Virus record (IMG/VR): IMGVR_UViG_3300034200_001443
Span: 70,381-134,380 of that record
DNA: 64,000 nucleotides
DNA from: a virus
Direction: 5' to 3' (one strand)
Positions within the stretch are counted from its first letter, which is position 1; each line of letters opens with the position of its first letter. Under the pieces are notes generated by a model. The model ran no database searches and was not told the DNA's origin. It saw only the letters and a program-made list of their open reading frames with translations. The position numbers and the translations under genes are program-made. Below, in pieces: positions 1 through 64,000 of this stretch.

Positions 1-774
1 TGAGTCTGCTTCATCTGAGAAGCGAGGGTGTGAACGCCAAATGCGTCCTACAAATGCATCTTTACCTAACTTAGAAGTTTTATCTATGCCACCTTGTGTA
101 GTAGTTGACTGTTCACGTCTTCCAATGACATTAAAACCGCCACGAGGGTCAGTTGTTACTTCATCAACAGAACGAATGTCCCAAGACTCTGGCAATCTTT
201 GAGATGGCTTGCTTGGCATTTGAACTAGATAACATTCACCTGCTACTGAAAGGTTCAGTGCGGCATCTCTAAGCAATCCTGCTTGTCCACCGTATGCAGA
301 ATTTAATCGTGCAAGTGCACGCTCTGCTGCAGCCGCTATACGATCATCTACTAATTCTGATTGACGAACAGAAATTGGAGTCTCTGATGGATCATCAATT
401 ACTGCAGCATATATACGAATACGAGAGACAACGGAGGCAACTAAATTAAAAGCGTATTTAATTTCACCAATTGCGTCATAATATTCCCATGCTTCTGACT
501 GCCACGCACTTGATCCAGCAGATCGACGAATTCTAAATTGCTCAAACTCACCCTTGTCATTGACTTTAATTTGAGCTGCTGCAGCTGTAAGAGTTCTAGG
601 AGTTGAGTAACTTGCAGACTGTGCTGTATTAGTAAATACAGATGAAATTGTTGAAGGCTTTGGAGCCTGAATTATTTGTGTAGAACGAGAAAATGTTGAC
701 TTAGTTCTTTTGCGCTTTGGCTGGGACGGTGGAGGAGTAGGTTGATCTGGTGTGTCGTTAGTAAATAGACCCAC
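1..774 (-). CDS. Portal protein, N-terminal part (runs off the left window edge)
   Basis: Open frame from GTG at 774 with AAGGAG RBS. Translates MGLFTND...WQSEAWEYYDAIGEIKYAFNLVASVVSRIRIYAA, which resembles actinophage portal N-termini. Confidence 0.72.
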   Translation of the reverse strand, partial: MGLFTNDTPDQPTPPPSQPKRKRTKSTFSRSTQIIQAPKPSTISSVFTNTAQSASYSTPRTLTAAAAQIKVNDKGEFEQFRIRRSAGSSAWQSEAWEYYDAIGEIKYAFNLVASVVSRIRIYAAVIDDPSETPISVRQSELVDDRIAAAAERALARLNSAYGGQAGLLRDAALNLSVAGECYLVQMPSKPSQRLPESWDIRSVDEVTTDPRGGFNVIGRREQSTTTQGGIDKTSKLGKDAFVGRIWRSHPRFSDEADS

Positions 775-812
775 GGTTACTCCTTGTCATCCTAGTTACG
801 GAATATGAAGTC

Positions 813-1109
813 TTACTTATCTTCATATGCAGTCAACAGTCCCGCAATAGCAGATACAGCAAAAACTGTAGCAACTATATAAGTTACTGATGGAATAATG
901 ATAGCCGAAATTACGAACCCTGATCCTATCCAAACGCTAAAACACCACTCACAAGTAGATAAATAACCTAGTCGAGAAGACTCTGGCGGAAACTTACCCC
1001 AAAAAGCATTACGAAGGGAGGCTGTAATGGTATCCCTTGTTATCAAGCGAGTCACACGATAAGTGCCTAGCCCAAGAAGTAGAAACTGAAGAAGGGTCAT
1101 ATCTGTCAT
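813..1109 (-). CDS. DUF1360-like membrane protein
   Basis: YRVTRLITRD...LSTCEWCFSVW motif plus hydrophobic helices. Confidence 0.65.
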   Translation of the reverse strand: MTDMTLLQFLLLGLGTYRVTRLITRDTITASLRNAFWGKFPPESSRLGYLSTCEWCFSVWIGSGFVISAIIIPSVTYIVATVFAVSAIAGLLTAYEDK

Positions 1110-1474
1110 TCCATTGGATCCTCACTTGAGTAGACCGAACTATTCTGTCCGTAGGGGTTCCAAGCTCTTAATCTTGATCCGCAGCCGCAGCTGGCATCTT
1201 TGATAAAAGCTATGACCTTTCCAGATTCTGTTAAAACTGCTTGAAGCTTCCCGTCGACATGTCTATGGGTGTATTTCTCTCTAAAGACAAGTGTAGGACC
1301 TTGTGGAGAGTCTTGCGCTATCAAAATGCTATCGCCAAAAACAACTACTCGAACTCTATCAACTTTGCGGGTTCCTTCAGGTGATTTTCCAGGTATTGAA
1401 AGTTCATCTAACCCAATTGAATTGGGTGGAGCTATCCAGACTAGGGCTGGAAAAACATCCGAAACTGCTCTCAA
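1106..1474 (-). CDS. Hypothetical protein
   Basis: 4-bp overlaps with both neighbours; C-terminal CGCGSRL motif. Confidence 0.65.
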   Translation of the reverse strand: MRAVSDVFPALVWIAPPNSIGLDELSIPGKSPEGTRKVDRVRVVVFGDSILIAQDSPQGPTLVFREKYTHRHVDGKLQAVLTESGKVIAFIKDASCGCGSRLRAWNPYGQNSSVYSSEDPME

Positions 1475-1818
1475 GTATTTAATCCAAACTCTGTATATTC
1501 CTCTGGGATATAAAAATCATTCCAGCCCAATGCGTAACCTGCTAGTTGTAGGTCAAGCATAATTGGAGCCTCTCTAGAACTATCTTCAATGCTTGAATCA
1601 AAGTCCTCTGAACTTTTTACATGCTTTGCGCTCTTCCAAGCATAATGATTTTTAAGAGAAACTAAGGGGAAAGCCATAGGGTAGCTTGAGTTAGGGGCAG
1701 ACATAGTCTCGAGAGATCGTGACTGAGGTCTTTTAGATTTTTTAGGGTTCTTCCAAACAACTACAACAAGCTCTGTATCTTTGTAAGTACCTGTTTTGGT
1801 TTTATAGAGTCTACTCAT
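1471..1818 (-). CDS. Hypothetical protein
   Basis: Coupled by 4-bp overlaps within the operon. Confidence 0.6.
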   Translation of the reverse strand: MSRLYKTKTGTYKDTELVVVVWKNPKKSKRPQSRSLETMSAPNSSYPMAFPLVSLKNHYAWKSAKHVKSSEDFDSSIEDSSREAPIMLDLQLAGYALGWNDFYIPEEYTEFGLNT

Positions 1819-2312
1819 TGACTTAGACGCCTTGCCATAGCTCGGTAGGTAACCCCAGCGGCTTCAGCAATGGCTGCGGTAGGCACTCCACGATTTTTTA
1901 GCTGCCTAGCAATCTGAGTTAATTCATTGTTTGCCTGAGCTAGTGGGCTAGTAGGAGAAGTCTTTGCTCTATAACGCTTTGATAGGGCAGATAGCTCACG
2001 GAGTCGAATCCTTAGCTCTGGAGGGACGCCCGGAGAAACAGATCTGAGGCGAGGGGCATGTTTGGTTGGAACTGAGGTTGTAAGAGATTTAGGTGGGGGT
2101 AGAGGGAGTGCTCTCAACTGCTTCACGTCTGGCGCTCTACGAACCCAGAAATGAATAGTGGTCTTAGGCACAGCGGGGCTTAGAGAGCTTCCTATGACTC
2201 CTAAGGACCATCCAGCTTTCCACAGTCCGCGTAGGCGGGACTCCATCTCTGAGCGTGTGAGCGTAGAGAGGAACATAACCTCCTCTATGGGAAGTTTTGG
2301 TGGATTAAGCAT
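1815..2312 (-). CDS. Two-HTH DNA-binding protein
   Basis: GWSLGVIG...KTTIHFW and GVPTAAIAEAAGVTYRAMARRL helix-turn-helix patterns. Confidence 0.65.
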   Translation of the reverse strand: MLNPPKLPIEEVMFLSTLTRSEMESRLRGLWKAGWSLGVIGSSLSPAVPKTTIHFWVRRAPDVKQLRALPLPPPKSLTTSVPTKHAPRLRSVSPGVPPELRIRLRELSALSKRYRAKTSPTSPLAQANNELTQIARQLKNRGVPTAAIAEAAGVTYRAMARRLSQ

Positions 2313-2673
2313 GGTCCTATTGTACCGACTTTTTAAAGGGTGTACGAAAAGATAGTCTGCCTAATCTTGTACGGAATAGCTAAATATATGAACCTTTCCA
2401 TATTTTGCTTTTGACCCCGGAGAAGGATATGTATGTTTTTGGCAATTCTGCAAATCGTTCCGGGCCTTTTTTCTAAAAAAATCTTTTTATTTTTTACCCC
2501 CTAAAAATAATCTTTTTTACTATAAAAAAACCTAAAGACAAAGCAAGGAACTAATTTTTTATTGTTTTTTAGGTTATTTTTAAAGATCTTTATTATTTCT
2601 TTTTTCTTAATCCTTTTTATTTTTTAATTTCTTAAAAGCTTTTTTTTTTTTTTTTATTTTTAAACATTTAACT

Positions 2674-2789
2674 CTTACTCACTAGTAACTTACTTACTAG
2701 TAATTTACTTACTAGTAACTTATTGAGTCTTATAAACTACTCACTAGTAACTTAGTGGGTCTTATAGAAAAAAGTTACTGACTAGTAAC
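2674..2789. repeat. Five copies of quasi-palindrome TTACT-N-ACT-AGTAA beside a T-rich tract
   Basis: Copies at ~2674, 2689, 2704, 2736 and 2774; the first three are at a 15-bp period. Confidence 0.8.
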
Positions 2790-2834
2790 CCTCTAAAACT
2801 ATAACTAGTCATCTATAAAAAATCTTGTTTAGAC

Positions 2835-2864
2835 TTGCAAAAGTGCAGGAAAGTAGGGTATCTT
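2835..2864 (+). promoter_or_regulatory. Early promoter with conserved GCAGGAAAGTAG spacer
   Basis: TTGCAA-18-TATCTT. Confidence 0.7.
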
Positions 2865-2910
2865 TTACTTATTGGAGCAAGGGGCTTCAATAACACAAAG
2901 GGAGAAACAA

Positions 2911-3171
2911 ATGTCTTATGGAGTATCAATAACAGTTAAATACACAGAAACAACTTCAACAGGAACTATCACTAAAGAAACAAACTACAACTTCCATGTT
3001 GATACCGCATCAGGTGCAAGTGACTTAATCTCACAGACCGCAAAGAATGCAAAGGAAATGAATGCAGTTGTTCAAGAAGTAAAGGTCACAGAAGAGAACC
3101 AAAACTCTTATGAGAACCCTTACCGCAAATTATCAGACGGCGAAATCTTGGACTTACTCCTAACCAAGTAA
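2911..3171 (+). CDS. Hypothetical early protein
   Basis: ATG at 2911 after AAGGGAG RBS; has its own promoter and terminator. Confidence 0.7.
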   Translation: MSYGVSITVKYTETTSTGTITKETNYNFHVDTASGASDLISQTAKNAKEMNAVVQEVKVTEENQNSYENPYRKLSDGEILDLLLTK

Positions 3172-3183
3172 CCGCAAGACTTA

Positions 3184-3215
3184 GCCCCCCTATCCAAGGG
3201 GGGCTTTTTCTTTTT
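3184..3215 (+). terminator. Intrinsic terminator
   Basis: GCCCCCCT/AGGGGGGC stem followed by T tract. Confidence 0.85.
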
Positions 3216-3248
3216 CAAGACACACCGCAAAAGCTTTTACTTTTGATC

Positions 3249-3278
3249 TTGACAAAGTGCAGGAAAGTAGGTTATTCT
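3249..3278 (+). promoter_or_regulatory. Early promoter with conserved spacer
   Basis: TTGACA-aagtgcaggaaagtaggt-TATTCT. Confidence 0.8.
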
Positions 3279-3322
3279 TTTCCTAGTGAGGTCAAGGGGA
3301 CTTCACAAAAGGGAGAAATAAA

Positions 3323-3595
3323 ATGACAACACTAGCAATGACCGCAACACTAGAAATCACTCCAGTTCAATTATCTTTAATTGAAATGGCGCTACAAATT
3401 GAAATCGATACTTACGGCAACAAAACTAAAATGCAAATGACTAGAGAACCTGCTCTCCGTATCTTCTCTCGTCTTATTGGTGACCCTCTACATCTTCCAA
3501 AGTTTAGAGGACTACAGGGACGCAAGGACGCTCTTGCAATAGTTAAAGACTTCCTCATGCAACTTGAGGACGGCAGGGCTACCGTAGTGAAGTAG
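3323..3595 (+). CDS. Hypothetical early protein
   Basis: AAGGGAG RBS; monocistronic cassette. Confidence 0.7.
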   Translation: MTTLAMTATLEITPVQLSLIEMALQIEIDTYGNKTKMQMTREPALRIFSRLIGDPLHLPKFRGLQGRKDALAIVKDFLMQLEDGRATVVK

Positions 3596-3609
3596 CCAAC
3601 TCCCTAGAG

Positions 3610-3640
3610 AACCCCCCTAGAAATAGGGGGGTTTTTCTTT
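3610..3640 (+). terminator. Intrinsic terminator
   Basis: ACCCCCCTA-GAAA-TAGGGGGGT followed by T tract. Confidence 0.85.
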
Positions 3641-3650
3641 TGGCGTGTTG

Positions 3651-3679
3651 TTGCAAAATGCAGGAAGGTAGGTTATTAT
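3651..3679 (+). promoter_or_regulatory. Early promoter with conserved spacer
   Basis: TTGCAA-17-TATTAT. Confidence 0.75.
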
Positions 3680-3723
3680 TTTCTTAGTGGGAAACCAATT
3701 ACCACTATAGGGAGAGAGACAAA

Positions 3724-4065
3724 ATGAAAACAGCAATTAAATTAACAACAGAGGGCAAGGCTTCTTTGATCGACTTAACCGCAGATAGCAACGAACTTGT
3801 AACACTTCAAATGGCGGTAGGTGGATACATTGAAGCAAAAACTCTTGAAGGTGGTTACACACTTTTTATGAACGAAGAAGGAAAGTTAATGCAACTTCCA
3901 ATTAACGAAAGAGCAACCGAAATTTGGTTAGCCAACTTTCCTAACTTCCCAGATGTAATTGTGGGAGATGTAGTTATCGCAGGTGGAACAGATGATGAAG
4001 GCGAGCAACTAGGTCTTGACTCTGACTATGCTGACCGCTTGTTGGAACTTTTTGCACAAGCATAA
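3724..4065 (+). CDS. DUF3846-family protein
   Basis: LQMAVGGYIE...NEEGK...N.RAT...IVGDVVI pattern. Confidence 0.75.
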   Translation: MKTAIKLTTEGKASLIDLTADSNELVTLQMAVGGYIEAKTLEGGYTLFMNEEGKLMQLPINERATEIWLANFPNFPDVIVGDVVIAGGTDDEGEQLGLDSDYADRLLELFAQA

Positions 4066-4076
4066 GAACTAAAGCA

Positions 4077-4109
4077 AAGAACCCCCTACCAAAAGGCAGG
4101 GGGTTTTTT
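4077..4109. terminator. Bidirectional terminator between convergent genes
   Basis: AACCCCCT/AGGGGGTT stem with A-rich and T-rich flanks. Confidence 0.8.
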
Positions 4110-4120
4110 GTTGTCTTTAT

Positions 4121-4549
4121 TTAAGGAAGAACTCCAACGCTCTCACCTTGAAAAAGATAAGCCAAGACTTCTTCATCAAAGCAACCGCATTCATCAAGTC
4201 CCTTGGACTTTCTGAAAGCATTGATCGCTTCAACTGCTCCTTCTTCAAGACGACCAAACTTATCGTTCATTACTGAACTAAAGCCTAAATCACTCAACCG
4301 AAGTTGAACTGTCTTGACTGACTCGGAGTTGCCTTCATAAGCATTTACTTTTAATGCAGAAAGATAAACATACTTTTCAGGATTAGCTTGAAAAGTTGGG
4401 GCTTTCTTTTCTTTCTTTGGTTCTTCTTTTACTGCTACTGGTTTAACTTCTTCAACCTCTACTGGCTTGGACTCGAAAGAGAGCGCTTGCTCATTAGTTG
4501 AAGGTGCTACAGAACCAAGCAACGGCATAAGATTTTCTTGCTCGCTCAT
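4121..4549 (-). CDS. Peptidoglycan-binding-domain protein
   Basis: G...ESVKTVQLRLSDLGF...G...AINAFRKSKGL resembles PG_binding_1; likely start is MSEQ at 4549. Confidence 0.6.
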   Translation of the reverse strand: MSEQENLMPLLGSVAPSTNEQALSFESKPVEVEEVKPVAVKEEPKKEKKAPTFQANPEKYVYLSALKVNAYEGNSESVKTVQLRLSDLGFSSVMNDKFGRLEEGAVEAINAFRKSKGLDECGCFDEEVLAYLFQGESVGVLP

Positions 4550-4553
4550 AGTC

Positions 4554-5153
4554 TCACTTCTTTTCTGTGGGGAAATTGCCAAGCCATTGTTTGAACTTAG
4601 CGTAGTGACTTCCACTACTACTAGTATAAGCGTCTTTACCTATGTGCCATGCTCTCCAAACCTCTCCACCTTGACTCATGTGGAAAGCAATTTGAGCATT
4701 TACAACAGGGTTAAACAAATCTGCATTATGGGAAAGATCAAACTTCTCTCGTCTATCCTCTCCAAGACTGTTTATCATGTTGATTTGGAAGATACCGTAG
4801 GAGTTATCTCCTGTGAGAGTGTTTCCATTGAAGGCTAGGGGGCGACCATTACTTTCTTTCTTGGCTATTGCCCAAGCTTCTTTTAGTTCTTGACCTTCAA
4901 AGCCAACTGCTTCTAAAAGCCACACCAACTCAATGTCGGTAAGGTTGGTCTTGTTTTCAAAGTAGGACAGAGGCTTAGTCTTTTTGACTGGCTCTAACTG
5001 AACTACTGCTACTGCTTGCGTTGCCACTTGCTCTGTTGCGACAACCTCTTGGACTTTATTCTCTACCGCTACTGCTACTGCTCCTGATGATAGAACTATC
5101 ATGAGCGACAACAGCGCCAGCACCTTTTCAGGGGTCTTTAGAGTTGGGTTCAT
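4554..5153 (-). CDS. Secreted lytic transglycosylase (SLT/lysozyme-like, Rpf-related fold)
   Basis: N-terminal signal; AIAKKESNG (catalytic Glu) and SYGIFQIN motifs; LFNPVVNA. Confidence 0.8.
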   Translation of the reverse strand: MNPTLKTPEKVLALLSLMIVLSSGAVAVAVENKVQEVVATEQVATQAVAVVQLEPVKKTKPLSYFENKTNLTDIELVWLLEAVGFEGQELKEAWAIAKKESNGRPLAFNGNTLTGDNSYGIFQINMINSLGEDRREKFDLSHNADLFNPVVNAQIAFHMSQGGEVWRAWHIGKDAYTSSSGSHYAKFKQWLGNFPTEKK

Positions 5154-5471
5154 TTGGTTTTTCCTTTGTTAGGTTACGGGGACAAGGTTGCTAACTGAGC
5201 CAACCCGACCATCGCCTCTTAGGGGATAGCCTTACTTCAAGTGTCTAATTCGTAAATCTCCTTGTGTCGTTAGTTCTTACTGTATAAACTCTAGCATAAA
5301 TGCAGGAAAGTCCACTCGTCAAATCCGCATTAAGCGTGTCTTCAAACTATTTTTTACGCTTAAAAACCCTGCTGAGCGTGCTAGATCTATAAAAATCCCT
5401 AAATGCCCCAAAAAAAGTGCAGGAAGGACTGTTTTTAGCCCTTCCGCACACTTTTAGAGACTTGCGAGCGC

Positions 5472-5627
5472 CTAGCGTCTTTCCCTTGCTGAAAGGGTTG
5501 CAAGAGCGATAGAACTTAGTCCAAGAGACAAAACAAGACTGTCTTCTCCTTGTAGTCCAGCAATTATTGAGCCTACGGCAAGTATCATAGAGATTACCGC
5601 AGTCCAAACAACTCTTTTTAGATCCAT
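5472..5627 (-). CDS. Small two-TM membrane protein (51 aa, not in ORF track)
   Basis: MDLKRVVWTAVISMILAVGSIIAGLQGEDSLVLSLGLSSIALATLSARERR; GAGG RBS. Confidence 0.65.
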   Translation of the reverse strand: MDLKRVVWTAVISMILAVGSIIAGLQGEDSLVLSLGLSSIALATLSARERR

Positions 5628-5630
5628 TTT

Positions 5631-5861
5631 TTACCTCTTTCTTTTTTTATTAGAAGGTTTCTTTTTTGGCTCTGCTTTTTTTCCAGTAGGACTCGTCCTA
5701 CCAACTAGCCTTGCAGAAGGGTCTCTAGCCTCTACCCCTTTTGAATAGACGGCTTTTCTTGCAGTTCGGTAGGCAACCCCTAACTCTTTAGCGACTGCCT
5801 CCATAGATAGACCGCTCTTATAAAGCTTTACTGCTTCGTCTTGAATACTAGCGACTTTCAA
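5631..5861 (-). CDS. HTH DNA-binding protein
   Basis: LYKSGLSMEAVAKELGVAYRTARK. Confidence 0.7.
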   Translation of the reverse strand: MKVASIQDEAVKLYKSGLSMEAVAKELGVAYRTARKAVYSKGVEARDPSARLVGRTSPTGKKAEPKKKPSNKKRKR

Positions 5862-6033
5862 CTTTATCTCTCCTTAGTCTAGAGATTTCTCCTTCAAGAA
5901 ATCTTATCTTTTCATTTTTCTTGTTTATTACTCGGTGCAACTGACCTTGCGCCCTGATACCAACAACCATAACAAAGCAAGAGCCAGCGAGCGCAATAAT
6001 TATTGCGAGCATTGTTCCTGTATCTAAAACCAT
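5848..6033 (-). CDS. Small membrane-anchored protein
   Basis: N-terminal TM helix and coiled coil. Confidence 0.6.
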   Translation of the reverse strand: MVLDTGTMLAIIIALAGSCFVMVVGIRAQGQLHRVINKKNEKIRFLEGEISRLRRDKVESR

Positions 6034-6036
6034 TTT

Positions 6037-6204
6037 CTACCTCCTTACGCTTCTAGGGTCTACCTGTTTTGTCCCCTGACAAAATCCACACTCTTCCGCA
6101 TGGGCATAACCTAAAGCCCCAACTAGATTAGATACTCCGCAAGACCTCATCAACAGACAGGCGAACTCTTGGTCGGTAAGTCCTGCTTGTAAATCATCAG
6201 CCAT
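6037..6204 (-). CDS. Small Cys-containing hypothetical protein
   Basis: Start MADDLQ; CGFC motif. Confidence 0.5.
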   Translation of the reverse strand: MADDLQAGLTDQEFACLLMRSCGVSNLVGALGYAHAEECGFCQGTKQVDPRSVRR

Positions 6205-6367
6205 TTTTAGCCTCTTCTTTTTCAAATTGAATTGCTTTATCTAAATCTATGTCGCAATAAGGGATACCCTTGTAAATTGTTATAGGTATCTCACTTGTAT
6301 CTGCCCAGCAAACTTCGCAAGACTCCAACCCCGTGTATGGACTTGGGTGTTTAACTTTTTTACTCAT
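6197..6367 (-). CDS. Small Cys-containing hypothetical protein (56 aa, not in ORF track)
   Basis: MSKKVKHPSPYTGLESCEVC...YC; fills the gap with coupled overlaps. Confidence 0.55.
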   Translation of the reverse strand: MSKKVKHPSPYTGLESCEVCWADTSEIPITIYKGIPYCDIDLDKAIQFEKEEAKNG

Positions 6368-6579
6368 ACCAAAATCCCTTCTAATCCTTCGTCATTTCCA
6401 AAGTCGCTTGGACTTATTAAATCCAGCCACTCCCTAAATAAATAAACCAAACCTTCCTGCTCATTATTCCTTTTCTCAACAAGTCCCTCGTATAAGAAAT
6501 AGGCTTGATCTTCTACTAAATCTTCATAGGTTTCATAAGCTTCAATAAGCCGTAACTCTTCTAGCGTATAGGTTGGCAT
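6364..6579 (-). CDS. Acidic hypothetical protein
   Basis: GGGGTAAAAATG junction with the upstream gene. Confidence 0.6.
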   Translation of the reverse strand: MPTYTLEELRLIEAYETYEDLVEDQAYFLYEGLVEKRNNEQEGLVYLFREWLDLISPSDFGNDEGLEGILV

Positions 6580-6581
6580 TT

Positions 6582-6815
6582 TTACCCCTGCTCTTTAGTA
6601 AAGAGAAACGCAAAACCCGGACCATTACCTTCGGGGTCTTGGGATAAACATAAGCCTTCGCCATTATCGAACTCTAAGAAAGGAATTGGCTCATGGGCTG
6701 AAACTTCCCACCCCAACTCTTCTGCTTCTTCGGCAGTAGCATTTCTAACTTTTATGAGAGTCGCCCCTACGAGCGACCCCCACTCCTTCTCTAAGTATTT
6801 CGATAGGTCGCTCAT
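6582..6815 (-). CDS. Conserved phage hypothetical protein
   Basis: LVGATLIKVR...LSQDPEGNGPG; likely start MSDL. Confidence 0.6.
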   Translation of the reverse strand: MSDLSKYLEKEWGSLVGATLIKVRNATAEEAEELGWEVSAHEPIPFLEFDNGEGLCLSQDPEGNGPGFAFLFTKEQG

Positions 6816-7000
6816 GGGTATAACAAATCTAGGCAAAATTGGTTCATCTGCTCTGTTGGAACTTTGCACTCATCAGGTGTTGTTGCGTCATTAGCCCAAG
6901 CAAACAAACCTAGCAAGATAACGCCAACGGCAATTCGGCGTCTAATAAACTTTGCTTCTGTTTTCACTTTGTCCCTGCTTTCTGTGACTCCCTTAGCCAC
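6812..7000 (-). CDS. Small membrane protein
   Basis: RRR followed by TM helix and two Cys. Confidence 0.55.
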   Translation of the reverse strand: MAKGVTESRDKVKTEAKFIRRRIAVGVILLGLFAWANDATTPDECKVPTEQMNQFCLDLLYP

Positions 7001-7007
7001 TAGTAGA

Positions 7008-7036
7008 ACTTTACACTACTTTCCTGCTTTTTTCTA
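7008..7036 (-). promoter_or_regulatory. Early promoter with conserved spacer (motif duplicated at 7015-7047)
   Basis: TAGAAA-aaagcaggaaagtagtg-TAAAGT on the minus strand. Confidence 0.55.
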
Positions 7037-7234
7037 CTTTCCTGCTTTTTCCTTCTCTTTGGCGTGTCGCTTGGCTTCCTCTAGCAACTCCTCGAAACTT
7101 CTAAAGTCCTGCTCGAAAGAACTCCAACTCTGTGCCAAAACTTTCTCTTTTCTTTTTGAGGAACTAATACGGCGTGATTTTTTAGTAAGTCTCTTTACAG
7201 TTCCGTAAATTGCACTATCAGGCAAACCCCACAT
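7034..7234 (-). CDS. Small basic protein, paralog of 47249..47458
   Basis: Shared WSSF(E/D)QDxR(S/T)FE(E/Q)LL motif. Confidence 0.65.
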   Translation of the reverse strand: MWGLPDSAIYGTVKRLTKKSRRISSSKRKEKVLAQSWSSFEQDFRSFEELLEEAKRHAKEKEKAGK

Positions 7235-7258
7235 TTTTTACCCCTTCCCTTAGTTAAG

Positions 7259-7337
7259 ACTTAGTAGGGAGTCGTATTGTTTCCGCCCCTTGCAAGTTCT
7301 AGGCGTTCAGGTGACCAGCGACTTCCCCCTACTAAGT
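7259..7337 (-). ncRNA. Structured leader or small-RNA candidate
   Basis: ACUUAGUAGGG/CCCUACUAAGU closing stem with an inner hairpin, directly after the promoter at 7346-7374. Confidence 0.45.
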
Positions 7338-7345
7338 TAAAAGAA

Positions 7346-7374
7346 ATAATACACGACTTCCCTGACATTTTCAA
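7346..7374 (-). promoter_or_regulatory. Early promoter with conserved spacer
   Basis: TTGAAA-atgtcagggaagtcgtg-TATTAT. Confidence 0.75.
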
Positions 7375-7469
7375 ATTGACCGCACACGACACGCCAAGCC
7401 CCAAGTTCCCACACTTTTGTTTTTAGATAGAATAAAATTAAGACACAAGCCAAGAGAAAGGGAACTCAA

Positions 7470-7592
7470 ATGGCAAGAGTAAAAGCAAGAGAAGTAATGA
7501 TTTGGATAAATTGCTATCGGTGTGGAGAGCAATTCCAAATTAGACAGATAGATTATTACCGCAACCTAATTTGTAATGGTTGCTTAAAATGA
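7470..7592 (+). CDS. Small zinc-ribbon protein (40 aa)
   Basis: CYRC...CNGC; GAAAGGG RBS. Confidence 0.55.
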   Translation: MARVKAREVMIWINCYRCGEQFQIRQIDYYRNLICNGCLK

Positions 7593-7665
7593 ATTGCCAA
7601 ACCGCAAAATGGCTTTATGAGATTTACGGATACGGAAAAGCTCATGAGTGCGAAAAGTGTTCAAA

Positions 7666-7694
7666 TTGAGAAATGCAGGAAAGTAGTGTATCGT
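7666..7694 (+). promoter_or_regulatory. Early promoter with conserved spacer
   Basis: TTGAGA-aatgcaggaaagtagtg-TATCGT. Confidence 0.7.
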
Positions 7695-7745
7695 TAAGCC
7701 AGTTGGTTAATCATAGGGAATAACCACACTAACAAAGGGAAACAA

Positions 7746-8078
7746 ATGCCAGTTGCAAGTCGTGAAGTAATTGAGGAACAAATAGAAAACGCAGATAGAA
7801 GTCTTGCAGTTCTTTCTATCTTTGCTATGAACTACCACCTAGACCTTTCCAAATGGGAAAGCTTTGCAGATGACGCAGAGAATAATTATCTCGGTAACTA
7901 TGGAAGTCGTAGAACCTTTGCAGAGAATTATGCAGACCGCATTGGGATACTAAACTCAGGGGGCAACGGACAAATAGAAACTCTTGCTCGTTATTTTAAC
8001 TATGACCTTTGGGTGCATAACCTTTTCCAAGACGGAACAGTTTGGGAACATGAAGGTCATTACTTCCAAGCTCTTTAA
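7746..8078 (+). CDS. ardA: ArdA-like antirestriction (DNA-mimic) protein, C-terminal type
   Basis: Acidic; YLGNYGS..FAE.YAD...LARYFNYD.W...L...GHYF matches the ArdA C-terminal pattern. Confidence 0.65.
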   Translation: MPVASREVIEEQIENADRSLAVLSIFAMNYHLDLSKWESFADDAENNYLGNYGSRRTFAENYADRIGILNSGGNGQIETLARYFNYDLWVHNLFQDGTVWEHEGHYFQAL

Positions 8079-8088
8079 GAAGTGAGAG

Positions 8089-8118
8089 TAGCCCCCCAAG
8101 AAATTGGGGGGTTATTTT
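8089..8118. terminator. Terminator between convergent genes
   Basis: GCCCCCCAA-GAAA-TTGGGGGGT. Confidence 0.75.
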
Positions 8119-8687
8119 TATTCTCGGTATTGAGTTAAGAGGTAAAAAGGCTCGGCAGTTTTATTATCAAACTTTGAAGATACGGCGAGCGCAGTTTTAA
8201 TTCCTGATCTTGCATTAGTTAAAGTTCTTTTCTTTCCTTCTGATAAAGCATTAAGAACACCTAAAGCATAAGCTGAACCTGAACCTACCGCATAAGCCCC
8301 GACAGTATCGTGACACCAAGAGAAGTCTTCGCCTATCTCATAAACAGTTCCATTAACTAAAACAATTATTTGGCTTTCGTGTTCCCCGTCCTTTGAGTAT
8401 GAGGATTCCTCAAAACACTTCTTAAGTTCAGGGATAAAGACGGCAGTAATAAACTTATCTAGTTTTACCCCTAGAGTCGAAACAGTGCAGACAGGTGGCT
8501 TAAAGACATGAGCCAACAAGTTAATAGCCCGCACATCACCAGCTACTCCAATTATGTAATTTCCATTCTTAAAAACTTTCCCATTATCTTTCGGCAGAAT
8601 GTAACTACGCCCGTCCTCTTCTGAAACCCTAGAGTCATAGCCAATAACTGACCAGCCTTCACCCTGAACCGCAGCTATTGTTGTCAC
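8118..8687 (-). CDS. Proteasome beta/HslV-like Ntn peptidase (copy 1)
   Basis: N-terminal (M)TT nucleophile, DSR, K and AVGSGS motifs. Confidence 0.8.
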   Translation of the reverse strand: MTTIAAVQGEGWSVIGYDSRVSEEDGRSYILPKDNGKVFKNGNYIIGVAGDVRAINLLAHVFKPPVCTVSTLGVKLDKFITAVFIPELKKCFEESSYSKDGEHESQIIVLVNGTVYEIGEDFSWCHDTVGAYAVGSGSAYALGVLNALSEGKKRTLTNARSGIKTALAVSSKFDNKTAEPFYLLTQYRE

Positions 8688-8699
8688 TTCAATCCTTAC

Positions 8700-8945
8700 C
8701 TAGTAGTTAAAATTATCCCATAATTCATCACGCAAGGCGTATTCATACCTATCGGCAACCATAGAGTTTTTACCCCCTATGTCCTCACTTTCAATAAGTT
8801 TATCTAGTGAAAGAACCGCAGTGTATTCTTCGTCTTCAAACATGATTACTAACTTTGTATCTCCCTCGGCAGGATCATCAACTATAGCCACGACATACGG
8901 AGCGTTAGTTCCATTAGAGTGATAAACCTTTTGCACAATTTCCAT
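8700..8945 (-). CDS. Hypothetical protein
   Basis: ORF track; phage-like YHSNG motif. Confidence 0.6.
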   Translation of the reverse strand: MEIVQKVYHSNGTNAPYVVAIVDDPAEGDTKLVIMFEDEEYTAVLSLDKLIESEDIGGKNSMVADRYEYALRDELWDNFNY

Positions 8946-9035
8946 ACTCTAAAGAATAACCGCATCCAGCTTTCCTGATTTTTACCCCCCAAAAAGAAAC
9001 CCCCCACTTTTCGGTGAGGGGCTTAGAGAGTTTTA

Positions 9036-9272
9036 TTATGCTTCTCCCCATAGTTCTTCTAGGGTGTCGGGTTCATAGGGGTCGCCCATTTCTTCCTTCT
9101 CCTTTTCGAAAGTCCAAGCGTGTCCGCACTCGCACTTTACTTCTGAGGATACATTTCCCCAGTCGTCTGTCATAAAGTCTTCTTCCCAAGCCTTACCGCA
9201 CTCATAGCACTCTACTTCTAGAGTTACATCTTCGGCGTATATACCTGAGCCCTTCATACTTCCTTCGCTCAT
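9036..9272 (-). CDS. Acidic zinc-ribbon protein
   Basis: CYEC...CECGH; has its own promoter and RBS. Confidence 0.65.
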   Translation of the reverse strand: MSEGSMKGSGIYAEDVTLEVECYECGKAWEEDFMTDDWGNVSSEVKCECGHAWTFEKEKEEMGDPYEPDTLEELWGEA

Positions 9273-9302
9273 TTTCTTTCTCCCTTCTGAGCAAGTGTTT
9301 TA

Positions 9303-9331
9303 ATTCTACACTACCTACCTGACATTTTCAA
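9303..9331 (-). promoter_or_regulatory. Early promoter with variant spacer
   Basis: TTGAAA-atgtcaggtaggtagtg-TAGAAT. Confidence 0.75.
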
Positions 9332-9337
9332 TAGGGA

Positions 9338-9436
9338 CACTTCACCCCTGCTAGGGAGGCAAGGGTAAAGTGCGATAGGCATTGGAATACCTATCTCATC
9401 AGGGAGCGATAGGAAGGGAATCCGCGCTACTACCTG
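9338..9436 (-). ncRNA. Three-hairpin element with anti-SD-like loops
   Basis: First stem needs G-U pairs on the minus strand; loops read CUCCCUA and AUUCCCUUCCUAU. Confidence 0.45.
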
Positions 9437-9486
9437 GACTCCTATTCTAGCACCTACGATTTACCGCAAAAAACTTTTTACCCCTC

Positions 9487-9798
9487 TTAACCATTAAAAC
9501 AATCAGGACACTCTAACTCTCTAACCGCACCAGCTACTTCACTATTAACTTTCCCTCTTCCGTAACAAGTCTCGCAATTAGGGTCACCTTCATCTAAGAC
9601 TCCTATGTGATTACAAACCGCTTCTACATCCCACCCGTAGTGATGCTTCATTAACGCCTTTGCACTTCTAAGACAAGCGTCTTCATACACTTCGCCCTTT
9701 TCTACATCTTCTTCTCTTACCGCAACACTTACGATCATAGAGAAATAATCTCCTATAAAGATTACATTCTTCGGTGTAATTAAATTATCCATAGACAT
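9487..9798 (-). CDS. Hypothetical protein with C-terminal zinc ribbon
   Basis: CETCYGRG...CPDC. Confidence 0.6.
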   Translation of the reverse strand: MSMDNLITPKNVIFIGDYFSMIVSVAVREEDVEKGEVYEDACLRSAKALMKHHYGWDVEAVCNHIGVLDEGDPNCETCYGRGKVNSEVAGAVRELECPDCFNG

Positions 9799-9868
9799 AC
9801 CTTACCGCTTTTTACCCCCAACAAACAAGAAACCCCCGCCATTTCTGACGGGGGCTTCCTTTAATTTA

Positions 9869-10093
9869 TTACGCTACCGATACCCATTTAACGGCAGTGC
9901 TTAATACATTGTCGTAATCGCCTGACATACTTTCATCAAGATAAGCATTTATTTCTTCCTGAGAAACTCCTGCCTTTCTAAGTGCGTTAGCGACTCGTCC
10001 CATAATTGCAACGGCATTTCCGTCTTCGCCGACAAGTGCTACTTCAATCTCCGCATACTTTGGTGCATCAATCCCTATAAATTCTCTAGCCAT
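9869..10093 (-). CDS. Conserved phage hypothetical protein
   Basis: LVGEDGNAVAIMGRV..ALRKAG...SGDYD pattern; strong RBS. Confidence 0.7.
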   Translation of the reverse strand: MAREFIGIDAPKYAEIEVALVGEDGNAVAIMGRVANALRKAGVSQEEINAYLDESMSGDYDNVLSTAVKWVSVA

Positions 10094-10123
10094 TTTTCCC
10101 TCCTTTCGTCCCTAGTGTCTTTA

Positions 10124-10291
10124 TTATACTCCCGATAACTCTAATTTCAATTCATTTACAATCTTTTCTGCTTCGTGTGCCGTTAAGTATCTAGCCATAG
10201 CCCTGATAACTACAATCGGATTAGCTCCTGCTTCCAATACTTCGCCGATCACTTTTCTATTAAACTCATACTTATCCAATTCTTTTTCCAT
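10124..10291 (-). CDS. Hypothetical protein (55 aa, not in ORF track)
   Basis: MEKELDKYEFNRKVIGEV... starting at a GGGGTAAAAATG junction. Confidence 0.6.
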   Translation of the reverse strand: MEKELDKYEFNRKVIGEVLEAGANPIVVIRAMARYLTAHEAEKIVNELKLELSGV

Positions 10292-10293
10292 TT

Positions 10294-10686
10294 TTACCCC
10301 TCCTCTTCTTCATCTTTAATAAGGGTGAATGAGAAACCTGCGCCAGTAGGCTCGTCGTGGCTTGACCGTGTTGCAGTAAGGACTGTGCCTTCGTGCTTAA
10401 ACCGTAAATTAAAGTCGCCATTTATAGTTAGCGTGTTTAATACTTTGTCGAAAGAAACTATGGCTTCTCCACTTCTGTGTTGCCAACCCATATTTCTGCC
10501 AGTAATTCTTACGGTGTTCCAATCAACGCCTACTGCCTTGCGCCAGTTATTCATCATCTCTTTGAACAACCATTTAGAATCTTCCCAGCAATCGAAACAA
10601 TAATCGCTAGGCGTATCGTCTTCGTTAGTGCAAGTGCAATCGCTAGTCATTTCTAGCGTAATCTTTTCTTCGGTGTTTATGCTCAT
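10294..10686 (-). CDS. Hypothetical protein
   Basis: CxC...CxxC and SSHDEPTG motifs; RBS. Confidence 0.65.
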   Translation of the reverse strand: MSINTEEKITLEMTSDCTCTNEDDTPSDYCFDCWEDSKWLFKEMMNNWRKAVGVDWNTVRITGRNMGWQHRSGEAIVSFDKVLNTLTINGDFNLRFKHEGTVLTATRSSHDEPTGAGFSFTLIKDEEEEG

Positions 10687-10785
10687 AGTTTTACCTTTCC
10701 CTAGTTTTTATGAACAAGATAATTTTATCATACCTTTATGCAAATAGGGCTCTTTAACTCCGTATTCTTTTTTCCCAGCGTCCAG

Positions 10786-11004
10786 CTAAGAAACAATTAC
10801 ATCATCTAGCCAATAGCCCGCATACTTTTCTCCGTCTTTCATTTCATCATTGAAACTTTCCGCAAACAAGTCTCCCTCTTCGCTATCTATCCAGTTTTTA
10901 CCCTCGGCAAGAGTATCGAAAGAGATATGAGCCCAAACAATTTCTACATCATCATCTTCATTTCTAAGTATTGCTATCGCTTTATACGGCTTATCTATGA
11001 TCAT
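10786..11004 (-). CDS. Acidic hypothetical protein
   Basis: Junction motif at start. Confidence 0.6.
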   Translation of the reverse strand: MIIDKPYKAIAILRNEDDDVEIVWAHISFDTLAEGKNWIDSEEGDLFAESFNDEMKDGEKYAGYWLDDVIVS

Positions 11005-11006
11005 TT

Positions 11007-11312
11007 TTACCCCCCGTAGTCCTCATCTGTTCCATACCCTGCGCTTGCAAGAGTATCTGCGTCCGCTTCTACATCACTCATCTGTGGGATACCTTCGTCC
11101 GTTACCCAATAACCTGTTCCATCTGCGTTCAGAGTATTTTCCTCAATAGTCCAATCCGCTTCGTCCCAGCGAACTTCGTCCGTCATAATCTTGCCGATTT
11201 CATCTATGAACCTCTGCATAACCGCTTCGGCTTCTTCCATACTGCTCGCCTTGATTTCTACTATTGAGATAGTTAGGTCTCGCCCCGTTGAGTAATACTT
11301 TTCTGCGCTCAT
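11007..11312 (-). CDS. Acidic hypothetical protein
   Basis: Start MSAEK; C-terminal DADTLASAGYGTDEDYG. Confidence 0.6.
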   Translation of the reverse strand: MSAEKYYSTGRDLTISIVEIKASSMEEAEAVMQRFIDEIGKIMTDEVRWDEADWTIEENTLNADGTGYWVTDEGIPQMSDVEADADTLASAGYGTDEDYGG

Positions 11313-11422
11313 CACGCTACCTCGCAATCGTGTCCGTATGCCCACTCGCTTGCTTCTATTTCATCTAATAAATCAAACACACGCTTACACTCAACGCATC
11401 TTGCCTTAGTGCTAATTTTCAT
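11312..11422 (-). CDS. Small zinc-binding protein (36 aa)
   Basis: MKISTKARCVECKRVFDLL...YGHDCE; directly after a promoter. Confidence 0.55.
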   Translation of the reverse strand: MKISTKARCVECKRVFDLLDEIEASEWAYGHDCEVA

Positions 11423-11466
11423 TTTTATCTCTTTCCCTAGCCGTTAGCCCCTTGCTAACAATTCTT

Positions 11467-11495
11467 ATTATACACGACCTTCCTGCAATTTCATA
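11467..11495 (-). promoter_or_regulatory. Early promoter with conserved spacer
   Basis: ttgcaggaaggtcgtg-TATAAT. Confidence 0.7.
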
Positions 11496-11596
11496 CGATC
11501 CCCTGCCGTTTCTTTTTTACCCCTCGCCTTTTTACCTTGCCGTAGAAAGCAAAAACCCCCTGCTTTCGCAAGGGGCTTCTGCCGACTAGGGATTGT

Positions 11597-12031
11597 CTAT
11601 TTGGTAAGAACAACTGTGAAAGTGCTTTCCACCTTAGTCTTAGCAAAGACTTCAGGGAAATCCAATTCCAACTTTTTCTTATCTACATCTGTGCGATTAC
11701 GCTCGGAGATTGTAATTCTCGTTGCGCCGTTTAGTGTTCCCTTTTTAGCAACGCCGACCCATTTCTCGGTGCTACCAACTAACACTTTTTCCCAACCCAT
11801 TAGCAAATAAATTGCTTCTGTGGCTTCTTGCTTTTGCTTTTCCAAATCAGTAATCGCTTCACGCAATCTAACTAATTCGGCAACTGTGGCTTCTGCCTTT
11901 TTCTTGTTCTTATCAAGCGAAATAACTTCACTTGTTGCTACAACTGTTGTTTCATCAACAACTGTCTTGATTGTTTTTCCAGCAACCTTTTTAGTGGTGC
12001 TAGTGGTGGTGCTTTTGATAGTGCTACCCAT
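11597..12031 (-). CDS. Hypothetical protein (coiled coil, basic C-terminus)
   Basis: Has its own promoter, RBS and a terminator at ~11551-11580. Confidence 0.7.
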   Translation of the reverse strand: MGSTIKSTTTSTTKKVAGKTIKTVVDETTVVATSEVISLDKNKKKAEATVAELVRLREAITDLEKQKQEATEAIYLLMGWEKVLVGSTEKWVGVAKKGTLNGATRITISERNRTDVDKKKLELDFPEVFAKTKVESTFTVVLTK

Positions 12032-12086
12032 TTGGATACTTCCTATTCATTTCGTCATTTCCTAGGCGTTGTTGCCTAGTAAAAGA

Positions 12087-12116
12087 ATAATAACCTACTT
12101 TCCTGCCTTTCGTCAA
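12087..12116 (-). promoter_or_regulatory. Early promoter with conserved spacer
   Basis: TTGACG-aaaggcaggaaagtaggt-TATTAT. Confidence 0.8.
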
Positions 12117-12140
12117 ATCCAAACCTATCGTGTCGGGAAA

Positions 12141-12344
12141 TTAGTATCCCTCGGCATAGACTTCCTGTTCCTCGTCATAGAGTCCTGTGTAAATAACTAC
12201 CTGCCCCTCATTGTCGTATTCGTGTCCAACCCTTTTGGCTAGGTTATCCACAAGGTATTCGGTAGTAATTGTCCAGCGTGAAATACCAAATCCAATCCCA
12301 GCACCGATAATCATCATCAGTAAAGTGAAACCATTGAAAAACAT
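12141..12344 (-). CDS. Small membrane protein
   Basis: N-terminal TM helix; junction motif. Confidence 0.6.
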   Translation of the reverse strand: MFFNGFTLLMMIIGAGIGFGISRWTITTEYLVDNLAKRVGHEYDNEGQVVIYTGLYDEEQEVYAEGY

Positions 12345-12346
12345 TT

Positions 12347-12604
12347 TTACCCCTTATCCGTATTAGCGACAACTTTTTGTGCGATCTCTACAAAGTCCTC
12401 AGCAGCAGAGCTTTGGAAATACCACTCTCCGTTTTCGTAATTCTCTATTACCTCAGACCATTGTTCGTCCGTTAGTGTTAGGTCAGGCTTTTCTCCCCAA
12501 CCCGAGCCGTATGACTCAATAATCTTTTTATCCCAATAAGCGACAATCAACTCGTCCTCGCCGTCATAACTTTTCAATTGTTCTAATAAATCTTTTACTT
12601 TCAT
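12347..12604 (-). CDS. Hypothetical protein
   Basis: Start MKVKDLLEQL at 12604. Confidence 0.65.
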   Translation of the reverse strand: MKVKDLLEQLKSYDGEDELIVAYWDKKIIESYGSGWGEKPDLTLTDEQWSEVIENYENGEWYFQSSAAEDFVEIAQKVVANTDKG

Positions 12605-12666
12605 TTTTACCCTTCCCCTTTGGTAAGGCACGCCGTTAGACGTGCCCTATAAGTTGTGTGACGCCG

Positions 12667-12903
12667 TTAGTAAGAGGCTCCTAGTTTGTCAGGATTATTT
12701 ACTGCATAGTCCATGCCGTCATTGTATCCAGCATAATAAAGACTCTCTAGCCGTTCGGCTAAAGCCTTTGTTGCCTTGTCTATGTTAGACATACTCGCCT
12801 CAAAATACATTATTTCTTCGGCTTGTTCTTTTACATCTTTACGAACTTCTTTTTTTGTTCTCAATTTTTCTACATCACCCCCCCGTAAGTTTCTTTCCAA
12901 CAA
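12667..12903 (-). CDS. Hypothetical protein (start uncertain)
   Basis: ORF track; AGYNDG motif. Confidence 0.5.
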   Translation of the reverse strand: MLERNLRGGDVEKLRTKKEVRKDVKEQAEEIMYFEASMSNIDKATKALAERLESLYYAGYNDGMDYAVNNPDKLGASY

Positions 12904-13103
12904 TTAGGGTGCGTGCCTGTAAGCATTTGCTCACGCAACGCTTTATCTAAATCAGGGTAAGCCTCTTGAATAAGTCCACCAAGTTGCCTAACCAAAAAAC
13001 CTTCCATAGGAACTTCTACTTGCCCGTAATCTCCACACACAAAACATTTTGGAGTTTCCACAATGTAAGTCGTGTTCTTTACCATTTCACCGAAAGCCGT
13101 CAT
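12870..13103 (-). CDS. Small zinc-binding phage protein
   Basis: CFVC...IQEAYPDL...REQMLTGTHPNCW. Confidence 0.65.
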   Translation of the reverse strand: MTAFGEMVKNTTYIVETPKCFVCGDYGQVEVPMEGFLVRQLGGLIQEAYPDLDKALREQMLTGTHPNCWKETYGGVM

Positions 13104-13145
13104 TTTTTTCCCTTTCTGTTCGGTAAGTTTATTGTATCAGATTTA

Positions 13146-13442
13146 CTATTCAATTCCAAGTTCTTGGCGAATAGTGTCTACCGCTTCCATCCACGCTGCT
13201 GCTCGGACTTCATTGAGGACATCATCGTTCACGAAAAGTCTGAGAAACTTCAACCATTGTTCGTTTGTAATCTCAACTCCAAGATCAGACTCTACATCTG
13301 ACTTACACCAGACGCCCCAATGAACGAGTTCATTTTCGTCAAACTCTTGCGAAATAAACTCCGCAACTTGACCAGCCGTAAGGAACTCTGCATCTTCTTC
13401 TAATTCATCATCATCTATCTCTATGTCATTTTGATTTGTCAT
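13146..13442 (-). CDS. Acidic hypothetical protein
   Basis: 4-bp overlap with the upstream gene. Confidence 0.6.
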   Translation of the reverse strand: MTNQNDIEIDDDELEEDAEFLTAGQVAEFISQEFDENELVHWGVWCKSDVESDLGVEITNEQWLKFLRLFVNDDVLNEVRAAAWMEAVDTIRQELGIE

Positions 13443-13951
13443 TTTATATCACCCCCTAAAAAACCTTGATTCTTTTTATGGCGAAAGTTCTTTATATTGA
13501 AAGTAGTGTGACCCGTAGCCTCTGCTATTTCACGGGCAGTTATTTTATTGTCGATAGCAAGGATTATTAGTTCTTGCTTTCTTTTTTTCAGGTCGGAATA
13601 TTGTTTAGAAATAATTTCCAACTCGGTGAGAATTTTTACCGCAGTAGTGTCTACTGTTACTGACTTTGGTCTGCCCACTCTAAACTTCTGTGTAGATTTC
13701 ACCTCACCTTTTTGAGTGAAACCAATAGAGTAACTCTGCTTTACTCTTTTATAGCGATTAGTTATTGCTTGACTGCTTTGATAACCTAGAGCAAGAGCAA
13801 GTTCTACTGCCGAAACTCCTCGCTCAATCTCATCTACAATCAGTCTGTCAAACTCTAAAACTTCAACCGCAGCTCTATTACCGCCCCACGCTTTCTTTTG
13901 GTCTGGTTTTAGTTCTAGCAATCTTTCGATTACCTTCTCGTCTGCTTTCAT
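13439..13951 (-). CDS. Two-HTH DNA-binding protein
   Basis: GVSAVELALALGY and ITAREIAEATGHT patterns. Confidence 0.6.
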   Translation of the reverse strand: MKADEKVIERLLELKPDQKKAWGGNRAAVEVLEFDRLIVDEIERGVSAVELALALGYQSSQAITNRYKRVKQSYSIGFTQKGEVKSTQKFRVGRPKSVTVDTTAVKILTELEIISKQYSDLKKRKQELIILAIDNKITAREIAEATGHTTFNIKNFRHKKNQGFLGGDIK

Positions 13952-13996
13952 CAGCGAGATACCCCTTTCGTCATTTGGATAGTTATTATAGCATTT

Positions 13997-14491
13997 TTAG
14001 TGGTGGAAATCTGCAATAACCGCAAATTGTTTTTTCGGGTCTTTTTCTATTCTTTCCATAAGATAAAAAAGCCCCCCTGTTCCTGCCTCTAAATCCCAGA
14101 TAGCACTATCGCTATTCCAGTAATCAGCAATCAAAGTTCCAATCCTTCTTATGTAAAAACCAACCATACCTAAATCAAAGTTATTTATTCTTGGGTCATA
14201 ACTATCTATAACTTCACCTAAAGTTTTACCCTCTTTATCGAAAGCAGCTAAACTTTCTTTCATGTGAGTATGGCGATACTCGGAAAAAGTATTTATCCAT
14301 TTCATAAATACTTCAGGGTCATTAGCGTAATTCAGAGCATTAGTAGGTTCATCATCTCCGAACATACCTGTCCAGCGACCACCAACTTCAGACCAATCAG
14401 ACCAATCTGCTTCTTCTAGTCTGCTTTCAACTATCCCTATTGCTTCTTGGTGAGTATCTGCCTCAACCAAAAGTAATTGAACACAATGCAT
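13997..14491 (-). CDS. Conserved phage hypothetical protein
   Basis: MH...DWSEVGGRW...V.ADFHH pattern. Confidence 0.65.
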   Translation of the reverse strand: MHCVQLLLVEADTHQEAIGIVESRLEEADWSDWSEVGGRWTGMFGDDEPTNALNYANDPEVFMKWINTFSEYRHTHMKESLAAFDKEGKTLGEVIDSYDPRINNFDLGMVGFYIRRIGTLIADYWNSDSAIWDLEAGTGGLFYLMERIEKDPKKQFAVIADFHH

Positions 14492-14536
14492 TTTTTACCC
14501 CTCGTCATTTTGTCTTAGGTCTATTCTACCAAAAAT

Positions 14537-15004
14537 CTACTCCAAATCAAGAACCACGACTTGTCTGCCCTCAACTTGTGGCATTTGATTATTTTCAATC
14601 ATGCAGACATTTACAAATTGTTCAATCAGGTATTGGCAAGCATGGTCAAAGGCTTCATCTGCTTGGTGATTGACCATGTCCAAATGCTCTCCGTCAGAAC
14701 TGTAAACATCAAACCACGAATTGTTTTGCCAATCCAATCGGGGATAATTCCCAGAACTTGCTTCTGCTAAAGCTTTATCCGTAAGTAGATCATCAGGGAA
14801 CTCGCTACTGTTTGTGTAAGTGCTACCCGTTTCCCTGTCCTCAATCTTGGTATCTCCGTCTACATAAATCGTGACTTCAAAATCTCCTAGTCCTACTTTG
14901 CAGACCGCTCCCTTTTCCCACCACACGCTTTCTTGGTGGTCGCCGTCAGGTGTGTTTCCATCAAGCCAAAAGAACTCAATCTCGTATTCCCCTGCCGTTG
15001 GCAT
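14537..15004 (-). CDS. Acidic hypothetical protein
   Basis: Junction motif; WQNNSWF. Confidence 0.6.
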   Translation of the reverse strand: MPTAGEYEIEFFWLDGNTPDGDHQESVWWEKGAVCKVGLGDFEVTIYVDGDTKIEDRETGSTYTNSSEFPDDLLTDKALAEASSGNYPRLDWQNNSWFDVYSSDGEHLDMVNHQADEAFDHACQYLIEQFVNVCMIENNQMPQVEGRQVVVLDLE

Positions 15005-15006
15005 TT

Positions 15007-15234
15007 TTACCCCTCGTTCAGTTTTTTCAAGAGCGAGCCTACTTGTTCCGTTGCTTCGTATTCCAAATCCATTTCGATAGGGTCGTCATAATTTAATGTT
15101 CTCCACCTGCCCTCATCATGATCTACTCCGTCCCATACCGGGCCGTTCTTAAACCATGAACCTAAAGCTTCGTCTGCCGATGCCCATTTTTTTGTTTCCG
15201 TATTAAAACAAATTAAGTAATGGATTTCTGCCAT
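15007..15234 (-). CDS. Hypothetical protein
   Basis: TAATG coupling with the upstream gene. Confidence 0.6.
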   Translation of the reverse strand: MAEIHYLICFNTETKKWASADEALGSWFKNGPVWDGVDHDEGRWRTLNYDDPIEMDLEYEATEQVGSLLKKLNEG

Positions 15235-15386
15235 TACAAAATCTCTCTTGCGTCAAAGTTCGCCTTATGAACTAGGTCGCCGTATTCCTCTGCCGTCCAA
15301 GCCTCTGCTTGTCGTAGAGCCTCGTCCTTGCTATCGGCTTCCCATACTGTTCTGATACTTGCCGATACTACAACTTCGTATTTCAT
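15234..15386 (-). CDS. Hypothetical protein (50 aa, not in ORF track)
   Basis: MKYEVVVSASIRTVWEADS...; AAATGACGAAAGGG leader and TTGACG/TATGAT promoter. Confidence 0.65.
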   Translation of the reverse strand: MKYEVVVSASIRTVWEADSKDEALRQAEAWTAEEYGDLVHKANFDAREIL

Positions 15387-15703
15387 TTTTTCCCTTTCGT
15401 CATTTGTTCTTGTTATCCAATCCTATCATACCTATCCAAATACCCGTCAATACCAAATTAAAGTTTTTACTTCCTATGCTCTCTTTTTAATTTTTGAGCG
15501 TAATTCCCGGTAGGGTGCTACCTTTTTTTCGGAACTAAAAACTTCTAGTTAAAGGTGTTTAGTTTTACTGTGGTGCGGAAAATAAGTTATTCACTTCCGT
15601 CATGCTTCAGCTAATCCACGCTCACGACTACTTCGGTCTGCTGACTTGGTGGGGAACTGAAAACTTCCACACGATCTTGCGACCCGTTTCTTTTTACCCC
15701 GAC

Positions 15704-15750
15704 AACGAAAAACCCCCTACGCAACACCGATTCCGTAGGGGGCTTCCGTT
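15704..15750 (-). terminator. Large-loop intrinsic terminator after the VWA gene
   Basis: CCCCCUACG/CGUAGGGGG stem followed by U tract on the minus strand. Confidence 0.7.
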
Positions 15751-15752
15751 AA

Positions 15753-15801
15753 TCGTAATCGGGGGGACACACGCACCAATAAGGACGATACCCGACCACG
15801 A
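15753..15801 (-). ncRNA. Hairpin with a loop antisense to the VWA-gene leader
   Basis: 11-bp stem with 2 G-U pairs (minus strand); loop boxes complementary to the mRNA at 17606-17613 and 17621-17629. Confidence 0.6.
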
Positions 15802-15818
15802 AATCTCTTGCCGTTATC

Positions 15819-17600
15819 TCACGCCACGAACCTTTGCCCTGCCGTTGATAAAACTTTCTCGGCGTTCTTGCCGATAATTAAAGCAGACACACTTGGGTCA
15901 GTTATGTTCTCAACAACTTGGGCGTTCGCCGTTCCACAAATATGTTTAGCAGTTGAGCCGTTATCGCCAATCGGTAGCCATAGAACTGCTACGCCGTTCT
16001 TTGAGCAACGAGCAACCCACGCCTTTGCGTTCTCTGTTTCCTCATGTGTGTAGTGTCCGTCAGATACAACAACTAATAATCTTGCGCCCTCACCATTAAG
16101 TAGATTGAGTGCGCCGTCCAAAGCACGAAACGCTTTATCAAACTTTTCAGTTCCGTCAGGGGCAGAATAAACATTTACTTCTTTTAGTCGTTGCCCTGCT
16201 TTTAGAGTTGGGAAAACATCTGAACCATAATAAACCATAGCGCAACGACCCTGAACTCGGCGAACTGCCTCACTCATAATCCAAGCAGTAGAAGCCATTG
16301 GGTTCATAGCAGAACTCATTGACCCTGAAATATCTACCATTACGCCAACTGAAAGTGTTGGTTCATCTGTGTGCTTACGAACTTTTTTTGAGAAAGCAGT
16401 TGGTTGAGAATAAACTCCACGACTTTCCAAAGCCTTAGCCTCAATTACTTTTCTCATGTTTAATTTTCCGGGTGGAACAATACTTTTAACTTTAGTTATT
16501 CCACGCTCACGATACTTTGCTCTTTCTAAAGCCTTAGCAATTTTAACTGCGCTATTGCGTTCTTGACCATTAGGGCTTCGCTTCTCAACTAACTTAGAAG
16601 CAGTATGCGCTTCCCCCGGACCTGAACTCTTTGAGAATACTTGACGAGCAATTTCCTCATTTTTCTTTTGCTCTTTAGAAGTATTGGCTTTAGCAGTTGC
16701 GCTCTCTTTCATATCCTCTGATTGCTTTTGGTCTGCTAATTCATTGGCATTAGAAATAGAAATACTTTCGCTCATCTCGCCAAGCATTTCGCTAATCATT
16801 TCAGCAAAGGCTTCTTGTTGTTCTTGGGTTGGTTGTTCCCCTGCTTCCTCTGCCTTTTCACGAACTAATTTCGCCCACTCAATCGCTAGTGGATAGCAAG
16901 CAGAAATATCAGTATGAGTTGCGTGGTCTTGGAACTGATAAATAATTTCTTTTAATTTCATAACTAAATCAGAACCTAAAATCCCATTGACTTTATCTAC
17001 TAAATCAAAGGCTTCTAATTCATCAAGCGACCCTGCGATAATTCTTGCGTGGCATAATCCAACTAAAGAACTAGCAGAACGAATTGTTGATTGCTCTGAA
17101 AATACTTCTTTGGCTTCGTCAATAATTAAACCCATAGCACTTGCTCGTAAAAAAACTTTTGCGTCAGCGTGGGTCTTAATACCCCATGCTTCTATGCGAC
17201 CTTCCTCTAGCAACATCAAAGCCTCAAACTCATCTTGCTTTAGTGTCTTACCTGCTAGTGGAATATCCCATGCTGAAAACTTTGCGTGGTATGCCTCATG
17301 GCGAATTGCGCCAACTGCTTTAGCAAACTCGTATTGGTTCTTTCGCTTTGTTAAATCGTCAATCATGTTAGGTGTAGTGATTTCGCCAAAGGCTACTTTT
17401 GTATTTACTTCTACTTCTGCGAGAGCAGGTAAGAAACAAGCAGGTGCGCCTTGACCTGCTTCTGTTCCTAGTAAAGCAACTAGGTCAGTTCTATCAGCCC
17501 AAGTATTTACTAATTGAGTAATTTCATATCCAACTCCTAGCCAATCGCTAGGTGTCTTAATCTTGGAACGATTAAGTTCCTGTGGCTTTATGTGTGCCAT
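15819..17600 (-). CDS. VWA-domain protein (CobT/NorD-like) with N-terminal HExxH motif
   Basis: VDISGSM MIDAS motif, VVSDG and HEAYH. Confidence 0.85.
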   Translation of the reverse strand: MAHIKPQELNRSKIKTPSDWLGVGYEITQLVNTWADRTDLVALLGTEAGQGAPACFLPALAEVEVNTKVAFGEITTPNMIDDLTKRKNQYEFAKAVGAIRHEAYHAKFSAWDIPLAGKTLKQDEFEALMLLEEGRIEAWGIKTHADAKVFLRASAMGLIIDEAKEVFSEQSTIRSASSLVGLCHARIIAGSLDELEAFDLVDKVNGILGSDLVMKLKEIIYQFQDHATHTDISACYPLAIEWAKLVREKAEEAGEQPTQEQQEAFAEMISEMLGEMSESISISNANELADQKQSEDMKESATAKANTSKEQKKNEEIARQVFSKSSGPGEAHTASKLVEKRSPNGQERNSAVKIAKALERAKYRERGITKVKSIVPPGKLNMRKVIEAKALESRGVYSQPTAFSKKVRKHTDEPTLSVGVMVDISGSMSSAMNPMASTAWIMSEAVRRVQGRCAMVYYGSDVFPTLKAGQRLKEVNVYSAPDGTEKFDKAFRALDGALNLLNGEGARLLVVVSDGHYTHEETENAKAWVARCSKNGVAVLWLPIGDNGSTAKHICGTANAQVVENITDPSVSALIIGKNAEKVLSTAGQRFVA

Positions 17601-17777
17601 GTCTTTCGTCCTTTTCTAATCGTGTGTCCTTACAAAACCTATCATACCATTTTGGGGGGGATAATCAAACTTAGGGCTTGGCGTGGGGTGGGGAACTTGG
17701 GAAGTGATTTTAGATCCTGGAACCAAAGCTTTAACCCTGCCCTGCGTTATTTAGTTTTATTTACCCCTAGTTATTTA

Positions 17778-17812
17778 GAGAGTGGGAGTAGAGATACCTA
17801 ACTCCCACCCTC
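17778..17812 (-). ncRNA. Hairpin with a loop antisense to the RBS of gene 18912..19370
   Basis: 12-bp stem; loop GGUAUCUCU can pair with AGAGAUACC at 19372-19380. Confidence 0.5.
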
Positions 17813-17840
17813 AAAGCCAACACTAGGTTCTAGGGAAAAC

Positions 17841-18899
17841 CTAGATTTTCGCTGGCTTATGCTCTGCGCCGAACGCCCGAGCAATTACATCAACAACTAC
17901 ATCTCTATCTATTTCAGGTGCGCTCGCAATTAAATTAGAAATTGCGAACTCTGTTCCAAAGACTTCACTTGTATCTCTGAAACCTAGCAACTCACGCATT
18001 TGTGGCGACCATGAGATTTCAGCACTATCGCCTTGTGTGCGCTTGTATAGATTTTGAGCAACGCTAACCATTGTCGCTGGCACTCCTAACTTCTTTGCCA
18101 ACGCCCAATCAGTAGTTAGTTCTGCTTGGATTTGGAAACGAGATATTAACGCTTCACTCATGCGAACCCCCGGAGCATTTGGGTTAGTAGCAGAAACTAC
18201 ATAAAAATCCTCATGGACTTTAATAGTTCCTCTTTCAGGGTTCATTGGAATTGTTATCTCTTTTCGTCCGTCCATTACTGAATAGACAACTGCTAAGGCT
18301 TTAGGGTCAATCAAACCAATCTCGTCAATAAAGAAAGGCTTTCCAAACTCAACTGCCTTAATAAATCCTGCGTCAATCCACTCAAACTTTCCACTTGGGG
18401 TCTGAATAAACGAACCATAAAAATCATTGGTATCAGTATCACCATTACCAATTAAAGTTATTACTTCGTCATTAGAAAAACTTGCTTCTACTAAAGCAGT
18501 TTTTCCTGTTCCCGGAACTCCATAGAAAAATGCGAATTGTGGAGAACCAACGCCCTCTGAAAAGAACTTCTTAGTTGCTTCTCTTGCTCGGCGTAGAACT
18601 GCTACATCAGTATGAACTCCCCATTGGCGAGTGAAATACTTTTGTCCATTAGGGCGAACATAGAACTCATCAGCACTCATGTTATCCACCTCAACTCCAC
18701 TAGGGGTCATAGCACTAACTCGCTCTCTCGCTTTTCTTTTATCGCCACTTGCTCGCTCAACGCAACGACCACTTGGTAGAACTTTTGCGCTAAGTCGCAA
18801 AGAAGTATCCTCATGGACACTTTGGGTCAAGCAATCAGAAACGATATTCCAAAAATCGCCTCTTAAAGAAGCCAACTTGTCTTTGATAATTGTATCCAT
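17841..18899 (-). CDS. MoxR/CbbQ/CobS-like AAA+ ATPase
   Basis: GVPGTGKT Walker A, FIDEI Walker B, ATNP and ALISRF. Confidence 0.88.
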   Translation of the reverse strand: MDTIIKDKLASLRGDFWNIVSDCLTQSVHEDTSLRLSAKVLPSGRCVERASGDKRKARERVSAMTPSGVEVDNMSADEFYVRPNGQKYFTRQWGVHTDVAVLRRAREATKKFFSEGVGSPQFAFFYGVPGTGKTALVEASFSNDEVITLIGNGDTDTNDFYGSFIQTPSGKFEWIDAGFIKAVEFGKPFFIDEIGLIDPKALAVVYSVMDGRKEITIPMNPERGTIKVHEDFYVVSATNPNAPGVRMSEALISRFQIQAELTTDWALAKKLGVPATMVSVAQNLYKRTQGDSAEISWSPQMRELLGFRDTSEVFGTEFAISNLIASAPEIDRDVVVDVIARAFGAEHKPAKI

Positions 18900-18911
18900 T
18901 TTTATTGCCCC

Positions 18912-19370
18912 CTAAGCAATCTCAACAGGAAAGCCAAGTGCTTTTCTGCTTTGGTTGATACGATAAACAACTTTGATAGGTGTTTCACCTTTGTAAATCT
19001 CAATTAAATCATTTTGAGAAGTTTCTATCAGAATTGGGTCATTTACTAATTGCCAATCACCCTCAACCAATCCTGCGAAAATAGAGTTCAGGTGTTCTAA
19101 ACGCTTAGAAACATAAGTGTCTTTAAGACCTAGTTCTGCTAAATCTTGTGAGCCAACTTTTGCTAATTCCTCTGCGAACTGAACAGTTGTCTGTTGCCAT
19201 AACTTCTTTGGCTTTTCTCTAGAAACAATCCTGCGATAAATCTTGGCAGGAACTAAATCACCTGACGGCGTAAATCCGTCAGGGGTAATAAACATTTCTG
19301 TTCTGTATCCCGATTTTGCGAACTCGGCATAAACAGAAACACCCTGAATTGACTTTTCTTTGTCTAGCAT
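18912..19370 (-). CDS. Hypothetical protein upstream of the AAA+/VWA pair
   Basis: RBS and promoter; co-oriented. Confidence 0.7.
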   Translation of the reverse strand: MLDKEKSIQGVSVYAEFAKSGYRTEMFITPDGFTPSGDLVPAKIYRRIVSREKPKKLWQQTTVQFAEELAKVGSQDLAELGLKDTYVSKRLEHLNSIFAGLVEGDWQLVNDPILIETSQNDLIEIYKGETPIKVVYRINQSRKALGFPVEIA

Positions 19371-19470
19371 TGGTATCTCTTTTCGTCATTTACCTAATTC
19401 CCTACGAACTAGGTGTTGGGTCAATCTTACCATTTTCTATCATAGAAGCAAATTAGGCTAGGTGTGTCTT

Positions 19471-19523
19471 AAAAAAGGTTCTACCCCCACACTAAAATGA
19501 CGAGTAAAAGTATGGGGGTAGAA
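19471..19523 (-). terminator. Terminator whose 15-nt loop is antisense to the AAAUGACGA leader motif
   Basis: 15-bp stem with a G-U on the minus strand, U6 tail; loop UUUACUCGUCAUUUU. Confidence 0.7.
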
Positions 19524-19589
19524 ATCTATGTTTCCAGTTCCTAAGAAAGAGAAGCTTTAGAAAACCCTTTCTATGAGAACTGAAAGTTA

Positions 19590-19880
19590 TCAGTTCATAT
19601 CGACTTCGATCAACTGTGCTGGAAGTTCGTCGGCAGGGGGTAAAACTTTGTGCGGTTTAATTCCGTACTTTTTAAATTCTTTTTTATACTTCTTTGAGTC
19701 ACGACCCTCTGTAATCCAATCCGATATCAGTCGTGCAACCAAAAAGCGTTCCTCGTCCTTAGCTTCACGAACTAACAAGAAGTCCTCGTGTATCCAGTTT
19801 TCTGTACCAATCACCGTTATCTTGTCAGCGTTTCCGTAGTTTCCGTCAACATCAAAATAATGTATACGTCCCATGGGCAC
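19590..19880 (-). CDS. Hypothetical protein
   Basis: YFDVDGNYG motif; GAAAGGAG RBS. Confidence 0.65.
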   Translation of the reverse strand: MPMGRIHYFDVDGNYGNADKITVIGTENWIHEDFLLVREAKDEERFLVARLISDWITEGRDSKKYKKEFKKYGIKPHKVLPPADELPAQLIEVDMN

Positions 19881-20021
19881 TCTCCTTTCCTCTAGCCGTT
19901 AGTCTACCTGCTGCTGCAGCGCTGTTACTCGTCTTGCCGTTTTTATTTCCGGGCATCTGGCCTGGATCCAAACTCCTCTTGCCGTTGAGTGGGGCAGGGT
20001 TTTACCCCCACCCCCTCGCCG

Positions 20022-20267
20022 TTATTCAATCCAAAGGTCTCCTCTAATGAACCCGTGTTCTTTCACAACTGCTACACCCTTCATGAATGCTTCGTCTTTT
20101 GTAGTAGCACCTCGGACTAGCGAGAAGTTGTGCTCGCCGTCTTCGTCCGTGTAGCCAACTTGCCATGCTTCCCATGCCTCGTTGTATTCCACCTTGACGG
20201 CTTGCCGTAAGTCCTCTATCTCGCCGTTTCGTAGTTCAATCTCAAAGTAGCCCTCGTTCTTAATCAT
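20022..20267 (-). CDS. Hypothetical protein
   Basis: 4-bp overlap with the upstream gene. Confidence 0.6.
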   Translation of the reverse strand: MIKNEGYFEIELRNGEIEDLRQAVKVEYNEAWEAWQVGYTDEDGEHNFSLVRGATTKDEAFMKGVAVVKEHGFIRGDLWIE

Positions 20268-20869
20268 GCCGTTGCCTTTGCTTTCTCTAGTGCTGGTGGG
20301 CAGTCGTCATAAAGATACTCTTCATACTCTTCAGGGTCTTCCGCATACTGTTCGCAGTTATAGCACTCAACACCAAGAGTTTCCCAAGCCGAATGGTTTA
20401 ACTCGCCACCTTCTTCGGAAACCATCTCGCCAGCCTTGTAGATTTCAATACCCCAGAAATCACAACCAGACTCGTAATACTTATGTTCAATACTTAGTTC
20501 CGGGAAAATCTCTGACAGCGTTTTTGTTGTTAGTGTTGGTGGGGCCCAAGCAGAGTCAAACGAATAACTAATAAACTCATCTCCCTCTTTATAGTCATTC
20601 ATATAAACATTGCCATAGACATCCCACTTAGTTCCCCAAGAGTTGATGTTGTTGTGATACCAGTCGTCTGGACCTTTGCTCTCAAAATCTTTTCCTAGCA
20701 ATGATTCTGAATCAGGAACAGATGGTTTGATATTGGCAAGTGAGTAAAGAACATTCTCTATCTGCTTACCATCTTCATCAGTTATTGGTCTGCCAACAAA
20801 CTCTTTTAACTTCTTGACTGCATCAGCGTTTCCACTAATGCTGATTGTGTTATCGCACCAATTAGGCAT
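20264..20869 (-). CDS. DUF1281/YubB ferredoxin-like (Api92-like) protein
   Basis: MPNWCDN...WGTKWD...FDSAWAPP...Y.E.G. Confidence 0.8.
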   Translation of the reverse strand: MPNWCDNTISISGNADAVKKLKEFVGRPITDEDGKQIENVLYSLANIKPSVPDSESLLGKDFESKGPDDWYHNNINSWGTKWDVYGNVYMNDYKEGDEFISYSFDSAWAPPTLTTKTLSEIFPELSIEHKYYESGCDFWGIEIYKAGEMVSEEGGELNHSAWETLGVECYNCEQYAEDPEEYEEYLYDDCPPALEKAKATA

Positions 20870-21110
20870 TGTGTTCCTCATGTTCTATTACAGACTGAGT
20901 AATCTCTAAACCAAGAGCCTCAATCGCTGTCCCTAAATCGTCAATCGCTTCATCTATATTTTGACGAACATCAAAGTAATCCCATGGATTCTCGTCAGTC
21001 TTTGGTGAGCGAATGTATTGCAAATCAACTGCACATGAAACTGCAATGTTAATTACCTTAATTGCATTCTCATCACCAGCCAAATACTTTTCTGCTAGTT
21101 CTTGATACAT
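20862..21110 (-). CDS. Hypothetical protein
   Basis: Start reassigned to MYQEL (21110), directly after AAATGACGAAAGGG. Confidence 0.6.
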   Translation of the reverse strand: MYQELAEKYLAGDENAIKVINIAVSCAVDLQYIRSPKTDENPWDYFDVRQNIDEAIDDLGTAIEALGLEITQSVIEHEEHNA

Positions 21111-21340
21111 GTTTTCCCTTTCGTCATTTGTTTGGTCAAGCAATAGAAAATCTATCATAGAGATTCCAATGACGCAAGCACCTGAGTCAGGAGTTTCTTT
21201 CTTAACCAAAAGTTTTCATTTCCCCTCCAGGTCCCTGCACCTCCAGGTGGTTTTACGCTCAAAGGCCTGGGCGCTTAACAGCACGCCAATAACTTATTTT
21301 CCGGGCTGATGACCTTCTTCTGGTGTCCCATCTGAATTTA

Positions 21341-21550
21341 TTAGTTCCCGGTGACCTGGTCATCAACGAAACTTGTTTGGGCGAGCGCAATTGAAAACAA
21401 CTCGTTGTACTTCACCATTTGCTCAATGTCCTCCGTGAAGCAAGTGGCAGCGTGCTGCAGCAGATCTTCATCCGACATTATGTTTTCCGGGTCCTCGAGC
21501 ATCACAGCTTCGTCGAACTCGAACTCTATCTTGGTGCGAATCTTCCTCAT
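21341..21550 (-). CDS. Acidic hypothetical protein
   Basis: ORF track; AGGA RBS. Confidence 0.55.
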   Translation of the reverse strand: MRKIRTKIEFEFDEAVMLEDPENIMSDEDLLQHAATCFTEDIEQMVKYNELFSIALAQTSFVDDQVTGN

Positions 21551-21585
21551 TCGATTTTTCCTATCCGTTAGTAGTTTAAAAATTA

Positions 21586-21646
21586 AGGAGACCAGACCTG
21601 CTACACAAAGCGCTAACCGTTAGCGACCCTGCAGGTCTGGCCTCCT
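21586..21646 (-). ncRNA. Long-stem, large-loop RNA element
   Basis: 16-bp stem with one G-U on the minus strand, enclosing an inner CGCUAA/UUAGCG hairpin. Confidence 0.45.
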
Positions 21647-21716
21647 ATAGTCAAGCCGTCTTGCCCGTTCACTGACGCAGCTTAAAGGCGGGCCTGAATT
21701 CTTTTTTCCGGGCTTT

Positions 21717-21872
21717 CTAGCTTGCCGCTTTTTGATTTTCCTCAATCAGCGTTCTTAGTTGACTAGCCGTTGTTATGCTAGCAATGGCACCGACCAAATA
21801 CTCGATACCGTTATCACCCCACTTAGAGCGGACCACATCAGCGAGCCGTGTTTCTAACTCCGACTGAATCAT
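21717..21872 (-). CDS. Hypothetical protein (51 aa, not in ORF track)
   Basis: MIQSELETRLADVVRSKWG...; ATGA overlap. Confidence 0.55.
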   Translation of the reverse strand: MIQSELETRLADVVRSKWGDNGIEYLVGAIASITTASQLRTLIEENQKAAS

Positions 21873-22210
21873 GCCGTCTCCAATGCCAAGTGATAACTTA
21901 TAAAGGTTTCAAATGGAACGGGCGTGCCGTTGTGGATAACTAGTTGTTTCTCAAAGTCGACGGTTGTGGTGTCGTAAGACTCCTCGCCGCCAATGTCGAC
22001 AGACAAGCCGTAGCCTGTTTCTGAATCCCACTGGTTACCGATTAACTGTGAGACAGCAATCCGAATGGCGTAGTTGTTGTCTTCCCATCGTGGCTTTGCT
22101 TTAGCAATTGCATAAGCAAGGTCCGCTAGTTTGGAGTCGCCGCCCCAATGTGAGTAGAGCACTACGTCATGCCCGTTTGATTTGAAATTGAAGTTTGTTC
22201 TTGAACCCAA
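21869..22210 (-). CDS. Conserved phage hypothetical protein
   Basis: TTG start (MGSRTNF) after AAATGACGAAAGG; LYSHWGG motif. Confidence 0.65.
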   Translation of the reverse strand: MGSRTNFNFKSNGHDVVLYSHWGGDSKLADLAYAIAKAKPRWEDNNYAIRIAVSQLIGNQWDSETGYGLSVDIGGEESYDTTTVDFEKQLVIHNGTPVPFETFISYHLALETA

Positions 22211-22368
22211 TTGTTTTCCTTTCGTCATTTAAATCCCTAGGGTCCCCTAGTAAATCTATTATATAACTATCCTAAGGGCATGTGTCAACTACTGACGCCG
22301 AAGAATTTTTGATGTCTTCTGGCCCATCAATAGATAATGTTATTTCCGGGGATCCAGATCTGCAGCTG

Positions 22369-22806
22369 TCAGGCGGCCAAAACGTTTTCACTTCCTGGCC
22401 ATATGTATGGGAGATTTTCAGGTACCTCTGGCCAATGCATCCTGTAGTGCTCTGGAAATTTTCGAATCAAGTTACTTTGGTGTGAGACGTGGAAGTTTTC
22501 ATTTCCCAGCCAAGATGGCAGCTGCAGCTCCTCGCTGTGCCCGGAAAGTATTAATTCAAATCGCGGCAGCATCGAATCGTTGTAACCTCTTCGAATCCAT
22601 TCTTCGCAAATAACTTTTCCATACAGTGCAAGCGCTGGGACATGGTCCCTCCACATCACTGCTGCTGGATGATTCCTCCAGCCTCTGGTCTCACCGTTAA
22701 TTGCTCTTATCAGTTGCCATGTCTCTACCCGTTGTTTACCTAGTCGGCGATAGTCCAGTACTTCTGCACTCCGTTCGAACTCTGCGTATGGCAAGAATGT
22801 TTGCAT
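22369..22806 (-). CDS. MSMEG_6728-family / pyrimidine-dimer glycosylase-like protein
   Basis: MQTFLPY...LDYRRLGKQRVE...HPAAVMW...SHQSNL. Confidence 0.8.
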   Translation of the reverse strand: MQTFLPYAEFERSAEVLDYRRLGKQRVETWQLIRAINGETRGWRNHPAAVMWRDHVPALALYGKVICEEWIRRGYNDSMLPRFELILSGHSEELQLPSWLGNENFHVSHQSNLIRKFPEHYRMHWPEVPENLPYIWPGSENVLAA

Positions 22807-23647
22807 GTTGTCACTCCCTCATCCGTTTGAATATATAACCCTACCCATCCCTCGCCGCTAAATCAACAACCGTTAATAAATTCCTGCAGCTATCCCTCGC
22901 CGCCTGGAACAAACAAGCCGCGATGTCAATGCAGCTGCAGCTGTGATCAACGGTTATATTTTCCGGGCACTACCTCGCCGCTGTCAGCTCGAACTACTCC
23001 TCAGTAACTTGCCGTTTTATTTCCGGGTGCGGATCGGGCCCGAAGCTCTTCAGCTCGCCGCTGCCGTTATATTATATTTTCCGGGCTTGATGCAAGCACG
23101 CCGCCTCCGCCTGAACCACCGCCACCGCCAGCTCAGCACCAGGTGCACTGGAAACCAGGAACAAACAATCCGTTGTTGGAGGGACGGATCCGTCTTCGCG
23201 GGGTTGAGCCAAGCCGACTCAAGTTTGGAATCCCTCGCCGCCATCCAGGGCCGGGAGAAAAAACATTGTTATTTCCTGGTCCGCAGATCTGCAGCTTGAG
23301 CTCGTAACCGACCCGGTGATTCATTGCTCACGTTATTAGTTCCAGGCATCTGGAGCTACAGCTGCGGCCAACCGTTTGATTTGTTTTTTCCCGGCTTGTG
23401 GACCCGTTGGTCCCATTGGTCCTGTTGGTACTTTCTCATCCGTTAGGTTTCTTAAGGTTCATTAGTTCGCACTAGTCGTACAGGGTTAATTCTAAGTCTG
23501 TCCGTTTATCCACAGGCTGTTGTGGATCTGCGGGTAGCTGGTACCCGGAACTAACAACACCGTTTCACGATGTGGATCCTGAGCTCAGACGCTAACCGTT
23601 ATATATTTGCGAGCGCTTATCCCACGCCGCTTTTGTTGAAACTTAAA

Positions 23648-23812
23648 CTATCCCGCTGCGCTCGCCGTTTTCATTTCCAGGGCGATGGCAGCAGCTTCAT
23701 TTGCCCGTGCCGTTAAACGGATGTGTTCTTCGCGGGACTTGGCTAAAGTTATATCTTCCTGAAGGCGGGCCGCTAGCTCATCGAGCTTCTGTAAGTTATT
23801 ATTTCCTGGCAT
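23648..23812 (-). CDS. Small helical protein (54 aa, not in ORF track)
   Basis: MPGNNNLQKLDELAARLQEDI...; overlaps the end of the upstream gene. Confidence 0.55.
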   Translation of the reverse strand: MPGNNNLQKLDELAARLQEDITLAKSREEHIRLTARANEAAAIALEMKTASAAG

Positions 23813-24737
23813 CTTGATCCGATCCGTCTTCTGGTTTGGGGGTTACATCTGTGATTGTATAAACTTCCGTGACATCCACGCCGTCATTAACAAGTTGAGT
23901 TGTTCGTTCCGATGCCACAGCTTCGAGCCTGGCGAGCCGTTCCGCAAGAACCTCTGCTGGGGAGCGGTCTGTGGTTTTGACATCAATGTTTAGTTCCATG
24001 CCGCCTCGGACTCCAGCACGGTCAAGGATTTCTGTAGCCGCTTTAAGTTTGACTGGTTCGGAGACAGCCGTCTCCATTAGTTCCTCAAGAACATCCACAG
24101 CGTAGGTGGAAGCCTGACTTATTTTTTGACGGGCAATCTCGACATTGTTTGCCGTCCGTCTGGTCGAGCCCAAATGAATACGACACAGACCGTCATCTTT
24201 GATTCGCCCACTGTTCCATAGTTGGCATCTTGTTCCATCCGTCTTGGTCATCCGACATCTTCCCGGTAATCCAAGTGGTGCTCGCTTTGCGGATTTCGGG
24301 CCGCCCTCTTCCTGTTCTTTTAACCAGTTGCGAGTTGCGCCCAACACCCAAGGGGGTGCAATCTTTAAAGCCTCGTCATCTAAAAGTAGATCGAGGCCCG
24401 TTACGAAATCTGAGTTTACATTTCCAGGATCTGACAACAGCTGTTTCTTGTTGTTGATGCTGATGAGCGCTCGCTCTTTATCCTGCTCTATTGACCTAGC
24501 TATAATAAGATTAGTGGCAGCGCCTGTCTGGTCGTCAAAGACTGGAGACCACTTCAGCATTGAACGCCGAAGCATGGCACGGTTCTCAAATGTGTCTTGG
24601 CAGATGCCTCGTTCAATTTCTATGATGCCGAGCTCTTCTAGGTTAGGCCGACGATCATATGGAGTTTCGACAATTGGGATTATATTTTCCGGGGTGTCTT
24701 CCTCTTCAAAGTATTCAACAATCTCACTCACAAACAA
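23799..24737 (-). CDS. Terminase small subunit-like protein (C-C-C-H motif plus helical domain)
   Basis: C..TK.DG.RC...C.IH and VKLKAATEILDRAG patterns seen in actinophage TerS-like proteins. Confidence 0.5.
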   Translation of the reverse strand: MFVSEIVEYFEEEDTPENIIPIVETPYDRRPNLEELGIIEIERGICQDTFENRAMLRRSMLKWSPVFDDQTGAATNLIIARSIEQDKERALISINNKKQLLSDPGNVNSDFVTGLDLLLDDEALKIAPPWVLGATRNWLKEQEEGGPKSAKRAPLGLPGRCRMTKTDGTRCQLWNSGRIKDDGLCRIHLGSTRRTANNVEIARQKISQASTYAVDVLEELMETAVSEPVKLKAATEILDRAGVRGGMELNIDVKTTDRSPAEVLAERLARLEAVASERTTQLVNDGVDVTEVYTITDVTPKPEDGSDQDARK

Positions 24738-24800
24738 TTTCCCATTTCTCTATGATAAAAACCCTGAGGGTTTTTTACCCCCAGGGCTTTTACCCCTTAA

Positions 24801-25082
24801 TTACTTTTTAGCTTTTTTCGCTGCTTCGGCGGCTAGTTTTTTTCCAGCTTCCTTAGCAACACCTTCGGCGATACGGCCAAAGGCTGGGTCTTTCTTGTTC
24901 AACCAGCGGAGTGCGGTTGGGATGATGGAGGCCCAAAGTGCGTTGGCTACAAGGAGCCACTCACCTGCACCGAACTCGAGAGGTGACCCGATACCTGAGG
25001 TTTGCATGACGATCATTACTGCGCCAATAACTTGACCTGCAAGGTTACGGAGGTACGACTCGATTGCTACTTTGTTAATCAC
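24801..25082 (-). CDS. Holin-like two-TM protein
   Basis: Two TM helices, LRWLNKKDPAFG, basic tail. Confidence 0.6.
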   Translation of the reverse strand: MINKVAIESYLRNLAGQVIGAVMIVMQTSGIGSPLEFGAGEWLLVANALWASIIPTALRWLNKKDPAFGRIAEGVAKEAGKKLAAEAAKKAKK

Positions 25083-25443
25083 GAGTACTCGTTTCTACGG
25101 GGGTAAAAAGATTTGCCCCGTGATACATATAATGGCATGGGTTTGATTGGCCAAAAGTTTTTTGGGAAAGTTGTTTGAAACAGTAGGGGTCTGACGCTTT
25201 TATAAACAATAAACTGATTTTGAGCGTGTTTTATTAGATTTATTGCCCTACTTCATTATAGAGAATGTTGTACGAAAAAGTTAAAAGTATGTCTAAAAAA
25301 GTGCTTCCTGGATTCCCTAAAAGGTTTCTTGGTTAGGGTGTTTTGGTTTTCTCTTGTATTTCTTTTTGGATTCAACTGGTCGAGAAGCAGACGATCTTCG
25401 TAGTTCTAAAAGTCGCCTAAGTTCTTCTTTTGTCTTCTTAAAC

Positions 25444-25671
25444 TTAAAATCCATTTTCCTGTTCTCCTATGAAGTTCTCTACTTTGGTCAGGTGAAAGCC
25501 CATTGTCTTTTCGCACTTGAACCATGTTAGCTCGATTCCATATTTGTCCCTAGTAGAGATTATTATAGAGAAGATTGTTTTTGGGTCTCTATAGATTTTC
25601 TTATAATTATGATGATGACATCTGGTTAGGGTTGACCATGTCTTGGGTTTTCTAGGATGCTCTGATTTCAT
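25444..25671 (-). CDS. Hypothetical protein
   Basis: C...K..Y...C...GFHLT pattern. Confidence 0.55.
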   Translation of the reverse strand: MKSEHPRKPKTWSTLTRCHHHNYKKIYRDPKTIFSIIISTRDKYGIELTWFKCEKTMGFHLTKVENFIGEQENGF

Positions 25672-25879
25672 CTCTTCTCCACCCTACAAATGATTTAACA
25701 TATACAACTCCATAAGCAAGTGCAGATACAATAAAACCATACTGCTTAGTTTCTAAGGCATACACAATCCAAAGACATTCGCTGACACAGAGAATGAGCC
25801 AACCCCAAATGGTTTTTCTTCCCACAAAAAAGATTCCTGTGACACCAATTATTGCCAATACATAGGACCAGTACTCCAT
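25652..25879 (-). CDS. PnuC-like small three-TM membrane protein
   Basis: GRKTIWGW...LWIVY...QYGFI. Confidence 0.55.
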   Translation of the reverse strand: MEYWSYVLAIIGVTGIFFVGRKTIWGWLILCVSECLWIVYALETKQYGFIVSALAYGVVYVKSFVGWRRDEIRAS

Positions 25880-26220
25880 TAAATATCCTCTACTGCTTTA
25901 TCAAGTTTAAACTCTTGACCCTCCACATAGGGTTTGTCATTAAAGCCGTTAGCATCTGTAGCCGTTTGACCAGTGAGTATATCCATGGCATGTCTAAGTC
26001 CTAGGGTGTAAAGACTTGTATCTGCTTGTCCATAGACAGACTCCCAGTAGTCGATCTTCTCTTGGAGCTTTTCTACTTGGCTATCTTGTAAATCCATGGC
26101 TGCTTTTTTCATGGCAAGGTAGATGTCCAACTGAGTATCTGAGTCAAACTTCTTTTGGGCAAGTAAAGAAGTTAGGGTGTTGAAAATGGTTTCTTGAAAG
26201 TTTTTATCTAGTTCGCTCAT
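25879..26220 (-). CDS. Hypothetical protein
   Basis: Coupled operon. Confidence 0.6.
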   Translation of the reverse strand: MSELDKNFQETIFNTLTSLLAQKKFDSDTQLDIYLAMKKAAMDLQDSQVEKLQEKIDYWESVYGQADTSLYTLGLRHAMDILTGQTATDANGFNDKPYVEGQEFKLDKAVEDI

Positions 26221-26756
26221 GAGGCAACTCTACACTTCTGACAAACAAAATCATCGTAGCCAATAGAGCCTTCAGTCTGCTTTAAGGTTTTATCTGAGTT
26301 AAAGACTGCAGGGATGATTCTGTCTTGTTCTGTTGTGCAACCGCAGAGAAGGCAGGTGCGTTCTACTAACCATTTTATTGTACTATTTTCAACTTTAGAT
26401 AGAGCCCTAATACCTCTAGTTAAAGCATGAAGTTCACCTGACCCAGTAGTCTTCTTTAGGAAGTACTTGGTGTTAGAGACTTCTAGTACAGGTATCAACC
26501 TGCGACAACTACAACTCTGTGCATTAGGAGTGCATTTGAATGGTTCAGTTGGATCGCTCCATTTTAAGATAGCAACAGGTTTTTCCCAACCTATTGTTGC
26601 TGCAGCCTTGTGTCTATCCATAGCATGACCACAGATACAGATTCTTCGATCCACCCCTTGTTTATTTACTAGAGATGTATCGTGTGTATCTATTTCGTGA
26701 GGATCTATTCCCATGTCAGCCAACATATCTAAAGCTGGGTTACTCATTGAAGCCAC
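26217..26756 (-). CDS. Cys/His-rich zinc-binding protein
   Basis: CICGH...H, CSC, CLLC and CQKC. Confidence 0.65.
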   Translation of the reverse strand: MASMSNPALDMLADMGIDPHEIDTHDTSLVNKQGVDRRICICGHAMDRHKAAATIGWEKPVAILKWSDPTEPFKCTPNAQSCSCRRLIPVLEVSNTKYFLKKTTGSGELHALTRGIRALSKVENSTIKWLVERTCLLCGCTTEQDRIIPAVFNSDKTLKQTEGSIGYDDFVCQKCRVAS

Positions 26757-26973
26757 CTCTCTGTTCTTTTAGTCTTTCAACAATGTCAGAAAACTCTGCT
26801 TCAGTCTGAGCCCTATCGTGCATCTGACCAAGCATCTCTTCCATAACAATCATCTTTCGCTTTGTAGCATGACGCTTCATAAGAAGCATTGTCGTATACA
26901 TCGACACTAGAGTTGTTAAACTGCATGTCGCACCAATTAAAGCCATATCTAAAATAGTCAGGCTCATTGTCAT
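26740..26973 (-). CDS. Small membrane-anchored protein
   Basis: N-terminal TM helix. Confidence 0.55.
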   Translation of the reverse strand: MTMSLTILDMALIGATCSLTTLVSMYTTMLLMKRHATKRKMIVMEEMLGQMHDRAQTEAEFSDIVERLKEQRGGFNE

Positions 26974-27239
26974 TTATCTGTCCTTTCGTCTTTTTTGTTT
27001 ATTGTATAACCTTCTTCATCAAGTGCCCTTAGCATTGCCACAACATCGTCATAAGCAATCTCGGACCATTTTTCTATATCCGTTGGTATGTTTCTAGGAA
27101 ACCACCGTTTTAGTAAACCCACTGCTGCTGTCTGAATTATCTCAAACTCAACAGCATCAGCGAACTCATCATCAGAAAGATTGCTGACTAACTTAAGATG
27201 ATTGGTTACATCACTTGGTTGATTCATCATCCACCACAT
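26970..27239 (-). CDS. Hypothetical protein
   Basis: Coupled operon. Confidence 0.55.
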   Translation of the reverse strand: MWWMMNQPSDVTNHLKLVSNLSDDEFADAVEFEIIQTAAVGLLKRWFPRNIPTDIEKWSEIAYDDVVAMLRALDEEGYTINKKDERTDK

Positions 27240-27393
27240 CCGAAACTAACTCCGTCCATGTTTTTTGAACACTCAACAAAACTTCAACATCTGCTTTTAT
27301 AGAATTAACTGCCTTCATTAAAAGGTCAATCTTTTTCTCAAAAGCTTTGATCTCTTTTTCCAAGAGCCAAATCCTTTTCTCAACTTCGTCCAT
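27211..27393 (-). CDS. Coiled-coil protein
   Basis: GAAGGAG RBS; heptad pattern. Confidence 0.6.
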   Translation of the reverse strand: MDEVEKRIWLLEKEIKAFEKKIDLLMKAVNSIKADVEVLLSVQKTWTELVSDVVDDESTK

Positions 27394-27410
27394 CGTCTCT
27401 CCTTCGTTAC

Positions 27411-27900
27411 AATAAACCTATAGCATCTATAATCTATAGTCAAGCAATAATACTTGTCAATACTATACCACTATATTACTATATTTTACTATAGTGGGTA
27501 TGTAGGACTATGGATTTTGATAGGTCCGTAGCGCACACATACACGCGATGTAAAACTATAGTTCTACATACTATATATAGTGTATAGTTTTATAATCATG
27601 CGGTAGCCATAACTCTTTCAAAATATTTAGTTTTTTCTGACCGCATGTTTTTTAGAGCTTTTACCCCCTCTTTTTTCTAGTTTTAATTTTGATCTATTTT
27701 AGACCCCCTAAAAGGGAAAAGTCAATTATATCTTTAAAATACTTTAAAATTATTTTAGAACCGCATGATTATTAAATTATACCTCTATAGAGGGTATGTA
27801 GAACTATATTTTTGGAAAGTTTCGCCTAGGAAAAAATTAATTATTTATCGCCCAGACTTGACAAAAAGTATAGTCCTACATAAGCACTATAGTCTTATAG
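27411..27900. other. Candidate replication origin (AT-rich, inverted iteron-like repeats)
   Basis: Four TATGTAGRACTAT copies in two inverted pairs, plus an ATAATCATGCGGT inverted repeat, near the gene-strand switch. Confidence 0.5.
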
Positions 27901-27907
27901 TCAGTAT

Positions 27908-28567
27908 TTAGGGTAGGTAGACTGTCTCTTTATGATGCTTGACCCTGACCATAGGGTCGACCATAACCCTATACCCAGCTCTCCTAGCATTGTTGCAAAA
28001 AGAGTAATCCTCCCCAACATTGCACTCAAAGTCCACTTCGTCCCATTTGACCCTATCAATCAAAAACCATGGCCTAGGGGTATTTTCAAATACCTCAGCC
28101 TTCATAGCCACAAACCCAAATCCAACTCCCCCTACCTCTAGGGGTTCAACATCTAACATAAACTCGCTCCTATTGACCTTCTTAGGGCGACCCTTCTCAT
28201 CTAACTTGTTAACTGCCACCGTTCCATCAGGCGAGGTCTGGTAAAGCCCGGAAATAATATCTAGGGGTGAGTCCAACAGCTTCAGGAAATCACCTACCTC
28301 CCATTCGATGTCTGAATCGATCCAGAAGATTTTTTCACAGCTGAAGGCCCCGGAACCAATAACCCGAGTTTCCCAGTTATGGCTGTAGGTGTCCGTTGCT
28401 GTAAGTTCTCGAGCACTTGGCACAAAGGATGAATACTTGTTTAGCCAAATGTAGGACTTACCCAAACGATCTAATTCAGAGCATGTAAGTATTAAACTTT
28501 TAACATACTCAGCTTTCATGCTATGGCCGGGAGTTGCTATCGCTACATCGTAATGGGGTGTCGTCAT
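27908..28567 (-). CDS. GT-A fold glycosyltransferase-like protein
   Basis: FWIDSDI (DxD), GVGFGF and GEDYSFC...HHK. Confidence 0.75.
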   Translation of the reverse strand: MTTPHYDVAIATPGHSMKAEYVKSLILTCSELDRLGKSYIWLNKYSSFVPSARELTATDTYSHNWETRVIGSGAFSCEKIFWIDSDIEWEVGDFLKLLDSPLDIISGLYQTSPDGTVAVNKLDEKGRPKKVNRSEFMLDVEPLEVGGVGFGFVAMKAEVFENTPRPWFLIDRVKWDEVDFECNVGEDYSFCNNARRAGYRVMVDPMVRVKHHKETVYLP

Positions 28568-28603
28568 ATATCGAATACTACATTATGCGACTATTATTTG
28601 ACT

Positions 28604-28819
28604 ATGCAAACACCCCAACAAGAACCCACAGAAGTAGAGTGTTCTTGGGAGGGTTGTCCTTCTCACCAAACTTTTACCCCAGCAAGAGCCATCACAGTTC
28701 ATTGGCCAAGAGCGATACAGAAGGTAAGATATTTTCATTCAACAGAGTGCCTATCTTCATGGGCTCAAAGTTTTCCATCAGGACTATTGATTACTGGAGA
28801 GGATTCAGTTAATGTATAA
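28604..28819 (+). CDS. Small zinc-binding protein
   Basis: CSWEGC...FHSTECL; start MQTPQ. Confidence 0.5.
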   Translation: MQTPQQEPTEVECSWEGCPSHQTFTPARAITVHWPRAIQKVRYFHSTECLSSWAQSFPSGLLITGEDSVNV

Positions 28820-28836
28820 CTTGTTTCCTAATAAAT

Positions 28837-29019
28837 ATGTTTGACAAACAAACCAATACTCAAGAGGTAGCAGAAATGGCTGCCAAACTTATTACTCAAG
28901 GTTACATGGTTCAAAAAATTTGTTGTGGCGAGTGTGATCAAGATGACCTTCTAGTTCAGGTTCACACTTGCAATCCTCACAATTACACACATAATTGCAC
29001 ACCTAAAAGAAAGAAGTAA
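28837..29019 (+). CDS. Small Cys/His-rich protein
   Basis: CCGEC...HTC...H. Confidence 0.45.
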   Translation: MFDKQTNTQEVAEMAAKLITQGYMVQKICCGECDQDDLLVQVHTCNPHNYTHNCTPKRKK

Positions 29020-29021
29020 TA

Positions 29022-29255
29022 ATGTGCGAGAACGTTGCAGTAACTTGGAGTCAGTACGATACAGTAAGAGATCAAATAGAAAACGATGTACGACATAAGA
29101 TTTATGATGAACTTAAAGAAGTAATCGAATACTCTAAACTTCATAAGCTTTCGGATCAGTTTATTGCGGGACTTGAGTGCGCTCAGTCGAAGGTGATAGG
29201 CTTCAAAGTAGAAGAAATAGAGCAAAACGACCAAAGCGTGTTGTTCGACATCTAG
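29022..29255 (+). CDS. Hypothetical protein
   Basis: ORF track; co-oriented with the RNR gene. Confidence 0.55.
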   Translation: MCENVAVTWSQYDTVRDQIENDVRHKIYDELKEVIEYSKLHKLSDQFIAGLECAQSKVIGFKVEEIEQNDQSVLFDI

Positions 29256-29316
29256 TAGAATTTCCATCTAGGGTTTCCTAGTAGTAATCAATCATTTTTG
29301 TTAAGAGGAGATAGTT

Positions 29317-31359
29317 ATGTCTGTTGCATTTTCATTTAAGCTTTCTGAAGAGTTTGTCTCCTCATATAAGGAAAAACAATCACCATTTGGTTACAAGGAT
29401 GCAGGTGGAAACTCTGTAGGTGAGATTACCTTTCTTAGGACTTATTCTCGCTTAAAAGAAGATGGAACCAAAGAGACTTGGGTTGATGTCTGTGAGCGTG
29501 TTATTAATGGCATGTACTCCATTCAAAAAGACCATTGCAAGACTTCACGACTCCCTTGGTCAGACACTCGTGCAGCAGCTTCAGCTAAAGAAGCATTTGA
29601 CCGTTTATTTAATTTGAAGTGGACTCCACCCGGACGTGGTCTTTGGGTTATGGGAACACCACTTGTTAATGAGCAAAAGAACTCTGCAGCTTTACAAAAT
29701 TGTGCTTTTGTATCTACAAAGGAAATGACAAAAAACGATCCAGCAAAACCATTTGCATTTCTTATGGAAGCATCAATGCTTGGCGTTGGCGTTGGTTTTG
29801 ATGACCTTGGTGCAGATAAAGATTTCACTATCTATAAGCCAAAAGATGAAGTATCAATTGTTGTAGTTGCAGATACTCGTGAAGGTTGGGTAGACACAAC
29901 TGCACAACTTATTAATTCATATTTAAAACCAGACCAACCAACATTTGAATATGACTACTCACTTGTTCGTCCAGCAGGTGCTCCTATTAAAATCTTTGGT
30001 GGAACTGCAGCAGGTCCAGATCCACTTATTAAACTTCATAACTACATTAGAAAGTTGTTTACTGGTCGTGAAAATGAAAAAGTCACTCGTACTGATATCG
30101 CCGATATTGGTAATCTCATTGGCGTGTGCGTTGTTTCTGGCAATGTTCGTCGCTCTGCTGAACTCCTTATCGGAAGATTAGACGATGAAACATTCCTTAA
30201 TTTAAAGAACGCAGAAGTATTTCCAGAGCGCAACTCATATGATCCTAAATCTCCCGGTTGGGGATGGATGTCTAACAACTCTGTTGCAGCAGAGGTTGGA
30301 CAAGACCTATCAGGAATTGTTGAAGGCATTGCACTCAATGGAGAACCCGGAGTTGTTTGGCTTGACCTATCACGCAAGTATGGTCGCCTAATTGATCCAC
30401 CTAATAACAAAGACCATCGCATTATGGGATACAACCCTTGCGCTGAACAATCTCTTGAGTCATATGAAATGTGCACCCTTGTTGAAACTTATTTAAATCG
30501 CCACGATGACTTAGAAGATTTCAAGCGCACTTTAAAGTTTGCATATCTTTACGCTAAGACTGTAACTCTTCTTCCAACACACTGGGAAGAAACAAATGCA
30601 ATTATGCAACGCAATCGCAGAATTGGAACATCAATCTCTGGTGTAGCTAACTTTGCAGATCGTATTGGCTTACCAGTTCTAAAGGAATGGATGGATGCTG
30701 GATACAGCGTAGTTAAGAACTACGATATTACATACTCAGAATGGCTTGGTATTCGTGAGTCGATCAAGACCACAACCGTTAAGCCATCAGGAACCGTTAG
30801 CATTCTTGCAGGTGAGTCTCCAGGAGTTCACTGGACTCCAGGTGGAAAGCACTTCAATCGTGCAATTCGTTTTGCTAACTCAGATCCAATGCTTCCACTC
30901 TTTAAGATGGCAAACTACAGAGTTGAACCAGCATCAGAGTCTCCTGACACAACATCTGTTGTTTTCTTCCCAATTGAATCGCTAGCAGAGCGTGCAGAAA
31001 AAGATGTAACTATTTTTGAAAAGATGGCTCTTGCAGCAACTGCACAGCGCTACTGGTCTGATAATTCTGTGTCTGTAACTATTTCATTCAATCCAGAAAC
31101 AGAGAAGGAACATGTTGGAACTGTCCTACATATGTATGATGGCCAGCTCAAGACTGTTTCATTCCTACCATCTGGAAACTTTACATACCCTCAGATGCCA
31201 TACACACAAATTACAAAAGAAGAGTACGAGGAATACACAATGAAGTTATTCCCTATTGATTTCTCAGGTGTTTATGAAGGACTTGCTGCTGACGCTATCG
31301 GTGAGGCATACTGCACCACTGATGCTTGTGAGGTGAGGCTTATAAAGGAGAATCAATGA
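29317..31359 (+). CDS. nrdJ: Class II (AdoCbl-dependent) monomeric ribonucleoside-triphosphate reductase
   Basis: RTYSR, PPGRGLW, NC, NPCAEQ, VKPSGT and C-terminal CTTDAC. Confidence 0.93.
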   Translation: MSVAFSFKLSEEFVSSYKEKQSPFGYKDAGGNSVGEITFLRTYSRLKEDGTKETWVDVCERVINGMYSIQKDHCKTSRLPWSDTRAAASAKEAFDRLFNLKWTPPGRGLWVMGTPLVNEQKNSAALQNCAFVSTKEMTKNDPAKPFAFLMEASMLGVGVGFDDLGADKDFTIYKPKDEVSIVVVADTREGWVDTTAQLINSYLKPDQPTFEYDYSLVRPAGAPIKIFGGTAAGPDPLIKLHNYIRKLFTGRENEKVTRTDIADIGNLIGVCVVSGNVRRSAELLIGRLDDETFLNLKNAEVFPERNSYDPKSPGWGWMSNNSVAAEVGQDLSGIVEGIALNGEPGVVWLDLSRKYGRLIDPPNNKDHRIMGYNPCAEQSLESYEMCTLVETYLNRHDDLEDFKRTLKFAYLYAKTVTLLPTHWEETNAIMQRNRRIGTSISGVANFADRIGLPVLKEWMDAGYSVVKNYDITYSEWLGIRESIKTTTVKPSGTVSILAGESPGVHWTPGGKHFNRAIRFANSDPMLPLFKMANYRVEPASESPDTTSVVFFPIESLAERAEKDVTIFEKMALAATAQRYWSDNSVSVTISFNPETEKEHVGTVLHMYDGQLKTVSFLPSGNFTYPQMPYTQITKEEYEEYTMKLFPIDFSGVYEGLAADAIGEAYCTTDACEVRLIKENQ

Positions 31360-31808
31360 AAAATAGACTAGTACTGTCTTTTTTAGTTATTGGTTTGTTT
31401 TATGTTGGTTTGTCTTTTGTAAGTAAGTCCGACAACAACTGCGTCAACTTATATGTTGATTTTGGTTCTCTTAATGCTGAAACAAAAGTAGAAAAGTGTA
31501 TAGAAGTTTCTGCTGAAACAAATGCATTAGAGTTGTTGAAAATGTCTGGTTATACAACAGAAGGCACACAAAAATACGGTGATGCTGTTATCTGCAGACT
31601 CAATGATCTTCCAAATCAAACTGTGGAATCTTGTGAGGTTATGCCACCAGAAGATGCTTACTGGGCTGTCATAGTAAAAGAAAAGAAACTACTTCCTTTC
31701 TTTAACGAGTGGGGTTGGGCTCAGACAGGAATCAATGAGATTTCCTTATCTGAAGGCGACTCTTTAGGTCTGGTCTTTTCTACAAATGGAGATCTAAAAT
31801 GGCCTTGA
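31356..31808 (+). CDS. Membrane-anchored DUF4430/transcobalamin-beta-like protein (candidate cobalamin-binding)
   Basis: N-terminal TM; VDFG...C...ALELL..G...G...ICR.N..P...C..MPP..AYW...W..AQ.G...L..GD beta-grasp pattern. Confidence 0.55.
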   Translation: MKNRLVLSFLVIGLFYVGLSFVSKSDNNCVNLYVDFGSLNAETKVEKCIEVSAETNALELLKMSGYTTEGTQKYGDAVICRLNDLPNQTVESCEVMPPEDAYWAVIVKEKKLLPFFNEWGWAQTGINEISLSEGDSLGLVFSTNGDLKWP

Positions 31809-31930
31809 TGTTAAAAACTAAAGGCAAGACTTCTGCTGAAATTATCCTTCAACTATCAATAACTTTATCTTTTATGTATATTTCAAACAAACTTAGCGTA
31901 GACATTTGGCGCTCAATGACAGGACACTAA
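31799..31930 (+). CDS. Small single-TM protein (43 aa, not in ORF track)
   Basis: MALMLKTKGKTSAEIILQLSITLSFMYISNKLSVDIWRSMTGH; TAATG-coupled to pduO. Confidence 0.5.
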   Translation: MALMLKTKGKTSAEIILQLSITLSFMYISNKLSVDIWRSMTGH

Positions 31931-32493
31931 TGGTTCACCTAACTAGAATTTACACAAAGACAGGCGACGATGGCACCACTTCTCTTGGAGACATGAGTAG
32001 AACTTCTAAAAATGACCCAAGACTTGAAGCCTTTGCAACCGTTGATGAAGCTAATTCCTACCTAGGTGTAGTGCTTTTACATGTAACTAATCCTGTTATA
32101 AAAGATTTACTAACAACAATTCAAAACAACATGTTTGATGTGGGAGCAGATCTTTGTACTCCAGTTGTCGACAATCCAAAAATAAAGCCACTCAGAGTTA
32201 CACAGGAACAAATAGATTACTTAGAGCAACAGATTGATACCTACAATTCAGAGTTAGAGCCTCTTAACTCATTTGTACTGCCATCTGGCTCTTCAGCTTC
32301 TTCGCATCTCCATGTGGCAAGGACAATAGTTCGTCGTGCAGAAAGAAGGACTTGGCATGCTATTCATAGTTTTGGAGAAGGTGTAAATCTTCTGACAGCA
32401 AAGTATTTAAATAGACTTTCAGATCTATTATTTGTTTTAGCTCGATATGAAAATAAAGAAAGCGGCGATCAGCTGTGGGTGCCTGGAAACTAA
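31930..32493 (+). CDS. pduO: ATP:cob(I)alamin adenosyltransferase, PduO type
   Basis: IYTKTGDDGTT, TVDEANS, RRAERR and YLNRLSDLLFVLAR. Confidence 0.93.
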   Translation: MVHLTRIYTKTGDDGTTSLGDMSRTSKNDPRLEAFATVDEANSYLGVVLLHVTNPVIKDLLTTIQNNMFDVGADLCTPVVDNPKIKPLRVTQEQIDYLEQQIDTYNSELEPLNSFVLPSGSSASSHLHVARTIVRRAERRTWHAIHSFGEGVNLLTAKYLNRLSDLLFVLARYENKESGDQLWVPGN

Positions 32494-32584
32494 ATCTATT
32501 GTATTAAATAGTGTCGGCGAGGCTTGTTTAATAATCTATACTTACGACACTAAACTTATAACATTAAATTCATAAGGGAGAATC

Positions 32585-32887
32585 GTGCCATCAGTTAGCA
32601 CTTACCTAAAACCTATTCATTCCAATTGGGAGTGGCAGGAAGAAGGAGTATGTAGAAGTTTTGAGACTAATACTTTCTTTCTAGAGAATAGTCTTAGAGG
32701 AAAGAAAAAATCTCAAAAAGAAAAAATAGCCGTTTCTATATGCAATACTTGTCCCGTGAAGATGCAGTGCCTAGAGCACGCTCTCAACACTCCAGAAATT
32801 TATGGCGTCTGGGGAGGTATGACTGAAGAACAGCGCCATCAGATTTTAAGAAAGAGAGGGATTAAGTTTGAGTACATACGAGTATAG
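32585..32887 (+). CDS. whiB: WhiB-family transcription factor
   Basis: W....C...F...C..CPV...C...A...GVWGG.TE.QR. Confidence 0.92.
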   Translation: MPSVSTYLKPIHSNWEWQEEGVCRSFETNTFFLENSLRGKKKSQKEKIAVSICNTCPVKMQCLEHALNTPEIYGVWGGMTEEQRHQILRKRGIKFEYIRV

Positions 32888-33041
32888 ATGCGCTACCTGT
32901 AATAAATTAATGGATCTTGATTTCCCCTTTGGTCAAGCACCTCAAACTGCCCCATGTCCTACTTGTGGCAGCGAGGCTAAGAAATTTTTCGGCAAAACAT
33001 CTGTCATCTTTCGTGGTGGAGGTTGGGCTGGAAAGCGCTAG
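32868..33041 (+). CDS. FmdB-family zinc-ribbon protein (not in ORF track)
   Basis: MSTYEYRCATC...CPTCG...VIFRGGGW. Confidence 0.8.
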   Translation: MSTYEYRCATCNKLMDLDFPFGQAPQTAPCPTCGSEAKKFFGKTSVIFRGGGWAGKR

Positions 33042-33075
33042 GATAATCTAGTTCATTCTCGAGAAAAGGACATAT

Positions 33076-33417
33076 ATGGACATTCAGTTAGTAATACTTG
33101 TTGTCGGAGCTATTGGTGTAGTAATTGCTTACTACGCTATTAAGGAAGATAAACAAGATAAAGAAATTAAACGTCTTGTTGATCGCGCAATTGATCGTGA
33201 CAACGACGGCTGGGTTTTAGAAGGAACTCCTTTAGCTACTTACAGAGGTTCTAAGAAAAAGGCAGTTGTAAAGAAAAAGACAGTTGCCAAAAAGAAACCA
33301 GTCAAAAAGGCAGTGGCAAAAAAGAAAGCTAGCCCTGCCAAAAAGTCTGTAAAGAAAAAGGCAGCAGCGCCAAAGAAGAAGAAGAAGAAAGCAGTGGCTA
33401 AAAAGAAGTCACGCTAA
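33076..33417 (+). CDS. Membrane-anchored histone H1-like Lys/Ala-rich protein
   Basis: N-terminal TM, DRDNDG, then AKKK repeats. Confidence 0.7.
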   Translation: MDIQLVILVVGAIGVVIAYYAIKEDKQDKEIKRLVDRAIDRDNDGWVLEGTPLATYRGSKKKAVVKKKTVAKKKPVKKAVAKKKASPAKKSVKKKAAAPKKKKKKAVAKKKSR

Positions 33418-33424
33418 AGTCTAC

Positions 33425-33463
33425 AAAATAGGGGGGTCTGGAAATAAAGACCCCTCTATTTTT
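33425..33463 (+). terminator. Intrinsic terminator
   Basis: AAAATAGGGGGGTCT/AGACCCCTCTATTTT. Confidence 0.75.
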
Positions 33464-33479
33464 GTTTTATACTATTACA

Positions 33480-33528
33480 GTGACTGCCACAAGGGGTCAC
33501 ATAAACCGTTACCGCCTAAGGGGGTAGC
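33480..33528 (+). promoter_or_regulatory. hsp20 leader with two iso-structural hairpins
   Basis: GTGACT-G-CC-ACAA-GG-GGTCAC and GTTACC-G-CC-TAAG-GG-GGTAGC following a TATACT -10. Confidence 0.6.
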
Positions 33529-33544
33529 AGAAAGCGAGACAGTC

Positions 33545-34000
33545 ATGTCTAGATTAGTACCATCAAATCAAACATATACACCAATAACAACAACTTGGTC
33601 CCTACCTCAAATAGATAGTTGGACAGTTGGTTTTGATAGACATTGGAAGTTATTGGAAGATCTTCATAGTTCCACAACAAAGAACACTTATCCTCCATAC
33701 AACATCCTCAAAATGAGCGATGAAAGTTATGGTGTAGAGCTTGCTTTGGCTGGCTTTAATAAAGACGAGATCGAGATTGTTCATCATAACGGAATTCTAA
33801 AAATCTCTGGAAAGAAAGATGTAGAGATTCTAGGCAGCTTTGTTCATAAAGGTATAGCTACTAGAGACTTCGAGCATCAATTTGCGCTTGCAGATTATGT
33901 AGAAGTTAAGTCAGCAACCTTTGAAAATGGCATTCTAAGCATTTATCTCAAGCAAGAACTTCCAGAAGAAAAGCGCCCAAAGGCAATTCAAATTCAGTAA
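33545..34000 (+). CDS. Small heat-shock protein Hsp20 (IbpA-like)
   Basis: YPPYNI, LAGF, HKGIATRDF and FENGIL. Confidence 0.93.
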   Translation: MSRLVPSNQTYTPITTTWSLPQIDSWTVGFDRHWKLLEDLHSSTTKNTYPPYNILKMSDESYGVELALAGFNKDEIEIVHHNGILKISGKKDVEILGSFVHKGIATRDFEHQFALADYVEVKSATFENGILSIYLKQELPEEKRPKAIQIQ

Positions 34001-34007
34001 TATATTC

Positions 34008-34037
34008 TAAGACCTGAGCATGTCTTAAAACTGCTCA
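34008..34037 (+). ncRNA. Candidate H-type pseudoknot
   Basis: TAAGAC/GTCTTA stem; loop TGAGCA can pair with downstream TGCTCA. Confidence 0.5.
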
Positions 34038-34063
34038 CCATTTTATTTTGATAGGGTGTCATA

Positions 34064-34465
34064 ATGATTCAAAGACCAGACTGGGATGTTTATTATATGA
34101 ACATCGCTCTTGCAGTTTCCTTGCGTGGCGACTGTGTGCGAGCGCAACACGGAACAGTCATTGTTAAAAACAATAAGATTATTTCAACTGGATACAACGG
34201 AACTCCTGCAGGTGATGAGCGTTCTTGTGGTGCAACAGGGGAATGTCCTAGAGCTTTAGATCCAAACTCAGAACATTCAAAAGGAGATTACGATCTTTGC
34301 TGGGCAACTCACTCAGAAGCAAATGCAATAGTTCGTGCATCTTGGGAAGAGTTAAAAGGTTCAACACTTTATGTAACTGGCACACCTTGTCCCGGTTGCT
34401 CGAAGTTAATAGCATCTGCTGGAATCGAAAGACTAGTTACCTATGATAGGGACTCAGACATATGA
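34064..34465 (+). CDS. dCMP deaminase
   Basis: STGYNG, HSEANAI and PCPGC. Confidence 0.9.
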   Translation: MIQRPDWDVYYMNIALAVSLRGDCVRAQHGTVIVKNNKIISTGYNGTPAGDERSCGATGECPRALDPNSEHSKGDYDLCWATHSEANAIVRASWEELKGSTLYVTGTPCPGCSKLIASAGIERLVTYDRDSDI

Positions 34466-35250
34466 TAGTTGAAACTTATAAAGACATCTCCCCAGAGATT
34501 GTCAGCGCAATGAAACCTTTAATTAAAAAGTCTGACCACTACCATCAGGGCCACGCTCGTCGCATGGCAAGAACTCTCCAAGTAATTCTTGACCAAAAAC
34601 CTCAAGGTAATTTTTTAGAAGTAGGAACAACAACACTTATCCCCCTTGTTCTCAGCAAACTTGCACCAGAGCTAGATTTAACCGTTACTGATTTTAATCT
34701 AGATAAACCTAAACTTGGCGAAGATACTTTTACACTTCAAGATGAATCCATCAACCTTAAAGTTGGTCGTGTAAACATTGAAGATGAACCTCTTCCCTTC
34801 GACGATAATTCCTTCGACTTCATACTCCTCTCGGAAGTTATCGAGCACATGGAGGTCGACCCCATGTACATGCTTTTAGAGATCAATAGAGTTCTTAAAG
34901 TCGGAGGAACCCTTTTAGTTACAACACCCAACTGCGCCAGCACTTGGGCAATTCACAAAATTATTAATGGTATAGAGCCATACTTCTATATGCAGTATCG
35001 TCACGATAGATCACGATACAGGCATAACTATGAATACAGCATTCACTCTCTTACAGCCGTTCTTAAAGCTGCAGGGTTTGACGGTCACACTTGGACTGAA
35101 GATTCATTTGAAGAACCACATACAGCCATTGGACCTCGTCTCGAGCAGATAGGAATTAAACTTCAACATACTGGAGATAATATTTTTGCTCTTACAAAGA
35201 AAGTAAGTGGAGTTGTTGATAGATACCCAAAGGTGATTTATGCTGATTGA
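34462..35250 (+). CDS. Class I SAM-dependent methyltransferase
   Basis: LEVG...LPFDDNSFD...EVIEH...RVLKVGG.L..TTPN. Confidence 0.85.
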   Translation: MIVETYKDISPEIVSAMKPLIKKSDHYHQGHARRMARTLQVILDQKPQGNFLEVGTTTLIPLVLSKLAPELDLTVTDFNLDKPKLGEDTFTLQDESINLKVGRVNIEDEPLPFDDNSFDFILLSEVIEHMEVDPMYMLLEINRVLKVGGTLLVTTPNCASTWAIHKIINGIEPYFYMQYRHDRSRYRHNYEYSIHSLTAVLKAAGFDGHTWTEDSFEEPHTAIGPRLEQIGIKLQHTGDNIFALTKKVSGVVDRYPKVIYAD

Positions 35251-36175
35251 AGATGATAAGAGTGCTCCTACTATTCATCAATTAGGTGGAGAGATTAAAA
35301 ATGTTCGTCGCTTAGCTGATCCCAATGTTAAAGAATGGTCTGCTACAAACCTTTCCATTGGCTACCACAAAACAACTGGATACATAGGAATGCTTCGCTC
35401 TGGCAACTATATAATCACTCCTTCAGGCGGATACCAGCTTGTTACTGGTGACATAATTCGTAGCAAGATTTATATCTCAGAGCTTGACCCAAAAACTTAT
35501 AAACTCACGAATCTACGGATGCTTGATGTCGATAACATCTCAAAAGAAGGACCGTTGCGTAGAGGGCTAGAAGACCCAAAACTTTTCTATCGTGACGATG
35601 CTTGGCACTTTACCTGTGTCACTATGGAGAAGGGTCACACAGAAAAAGCTCGTATGGCTGTATGTCGTCTTAGTGATGACCTTAAATCAATTGTTGCATT
35701 TGAAAAATTTACTGGAGTTGACGTTAACAAACCAGAAAAAAACTGGATGGTCTCTCCTGACCCTAACGAGTTTTTTGATTGGATCTACGGTCCTACATCT
35801 ACTATTAAAAACAATAAGATGATTACTTACATGAGTGACAATCAACAAATTGCCAGTCTTAGAGGTAGTAGTAATCTTCATCCATTTGAAGATGGGACTT
35901 ATATAGCAGTTGTTCACAGACTCTTTACAAGAATTATTATCAACAACACTCATAGATTCTATGTCCACTACTTTGCAAAATATGATAAAAGAGGAAAGAT
36001 CATTGCTCTTTCACGAGGCTTTATCTTTGAAAATCGTGGCACAGAGTTTGCAGCAGGACTAACAACTCAAGGAGATAACTTCCTTATTAGTTATGGAAGT
36101 AAAGATGTCTCATCTCATATTGCAATACTGCCTCAAGAGTTAGTTCTTAAATCACTACTACCGATTAAGGACTAA
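35240..36175 (+). CDS. Beta-propeller glycosidase-like protein (GH130/GH43 clan-like)
   Basis: GLEDPKLF, PEKNW, LRGSS and EFAAGL...ISYG. Confidence 0.6.
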   Translation: MLIEDDKSAPTIHQLGGEIKNVRRLADPNVKEWSATNLSIGYHKTTGYIGMLRSGNYIITPSGGYQLVTGDIIRSKIYISELDPKTYKLTNLRMLDVDNISKEGPLRRGLEDPKLFYRDDAWHFTCVTMEKGHTEKARMAVCRLSDDLKSIVAFEKFTGVDVNKPEKNWMVSPDPNEFFDWIYGPTSTIKNNKMITYMSDNQQIASLRGSSNLHPFEDGTYIAVVHRLFTRIIINNTHRFYVHYFAKYDKRGKIIALSRGFIFENRGTEFAAGLTTQGDNFLISYGSKDVSSHIAILPQELVLKSLLPIKD

Positions 36176-36184
36176 AATACATAT

Positions 36185-36424
36185 ATGAGCGAAGCAGTCG
36201 GAGGTCTGGACCTCGACACAAAACCAGAGCTGGATCATGGAGACGGAGACCATGACCGCTTTGCTCACTATGTTACAAAAGAAGATGCTATGAAAGCATA
36301 TGTAGAAGGAGCACAAGTTACTGCCCTCTGTGGGAAGAAGTGGATTCCATCTAGAGACCCAGAGAAATTCCCAACTTGTCCAACTTGTAAGGAGCTATAT
36401 GGACTCTTCTTCGGCGACAATTGA
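36185..36424 (+). CDS. DUF3039 protein
   Basis: GDHDRFAHYV...ALCGKKW.PSRDPEKFP.CP.CKE. Confidence 0.85.
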   Translation: MSEAVGGLDLDTKPELDHGDGDHDRFAHYVTKEDAMKAYVEGAQVTALCGKKWIPSRDPEKFPTCPTCKELYGLFFGDN

Positions 36425-36605
36425 ACCAGCTAAAGCAATAGGTCCAACAGACCGCTGCGATAGCTGTAACGCTAAAGCGTTTTACATGGTCAGATTTGAA
36501 ACAGGTGATCTATTTTTCTGCCGTCATCACTTTGTAAAGTTTGAAGATGCTCTTATGGAAAAAGCATATGACATCTACGATGATTCAGATTTTATAGACG
36601 AGTAG
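36399..36605 (+). CDS. Actinobacterial small zinc-binding protein (DUF7455-like)
   Basis: DRCDSC.A.A...L.FC.HH; AAGGAG RBS. Confidence 0.7.
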   Translation: MDSSSATIEPAKAIGPTDRCDSCNAKAFYMVRFETGDLFFCRHHFVKFEDALMEKAYDIYDDSDFIDE

Positions 36606-36920
36606 TTATTCTTCTGTAGGTTCTACAGATGCTACAACTTCTACAGCTTCTACTACTGGCACTGTCTCAATAAAACCTAAACTATCGATAGGTTGTCTTA
36701 CATCTATTGCATCCACTATTGGAGGAACAGCAAATTTTCTAAAAGTTACATCTATAACAGTGTCATCTTCTGCAGGTTCTTCTACAATAAAAAACTCACT
36801 GTCTTTCCAAATAACTTTTACATCTTTAGGGATACAAATAGAGCAAGCTTCGACATGGTTTATAAGAAGATTTAAGCTTTCAGGCTTATGCTTCCATCCA
36901 CAATCTAATAAACATTCCAT
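36606..36920 (-). CDS. Hypothetical protein
   Basis: Coupled to speD; N-terminal Cys/His. Confidence 0.5.
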   Translation of the reverse strand: MECLLDCGWKHKPESLNLLINHVEACSICIPKDVKVIWKDSEFFIVEEPAEDDTVIDVTFRKFAVPPIVDAIDVRQPIDSLGFIETVPVVEAVEVVASVEPTEE

Positions 36921-37300
36921 TAAATTTCCTCCTCGACTACTATTTTAAACCCTTCGCTACGCTCTAATACCTTGTATCTATAGGAAACAAGCCCAAAAGT
37001 GGTAACTAAACTGTCTATAACTTTCCTAATTGGAAGGGTTGAACAGGTATAAAGATCAAATTGAATAAATCCTGGATCTGTTTCATCCCATACATGCATA
37101 GCAATATGAGATGTCTCAATCATTACTACTGCCGTTAATCCACGGTTTCCTTCTTTAGTTACATATGAAGCATAAGGTCCTTGAATAATCTTCATATCAA
37201 TATCTTCAACAAGCTTACGCATCCACTCGATTGTCTCTGCTTCATCTTTAGGAGGCTTAGTGGCAGCTCCATTGAGAAGCAAATGGTTATGTAGGGCCAT
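36920..37300 (-). CDS. speD: S-adenosylmethionine decarboxylase proenzyme-like (SpeD/SpeH fold)
   Basis: G.TAVVMIETSHIAMH.W...FDLYTC pyruvoyl self-cleavage motif. Confidence 0.8.
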   Translation of the reverse strand: MALHNHLLLNGAATKPPKDEAETIEWMRKLVEDIDMKIIQGPYASYVTKEGNRGLTAVVMIETSHIAMHVWDETDPGFIQFDLYTCSTLPIRKVIDSLVTTFGLVSYRYKVLERSEGFKIVVEEEI

Positions 37301-37410
37301 ATCTCTCCTTCGGTTTATCTCATTCTATAGGATAAGAATGAAAATAATACAGCCAAAACGCCTAGGCAATTTGCCTGGACTTTTGAGGGATCTTGACATA
37401 CTATTAGGGT

Positions 37411-38484
37411 ATGACAGAATATAAGCCACTCGAGAGGGCAAGGAAGCCTCTAGAGTCAGTAGTTCAAATGGACGATTTGCTGTGGGATGTAATACGTCCA
37501 TTTGATTATCAAACAGATGGCACAGAGAAGTTCTACCCTTTTGAAGTCCCAGAAGATTTACCTAAAGATTATTCAATAGGGGTTATTGTCGGAGCTTCAG
37601 GTACAGGAAAATCCACTCTTCTTAAAAAGTTTGGAAAAGCAACTCCCATTGTTTGGGAAACTAAAAAGGCTATTGCATCTCACTTTGATTCCCCAGAAGA
37701 TGCAGTAGAGCGTCTATCAGCAGCAGGACTGATGAGTGTTCCTGAATGGGCTAAACCTTTTACAGCTTTATCTAATGGACAACAATTTAGAGCAGGGCTT
37801 GCTCGTTCTCTTCACGATGGAGCAGTCCTTGATGAATTCACATCTGTTGTTGATAGAAATGTTGCTAAGGCAGCTTCTACTGCAATGGCTAGGTATGTAA
37901 GACGAAATGGTATTAAGCAAATAACAATTGCCACTTGCCACAGAGATGTTCTAGAGTTCCTCGAACCTGATTGGGTAATTGATACTGATCGTGGTGAGTG
38001 GACCTCGGGAAGGTATCTTCAACGACCTCAACTGGTACTCGACATATATCCTTGCTCAAACTCCATTTGGAAGCACTTCGCTAAGCACCACTATCTCTCC
38101 GAGTCTCTCAACAAAGCCTCACACAACTACTTGGCTATCTGGGAAGGAAAAGTAGTTGGCTTCTCATCCGTTATGTCATATCCGTCAGGCACGGTTAAGG
38201 CAGCGTTTAGAGAGCATAGACTTGTAGTACACCCTGACTATCAAGGATTTGGTTTTGGACCACGCATTTCAGAAGCAGTGGCTCGACACTACACAGAGAA
38301 TGGGAAGCGTTTCTTTTCTAAGACTTCACACCCTAGACTAGGAGAATACAGAGACAACTCTCCGAAGTGGAAACCTACTTCGAAGAACCATATGAGGAGG
38401 ACAGATGGGCAAAAAACAAAAACACGTTGGGAGCTCAACAACGAAAGGTGGAGTTATTCCCACGAATTTATCGGCGATGTCTAA
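37411..38484 (+). CDS. ABC-type ATPase fused to a GNAT acetyltransferase
   Basis: GASGTGKS, LSNGQ and LDEFTS; C-terminal HHYL and RLVVHPDYQGFG. Confidence 0.85.
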   Translation: MTEYKPLERARKPLESVVQMDDLLWDVIRPFDYQTDGTEKFYPFEVPEDLPKDYSIGVIVGASGTGKSTLLKKFGKATPIVWETKKAIASHFDSPEDAVERLSAAGLMSVPEWAKPFTALSNGQQFRAGLARSLHDGAVLDEFTSVVDRNVAKAASTAMARYVRRNGIKQITIATCHRDVLEFLEPDWVIDTDRGEWTSGRYLQRPQLVLDIYPCSNSIWKHFAKHHYLSESLNKASHNYLAIWEGKVVGFSSVMSYPSGTVKAAFREHRLVVHPDYQGFGFGPRISEAVARHYTENGKRFFSKTSHPRLGEYRDNSPKWKPTSKNHMRRTDGQKTKTRWELNNERWSYSHEFIGDV

Positions 38485-38818
38485 ACATGCAATCGTTGAA
38501 TTAAGTCTTATTAAGGAAGAGCCAAAGATAATGCTTTGGTATGTATCTGTTCTTGAAGCTTACAATATTATGCAATTAACTGAAGAAGCTTCCGATCATT
38601 GCTTAGAGACCCTTACTCGCTTAATCCGTTATGAAAACCTAGCTCCTCTAACAGATGAACCTATGGAGTGGGTAAAGGTTGGAGATGACATTTGGCAAAG
38701 CATTCGTAACTACGATGCTTACTCAACTAATGGTGGAAAGACATTTAAACTACACTCTGAGAATAACGATGTAGAACACGCTACTATGAAAATGGAGAAG
38801 GAAGATGCTGGGTCCTAA
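38477..38818 (+). CDS. Conserved phage hypothetical protein
   Basis: LAPLTD...W...WQS.R...S..GGKT. Confidence 0.65.
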   Translation: MSKHAIVELSLIKEEPKIMLWYVSVLEAYNIMQLTEEASDHCLETLTRLIRYENLAPLTDEPMEWVKVGDDIWQSIRNYDAYSTNGGKTFKLHSENNDVEHATMKMEKEDAGS

Positions 38819-39089
38819 ATTTGCTAAAGTTATGTTAGAACGATACAGAAAGGAAAACCCAGTGGGAATAGCAGATAGTACTTTTAGAGGGGCAGCTACT
38901 AGAGCTTTAGAAACCAAATTTGGTTGGGGACACGAAGCATGGGTAGAAGAACTTGCATTAGAGATAGAAAAGATGCACTTTGACCCAACATGGAGTTCAG
39001 AACAAATACTCCGTTATGTGTCTAATTATGTAAAATCATGTGGCCATCAAAACCCATCTACAGTTAATCACCAAAGAAAAGACCTGTAA
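38805..39089 (+). CDS. Hypothetical protein
   Basis: Overlapping operon. Confidence 0.55.
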   Translation: MLGPKFAKVMLERYRKENPVGIADSTFRGAATRALETKFGWGHEAWVEELALEIEKMHFDPTWSSEQILRYVSNYVKSCGHQNPSTVNHQRKDL

Positions 39090-39101
39090 AATTGATTTAT
39101 T

Positions 39102-40334
39102 ATGGCAAACACTAACGCTCAAGGCAAGATCCCTAACGTAGCTCAGCACGGTTTTGCCAGTTTTCGGACGGATCTTTTTGGAAGAATTAAAACATCTGAA
39201 CCTTATACTTTATTCGACTCTTCACATAGATATAAAGAGTCTGGAGACTTTAGTAAAGAAACTTCTGGCACAGCAACAGTTTCTCATCTTACAAATGAAA
39301 GTTCTCTAGCTCTAGCAATAGGTAGTAATTCAGGTGACAAGATAACTCTTGAGTCTTTTAGAACTTTTCCATATCAACCAGGCAAGTCTTTGCAGGTTAT
39401 GCAGACTTTTGTTATGGCTCCAGCTAAGGTAAATTTAAGACAAAGAGCTGGTTATTTTTCTAGACAAAACGGAATTTATTTAGAGCAGGATGGTACAAGC
39501 GTTTATTTAGTTAAGCGCAGCTATATTAGTGGCGAAGTAGTCAATACAAGAATTGCACAAAGTGATTGGAATATTGACCAACTTAACGGAAATGGACCTT
39601 CAGATATAGTTTTAGATCTATCCAAAGCTCAAATTTTTTGGACAGAGTATGAATGGCTTGGCGTAGGTTCAGTACGCTGCGGCTTTGCTATAGATGGTTA
39701 TTTTATTCCAGTTCATGCTTTTCACCATGCAAACAAAATCACATCTGTCTATATAACAACAGCTTCTTTACCTTTACGGTATGAAATTGAAAACACTGGA
39801 GCAACTTCAAGCTCTTCTACAATGAAGCAAATATGTGCCACCGTTATTTCTAATGGAGGGTATACTAGAAAAACAGAACATTGGACTGCATCTAGATCTA
39901 CACAAGTTGGTGTTGCTGGAGACTTTTACCCAATAGTTTCTATTCGCTTAGCTTCTGCTAGAACGGACTCAGTAATAGTTCCTAATGCTATATCTATACT
40001 TGGAAGATCTGCTGGAGATTATGAATACGCTCTTATAAAAAATGCAACCTTAACTGGTGGTACATGGGTGCCTCACACAGAATCTACAGGTAATGTTGAA
40101 TATAATATTACTCAAACCGTTTTAACGGGTGGAACAATAGTTGAACAAGGATTTTTTAGTTCTTCCAATCAATCAATTACATCAGTATCTTTAGGAGATA
40201 TTTTCCGCTGGGATCTTCAACTAGGTAGAACTAATGCAACAACTCCAGTTAGCGACACAATTACCTTAGCTGTGCGCTCTCTTGGTGGAACTCAAAATGT
40301 TGTTGGTTCTATTGCTTGGTTAGATATCGTTTAG
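39102..40334 (+). CDS. Beta-rich protein, probably virion-associated
   Basis: D.FGR.....P.TLFD, YQPGK and EWLGVG.VR.GF motifs familiar from phage structural-type proteins. Confidence 0.55.
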   Translation: MANTNAQGKIPNVAQHGFASFRTDLFGRIKTSEPYTLFDSSHRYKESGDFSKETSGTATVSHLTNESSLALAIGSNSGDKITLESFRTFPYQPGKSLQVMQTFVMAPAKVNLRQRAGYFSRQNGIYLEQDGTSVYLVKRSYISGEVVNTRIAQSDWNIDQLNGNGPSDIVLDLSKAQIFWTEYEWLGVGSVRCGFAIDGYFIPVHAFHHANKITSVYITTASLPLRYEIENTGATSSSSTMKQICATVISNGGYTRKTEHWTASRSTQVGVAGDFYPIVSIRLASARTDSVIVPNAISILGRSAGDYEYALIKNATLTGGTWVPHTESTGNVEYNITQTVLTGGTIVEQGFFSSSNQSITSVSLGDIFRWDLQLGRTNATTPVSDTITLAVRSLGGTQNVVGSIAWLDIV

Positions 40335-40968
40335 TTTCCCAAATATCTAAATCTTTAGGATAATCAAAGTCTTCTGTCCAATCATCTATCTCTACAAATC
40401 TACTTGAGTCATATGCTTCTCCCCTATTCTTTTCTGGAGATCCAACAGTTAGATATCTAAAAAGAGACCATCCCCCAGCACTTTTAATTTCAGGTTCGTA
40501 ATTTAATAAATACTTAATAGCAAGCTTTGCTTCATTATAGAAACAACTGTTAAAAGAAAAAGCAAATATCTCTTTACAGTCTTTTCCAGTTATTTTGGAA
40601 GGTTTAGTTCTACAAAAGCACATCCAACTTTCCACCCCTTGAGATATAAGATCTACAGCTTCGTCAGTAAAGTAAACGTCTCCAAATACAACAACCGTCT
40701 GCTCATCTCCCCAAAGATCTAAAGAAGACGCAAATTTATCCATTTCACACCAGCTACCCTTTTCCTTTACAGGAATAACTAGCGTAGCTCCTTCTACTGA
40801 ATATCTTTCATCGTTTCCAACAATCACAACATCTTTTGTATATTTTAAAAACTGATTAGTAGTTCTATTTAAAAGAACTTGGTTTTCTATAGTTACAAGG
40901 TGTTTAGGGATGTCCCTATAGTTATTCCACCTAACTCCATCACCTGCAGCTAGGATCAGAACTTTCAT
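40309..40968 (-). CDS. Nucleotidyltransferase (LicC/MobA-like GT-A fold)
   Basis: ILAAG.G.RW...PK.L, FGDVYF and DFDYP.D. Confidence 0.75.
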   Translation of the reverse strand: MKVLILAAGDGVRWNNYRDIPKHLVTIENQVLLNRTTNQFLKYTKDVVIVGNDERYSVEGATLVIPVKEKGSWCEMDKFASSLDLWGDEQTVVVFGDVYFTDEAVDLISQGVESWMCFCRTKPSKITGKDCKEIFAFSFNSCFYNEAKLAIKYLLNYEPEIKSAGGWSLFRYLTVGSPEKNRGEAYDSSRFVEIDDWTEDFDYPKDLDIWETKRYLTKQ

Positions 40969-41243
40969 TAAAAATCTTCTCTAGGCTCAGTTCTTACGCT
41001 AAATCTTGGCTGCAACTGCTCGTTGTATGTCACATCTAATAAACCAAGTTCGTAAAGCTCTAACAATCCTTTATCTATATCTGCCATCCACATATCGTAA
41101 AACGGACGACAAACTTCTTTCATTATCTCTGCATCCATAAAATAAAGTTCATCCCCGTTATCATCTACCCCACCAACATACAAAGCTCCCCAATCAATAA
41201 GCATTGCTACAAAAGCTTCTTCCTCAGGAGTTCTGTCCGTCAT
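40968..41243 (-). CDS. Hypothetical protein
   Basis: Start MTDRT after GAGG; GVDDNG...LYELGLLDV. Confidence 0.6.
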   Translation of the reverse strand: MTDRTPEEEAFVAMLIDWGALYVGGVDDNGDELYFMDAEIMKEVCRPFYDMWMADIDKGLLELYELGLLDVTYNEQLQPRFSVRTEPREDF

Positions 41244-41493
41244 CCTCTTCCTCATCCTCACTGTGGAGTTCTTTAAAGAAAGTTTCATCAAAGAAAAGAT
41301 TAACTCCACCTTCCCCATGGGACTCTTCAATAAGAAAAGCAACTAACTGCAAAGCTTGTCTTTCCTCAAAACCAGCCTTAAGCAGAGCCCTGAACATCTC
41401 GTGCATTTGAGCAGCGTCTTGCTCTAAAGGAGTAGGACTATCAAACTCTAAATGATCTAAGTTATTTTCTTCAGGCACTTCGTTCTCATCCAT
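41224..41493 (-). CDS. Acidic hypothetical protein
   Basis: MHEMFRALLKAGF...AL.L pattern. Confidence 0.65.
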   Translation of the reverse strand: MDENEVPEENNLDHLEFDSPTPLEQDAAQMHEMFRALLKAGFEERQALQLVAFLIEESHGEGGVNLFFDETFFKELHSEDEEEDDGQNS

Positions 41494-41540
41494 ATAGTAA
41501 ATCTACTATAAGTTATATATGTTGTATTTTTAAGCAGAAC

Positions 41541-41616
41541 CACACACCACACACACAACCCCCTTCCCCTCTCCTCTCCTCCCTCTCACTCTCTATTGGA
41601 AAGAGCGCCGGGAAAA
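41541..41616 (+). repeat. CA-repeat / pyrimidine tract / GGAAAGRGCGCCSGGAAAA element, copy 1
   Basis: Other copies at 44588, 46655 and 46781. Confidence 0.8.
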
Positions 41617-41650
41617 TTGACCTTTTGACCAGTAAAGGTACAATTCAGAT

Positions 41651-41902
41651 ATGAGTTATTCACGAATGCTTGAAAACGACATCTATGTCTTCGCAACTAA
41701 TATTGCAGGTGCTCCTGCGATCTATTGCTGCATGTGCCCCCTAGAAGAGGGGATGGAGCAAACTGGCTTTGTAGCTCGTCGTACCCAAGACATGTTGGAG
41801 CACTTGGAGGAGCATCGCAAGGTAGGGCACAGAATGCCTTCAACTATAGATGAAGAGCTCCTTGCAGATGATGCAGAGAACTTTCCTGTACGACCCATCT
41901 AA
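41651..41902 (+). CDS. Hypothetical protein, probably from a leaderless mRNA
   Basis: TTGACC-16-TACAAT ends 6 nt before the ATG; CCMC...H...H. Confidence 0.65.
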   Translation: MSYSRMLENDIYVFATNIAGAPAIYCCMCPLEEGMEQTGFVARRTQDMLEHLEEHRKVGHRMPSTIDEELLADDAENFPVRPI

Positions 41903-42016
41903 GTAAAAGAAGGTTATGTTTTCTCTTAAACTTAGGTAGAAGAGGGCGCATATACCTTAGGAGTTATAGTTACCCCCGGTTTGCGCTCTCTTCCTTAAAG
42001 AGAAAAGAGCACAGGT

Positions 42017-42250
42017 ATGAAGAAGCTTGCAGTCTTCTTAGGTTCTACAGTTTTAGCCTTAGGGCTGAGCTCATGTGGGTATGACGGTCATTATCGCTAC
42101 CCATGTCAAGATCCTACTAATTGGGAAACAGCAGAATGTAAGCCTCCTGTCTGCACTACAGCTGGCACTTGTCCAGTAGACTTAGTCGGCGAAGAAGTCT
42201 TTAACGGCGAGACGACAACAACAGATAGTGGAGCGACACCAAATGGCTAG
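42017..42250 (+). CDS. Lipoprotein
   Basis: Lipobox LSSC; RYPCQDP...C.PP.C...C. Confidence 0.75.
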   Translation: MKKLAVFLGSTVLALGLSSCGYDGHYRYPCQDPTNWETAECKPPVCTTAGTCPVDLVGEEVFNGETTTTDSGATPNG

Positions 42251-42653
42251 ATATAGATATTCTCAAGCAGAGCTTGACTCTCGCTTAAAATTTACCCTTG
42301 GAATTATCCTTGGAGTTATTTTGCTGTGCACAGCAATTGGAATTCTTTACGGATTACTTTTTGTAACACAGCCAGTAAATGCTCAGTCAGAAAATGACAA
42401 GATGTTCTTCAACGTCTTAGGTTCTATTGCAACATTTATTACAGGAACCCTTGCAGGTATTTTGATTGGTAACTCTGGCGCTAAAGATATTATGTCAGCG
42501 CAATTAGCAAACAAAGAAATGGATGCTAAGAATACTCAAGCAGATAAGAAGCTTGAAGCAGAGATTGATGCAACAGCAGCACGCTTGGCAGCAAAGCCAG
42601 ATGGTGCAATGCCAGAAGAACAACCAGTTGATTTAGATTGGGACAAAGACTAA
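42243..42653 (+). CDS. Two-TM membrane protein (lysis cassette)
   Basis: Two hydrophobic helices; lies next to the endolysin. Confidence 0.7.
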   Translation: MARYRYSQAELDSRLKFTLGIILGVILLCTAIGILYGLLFVTQPVNAQSENDKMFFNVLGSIATFITGTLAGILIGNSGAKDIMSAQLANKEMDAKNTQADKKLEAEIDATAARLAAKPDGAMPEEQPVDLDWDKD

Positions 42654-43180
42654 TGGCTAAAAAGAATGGCGACTTAATTGTCTATCATCGCTCAGACTGC
42701 GGTTCTGGTTATGTACGAATGTACGGCGGCGGCGGTGATATGGATGGCTCAGCATGTGGAACATGGGGGTTAGAAGATTGGCAAATAGACATCATTCATA
42801 AATATGACTGGAACTTTAAATCGGAAGACTTGAACCAATTAAAGATATATCGTGACGGTGATATTTTTGGTAATGGAAAATTATCTCCAGAGGCATTTCA
42901 GTTAGCAGTAAATTGGGTAGCAGGATGTCACACAGACATGTATGGAAACTTACTCAATGATGATGGAAGTAGACAGGATGGACAAAATCCTCAAGATGCT
43001 CAAGGTTTTTATTTAGCATTCACTGTGAATGGGCGTTGTCCAGATGCCACGAGAAGAGATTGCCCAGAAAATCATACCCGTTGGGAAAGTTTGTCGAAAT
43101 CAATGGGAGGGGACATGAGCGCTTTTGGCGGTGGACCTGAGACATGGAAAGCAATTCCGTACAATAGAGGAGATGAGTAA
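42653..43180 (+). CDS. Hypothetical protein within the lysis cassette
   Basis: TAATG coupling. Confidence 0.6.
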   Translation: MAKKNGDLIVYHRSDCGSGYVRMYGGGGDMDGSACGTWGLEDWQIDIIHKYDWNFKSEDLNQLKIYRDGDIFGNGKLSPEAFQLAVNWVAGCHTDMYGNLLNDDGSRQDGQNPQDAQGFYLAFTVNGRCPDATRRDCPENHTRWESLSKSMGGDMSAFGGGPETWKAIPYNRGDE

Positions 43181-43183
43181 ATA

Positions 43184-43759
43184 ATGGCAGATCAAGGAAC
43201 AGCAGCCCGTCTCATTGAAGTTGCTACAGCAGAAATTGGCGTTATTGAAGGACCTAAAGATAACGAAACAAAGTACGGTGCTTACACAAAGGCTAACTTT
43301 CAACCATGGTGCGGAAGTTTCGTTAACTGGTGTGGAAACGAAGCCGGGGTAAAAATCCCTAACACTGTTTACACTCCAAGTGGCGCAGCAGCTTTTAAGA
43401 AGAAGGGCGCATGGATTGATGGAGACATCGCAGATCCAGAGCCAGGTGATATCGCCTATTTTGATTTCCCGGCAGATGGTGTCGATAGAATTTCTCACGT
43501 TGGAATTGTTGTCAAAGACAATGAAGATGGAACTGTTTGGTGTATCGAAGGAAACACTACTTCAAAGAAAAAAGGAAGCCAAAGAAATGGCGGAGAAGTG
43601 TGCAAACAACTTCGTGCTTTCAAGAAGAACAAGGCTGGAGTAATGATTTCAATTGTAGGTTTTGGTCGTCCAAAGTTTAAAGGCGCAGGTGCTGCACCTT
43701 CTACAGAACAGAAGACTGCTAAAGCCAAACCAGAAGTTTGCCCTACTTGCGGTAAATGA
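43184..43759 (+). CDS. CHAP-domain endolysin
   Basis: PWCGSFV, HVGIV and IEGNT. Confidence 0.85.
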   Translation: MADQGTAARLIEVATAEIGVIEGPKDNETKYGAYTKANFQPWCGSFVNWCGNEAGVKIPNTVYTPSGAAAFKKKGAWIDGDIADPEPGDIAYFDFPADGVDRISHVGIVVKDNEDGTVWCIEGNTTSKKKGSQRNGGEVCKQLRAFKKNKAGVMISIVGFGRPKFKGAGAAPSTEQKTAKAKPEVCPTCGK

Positions 43760-44058
43760 TTAAAGACAGCAGTTCAGCCCAGTTTGCTGACGATGTTTTA
43801 CTTGTAAAAGGTAGAGTCGTCGTTGACTTCTGGGCTGACTGGTGTGGGCCTTGTAAGGCTCTTGCACCTATTCTTGAAGAAATCTCAAATCAAGTAGACG
43901 TTGTTAAGATTAATTCAGATGACAACTCAGGGTTAGCAGCAGAACTAAGTATCAGAGCTATCCCTACAATTATTGTGTTTGAGGATGGAAAAGAAGTAAA
44001 AAGAATTACAGGAGCTAGACCTAAAGCAGTTCTTATTAAAGAGCTTGAGTTAGACTGA
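43756..44058 (+). CDS. trxA: Thioredoxin
   Basis: DFWADWCGPCK and IPT. Confidence 0.92.
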   Translation: MIKDSSSAQFADDVLLVKGRVVVDFWADWCGPCKALAPILEEISNQVDVVKINSDDNSGLAAELSIRAIPTIIVFEDGKEVKRITGARPKAVLIKELELD

Positions 44059-44560
44059 TAAAAGGTCTGCCTGTATAAATATCGTTCTTTTCTGCAATAT
44101 CTAAAGCTTCTTCCCAGCTAGCTCCAGCTTGTAGAGCACCTAACGCCCAGCGTGAGCCACTACCAGCACCATAGAAACCATCATCTCTCATATACACAGT
44201 AAAGGTTTCATCAATCTCGTAAAGAGTTCCTTTATAAGCTATTAAGAATATAAACCCTCCATCTTTATCTTCTTTGTCCCGCTCATAGCCATTTTTCTTT
44301 AAACAGTCTCTAATACTTAAAGCAGCTTTACTAACCATGTACTTGTAATTGTCTTTAATCGTTTGCTTTGGTGGAGCCCATAGATGCTGAACAATGTCAC
44401 AGGCTTGTGGATCCCCAGCACCAGCAATAATCCAATCCCCACGCTCAGTTATCTTTGCTACTTTTTCGTGGTGGTAAGGACGACCATATTCATTTGTAGT
44501 ACGAGAGTCAGCAGCAAGCAAACACCCATTCTCGTTCTGAATCCCGATTATCGTTGTCAT
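44036..44560 (-). CDS. Proteasome beta/HslV-like Ntn peptidase (copy 2)
   Basis: MTTI, AADSRTT, K, GAGSGS and DIYTG. Confidence 0.82.
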   Translation of the reverse strand: MTTIIGIQNENGCLLAADSRTTNEYGRPYHHEKVAKITERGDWIIAGAGDPQACDIVQHLWAPPKQTIKDNYKYMVSKAALSIRDCLKKNGYERDKEDKDGGFIFLIAYKGTLYEIDETFTVYMRDDGFYGAGSGSRWALGALQAGASWEEALDIAEKNDIYTGRPFISLTQAL

Positions 44561-44587
44561 ATGTAAAGTGTATCAACCAAACCCAAA

Positions 44588-44662
44588 ACACACACAAAAC
44601 ACACACAACCCTCCCCGGAAAGTCTTCCCCCTCCACCTATAACGGAAAGGGCGCCCGGAAAA
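44588..44662 (+). repeat. CA/pyrimidine/ACGGAAAGGGCGCCCGGAAAA element, copy 2
   Basis: Exact 21-mer core at 44642-44662. Confidence 0.85.
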
Positions 44663-44757
44663 TCAGGTTTTTAAAGACTACAAAGACAAAATTCTTGCAA
44701 GACTTATCTATTACCTATAGGATAAGATCTACATCTCACCTATAGAAAAAGGGACTT

Positions 44758-44922
44758 ATGGCCACCAAGGTATATACCTACGAAATCAAAATGATTGTCC
44801 AAGTTTTAAGTGAAGAAGATGAACCTGCAGCAAGAGAAAATCTTGATAAAAATGGTGGTTATGTAACCGACAGAGTGGTTAGAATTCTTAATACAACAGA
44901 GCTAAAAGAAGTTGAAGGCTAA
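44758..44922 (+). CDS. Hypothetical protein (54 aa, not in ORF track)
   Basis: MATKVYTYEIKMIVQVL...GGYV; AAGGGA RBS. Confidence 0.6.
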   Translation: MATKVYTYEIKMIVQVLSEEDEPAARENLDKNGGYVTDRVVRILNTTELKEVEG

Positions 44923-44930
44923 ATATATTT

Positions 44931-45003
44931 GCCTTCGTAGCTCAGGGGATAGAGCGAGACTCTTCTAAGGTCTGCGTCGCAGGTTCAATTCCTGCCGGGG
45001 GCA
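44931..45003 (+). tRNA. tRNA-Arg(TCT)
   Basis: Cloverleaf with GCCTTCG/CGGGGGC acceptor, CT-TCT-AA loop and GGTTCAATTCC T-arm. Confidence 0.9.
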
Positions 45004-45007
45004 CTTA

Positions 45008-45081
45008 GCGCTATTAGCTCAGTCGGTTAGAGCCCTGAACTCATAATTCAGTCGTCGCAGGTTCAAGTCCTGCATAGCGCA
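45008..45081 (+). tRNA. tRNA with CAT anticodon (elongator Met or Ile2)
   Basis: GCGCTAT/ATAGCGC acceptor and CTGAA-CTCATAA-TTCAG arm; lacks initiator features. Confidence 0.88.
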
Positions 45082-45110
45082 CTTAAGTTTAAATAAAATA
45101 AATCCTAAAA

Positions 45111-45521
45111 CTAAGATTTTTTAGGAAGGGCACTAACTCCTAATATCTCAGAAGGATCTAGATCTTTTCCAGCTGACCAACGAATATTGTTTCTCATTTC
45201 AAAATGAAGGTGAGGACCAGTGGAGTTTCCAGTGTTACCAGAAGATCCAATTCTTTGACCAGCCTTTAGAACATCGCCAGGCTTGACATCAAGCTTTGAA
45301 AGATGAGCATAGATTACCCAACCGCCAGCAACTTTTTGAACGCATTGAATGCCATAGCTTTTTCCCCAATTGGCATTTTCAACTTTTCCATCTGCCACTG
45401 CAATAATTTCAGTTCCTGTAGGCACAGCAAAGTCTACCCCGGTGTGATAACCCTTGCTCCAATACTTTCCAAGTTTTTTATAGGCAGTAGTTATTTTTCC
45501 ATTTTTAATTGGTAGTCCCAC
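45111..45521 (-). CDS. M23 family peptidase
   Basis: HTGVD, YAHL and GNSTGPHLHFE. Confidence 0.9.
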   Translation of the reverse strand: MGLPIKNGKITTAYKKLGKYWSKGYHTGVDFAVPTGTEIIAVADGKVENANWGKSYGIQCVQKVAGGWVIYAHLSKLDVKPGDVLKAGQRIGSSGNTGNSTGPHLHFEMRNNIRWSAGKDLDPSEILGVSALPKKS

Positions 45522-45689
45522 GATAGCTCCTTGTTAAAAGTTATAAATCCTTATTTTCCATCGTATAGAAACAAATACCTAGTTATTTAACAGTAAGCAC
45601 CTAAATACCCTTTTGTGGTGAGGAGTTTCTCTTTGTAAAACTGTTTAATTATCTACCTAAAGTTCGAGCAAAATCACCTGCTTGAACCT

Positions 45690-46148
45690 ATGTCAAACTT
45701 GTACTCTATGAAGCACAAGGATGAAATCCTTCGTCTAAGCGCTGAAGGCTTCTCCTATAACGAGATATCCAAAGCCCTCAGTTGCTCAAAGGGCACTGTC
45801 TCCTACCACTTAGGAGAGGGTCAAATTGAAAAGACAAATAGCAGACGTAAAAGACATAAAAAAGAAATAGCAGAGTATTTACAAGATTTAAAAGGCAAGA
45901 CCCCTTGTGCCGACTGCGGCTCTACCTATCCATACTGGATTATGGATTTTGACCATGTCCGAGGTAAGAAGCGTTTTAATATATCTCAATACTCTAACAA
46001 GGTGGTAAGTCTAGAGATTGTTAAAGAAGAGATAGCCAAATGCGAGATCGTCTGCTCAAATTGTCATAGACACAGGACTCACGTTCGCTACCTAGACAAC
46101 CTTGAAGATGTACCATTCGTGGGTGGTAAAGACCTACGAAGAGCTTAG
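45690..46148 (+). CDS. HTH-HNH endonuclease-like protein
   Basis: N-terminal HTH; CADC...DFDH...EEIAKC..VCSNCH. Confidence 0.8.
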   Translation: MSNLYSMKHKDEILRLSAEGFSYNEISKALSCSKGTVSYHLGEGQIEKTNSRRKRHKKEIAEYLQDLKGKTPCADCGSTYPYWIMDFDHVRGKKRFNISQYSNKVVSLEIVKEEIAKCEIVCSNCHRHRTHVRYLDNLEDVPFVGGKDLRRA

Positions 46149-46860
46149 AGCTGATAGGTTCTGGAACAAAGTAGTAAAACCTAGCCCTCACCAATGTTGG
46201 CAGTGGCAAGCAGCAAGACAGAGTAGTGGCTATGGAGCTTTTGCATATAATCCAAAACAGATCGTTACAGCCCATAGAGTCTCGTGGGCACTTGCTAACA
46301 ACAATGGAGTTCTGCCAGATTCTAAGTTAGTAGTAATGCACCTTTGCGATAATAAACTCTGCGTTAACCCCTCTCACCTCACCCTTGCAACTGTGGCAGT
46401 AAACAACCTAGATGCCATTAATAAAGGAATAAGACTCTCAATAGAAGAGCATGTTGGCATACCCATCCTCAACGAGCTCTGTCGTCATGGACACCCAAGA
46501 ACCCTAGAAAACACAACCTTTCGAAAAAAGAAAGGATACCCCTATGCCCTCTGCAAACTCTGCTTACGAGAGCGTAGTAAGCAAGCCAAGCGCAATCTCT
46601 CTCTAGAGGAGAAGAGACGGCGTATGAACCTCTGGAGAGCCAGAAAAAAGGCAAAACACACAACCCACTCCCCCCTCTTTTTCCCTCTTCCCATCCCTCT
46701 CTTAACGGAAAGGGCGCCCGGAAAATCAAAGATTGTAAAAGTAGCCAAAGCCAAGAAAAAGGGCAAAAAAAGAAAAAAGGCACACACACCCAAAAAAGCC
46801 CCCCGTCGCCTTCCGCCGCCACCTCCATCACGGAAAGGGCGCCCGGAAAAAGGCACTTGA
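46102..46860 (+). CDS. HNH homing endonuclease (the 3' end runs through repeat elements; start uncertain)
   Basis: RFW.KV...CWQW...GYG...AHRVSW...HLCDN..CVNP.HL...N. Confidence 0.8.
   Translation: MKMYHSWVVKTYEELRADRFWNKVVKPSPHQCWQWQAARQSSGYGAFAYNPKQIVTAHRVSWALANNNGVLPDSKLVVMHLCDNKLCVNPSHLTLATVAVNNLDAINKGIRLSIEEHVGIPILNELCRHGHPRTLENTTFRKKKGYPYALCKLCLRERSKQAKRNLSLEEKRRRMNLWRARKKAKHTTHSPLFFPLPIPLLTERAPGKSKIVKVAKAKKKGKKRKKAHTPKKAPRRLPPPPPSRKGRPEKGT
46655..46850 (+). repeat. Copies 3 and 4 of the CA/pyrimidine/21-mer element
   Basis: Exact cores at 46705-46725 and 46830-46850. Confidence 0.85.
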
Positions 46861-46884
46861 CAGATACAATAGAACCTGTAGACT
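46857..46884 (+). promoter_or_regulatory. Promoter, duplicated at ~47198-47225
   Basis: TTGACA-gatacaatagaacctg-TAGACT, identical in both copies. Confidence 0.8.
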
Positions 46885-46907
46885 AGATCCAACGACGAAA
46901 GGGAAAA

Positions 46908-47201
46908 ATGAATATTACTTTTAAACATCACAACTACCATTCAGATACTGCAACAGTTCACACTCTCTGCGGAGGATATTCAGAAAATCGAGATTTGTTA
47001 ATGCGAAAGATTGCTTCTCGTAGTTTTATGATTTATTTTAGTATGCGTAGATCAACTGCATGGATACCCACTTTTATTAGTAAAGTTGCTAGTAGAGTTT
47101 TATTAGGTAGAAAATGTCTTGATTGTAAAAGACGAGCTATTCTTGGTTTTAGTAAAAAAGGAAACATCTGTTTTTGTTTAGATAATATATCTAATACTTG
47201 A
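46908..47201 (+). CDS. Hypothetical Cys-containing protein
   Basis: GAAAGGG RBS; lies between the duplicated promoters. Confidence 0.55.
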   Translation: MNITFKHHNYHSDTATVHTLCGGYSENRDLLMRKIASRSFMIYFSMRRSTAWIPTFISKVASRVLLGRKCLDCKRRAILGFSKKGNICFCLDNISNT

Positions 47202-47248
47202 CAGATACAATAGAACCTGTAGACTAGATCTAACGACAAAAGGACTAT

Positions 47249-47458
47249 ATGCTCTCAGAACTAATCGCCTATTCTTTTGGCAAAAGAAGAGCTCGCAAGC
47301 AACAAGAGCGAGTTCTAGAGAGTTTATTGTTAGAAGAGGAAGAAGATATGTCATCACAATCAGTACAGAACTGGAGCTCTTTTGACCAAGACACCAGAAC
47401 CTTTGAACAACTCCTCCAAGAAGCAAGGGAACATCGTGCCAACAAAGACAATCAATAG
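47249..47458 (+). CDS. Small protein, paralog of 7034..7234
   Basis: WSSFDQDTRTFEQLL. Confidence 0.65.
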   Translation: MLSELIAYSFGKRRARKQQERVLESLLLEEEEDMSSQSVQNWSSFDQDTRTFEQLLQEAREHRANKDNQ

Positions 47459-47552
47459 GGCAGTCATTTGCCCTAACTGCAGAGCAGATATAGAGGTTAG
47501 GTCCAGCTTTGCCCACTTCACTCTAACTAACCATCTAAAGACATGCAAATAG
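47436..47552 (+). CDS. Small zinc-finger protein (38 aa)
   Basis: CPNC...HLKTC; AAGGGA RBS. Confidence 0.5.
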   Translation: MPTKTINRAVICPNCRADIEVRSSFAHFTLTNHLKTCK

Positions 47553-47645
47553 TTAAAAAGCTGACATGCTGGATTTTTGGTCATTGTTACTATAGCCTTG
47601 AGAACATGTCAGCGTACATCTGCGTTGAATGTGGAAAGGAAATGT

Positions 47646-47861
47646 ATGATCCCAGCATTTAAATTAAGGTCTGCTAATAAGAAGTTTGGCAGATTTTTAG
47701 TAGGGGCAGGTATATGGGATAGCTGGGGCTTCGGTCTTAACTATTCTCACTACTCAAAAGCTTTTACTATTGAATTTATCCATTGGTACGCCTATGTGGA
47801 GTACTGGACCAAACAAGAAACAAAAGACTATAAGAAAAGACAGGAGTATCCAGTTGAGTAA
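47646..47861 (+). CDS. Hypothetical protein
   Basis: Start MIPAF after GAAAGGA. Confidence 0.55.
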   Translation: MIPAFKLRSANKKFGRFLVGAGIWDSWGFGLNYSHYSKAFTIEFIHWYAYVEYWTKQETKDYKKRQEYPVE

Positions 47862-48162
47862 GAATTTGCCAGATTCTCGTTTATTTAACTACAAGTCAAA
47901 CAATGAAAATGCAGAAAAGTATGGAAAGTTTTATTGGGGTGTAATTCTTTCCGATGGAAGATTTCTTTCTTTTTATGCAAATAAAGTCGATGTCAAAGAT
48001 GGAGCTTTGATCGCTACTCGTGAGGTTTTAGGTCCCAATGAAAACGATGGCTTACCTCAAAACCCTCTTATCATTGCTTCAGGTCAATGGAGTGCTTGCT
48101 ATGCAGCAAGTGTAATTACTGGAGACCCAATCTGTGTCGACAGAACTGAGGCTGCTGAATGA
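47854..48162 (+). CDS. Hypothetical protein
   Basis: TTG start after AGGAG; YGKFYW...A.GQW...YAAS..TG. Confidence 0.6.
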   Translation: MSKNLPDSRLFNYKSNNENAEKYGKFYWGVILSDGRFLSFYANKVDVKDGALIATREVLGPNENDGLPQNPLIIASGQWSACYAASVITGDPICVDRTEAAE

Positions 48163-48323
48163 GTAAAGTTATAGATAGAACTCCTCACTACAACATCATT
48201 GACGAGCTTTTTGTCTGCTGTGACGAGCATCAGTTCCGTTACTACTGCAAAGCCCACCAAGAGCGTATGGACTGCCAGTTCTGCGCCTTTGACCCATACG
48301 GTCCTTGCGACTGTCCAGAATAA
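48159..48323 (+). CDS. Cys-rich small protein (54 aa)
   Basis: CCDEH...CKAH...CQFC...CDC; ATGA overlap. Confidence 0.55.
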   Translation: MSKVIDRTPHYNIIDELFVCCDEHQFRYYCKAHQERMDCQFCAFDPYGPCDCPE

Positions 48324-48349
48324 AACAACAGTCCTAAGAAAGGGATATT

Positions 48350-48562
48350 ATGTCAAAAATACTTAATATTGAAGAAATTCTTACTTTATTAGATTCACTT
48401 AGCTTAAAATCAAATTATGAGTTAGCTGCTCTTAAATGTGCAGAGCAAGCAATTCTTTGTCTTGGTACTAGTCCAGAAGTTTCACAAGTTCTTGCAACTT
48501 TATCTAATACCTACGCTACTCTTCTTGTAGCAAAAGCTACTAATGAAGATGTCATTGAATAG
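48350..48562 (+). CDS. Hypothetical protein
   Basis: GAAAGGGA RBS. Confidence 0.55.
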   Translation: MSKILNIEEILTLLDSLSLKSNYELAALKCAEQAILCLGTSPEVSQVLATLSNTYATLLVAKATNEDVIE

Positions 48563-48696
48563 GTTGTACGCTTAAAAAAATAAAAATCGTCCAATATGAA
48601 GCTTATAAAACGCTTGACACACCCCTAAATACAGTACATACTTAAGTCTAAGTCTGTACGATAGAATAGGGAAACTCCCTAAAGAAAGAGGTAAAT

Positions 48697-48909
48697 ATGA
48701 ACCTAGACTGGCAACGCCCGTTTGAAATAGCGTGGCAACTAAGTCTTTTCATGGTTGGTTGGGTACTGGTACTAATTGTTGCCTTCATTGGTTTTACATT
48801 GGTGTGGGCTTTACTAACCGCTTTTGTTAATGTCTTCAAAAAGAAGAAGGTTGATAGGTTAGTGCCAAAAGCTCCTAACTTTAAAATCTTCAAAGGAGAG
48901 AAAAAGTAA
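48697..48909 (+). CDS. Small membrane protein
   Basis: Long TM helix with basic tail. Confidence 0.6.
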   Translation: MNLDWQRPFEIAWQLSLFMVGWVLVLIVAFIGFTLVWALLTAFVNVFKKKKVDRLVPKAPNFKIFKGEKK

Positions 48910-49626
48910 TTGTATCCAGACGATCTCGTATTCAGGTCTGATGTAGTAGTTGACTTAGTAAAGCACAGTGCATCTGATGAAGATGTCGCTTTTGCTGCCA
49001 GAGTCAGCACTTTAGGGGAAAAGGCTCAAGGAGAGTCTGATCCTAATAAAACTGCTGGACTTATCAACTATCTGATGCGAGATCGTCATGGTTCACCTTT
49101 CGAGCACTCTGTTTTTACCTTTTATGTCAAGGCTCCTATCTTTGTTTGGCGAGAGCATATGCGTCATCGTATGGCTTCTTACAATGAGGAATCAGGTCGT
49201 TATAGGGTTCTTCAGCCAGAGTTTTATATCCCAGATAGCAATAGAAAGCTTTTGCAGATTGGAAAGCCAGGGGCTTATACCTTTGAAGAAGGAAGTCCAG
49301 AGCAGATTGCTGTAACTATGGTCAATTACAGGAAAACCTGTAAAGAGGCATACACGGGCTATGAAGAAATGATTAGGCACGGGGTGGCACGAGAAGTTGC
49401 ACGAGGAGTCCTTCCAGTCACTATTTACTCCTCTGCCTATGTCACCATGAACTCTAGAGCTCTTATGAACTTTTTATCTCTTCGTCGTAATGTAGAAGGA
49501 CAAAAATTTCCTTCCTATCCCCAACGCGAAATTGAAATGGTGGCAGAGAAGTACGAAGAGATATTTAAGAAACTTATGCCACTGACTCATAAAGCATTTA
49601 TTGAAAATGGAAGAGTATCTCCATGA
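48910..49626 (+). CDS. thyX: Flavin-dependent thymidylate synthase
   Basis: HGSPFEH, RHRMASYNEESGRY and REVARGVLP. Confidence 0.95.
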   Translation: MYPDDLVFRSDVVVDLVKHSASDEDVAFAARVSTLGEKAQGESDPNKTAGLINYLMRDRHGSPFEHSVFTFYVKAPIFVWREHMRHRMASYNEESGRYRVLQPEFYIPDSNRKLLQIGKPGAYTFEEGSPEQIAVTMVNYRKTCKEAYTGYEEMIRHGVAREVARGVLPVTIYSSAYVTMNSRALMNFLSLRRNVEGQKFPSYPQREIEMVAEKYEEIFKKLMPLTHKAFIENGRVSP

Positions 49627-50282
49627 GTGAAGGCATTGCTTACTGCTATGCACGAGTATCTACTCAGATGCAAGCAGAAGATGGAATGAGTCTTGGTGCT
49701 CAAGAAAAGCAACTAATTGCTGCAGCAGAGCTAGCAGGGTATGAAGCTGTGATTCTTAGAGAAGAAGGTCGTTCTGGTAAAAGTATTAGTGGTCGTCCTG
49801 TCCTACGACAAGCTTTAGAAGATTTAGATACAGGAAAAGCTAGAGCACTTTTTGTTACACGACTTGATCGTCTTGCTCGTTCTACCCGTGACTTTTTAAG
49901 CATTGTTGATCGTTCACATAAATATGAATGGCGTTTAGCACTGCTTGATCTTGGGTTAGATACTGGAACATATCAAGGTAGATTTGTTGTAACAATTATG
50001 TCTGCTATGGCAGAAATGGAGCGTGGAATGATTTCTATGCGCCAGAAGGATGTTCATAAAGACAGACGAGACAATGGAAAGGTTTGGGGAGTAGATCTTG
50101 GACCACTTCCTTTAGTTAAAGAAGACATTAGAGATCGAATAGTTTTAGAACGAGAAGCAGGTTTAAGCTTTCAAGACATTGCTAATAAGCTTAATTCTGA
50201 GTTAGTTCCAACTGCAAGTGGTAAAAATACTTGGTACAAATCAACTGTACGACATTTATACTTAAGGAATATAAACAAATAG
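49623..50282 (+). CDS. Serine recombinase (resolvase/invertase family)
   Basis: YARVST, SGK...RP, RLDRLARS and AEMER. Confidence 0.9.
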   Translation: MSEGIAYCYARVSTQMQAEDGMSLGAQEKQLIAAAELAGYEAVILREEGRSGKSISGRPVLRQALEDLDTGKARALFVTRLDRLARSTRDFLSIVDRSHKYEWRLALLDLGLDTGTYQGRFVVTIMSAMAEMERGMISMRQKDVHKDRRDNGKVWGVDLGPLPLVKEDIRDRIVLEREAGLSFQDIANKLNSELVPTASGKNTWYKSTVRHLYLRNINK

Positions 50283-50344
50283 CGTAAAATAATAAAGCAG
50301 ATTAAATTTAATTTGCTTTAACTCCTTGGACACGGGAGATTGCT

Positions 50345-53300
50345 TTGAGCAGCGCTATTCGCAAATATAAGCTGAAACTGTCAGCTAGATTTTTGGCGTA
50401 CGCACTTACTGTCCCAATCATTGGTTTTATTTATGGGATAATTATTCCATCACAAGCTTCCGCAAATGAGGCTCTGCCTCAGAATCAGGGGGACACTGGA
50501 ACAACTAACGAAACAACATCCAGTGCGTCGTCGGGAGGTGATCCACAAGCTTCTTCTAGTAGCTCAGCGCAAGAGCAAATTACTGAGGCAGCAACCGTTG
50601 TAGCAACAGCGGAATCTACAGTTACATCGTTAGAAACAAAAATCACTCAAATTGCGGAGGTAGCATCATCAATATCTCAACCATCAACAGTAGTTACTGG
50701 ATCAGTACAAAACGCACAAACTGAAATAACAGAAGCAAGCACTTCAACTCAACAAGCAAGTACAGCAGTAGAAACAGCTCAGACAGCTGTAACAGCAGCT
50801 GAAACTGCCAATCAAACTTTAACTGAAGCGACAGCCACAGTTGTATCTCAGACAGCAATAGTGGCACAAGCAACTACTAATGCCTCTTCAGCTGCGGCAG
50901 CAGAGACTACTGCAATAACAACTTTCTATCAAGAGAATTCAAATCTAGGGACTTTAACTTCTAATCTATCTACTGCTCAAACCACAGCAACAAATGCAGC
51001 AGCAGATGCAGCAGCGGCTAACACAACTACAACAGTTACAGAGACTTTTGCTAACAACACGACAAGCGCTGTAACAATTACAACTGGCACAACCACTGTA
51101 ACCTCTTCTACAGGATCTACAGGAGTTTCAATTGGTGGAAACTGGAACACTCCTCAAACCTCAGGTGCTGGTCTTACAATCATTAGTCCAGCTAATGACA
51201 TCGTTATTGATGTTAACCCAACAAATAATGGCACAGTTACACAAGTTGTAATGGGTGTATATGCTAAAAATGGCGATACACCAATTATCGTAACAAACAC
51301 AGATGGAACCACAACCACAACGGTTATGGATAACAACGTCTCTCCTCAGCAACAGTCAGTTTCATATACATCCACTGAGACTGTAACTGGAACAAATATT
51401 GATACTGTAACTATTGTAAAAGATGCTGACTACTACGTTGTTGATAATATTGTCATAACTAAGACATCTTCAGATCCTGCTTTAGTAGCAGCAGCTGAGG
51501 CAGCAACTGCAGCTCTTGCTGCAGCACAGGCGGCTCACGACGCACAACTAGCAGTTCGTGATGCATCCCATGCAGCGTGGGGCGTAGCGCACGTTGCTGC
51601 TAATGCTGCTCAGGCGACTCTTTCTACAGAACAAACAGCTCTTGCAACTCTACAAACAACACAAACTACTGCTCAAACAGCTGCAGCAACAGCCGAGACA
51701 GTAGCTACAACTGCTATTACAACTGCCGTTGCATTAGTGGAGCCAGCAGTCACTGCTGTAGCAGAAGCAGTAGTTGCAGTTGCAGTAGCTCAGGTAGTTG
51801 TTTCAGAAGCAGCAGTCGAAACTGTATCTAACACATTACAGACAGTAGTTACTTCATCAGATGCTCTTCCATTACAGAAACCAGAAATAATTGCAGTAGT
51901 AGATGCTGCAGTCGATGCAGTAGTTGAGGCGCAAGAGGCAGTCGAGGCAGCCCAGACTGCTATGGAAACAGCCACAACTCTAGCTCAAACAGCTCCTACA
52001 GTGGAAGCAGCAACAGAAGTAGTTGCAGATAAAACAGAAGTTTTACAAGAAGCACAAGAAGCAGTAGATGCTCAAGAAGTTGTTGTTGCTCAAGCAGTAT
52101 CAGTAGAGGCCTCTGCTCAAGCAGTAGTAGATGCTGCCACAACTTCAGGACTAAAGGTTGAGGTTTACAACACTCAAGGGCAAAATGCTTCCCCAACTCT
52201 TCCTGCAAATGCAGTTCCTATTCACACTACTACAGATACAGATGGAATTAATGAGCAGTGGGGTAGTGGACCAATTGCTGGCTCTAATAGATCAGAAGAT
52301 GTAATTGTTAAATACACAGGTAATTGGACTCCTCAAACTAGCGGAACTCAATACCTACACGCATCAGCAGACGATGGAACAAAACTTTATTTAGATGGAG
52401 AGCTTGTTCTAAACGACTGGTATGACAAAGGTGGAGGCGGATCTACAGCAGACGTAGAGACCACAGCTGGAGTAGGTAAGGTTTTCGAGTTTTGGTATTA
52501 CGAAAATGGTGGTGGCGCTGCGGTAGTTTTAATGCGCTATACAGATAGCGGCTGGGAAGTAATTCCTGGCTCTGAATTTAGTCAATCATCAGCTACCTCT
52601 GAACAACTACAAACACTAGCAACTGCCGAAGCAACTGTTGAGGCAGAGCAAGATGAACTTGAGTTTTTAGAAGCAGAAGAAGATGCTGCTGCTGATAATT
52701 TAGCCGATGCCCAAGCAGATTTACAAGATGCTGAAAATGCTGTAGAGGCAATGGAAACAGCAGTAGTTCTTGCCCAAATAGCAATTACAGAGACAGTTGA
52801 AGCAATAGCAGCTGTACAGACTGCACAAACAGTTGTAGCGCAAGAGGTTATTCTTCAAAGCCCAATCGGGGCACCAAGTAATATTGTTGTTACGCAGTTA
52901 GAGAATGGTGATATTCAAGTTTCTTGGGATCCACCAACAGGCGTAGTTTCGCCAGAACGTTATGCAATCTCTTGGTCAGTTGGGGATAGTGGTTGGGGAG
53001 TAGCTACTGGCAATGCAGGAGATTCCAATGCTCTTAATACAAGTATTGTTCTTTCAGCATCTTTGTTTGAAAGCACTGGTGGATTAGACACTACTTACCA
53101 AATTAGTGTTCGTTCAGATAATGATTCACTTGCTAAATATTCAGATGTAGTTGCTACTCAACTATTTATTTCTGATCCCACCCCGGCTCCAGAACCTCAA
53201 CCTGAGCCTCAGCCTGAACCAAATCCGACTCCTCAACCAGATCCAACTCCGACTCCTCCAACACCTGAGCCAACTCCCGAACCGCAGCCAGAACCAACCC

Positions 53301-54082
53301 CAGAGCCACAGCCAGAACCCCAGCCAGAGCCAACACCCGAACCTTCACCTGAACCTACTCCAGAACCCGAACCACAACCCGAACCAGAACCAACCCCAGA
53401 GCCAGAACCAGAACCACAGCCAGAACCTGAGCCAGAAGTAGAACCAGAGCCAGAACCAGAGCCAGAGGTAGAGCCTGAACCCGAAGTCGAGCCAGAGCCT
53501 GAAGTCGAGCCAGAACCTGAACCTGAAGTTTCCGAAGAAGAGTCATCTGACAATGATACTCCAGAAGAAGCAGTTGACTCTGCAGTTGAAGATGCTCAAG
53601 CAGACGGTGTCATAACTGAAGAAGAGAAAGAAGTCATTGCTACGGCACTTATTGAAGCAGCTGTAGATGGCGTTGTTTCTAGTGAAGCAATGGAAGAAGC
53701 TGGTCTTACATACGAAGATTTACCTCCAGAGACCCCAGTAGATGTGCGTACAGATGAAAGTGGCAATCCTGTAGTTATAACTGCGGAAGTTGCAGCAGCG
53801 CTAGAATTGTTCTCTGACCCAACTGAATTAGTCTCTGCGATATTTTCAGATCCGGGAGAAGCTCTACTAGCTCTTGCAAGCCTTGGAGCTGATATGAGTG
53901 AAGAAGAACGTGAAGAAGCAGAGAAGATGGTTCTTACAGTTGTTGTGGTTGGACAGGCAGTTCAAACTGCTTTAGGAGCTGCAACAGCTGCCGCTCAAAC
54001 AGCCGCTTCAGTATCAACTGGATCTACATCATCTAGAGGTCCTAGAAGAGCTAGAGCAGTAAGAAGGAGGAGTAAAGAATGA
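50345..54082 (+). CDS. Large exported protein: Ala/Thr coiled coil, PA14 domain, FN3-like domain, Pro-Glu repeat
   Basis: Signal/TM; [18 protein letters not shown]...YYENGGGA (PA14); P.N....VSW.PP...Y (FN3). Confidence 0.75.
53180..53530 (+). repeat. Pro-Glu/Gln/Thr coding repeat
   Basis: (PE/PQ/PT)n linker. Confidence 0.85.
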
Positions 54083-54252
54083 AAGACTTCCTAAGAGATG
54101 TCTTGGATCAGGTCTGGACCCTGCTAGGCATGTTTATTGCTTGGCTAGTCCTTGACGGGTCTGCAAAGACTGTCGTAGGCTGGGCTATCGTCTTTTCTAT
54201 GGTGGTTTGGTGGGCTACATACCCAATCCGAAACTCCAGAGACGACGAATAA
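54079..54252 (+). CDS. Small two-TM protein (57 aa, not in ORF track)
   Basis: [30 protein letters not shown]...; ATGA overlap. Confidence 0.65.
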
Positions 54253-54326
54253 CCCTCACTTGACTTTTTAATATAAATGCCTCTAGAATAGACTCTGACA
54301 CACGCCAGAGACATACTGGAGACATA

Positions 54327-54785
54327 ATGAATGCTGAACTAGTTCAAGAATATAAAACAAAGATTCAACCAATCTTGCCATTAGCTAAAAAAGCTTTTGG
54401 ATCAAGAAATCAAGAAACTCCTGCTCACGATGCAAGTCGTGAATATACACGTCTTCTTATTGAATTCCATAAGCGTGGAGGAAGTCTTCCACAACTAGCA
54501 AAAGCTTTAAAAGTTGCATACGCAGGTGTTCGTCGCCGAGTTGTTATGGATGATGTTGCAGTTGCTAGCATTAAACCAACAGTCCGTGCAAGTAAAGAAG
54601 ATGTAGAACGCTCAGCAACAAGAGTCTTAAAGGCTAAGGAAAAAAGCGTAGATGACTATCACGATCAACTTGCTAAGGAATATCAAGCAGGAATTTCCCT
54701 TTCAAATCTTGCAAAAGCAATGGGTCTAAGTTCGGCTGCACCTCTATACTATGGAGTACAGAGAAGTCTTCAGCGAACAAAGTAG
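54327..54785 (+). CDS. Two-HTH DNA-binding protein
   Basis: GGSLPQLAKALKVAYAGVRRR and GISLSNLAKAMG; related to 1815..2312. Confidence 0.65.
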   Translation: MNAELVQEYKTKIQPILPLAKKAFGSRNQETPAHDASREYTRLLIEFHKRGGSLPQLAKALKVAYAGVRRRVVMDDVAVASIKPTVRASKEDVERSATRVLKAKEKSVDDYHDQLAKEYQAGISLSNLAKAMGLSSAAPLYYGVQRSLQRTK

Positions 54786-54791
54786 GGTCTA

Positions 54792-56201
54792 ATGGGCGAG
54801 AGCATGATGGAGCGGATTGTAAAGCTGCCTCCAGATTTAAAACAAGAAGCTCTAGCCAAACTAGATCCTGAAATTGTTAACTGGCAATGGAGTCTTTGGG
54901 GTAGACCAGAGCAACTTGCGCCTGTAGGCGATTGGAATATTTGGGTGTACCTTGCAGGTCGTGGTGCGGGAAAAACCCGCGCTGCGGCTGAATGGGTGCG
55001 TGAAGAAGCAAGATACACAAATACAGGTCAACGACGTTTTGCATTAGTTGCTCGTACTGCAGCAGATGTGCGTGACGTTATTGTTGAAGGTGAATCAGGA
55101 ATTATGAATGTGACGCCTCCAAGTGAGCGTCCACTATATGAACCATCAAAGCGCCGACTTACTTGGCCTAATGGAAATACAGCAACTTGCTTTACAGCAG
55201 ATGAACCTGACTCACTTCGTGGTCCTCAATTTACACATGCGTGGGGTGACGAGGTAGCAGCATGGAGACAGACTCCAGATGCTGCAGGTATGACCGCATT
55301 TGATAACTTGCGTGTTGGAACTCGTCTTGGAGCAAATCCAAAGATTATGGTAACTACAACACCAAAGCGTGTACCGCTTTTATATCAACTTTTAAAAGAA
55401 GCAGAAAAAGGAAACAAAGTAGTTTTTACTAGAGGATCCACTTTAGATAACCGAGGAAACTTAAGTCAAACATATCTTGACACAATTGTTGGAGTATATG
55501 AAGGAACTCGATTAGCCCAACAGGAACTTTATGGAGAGATGCTTTCAGATGTTGAAGGAGCTCTTTGGACAATTGAAATGATTGAAGCTTCACGGCATGG
55601 AGTTCTCCCACCTTCTACTCCTTTACGAATTATTGGAGTTGACCCATCTGTTGCAGAAAATCCAAGAGATGCGTGTGGAATTATTGTTTGTGCATCAACT
55701 GCAGATAGGGATTTGTACAAGCGTCATGCATGGATTTTAGAAGATGCAACAGTTCATGGTTCACCAGAGATGTGGGCAAATAAAGTAGTTGAAATGGCAA
55801 GACGCTGGGGAGCTCCAGTTGTTGCTGAAGTAAACCAAGGTGGAGCACTAGTTCGTAATGCTATTAATGCAATTGACCCTAATGTTAAAGTTTTAGAAGT
55901 TCATTCCAAGCATGGTAAAGCTTTGCGTGCTGAGCCTACAGTTTTAGCTTATGAGCAAGGTAGAGTTCATCATCTTGGTTACTTAACAGATCTTGAAAGT
56001 CAAATGACACAGTGGATTCCAGGAGAAGGAAAATCTCCAGACCGTGTGGATGCATTAGTACACGCACTTACCGCATTAATGATTAAACCACCTGAAGGTT
56101 TTGTAGGTGGCCGCATAACAGCAAAGTCACCATCTGCAAGACGACTACCACCATTTAGAGGTGGAAGTGGTGGAGCTAGAGTCTTTAGTCCTAAAGGCTA
56201 G
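54792..56201 (+). CDS. terL: Terminase large subunit
   Basis: AGRGAGKT, LRGPQF...DE, TTTP, GVDP, E.NQGG and SPDRVDA. Confidence 0.93.
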   Translation: MGESMMERIVKLPPDLKQEALAKLDPEIVNWQWSLWGRPEQLAPVGDWNIWVYLAGRGAGKTRAAAEWVREEARYTNTGQRRFALVARTAADVRDVIVEGESGIMNVTPPSERPLYEPSKRRLTWPNGNTATCFTADEPDSLRGPQFTHAWGDEVAAWRQTPDAAGMTAFDNLRVGTRLGANPKIMVTTTPKRVPLLYQLLKEAEKGNKVVFTRGSTLDNRGNLSQTYLDTIVGVYEGTRLAQQELYGEMLSDVEGALWTIEMIEASRHGVLPPSTPLRIIGVDPSVAENPRDACGIIVCASTADRDLYKRHAWILEDATVHGSPEMWANKVVEMARRWGAPVVAEVNQGGALVRNAINAIDPNVKVLEVHSKHGKALRAEPTVLAYEQGRVHHLGYLTDLESQMTQWIPGEGKSPDRVDALVHALTALMIKPPEGFVGGRITAKSPSARRLPPFRGGSGGARVFSPKG

Positions 56202-56602
56202 TTAGATAACTTTCTTTTAGCTGCAAGCTCTTCAAAGTTTTTAACTTTTGTATCTCCTAGATATCCCCAAGCATATCCATCTGCAACAAGAGCTTCGTTA
56301 ACAGATTTTTCTGCACCGTTTACAAATAGCCAACCAAGAATACGTCCATACTTTTCAGAGCTGTCTGGAAGTTCAGTTCTAATAACAACTAGCTCAGCTT
56401 TACTAAGCACATCTTTAAGACGTTGTTTTGATTCAAGACCAAGAGCTTTTTCCATTTTATCTTTGGTTCGTGACTCTGGAGTATCAATTCCAGCAAGACG
56501 AACTCTCTGAGAGTAAGAAATATTAAAGCCTAAATCAAGCTCAACATCAATGGTGTCGCCATCAACAACGTTAGTAACCTTTTTTACACGATATTCATAC
56601 AT
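56198..56602 (-). CDS. Thermonuclease (SNase-like)
   Basis: VVDGDT, RLAGIDTPE and KYGRIL. Confidence 0.9.
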   Translation of the reverse strand: MYEYRVKKVTNVVDGDTIDVELDLGFNISYSQRVRLAGIDTPESRTKDKMEKALGLESKQRLKDVLSKAELVVIRTELPDSSEKYGRILGWLFVNGAEKSVNEALVADGYAWGYLGDTKVKNFEELAAKRKLSN

Positions 56603-56636
56603 ACCATCTAAGGTATCGTATTTTTAAATAGGTGAT

Positions 56637-59258
56637 TTAAAAGGTTCTAGCTACCCTAGTTAAACCACTCCAGTCAGTATCCCCATTAATAGGTACAGGT
56701 CTTGGAGCTATTTGAATTCCAAAGACAGTGGCTTTTGCTCCACTACCTTCAATCTTGTAACTACGCTCACGCATTTTACGGTCAAAAGCAATTTGAGTCA
56801 TAGGGCGTTCTCCACGATCCTCGCTCCATGTACGGTATTGAAGGAACAATTGCTTAACAGTACAGTTTGCACCTTCAGATATAAGTGTTTCTTCTTCAAG
56901 AAATAGAGCAAGTCTGTCTTCGTTCTTACGATACATATCAGCTGCTTCTGAAACAACTTTGCACCAACCAAGACCATCTCTGTTCGCACTTCCAAGCACT
57001 TTAATTGCACCTTCAACTGCCCAAGATAAAACTGCTGGAAGAGCACCATCTGGATCAAAAATGTATTCCTTAAGTCCAGGATCTGCCTTCTCAGGAGTCT
57101 TAAGCATAGGAATTGGTCGAATACGACGCCACATAGCATCATCAGTAATAATTGGTCTGTGGTTAGTTGTAATCCAAAGCTTTGCTTGTGATTGGAACGT
57201 AAATGGCTTTTCTCCTGGTGAACGAGCAGAAATTTCAGATGAACCAGTTAACTTCTTAACAGAGTTTTCTTTAATACGTTCGTTATCTGGAAGCTCATCT
57301 ACCCAAACCATTCTGCGCCCACGCATTTCAGCCCAGTGATAAAGATCTGTGCTTCGAGAAGATCCTCCATCTAAAGCTAAAACGCTTGAGTCAAGAGGAA
57401 ATGCATACTGACTACTTCCTAAACATTTAACAATTGCTTCTACTAAAGTATTTTTACCAGAACCAGCAGGTCCATAAACTAAGAAAAGAATGTCATAACG
57501 ACTTAAACCAGTTAACGAATAACCAGCAGCACGTTGAATCCAGTCTTGAAACTCTTTATCTCCATCTGTTGCAAAATCTAGGAATTGCTGCCATCGCATG
57601 TTGGTCATTCCTCGTGTATATGAAACTGGAGCACGTTTGGTTATATATAAATCTGGACGACCCTGCAATAACTCACCTGTTCGCAAATCAACTACACCAT
57701 TATTTACACCAATAAGATAAGGATCTTGGTCCCATTTGGCTATGTCGACTCTAACTCGTGGATCTGAGTTTGCATTACTAATTGCACTTTTAAGTCTTGC
57801 TTCAGATTTTGCTTGTGCAGCCCACGAAACAACTTTTTGTTGATCAGCTGGGTCATCATGTTTTGCTACTTCTGTAGCAATTAAAGCACCAAGTTTTTTA
57901 GAAGTTTCTTGTATGTGTAAAGACTCTACATCTGGCTTCCAATAACCATTACTCCATACAAACCAACCAAGACTTGGTGTGTAGCGAAGCGCTTGACCAA
58001 ACGAGTCAACTAAACGACGACCATTACCTGTATCGGAAAGAGTTCTTCCTTTCCAATTAGGACCTTTATCTTCTTCGCCAAGAGCATCCTGATCTGAAAC
58101 AGTTCCCATTGCTTTATTAGATGAAGCTTCTTCTAAGGACATACCGCTATTTATGTTTTCAGAAACATTGCCACCAATAGTTCCTGGCAAGTTGTAGTCA
58201 TCAAAATTATTTAAAGGTTGAACTACTCCAAGCATTGGTTGAAGTTGTTCCGAATTATCATTTAAAGTCTTACGAGTATTTTCAACCATGTTTTGTGCAT
58301 ACTGAGAAGCACCTGGCCAAATTTTATCAATAATAGGATTTTCATCAACAAACTTAATTGCACGTCTTGTATGCATAAGAAGACCATTCTGACCTTCTAA
58401 CGGCATTGGAGGTTTTACTTTTTCTGCGTTAAATCTAATCATTAAAGTTTCAACGGCAAGACGCTGAGCCTCTGTTTTTGTTCCAAATTTATTAGCAAGA
58501 GCACAAGCAAGCTTGTGAAGCATTACCGCTCTTTCACCTTCTATAAGACCTTCTTCTAGAATTTTGTCAATATCTAGACCCATACCTTTAACTGAATCCC
58601 AATCGGCAGATTCGTATGAGGTATCTCCAACCATATATTTTTGTCGTTTACGAAGAGCTTTTAATAAATCTTCTGGAGCTTCAGCAATCGGCATGTTCCA
58701 AGGTTCTTTACCTTCTACCCATTCATAAGTTACTCCAGAAAAATGTCTTGAAGGAGGAATTAATACATATCCGTTGTGCTTTATGTCAATACCTTTAAAA
58801 CCAAGTTTAGAAAGATTTCCAATTAAGTCTTCATTAATTTCACACTTGTAGTAAAGATGACGACCACGAATTATTTTTCCATTAATTTCATACTGACCTG
58901 TAATTGCTTCTGCAGTAGGAGGAAGAGCTCCTTCTACATACGCTTCAAATTTTTCAAAAGAATCTTCTCCACCAGAACGTGGATCAATATCAATTACAAA
59001 AAACCCAGAAGTTTTACAATTAACGCCAACGTTATATTCAGGATTAGATTCCCACCAAGAATTTAGTTTTGCTAAATCAGAAGTTGATTCCCTGTTCCAT
59101 GCATTTATAGCTGGATGTTTTCCAATGTCTTTTGACTCTTCATGCTTTTGACCGCAAGTACAACGACCTTCAACAATTCCATGACATGGAAGAATTTGCC
59201 ATCCTTGAGATGAATACCAATGCACTGCCTTTTGGAACCGTTCAGACCCAGTCGTCAC
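56637..59258 (-). CDS. Bifunctional Prim-Pol fused to a D5/P4-type SF3 helicase
   Basis: N-terminal KHP, DID and GRHLYY; D.GN..R; GPAGSGKNT; KKLTG; WRR. Confidence 0.9.
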   Translation of the reverse strand: MTTGSERFQKAVHWYSSQGWQILPCHGIVEGRCTCGQKHEESKDIGKHPAINAWNRESTSDLAKLNSWWESNPEYNVGVNCKTSGFFVIDIDPRSGGEDSFEKFEAYVEGALPPTAEAITGQYEINGKIIRGRHLYYKCEINEDLIGNLSKLGFKGIDIKHNGYVLIPPSRHFSGVTYEWVEGKEPWNMPIAEAPEDLLKALRKRQKYMVGDTSYESADWDSVKGMGLDIDKILEEGLIEGERAVMLHKLACALANKFGTKTEAQRLAVETLMIRFNAEKVKPPMPLEGQNGLLMHTRRAIKFVDENPIIDKIWPGASQYAQNMVENTRKTLNDNSEQLQPMLGVVQPLNNFDDYNLPGTIGGNVSENINSGMSLEEASSNKAMGTVSDQDALGEEDKGPNWKGRTLSDTGNGRRLVDSFGQALRYTPSLGWFVWSNGYWKPDVESLHIQETSKKLGALIATEVAKHDDPADQQKVVSWAAQAKSEARLKSAISNANSDPRVRVDIAKWDQDPYLIGVNNGVVDLRTGELLQGRPDLYITKRAPVSYTRGMTNMRWQQFLDFATDGDKEFQDWIQRAAGYSLTGLSRYDILFLVYGPAGSGKNTLVEAIVKCLGSSQYAFPLDSSVLALDGGSSRSTDLYHWAEMRGRRMVWVDELPDNERIKENSVKKLTGSSEISARSPGEKPFTFQSQAKLWITTNHRPIITDDAMWRRIRPIPMLKTPEKADPGLKEYIFDPDGALPAVLSWAVEGAIKVLGSANRDGLGWCKVVSEAADMYRKNEDRLALFLEEETLISEGANCTVKQLFLQYRTWSEDRGERPMTQIAFDRKMRERSYKIEGSGAKATVFGIQIAPRPVPINGDTDWSGLTRVARTF

Positions 59259-59446
59259 TAAATCTCTCCCTTCTTATTTTTGGTAACCCTACCAATAGAG
59301 CCAGTCAAAAGAAAGGACCCTTAATTTGGAATATTTGGCGTGTCCCCTAAGTGTACCTTGTTTGTAAAATAATTACTAAAGACGCCCCAGAGCGTATATA
59401 ATTGAGCATAGTCCTATAAAGGATAATCACATTTAGGAGTTTTGTA

Positions 59447-59770
59447 ATGTCTGATATGTCAATACTATCTACCACCCTTTTTGTGATAGGTGCAGTTACA
59501 GGAATTAGTGCTTTTATGTTTAGCATGTATAAAGTTGCTAAAAGGATAGATCAAGCAATAGGCGTAGACGCCGATGGTAAGACACTTTCTGATCGAATGT
59601 CAAGGGTGGAACATCAACTTTGGGAAAATGGCGGAGATTCACTAAAAGATCAAGTCAACTCAATCGCAAGTTCCCAAACAGAAATTAGAGCCGAAATGGG
59701 TATTATAAAAGATTTACTTATTGGGACAATAGAAAAACCAAAAAAAGCAAGGGTTAGAAAAGCTTCGTAA
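59447..59770 (+). CDS. Membrane protein with coiled coil
   Basis: N-terminal TM; NGGDSLKDQV motif common in actinophage membrane proteins. Confidence 0.65.
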   Translation: MSDMSILSTTLFVIGAVTGISAFMFSMYKVAKRIDQAIGVDADGKTLSDRMSRVEHQLWENGGDSLKDQVNSIASSQTEIRAEMGIIKDLLIGTIEKPKKARVRKAS

Positions 59771-59927
59771 TAATAAATTTTAAAGCAGTTTTATATAATG
59801 ACACGACACGCCGTATTAGACTATGTAAATATTTTTATCTTTTAAATGGTAGGGTTACTTGCTAGATTACCTGTTAGGTTAAGTTTTACTTTAGGGTTTT
59901 CTATTTACTCAATTGAAGGGATAAAAA

Positions 59928-60227
59928 GTGAGTCTTGCAGAAAAACTTAAAGAAGCAACTCGCACTGGCCCAGGACTGCCTTGCGGAGTATCAGTTTTAT
60001 TAGAGAGTTTAGAGGGAGAAGATAAAAAAGCTTTAGAGCTTATTTTTGCTACTAAGTCCGTTAGAGGAACAGTTCCCAATACAAAGATCCACAAAATTCT
60101 TATAAGCGAAGGATATGATATTGCCTTTGCTTCTATTAGACTTCATAGAGGTCAAAGGTGTAGATGCTTTACAGGAGCAGACGGGCTCCTAAGAAAAAGC
60201 TCTAATAAAATAACAGAGGCATCCTAA
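59928..60227 (+). CDS. Hypothetical protein (C...HR...C.C)
   Basis: TAATG-coupled to the phosphoesterase. Confidence 0.65.
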   Translation: MSLAEKLKEATRTGPGLPCGVSVLLESLEGEDKKALELIFATKSVRGTVPNTKIHKILISEGYDIAFASIRLHRGQRCRCFTGADGLLRKSSNKITEAS

Positions 60228-61441
60228 TGTCGGAGTTATTAAAAAAACTTGAAGAAATGGTTTCACCCGGTCCTTCAGGGTCAGATTTAAGGGTAAATCA
60301 AACTCCAGAGGCTTGGCGTCCTAGACTAGAGATAGATCAAGAGGGTGGTTACTTTGTATCTACCCCTAGAAAAGCAGCCAAAGAGATACCCGATGCTGCC
60401 GAGCTTTTAAAAGAAGCAGACTTAGATCCTGCTAACTGGGAAGTAAGAAATCTTAGAAAAGGCAAATGGCAAGTCTATGGTGGCGAATGGTTAGAATCTT
60501 TTAAATTAACTTTAGTTCCAATAGGAACTACAGAGTCAGAGCTTAAAGCTGATGCTGAAAAAATATGTGACCAATTAATGAAATGGAAGCCATCAAAAGC
60601 TGTTGGCACCGTTACAGGTGACCTTTCTTATATGGTTGTCGCTAGTGACCAGCAAATAGGTAAAAGAGTTGGCGATAGCGGTACTGCAGACATAATAGAT
60701 AGAGCTTTACGAGGAACTGACTTAACCGTAGAAAGATTAAAAGAGCTTCGCCGCACAGGAAGAAAAATTGGAACAATTGTTTTAGCACTTCCAGGAGATC
60801 ATGTTGAAGGTATAGTTTCTCAAAACGGAAAATTGCAGGGACAAGCAGCATCAGATTTAGGTATTACAGAACAAGTAAGAGTTGCTAGACGACTTCTTTT
60901 GGCTCAAATAAAAGCACTTAGTCCCTATTGCGAAAAACTTTATGTTCCAGTGGTAAATGGAAACCACGACGAATCAACTCGTCAAGTGGTGGCTGACCCA
61001 GCAGATGGTTGGAATACAGAGATTGCCAGCTCGGTTCAAGACATCTGTGCAGAAAATCCTAACTTTGCTCATGTAGAGTTTAGGTTTCAGTCAAAGAGCC
61101 ATCAAACTCTTGCAGTAAATATAAACGGTGTTATGTTAGGTCTTTTTCATGGACATCAAGCGGGAAATACCTCTACTTCAACTGAAAAATACTTAGACGG
61201 GCAAAGTGGTGGACAGACCCCGATTGGCGGTTGTGATCTCTGGGTTTCGGGGCACTATCATAATTTTAGATGCATGGATTATGGATCCCGTTTTTGGGTA
61301 CAAGCTCCAACTTTAGACGGTGGGTCAGATTGGTACAGGGATAAAACAGGTAAAGAAGCTCATCCAGGGCTACTTACTATGGTAATAGGAAAAGATTATG
61401 ACCCCCGCAGAGACCTAAGTGTAATAAAACTGCCTCGATAA
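60227..61441 (+). CDS. Calcineurin-like metallophosphoesterase
   Basis: SDQQIG, GD, GNHDE, HGH and GHYH. Confidence 0.85.
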   Translation: MSELLKKLEEMVSPGPSGSDLRVNQTPEAWRPRLEIDQEGGYFVSTPRKAAKEIPDAAELLKEADLDPANWEVRNLRKGKWQVYGGEWLESFKLTLVPIGTTESELKADAEKICDQLMKWKPSKAVGTVTGDLSYMVVASDQQIGKRVGDSGTADIIDRALRGTDLTVERLKELRRTGRKIGTIVLALPGDHVEGIVSQNGKLQGQAASDLGITEQVRVARRLLLAQIKALSPYCEKLYVPVVNGNHDESTRQVVADPADGWNTEIASSVQDICAENPNFAHVEFRFQSKSHQTLAVNINGVMLGLFHGHQAGNTSTSTEKYLDGQSGGQTPIGGCDLWVSGHYHNFRCMDYGSRFWVQAPTLDGGSDWYRDKTGKEAHPGLLTMVIGKDYDPRRDLSVIKLPR

Positions 61442-61481
61442 TTGTTGATTTTTTCAGGTCAGTGTACGAAAACTATCGTAA

Positions 61482-64000
<2,519 letters not shown>

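Follow-up and report, generated by a model that had tools for sequence, protein, structure and literature searches.

Results

The window analyzed here, i.e. the whole stretch of 64,000 nucleotides, spans bases 70381-134380 of an IMG/VR virus record that is 134,380 bp long and has direct terminal repeats. Throughout positions 1-28,600 of the window the genes are carried on the minus strand and consist mainly of small ORFs. A DNA search revealed no near-identical DNA in named phages, and the nearest named phage is DSL-LC01, a metagenome-assembled Actinomycetia phage displaying 55% identity across the AAA-ATPase.

An intrinsic-terminator-like hairpin, delineated by its predicted fold, by stem covariation and by comparison with relatives, is located on the minus strand at 19471..19523. 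It lies 66 nt past the stop codon of a 96-aa ORF on the same strand (19590..19880), the mRNA of which is predicted to end at the hairpin. Read along the minus strand the hairpin comprises a 5' arm (19523-19509), a loop of 15 nt (19494..19508), a 3' arm (19493-19479) and a tail (19478-19471). Folding of the minus-strand RNA of 19462-19535 yielded a 15-bp stem, the loop UUUACUCGUCAUUUU and a CC+U6 tract adjoining the 3' side of the stem, at -25.1 kcal/mol (z -5.07), and none of 200 shuffled sequences was as stable. The original prediction of a 15-bp stem with a U6 tail and an unusually large loop is thus borne out by the fold.

The hairpin has the stable G+C-rich stem with compensatory changes, the U-tract and the upstream same-strand gene that characterize intrinsic terminators, and the T-run is present in all 24 hairpin variants that we compiled. 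It departs from them in its loop, which measures 15 nt in the window and 13-15 nt in relatives, as opposed to 3-8 nt in the definition used for terminator scanning; since the consensus scan accepts loops of 3-8 nt only, the hairpin is absent from its output. A looser scan of the whole genome returned 12 terminator-like hairpins, and a long stem was combined with a large loop only at 19471-19523. Searches against Rfam 15 gave no family at or above its gathering score in the window except two tRNAs, and within 19300-19700 the best match had an E value of 0.46, all matches being far under the gathering scores. Judged by sequence, the hairpin is a member of no described RNA family. Genes for tRNA-Arg(TCT) and tRNA-Met(CAT) are adjacent on the plus strand at 44931-45082.

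Profile searches with the two genes flanking the hairpin, the 96-aa ORF upstream and a 152-aa gene downstream (18912-19370, minus), returned no Pfam or PHROG family. The structure model of the 96-aa protein was poor (pLDDT 62.3), and that of the 152-aa protein (pLDDT 73.7) gave no fold match in the PDB, with E 0.068 at best. Between the terminator and the leader of the 152-aa gene, some 20 nt beyond the hairpin, we spotted by eye a promoter-like element, TTGCTT-N16-(TGn)TAAGAT (19424..19451, minus), which falls under the threshold of the scan tool and is to be regarded as a candidate. Four lake metatranscriptomes share 5-14% of sampled words with the region. Contigs assembled from these four lake-water runs span parts of 15.6-19.3 kb and 21.2-22.6 kb, not the hairpin, and are uninformative on RNA ends or strand.

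Further along the minus strand (15819-18899) an AAA-ATPase of 352 aa is paired with a 593-aa protein that displays a weak match to VWA_CoxE (23.7 bits, below the cut-off of 26.4). Synteny of the genes for the ATPase, the 593-aa and the 152-aa proteins extends to phages of Gordonia and Microbacterium and to DSL-LC01; in the latter the counterpart of the 593-aa protein is annotated as a cobalamin biosynthesis protein.

The leader motif

The 9-mer AAATGACGA occurs nine times in the window versus 0.40 copies expected (both strands, 64 kb), a number reached in none of 100 shuffles, and the remainder of the 134,380-bp genome contains none. The minus strand, i.e. the gene strand, carries eight of the copies, all of them found 10-21 nt ahead of a start codon, with one ambiguous case. 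From right to left in the window they are located at 21121..21129 (10 nt before the ATG at 21110), 19383..19391 (12 nt before the ATG at 19370, the start of the 152-aa gene), 15397..15405 (10 nt before the ATG at 15386), 14502..14510 (10 nt before the ATG at 14491), 13968..13976 (16 nt before the ATG at 13951), 12052..12060 (20 nt before the ATG at 12031) and 6389..6397 (21 nt before the ATG at 6367). The ambiguous copy, at 22222..22230, either precedes a TTG at 22210 or overlaps an ATG: the ORF 21869-22228 has its first in-frame ATG within the motif itself (22228), with AGGGA five nt upstream, and for this reason the motif may or may not precede the start there. The operon ending at the hairpin probably has the copy at 21121 in its first leader.

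The ninth copy is found on the plus strand at 19495-19503, within the hairpin loop, and is the sole reverse-strand copy in the genome. This agrees with the claim that prompted the analysis, namely that the loop is the reverse complement of a motif preceding eight start codons, with the reservation made above for the copy at 22222.

The sense copies are situated beside Shine-Dalgarno sequences, and mostly run straight into AAGG or AGGG. Sigma-70-like hexamers are found upstream of several of the motif-led genes, which we presume to be early genes. The spacing between the motif and the -10-like hexamer varies from 8 to 32 nt, whereas the spacing between the motif and the Shine-Dalgarno sequence is fixed. 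This anchoring to the Shine-Dalgarno sequence and start codon, and not to the promoter, points to a role of the motif's own at the RNA level. At the leader of the gene starting at 15386 the motif is retained in the orthologous position in the related loci L114, L116, L118 and L133, despite different upstream flanks. Profile searches with the eight motif-led gene products gave no Pfam domain and no PHROG family.

A short upstream ORF opened by the AUG of the motif was considered as a general explanation and rejected, as it is present at 15386 and not at 14491 or 21110. At 15386 the AUG of the motif opens a 6-codon upstream ORF, the UGA of which overlaps the main AUG (AUGA). Several leaders (12061-12085, 19392-19415 and 22231-22250, minus) have a small stem-loop of the CTAGG...CCTAG type directly 5' of AAATGACGA, which may be a 5' stabilizer or part of a recognized element.

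Complementarity of the loop

The two halves of the loop are complementary to different parts of an initiation region. The 3' part, UCGUCAUUU, is antisense to AAAUGACGA, and the 5' part, which with the closing U included reads UUUUACUC, complements GGGUAAAA, one pair being G.U. In the leader of the gene starting at 14491 an 11-nt match, AAAAUGACGAG, is followed by GGG and then by UAAAA, and this leader is consequently predicted to pair with the whole loop; the 11-nt match resuming after three G residues, as originally described, can be read directly from the sequence. Apart from the G-run, the complement of the loop resembles a whole initiation region.

A second motif, GGGTAAAA, is present in 27 copies in the window versus 2.72 expected. 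Twenty-four of these are on the minus strand, where the octamer is spread over 2492-28679, and eight abut an ATG. The 5' half of the loop is complementary to these eight GGGTAAAA(A)ATG initiation regions (6580..15012, minus; 6587, 7243, 10299, 11012, 12352, 12612, 14500 and 15012), which on sequence grounds are possible further targets of that half. The octamer serves as Shine-Dalgarno sequence plus spacer before ATG; it also occurs just after terminator T-runs, and in L116-L118 its reverse complement follows terminators (TTTTACCCCC). The argument from the second motif is weakened accordingly. On the plus strand an identical 30-nt box, acagatacaatagaacctgtagactagatc, precedes two genes (~46860-46902 and 47201-47243), with the subsequent leaders reading CAACGACGAAAGG and TAACGACAAAAGG; this box may be a repeated promoter of another expression class.

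Conservation in relatives

Relatives were sampled through the flanking proteins and not through the loop. A search with the ATPase identified 21 IMG/VR loci, of which nine, those at 76-95% ATPase identity, contained the hairpin. Alignment of the 152-aa protein yielded 27 metagenome loci, all 27 with the hairpin. Wherever a relative retains both flanking genes the hairpin is retained too: in the main survey it was present in 34 of 34 related loci, and in addition in L115 and L134. All 35 loci tested have a homologue of the 96-aa gene (56-97% identity) upstream of the hairpin, and the flanking proteins are 56-97% and 62-92% identical among related loci. Some of the metagenome and IMG/VR contigs probably represent the same record, and distinct sequences were therefore counted. 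This gave 24 distinct hairpins of 63 nt, the one in the window included, each of which folds with a loop of 13-15 nt.

The stem displays clear covariation. Among 13 hairpins in one alignment register (11 of the 24 were omitted for register shifts) both sides had changed in six of the 15 pairs, 99.5% of cells were paired, and none of 500 shuffles reached the score. RNAalifold applied to all 24 hairpins recovered nine pairs, five with double changes.

Mean pairwise identity over 26 distinct regions of 190 nt was 0.90 for the loop and 0.94 for its core. The corresponding values were 0.88 (leader motif), 0.79 and 0.76 (stem arms), 0.71 (promoter-like region), 0.42 (spacer) and 0.44 (5' flank). The putative seed is in other words the best conserved stretch between the two flanking genes, above the stem that displays it, and conservation extends over the whole loop, including the 5' half, beyond the part matching the 9-mer. 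Loss of the loop alongside a retained leader motif had been named beforehand as one outcome that would refute the original prediction, and this is not what we observed: the loop is retained in the 34 + 2 loci while the stem changes with compensation. From these comparisons the hairpin with its antisense loop is clearly real and under selection, and selection on the loop sequence in its own right appears to be the best explanation.

The association also recurs at the level of whole contigs. Contigs of five relatives carry 3-7 clustered sense copies (3-8 when the window is included) and one antisense copy in the hairpin. A scan of IMG/VR with the 15-nt loop returned at least 109 stretches, nearly all of them stemless chance matches, and the hairpin was found only in the known relatives. 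A second conserved hairpin is found in L115, L117 and L118. It has a covarying stem of 13 bp around 22 nt, is followed by a T-run and lies ~2.4 kb upstream of where the ATPase begins.

The match was noticed post hoc and AU-rich loops are common, and an ordinary terminator loop could in principle match the motif by chance. With 0.40 copies of the 9-mer expected in 64 kb, a match that falls within a 15-nt loop and is kept across 24 distinct hairpin sequences makes coincidence an extremely improbable explanation.

Loop variants

The core TCGTCATTT was unchanged in 24 of the 26 distinct sequences. In L149 and the identical L120 and L161 the core reads TCGTCGTTT (A to G) and the downstream leader AAACGACGA, such that a U-A pair between loop and leader is replaced by C-G in this lineage; the new G could form wobble pairs with the U of the six AAATGACGA leaders of the same contig. 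Loops of the L119 type display AUUCG for ACUCG (C to U), which allows an extra pair with the A after the motif in most leaders, and L150 (CCGTCATTT) has lost one terminal pair. When the loop and the adjacent leader were evaluated as a 9-bp helix, 94.9% of cells paired and there was one double change, a result equaled by 106 of 500 shuffles. The covariation between loop and leader should consequently be regarded as anecdotal, since it is confined to the L149/L120/L161 lineage and is not significant.

In loci of the L116 type (eight loci, four of the 26 distinct sequences) the adjacent leader is degenerate, reading GAACGACAC or GAACGACAA, and three of the nine pairs with the loop are broken, while the loop is intact. 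Contigs of this type contain four sense copies in all, three of them within ~6 kb around the loop.

These variants bear on whether the pairing, if real, acts in cis only and not across the regulon. Two forms can be envisaged: in one, read-through transcripts allow the loop to pair with the leader ~110 nt farther downstream, and the 152-aa gene is silenced or processed on these transcripts; in the other, the loop pairs with the 5' leader of its own operon ~1.1-1.6 kb upstream and joins both ends of the mRNA. A motif leader is indeed found directly downstream in 22 of the 26 distinct sequences, in the window as well as in L114, L116, L119, L120 and L133 another such leader precedes the loop by 1.1-1.6 kb (possibly on the same transcript), and the single compensatory change concerns the adjacent leader. 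However, the unchanged loop beside a degenerate leader disfavors a purely local cis role with that leader, and the promoter-like element between the terminator and the adjacent leader would permit expression of the 152-aa gene without read-through. We regard action in cis only as unlikely.

Predicted pairing strength

The seed complementarity of 9-11 nt to eight leaders is located near ribosome-binding sites, and the predicted duplexes between loop and leaders are modest, ranging from -10.8 to -15.2 kcal/mol, with the 14491 leader at -15.2. Across the genome (duplexfold, both strands) 150 sites pair at least as strongly as the weakest leader, and 35 at -12.7 kcal/mol or better. Thermodynamic ranking of targets is not discriminating. 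Accessibility of the motif was predicted to be uneven, with probabilities of being unpaired from 0.01 to 0.65 in segments of set length, from -55 to +25. A helix of 9-11 bp within a closed loop of 15 nt is moreover sterically strained. The original prediction of one RNA antisense to a whole regulon is upheld in part, as regards complementarity, conservation and recurrence in five relatives, and finds no backing in the duplex energies, which are unselective, or in covariation, which amounts to one event.

The lack of statistical support for the pairing (the 106 of 500 shuffles above) could be taken to mean that the loop is kept for another reason, e.g. as an RNA site for a protein or nuclease or for the tuning of termination, and that its complementarity is a relic of an inverted initiation region such as that at 14491. 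The complement of the loop, AAAAUGACGAGUAAAA, does read like the 14491 initiation region without the GGG, and a loop conserved in its entirety, beyond the 9-mer match, fits such an origin. A relic would nevertheless be expected to decay, yet the core is at 0.94 between flanks at 0.42-0.44, and the changes observed are those that pairing tolerates. As to a protein partner, Pfam searches for RegA (PF01818) and RegB (PF10715) gave no match in the 134-kb genome, a result to be interpreted with caution since the control genomes also gave none and the search thus had no positive control. Taken together, this explanation does not seem likely to us.

The leader cassette in distant relatives

Outside the clade that carries the hairpin, the leader motif is found in related forms. 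L170 (59% G+C) has AAATGACGAAAGGA before a homologue of the 152-aa gene (40% identical), and L171 has the form AACGACGAAAGGA. DSL-LC01 (OQ999401.1, 24012-43360) contains 16 sense copies of ACGACGAAAGG. All 11 copies inspected follow a GTTATAAT-type promoter, from which their distance varies, and precede the ATG by 6-14 nt; the promoter box itself is near-identical among them (ttctaaag..GTTATAAT..gaatca). A complementary loop was not found in L121, L122, L124, L130, L131, DSL-LC01, L170 or L171. A single reverse-strand near-match in DSL-LC01 was considered as an antisense partner and rejected, as it lies inside a CDS.

The occurrence of the cassette without a complementary loop in these phages indicates that the cassette does not need the loop. 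From this distribution the leader cassette looks like the older element, and the low-G+C clade seems to have acquired its loop afterwards, with the cassette as target.

These observations also concern the reading in which a DNA-binding protein, e.g. an early-gene repressor or a roadblock of the "stoperator" type, recognizes AAATGACGA, with the loop copy an inverted site and the hairpin just a terminator. An asymmetric 9-mer with nine copies grouped within 16 kb and close to promoters would suit such a site, loop and leaders show identical variants (T/C at position 4), and a complement is inseparable from an inverted site on sequence alone. Against this, the motif keeps its place relative to the Shine-Dalgarno sequence and start codon and not relative to the hexamers, its distance to the promoter varying in DSL-LC01 as well as in the window. 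One orientation is common to eight of the nine copies, in each relative the sole inverted copy coincides precisely with an RNA hairpin loop, and the loop length of 13-15 nt is maintained. Nor did the search for a candidate DNA-binding protein yield one, the neighboring products being without Pfam match and the 152-aa model without fold match. We consider a DNA site rather improbable.

Discussion

The reading that we tentatively favor, and hold to be plausible though short of probable, is that an antisense loop displayed on the 3' end of an mRNA pairs with the leaders of early genes. According to this hypothesis the hairpin would both serve as a Rho-independent terminator and provide the early mRNA of the 96-aa gene with a stable 3' end. 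The enlarged loop would expose the antisense of the initiation cassette of early genes, AAAUGACGA, located just 5' of the Shine-Dalgarno sequence, and the other half of the loop would target GGGUAAAA, i.e. the Shine-Dalgarno sequence and spacer. Action would mainly be in trans, with the loop as part of the full mRNA or of a decay-resistant 3' fragment; two leaders in cis could be reached as well, namely the one at the 5' end of the operon to which the loop belongs and, where transcription reads through, the next one. Such a duplex would abut or overlap the Shine-Dalgarno sequence and fall within the footprint of the ribosome, and the most likely effect would for that reason be lower translation initiation as the hairpin accumulates. 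The outcome would be a delayed negative feedback on the early genes. Accumulation of the RNA, its pairing, its action in trans and the ensuing repression are all four steps that we infer, and regulon-wide repression in trans by the hairpin RNA has the same standing.

A more far-reaching hypothesis is that a lytic actinophage times the shut-off of its early genes by RNA, with a bipartite loop seed blocking ribosome entry at the two cassettes (AAAUGACGA and GGGUAAAA) of ~15 early genes, as an Hfq-independent counterpart of T4 RegA/RegB that was superimposed on an older cassette. We consider this version possible but doubtful. To our knowledge actinobacteria are without Hfq, and known Hfq-independent regulators display their seeds in hairpin loops.

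Several known systems share features with the proposed one. The CI RNA of P4 and the c4 RNA of P1/P7 are similar phage antisense RNAs. The relation between c4 and ant is described in a review (PMC12197685). The likeness lies in a phage RNA transcribed in the same direction as its target, with pairing of exposed loops at ribosome-binding regions, which is predicted in the present case. c4 and CI differ in that they govern the immunity of temperate phages and act on one target operon, and in that c4 is cut from a precursor. In the present phage, by contrast, a terminator loop at an mRNA 3' end would have at least eight separate leaders as candidate targets, and nothing in the genome is a sign of lysogeny.

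Among cellular RNAs, a comparison can be made with small RNAs derived from the 3' ends of mRNAs, most of which carry the seed upstream of the terminator and not in its loop, and with loop-seed regulators of Gram-positive bacteria such as RNAIII, in which the loop of a terminator hairpin binds Shine-Dalgarno regions. The proposed similarities are a terminator that doubles as a regulator, a seed in the loop, several targets at initiation regions and independence of Hfq. These RNAs are cellular, however, whereas in the phage the 5' flank is unconserved (0.44) and the hairpin alone would constitute the whole regulator, which is so far known from its sequence. Compared to an ordinary intrinsic terminator, the element has the covarying G+C-rich stem, the U-tract and the position 66 nt after a stop codon, but its loop of 13-15 nt, in place of 3-8 nt, is more conserved than the stem.

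In purpose, the proposed system would be closest to that of T4, where RegB recognizes GG*AGRAYARAA at early Shine-Dalgarno sequences (PMC3014915). The proposed parallel is that a motif common to the initiation regions of many early mRNAs allows their control after transcription; RegB and RegA are proteins, whereas the regulator proposed here is an RNA. By analogy, the mode of action would thus be most like that of antisense regulators with a loop seed, and the purpose would resemble that of T4 RegB/RegA.

In the literature that was covered, which includes few of the subscription journals, we found neither this hairpin element described nor any regulator that acts on phage early leaders through a terminator loop. 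Hardly any small RNA of a lytic phage has a known function. Recent transcriptome studies list phage sRNAs with unknown targets (PMC11512511). The present case offers a specific pair of regulator and targets, i.e. a hairpin of ~50 nt with a defined loop seed and a defined set of leaders, with comparative backing from uncultured freshwater actinophages. Independently of the loop, the leader cassette N(A/C)(T/C)GACGAAAGG, which is found in phages of 41% to 59% G+C, is a translation-initiation element worth separate study.

In conclusion, if the proposed pairing is true, the loop of a terminator alone could serve as a regulator of multiple targets, and shut-off of early genes by RNA would be possible in these phages. 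Oversized and conserved terminator loops would then provide a handle in the search for such regulators in metagenomic phage genomes.
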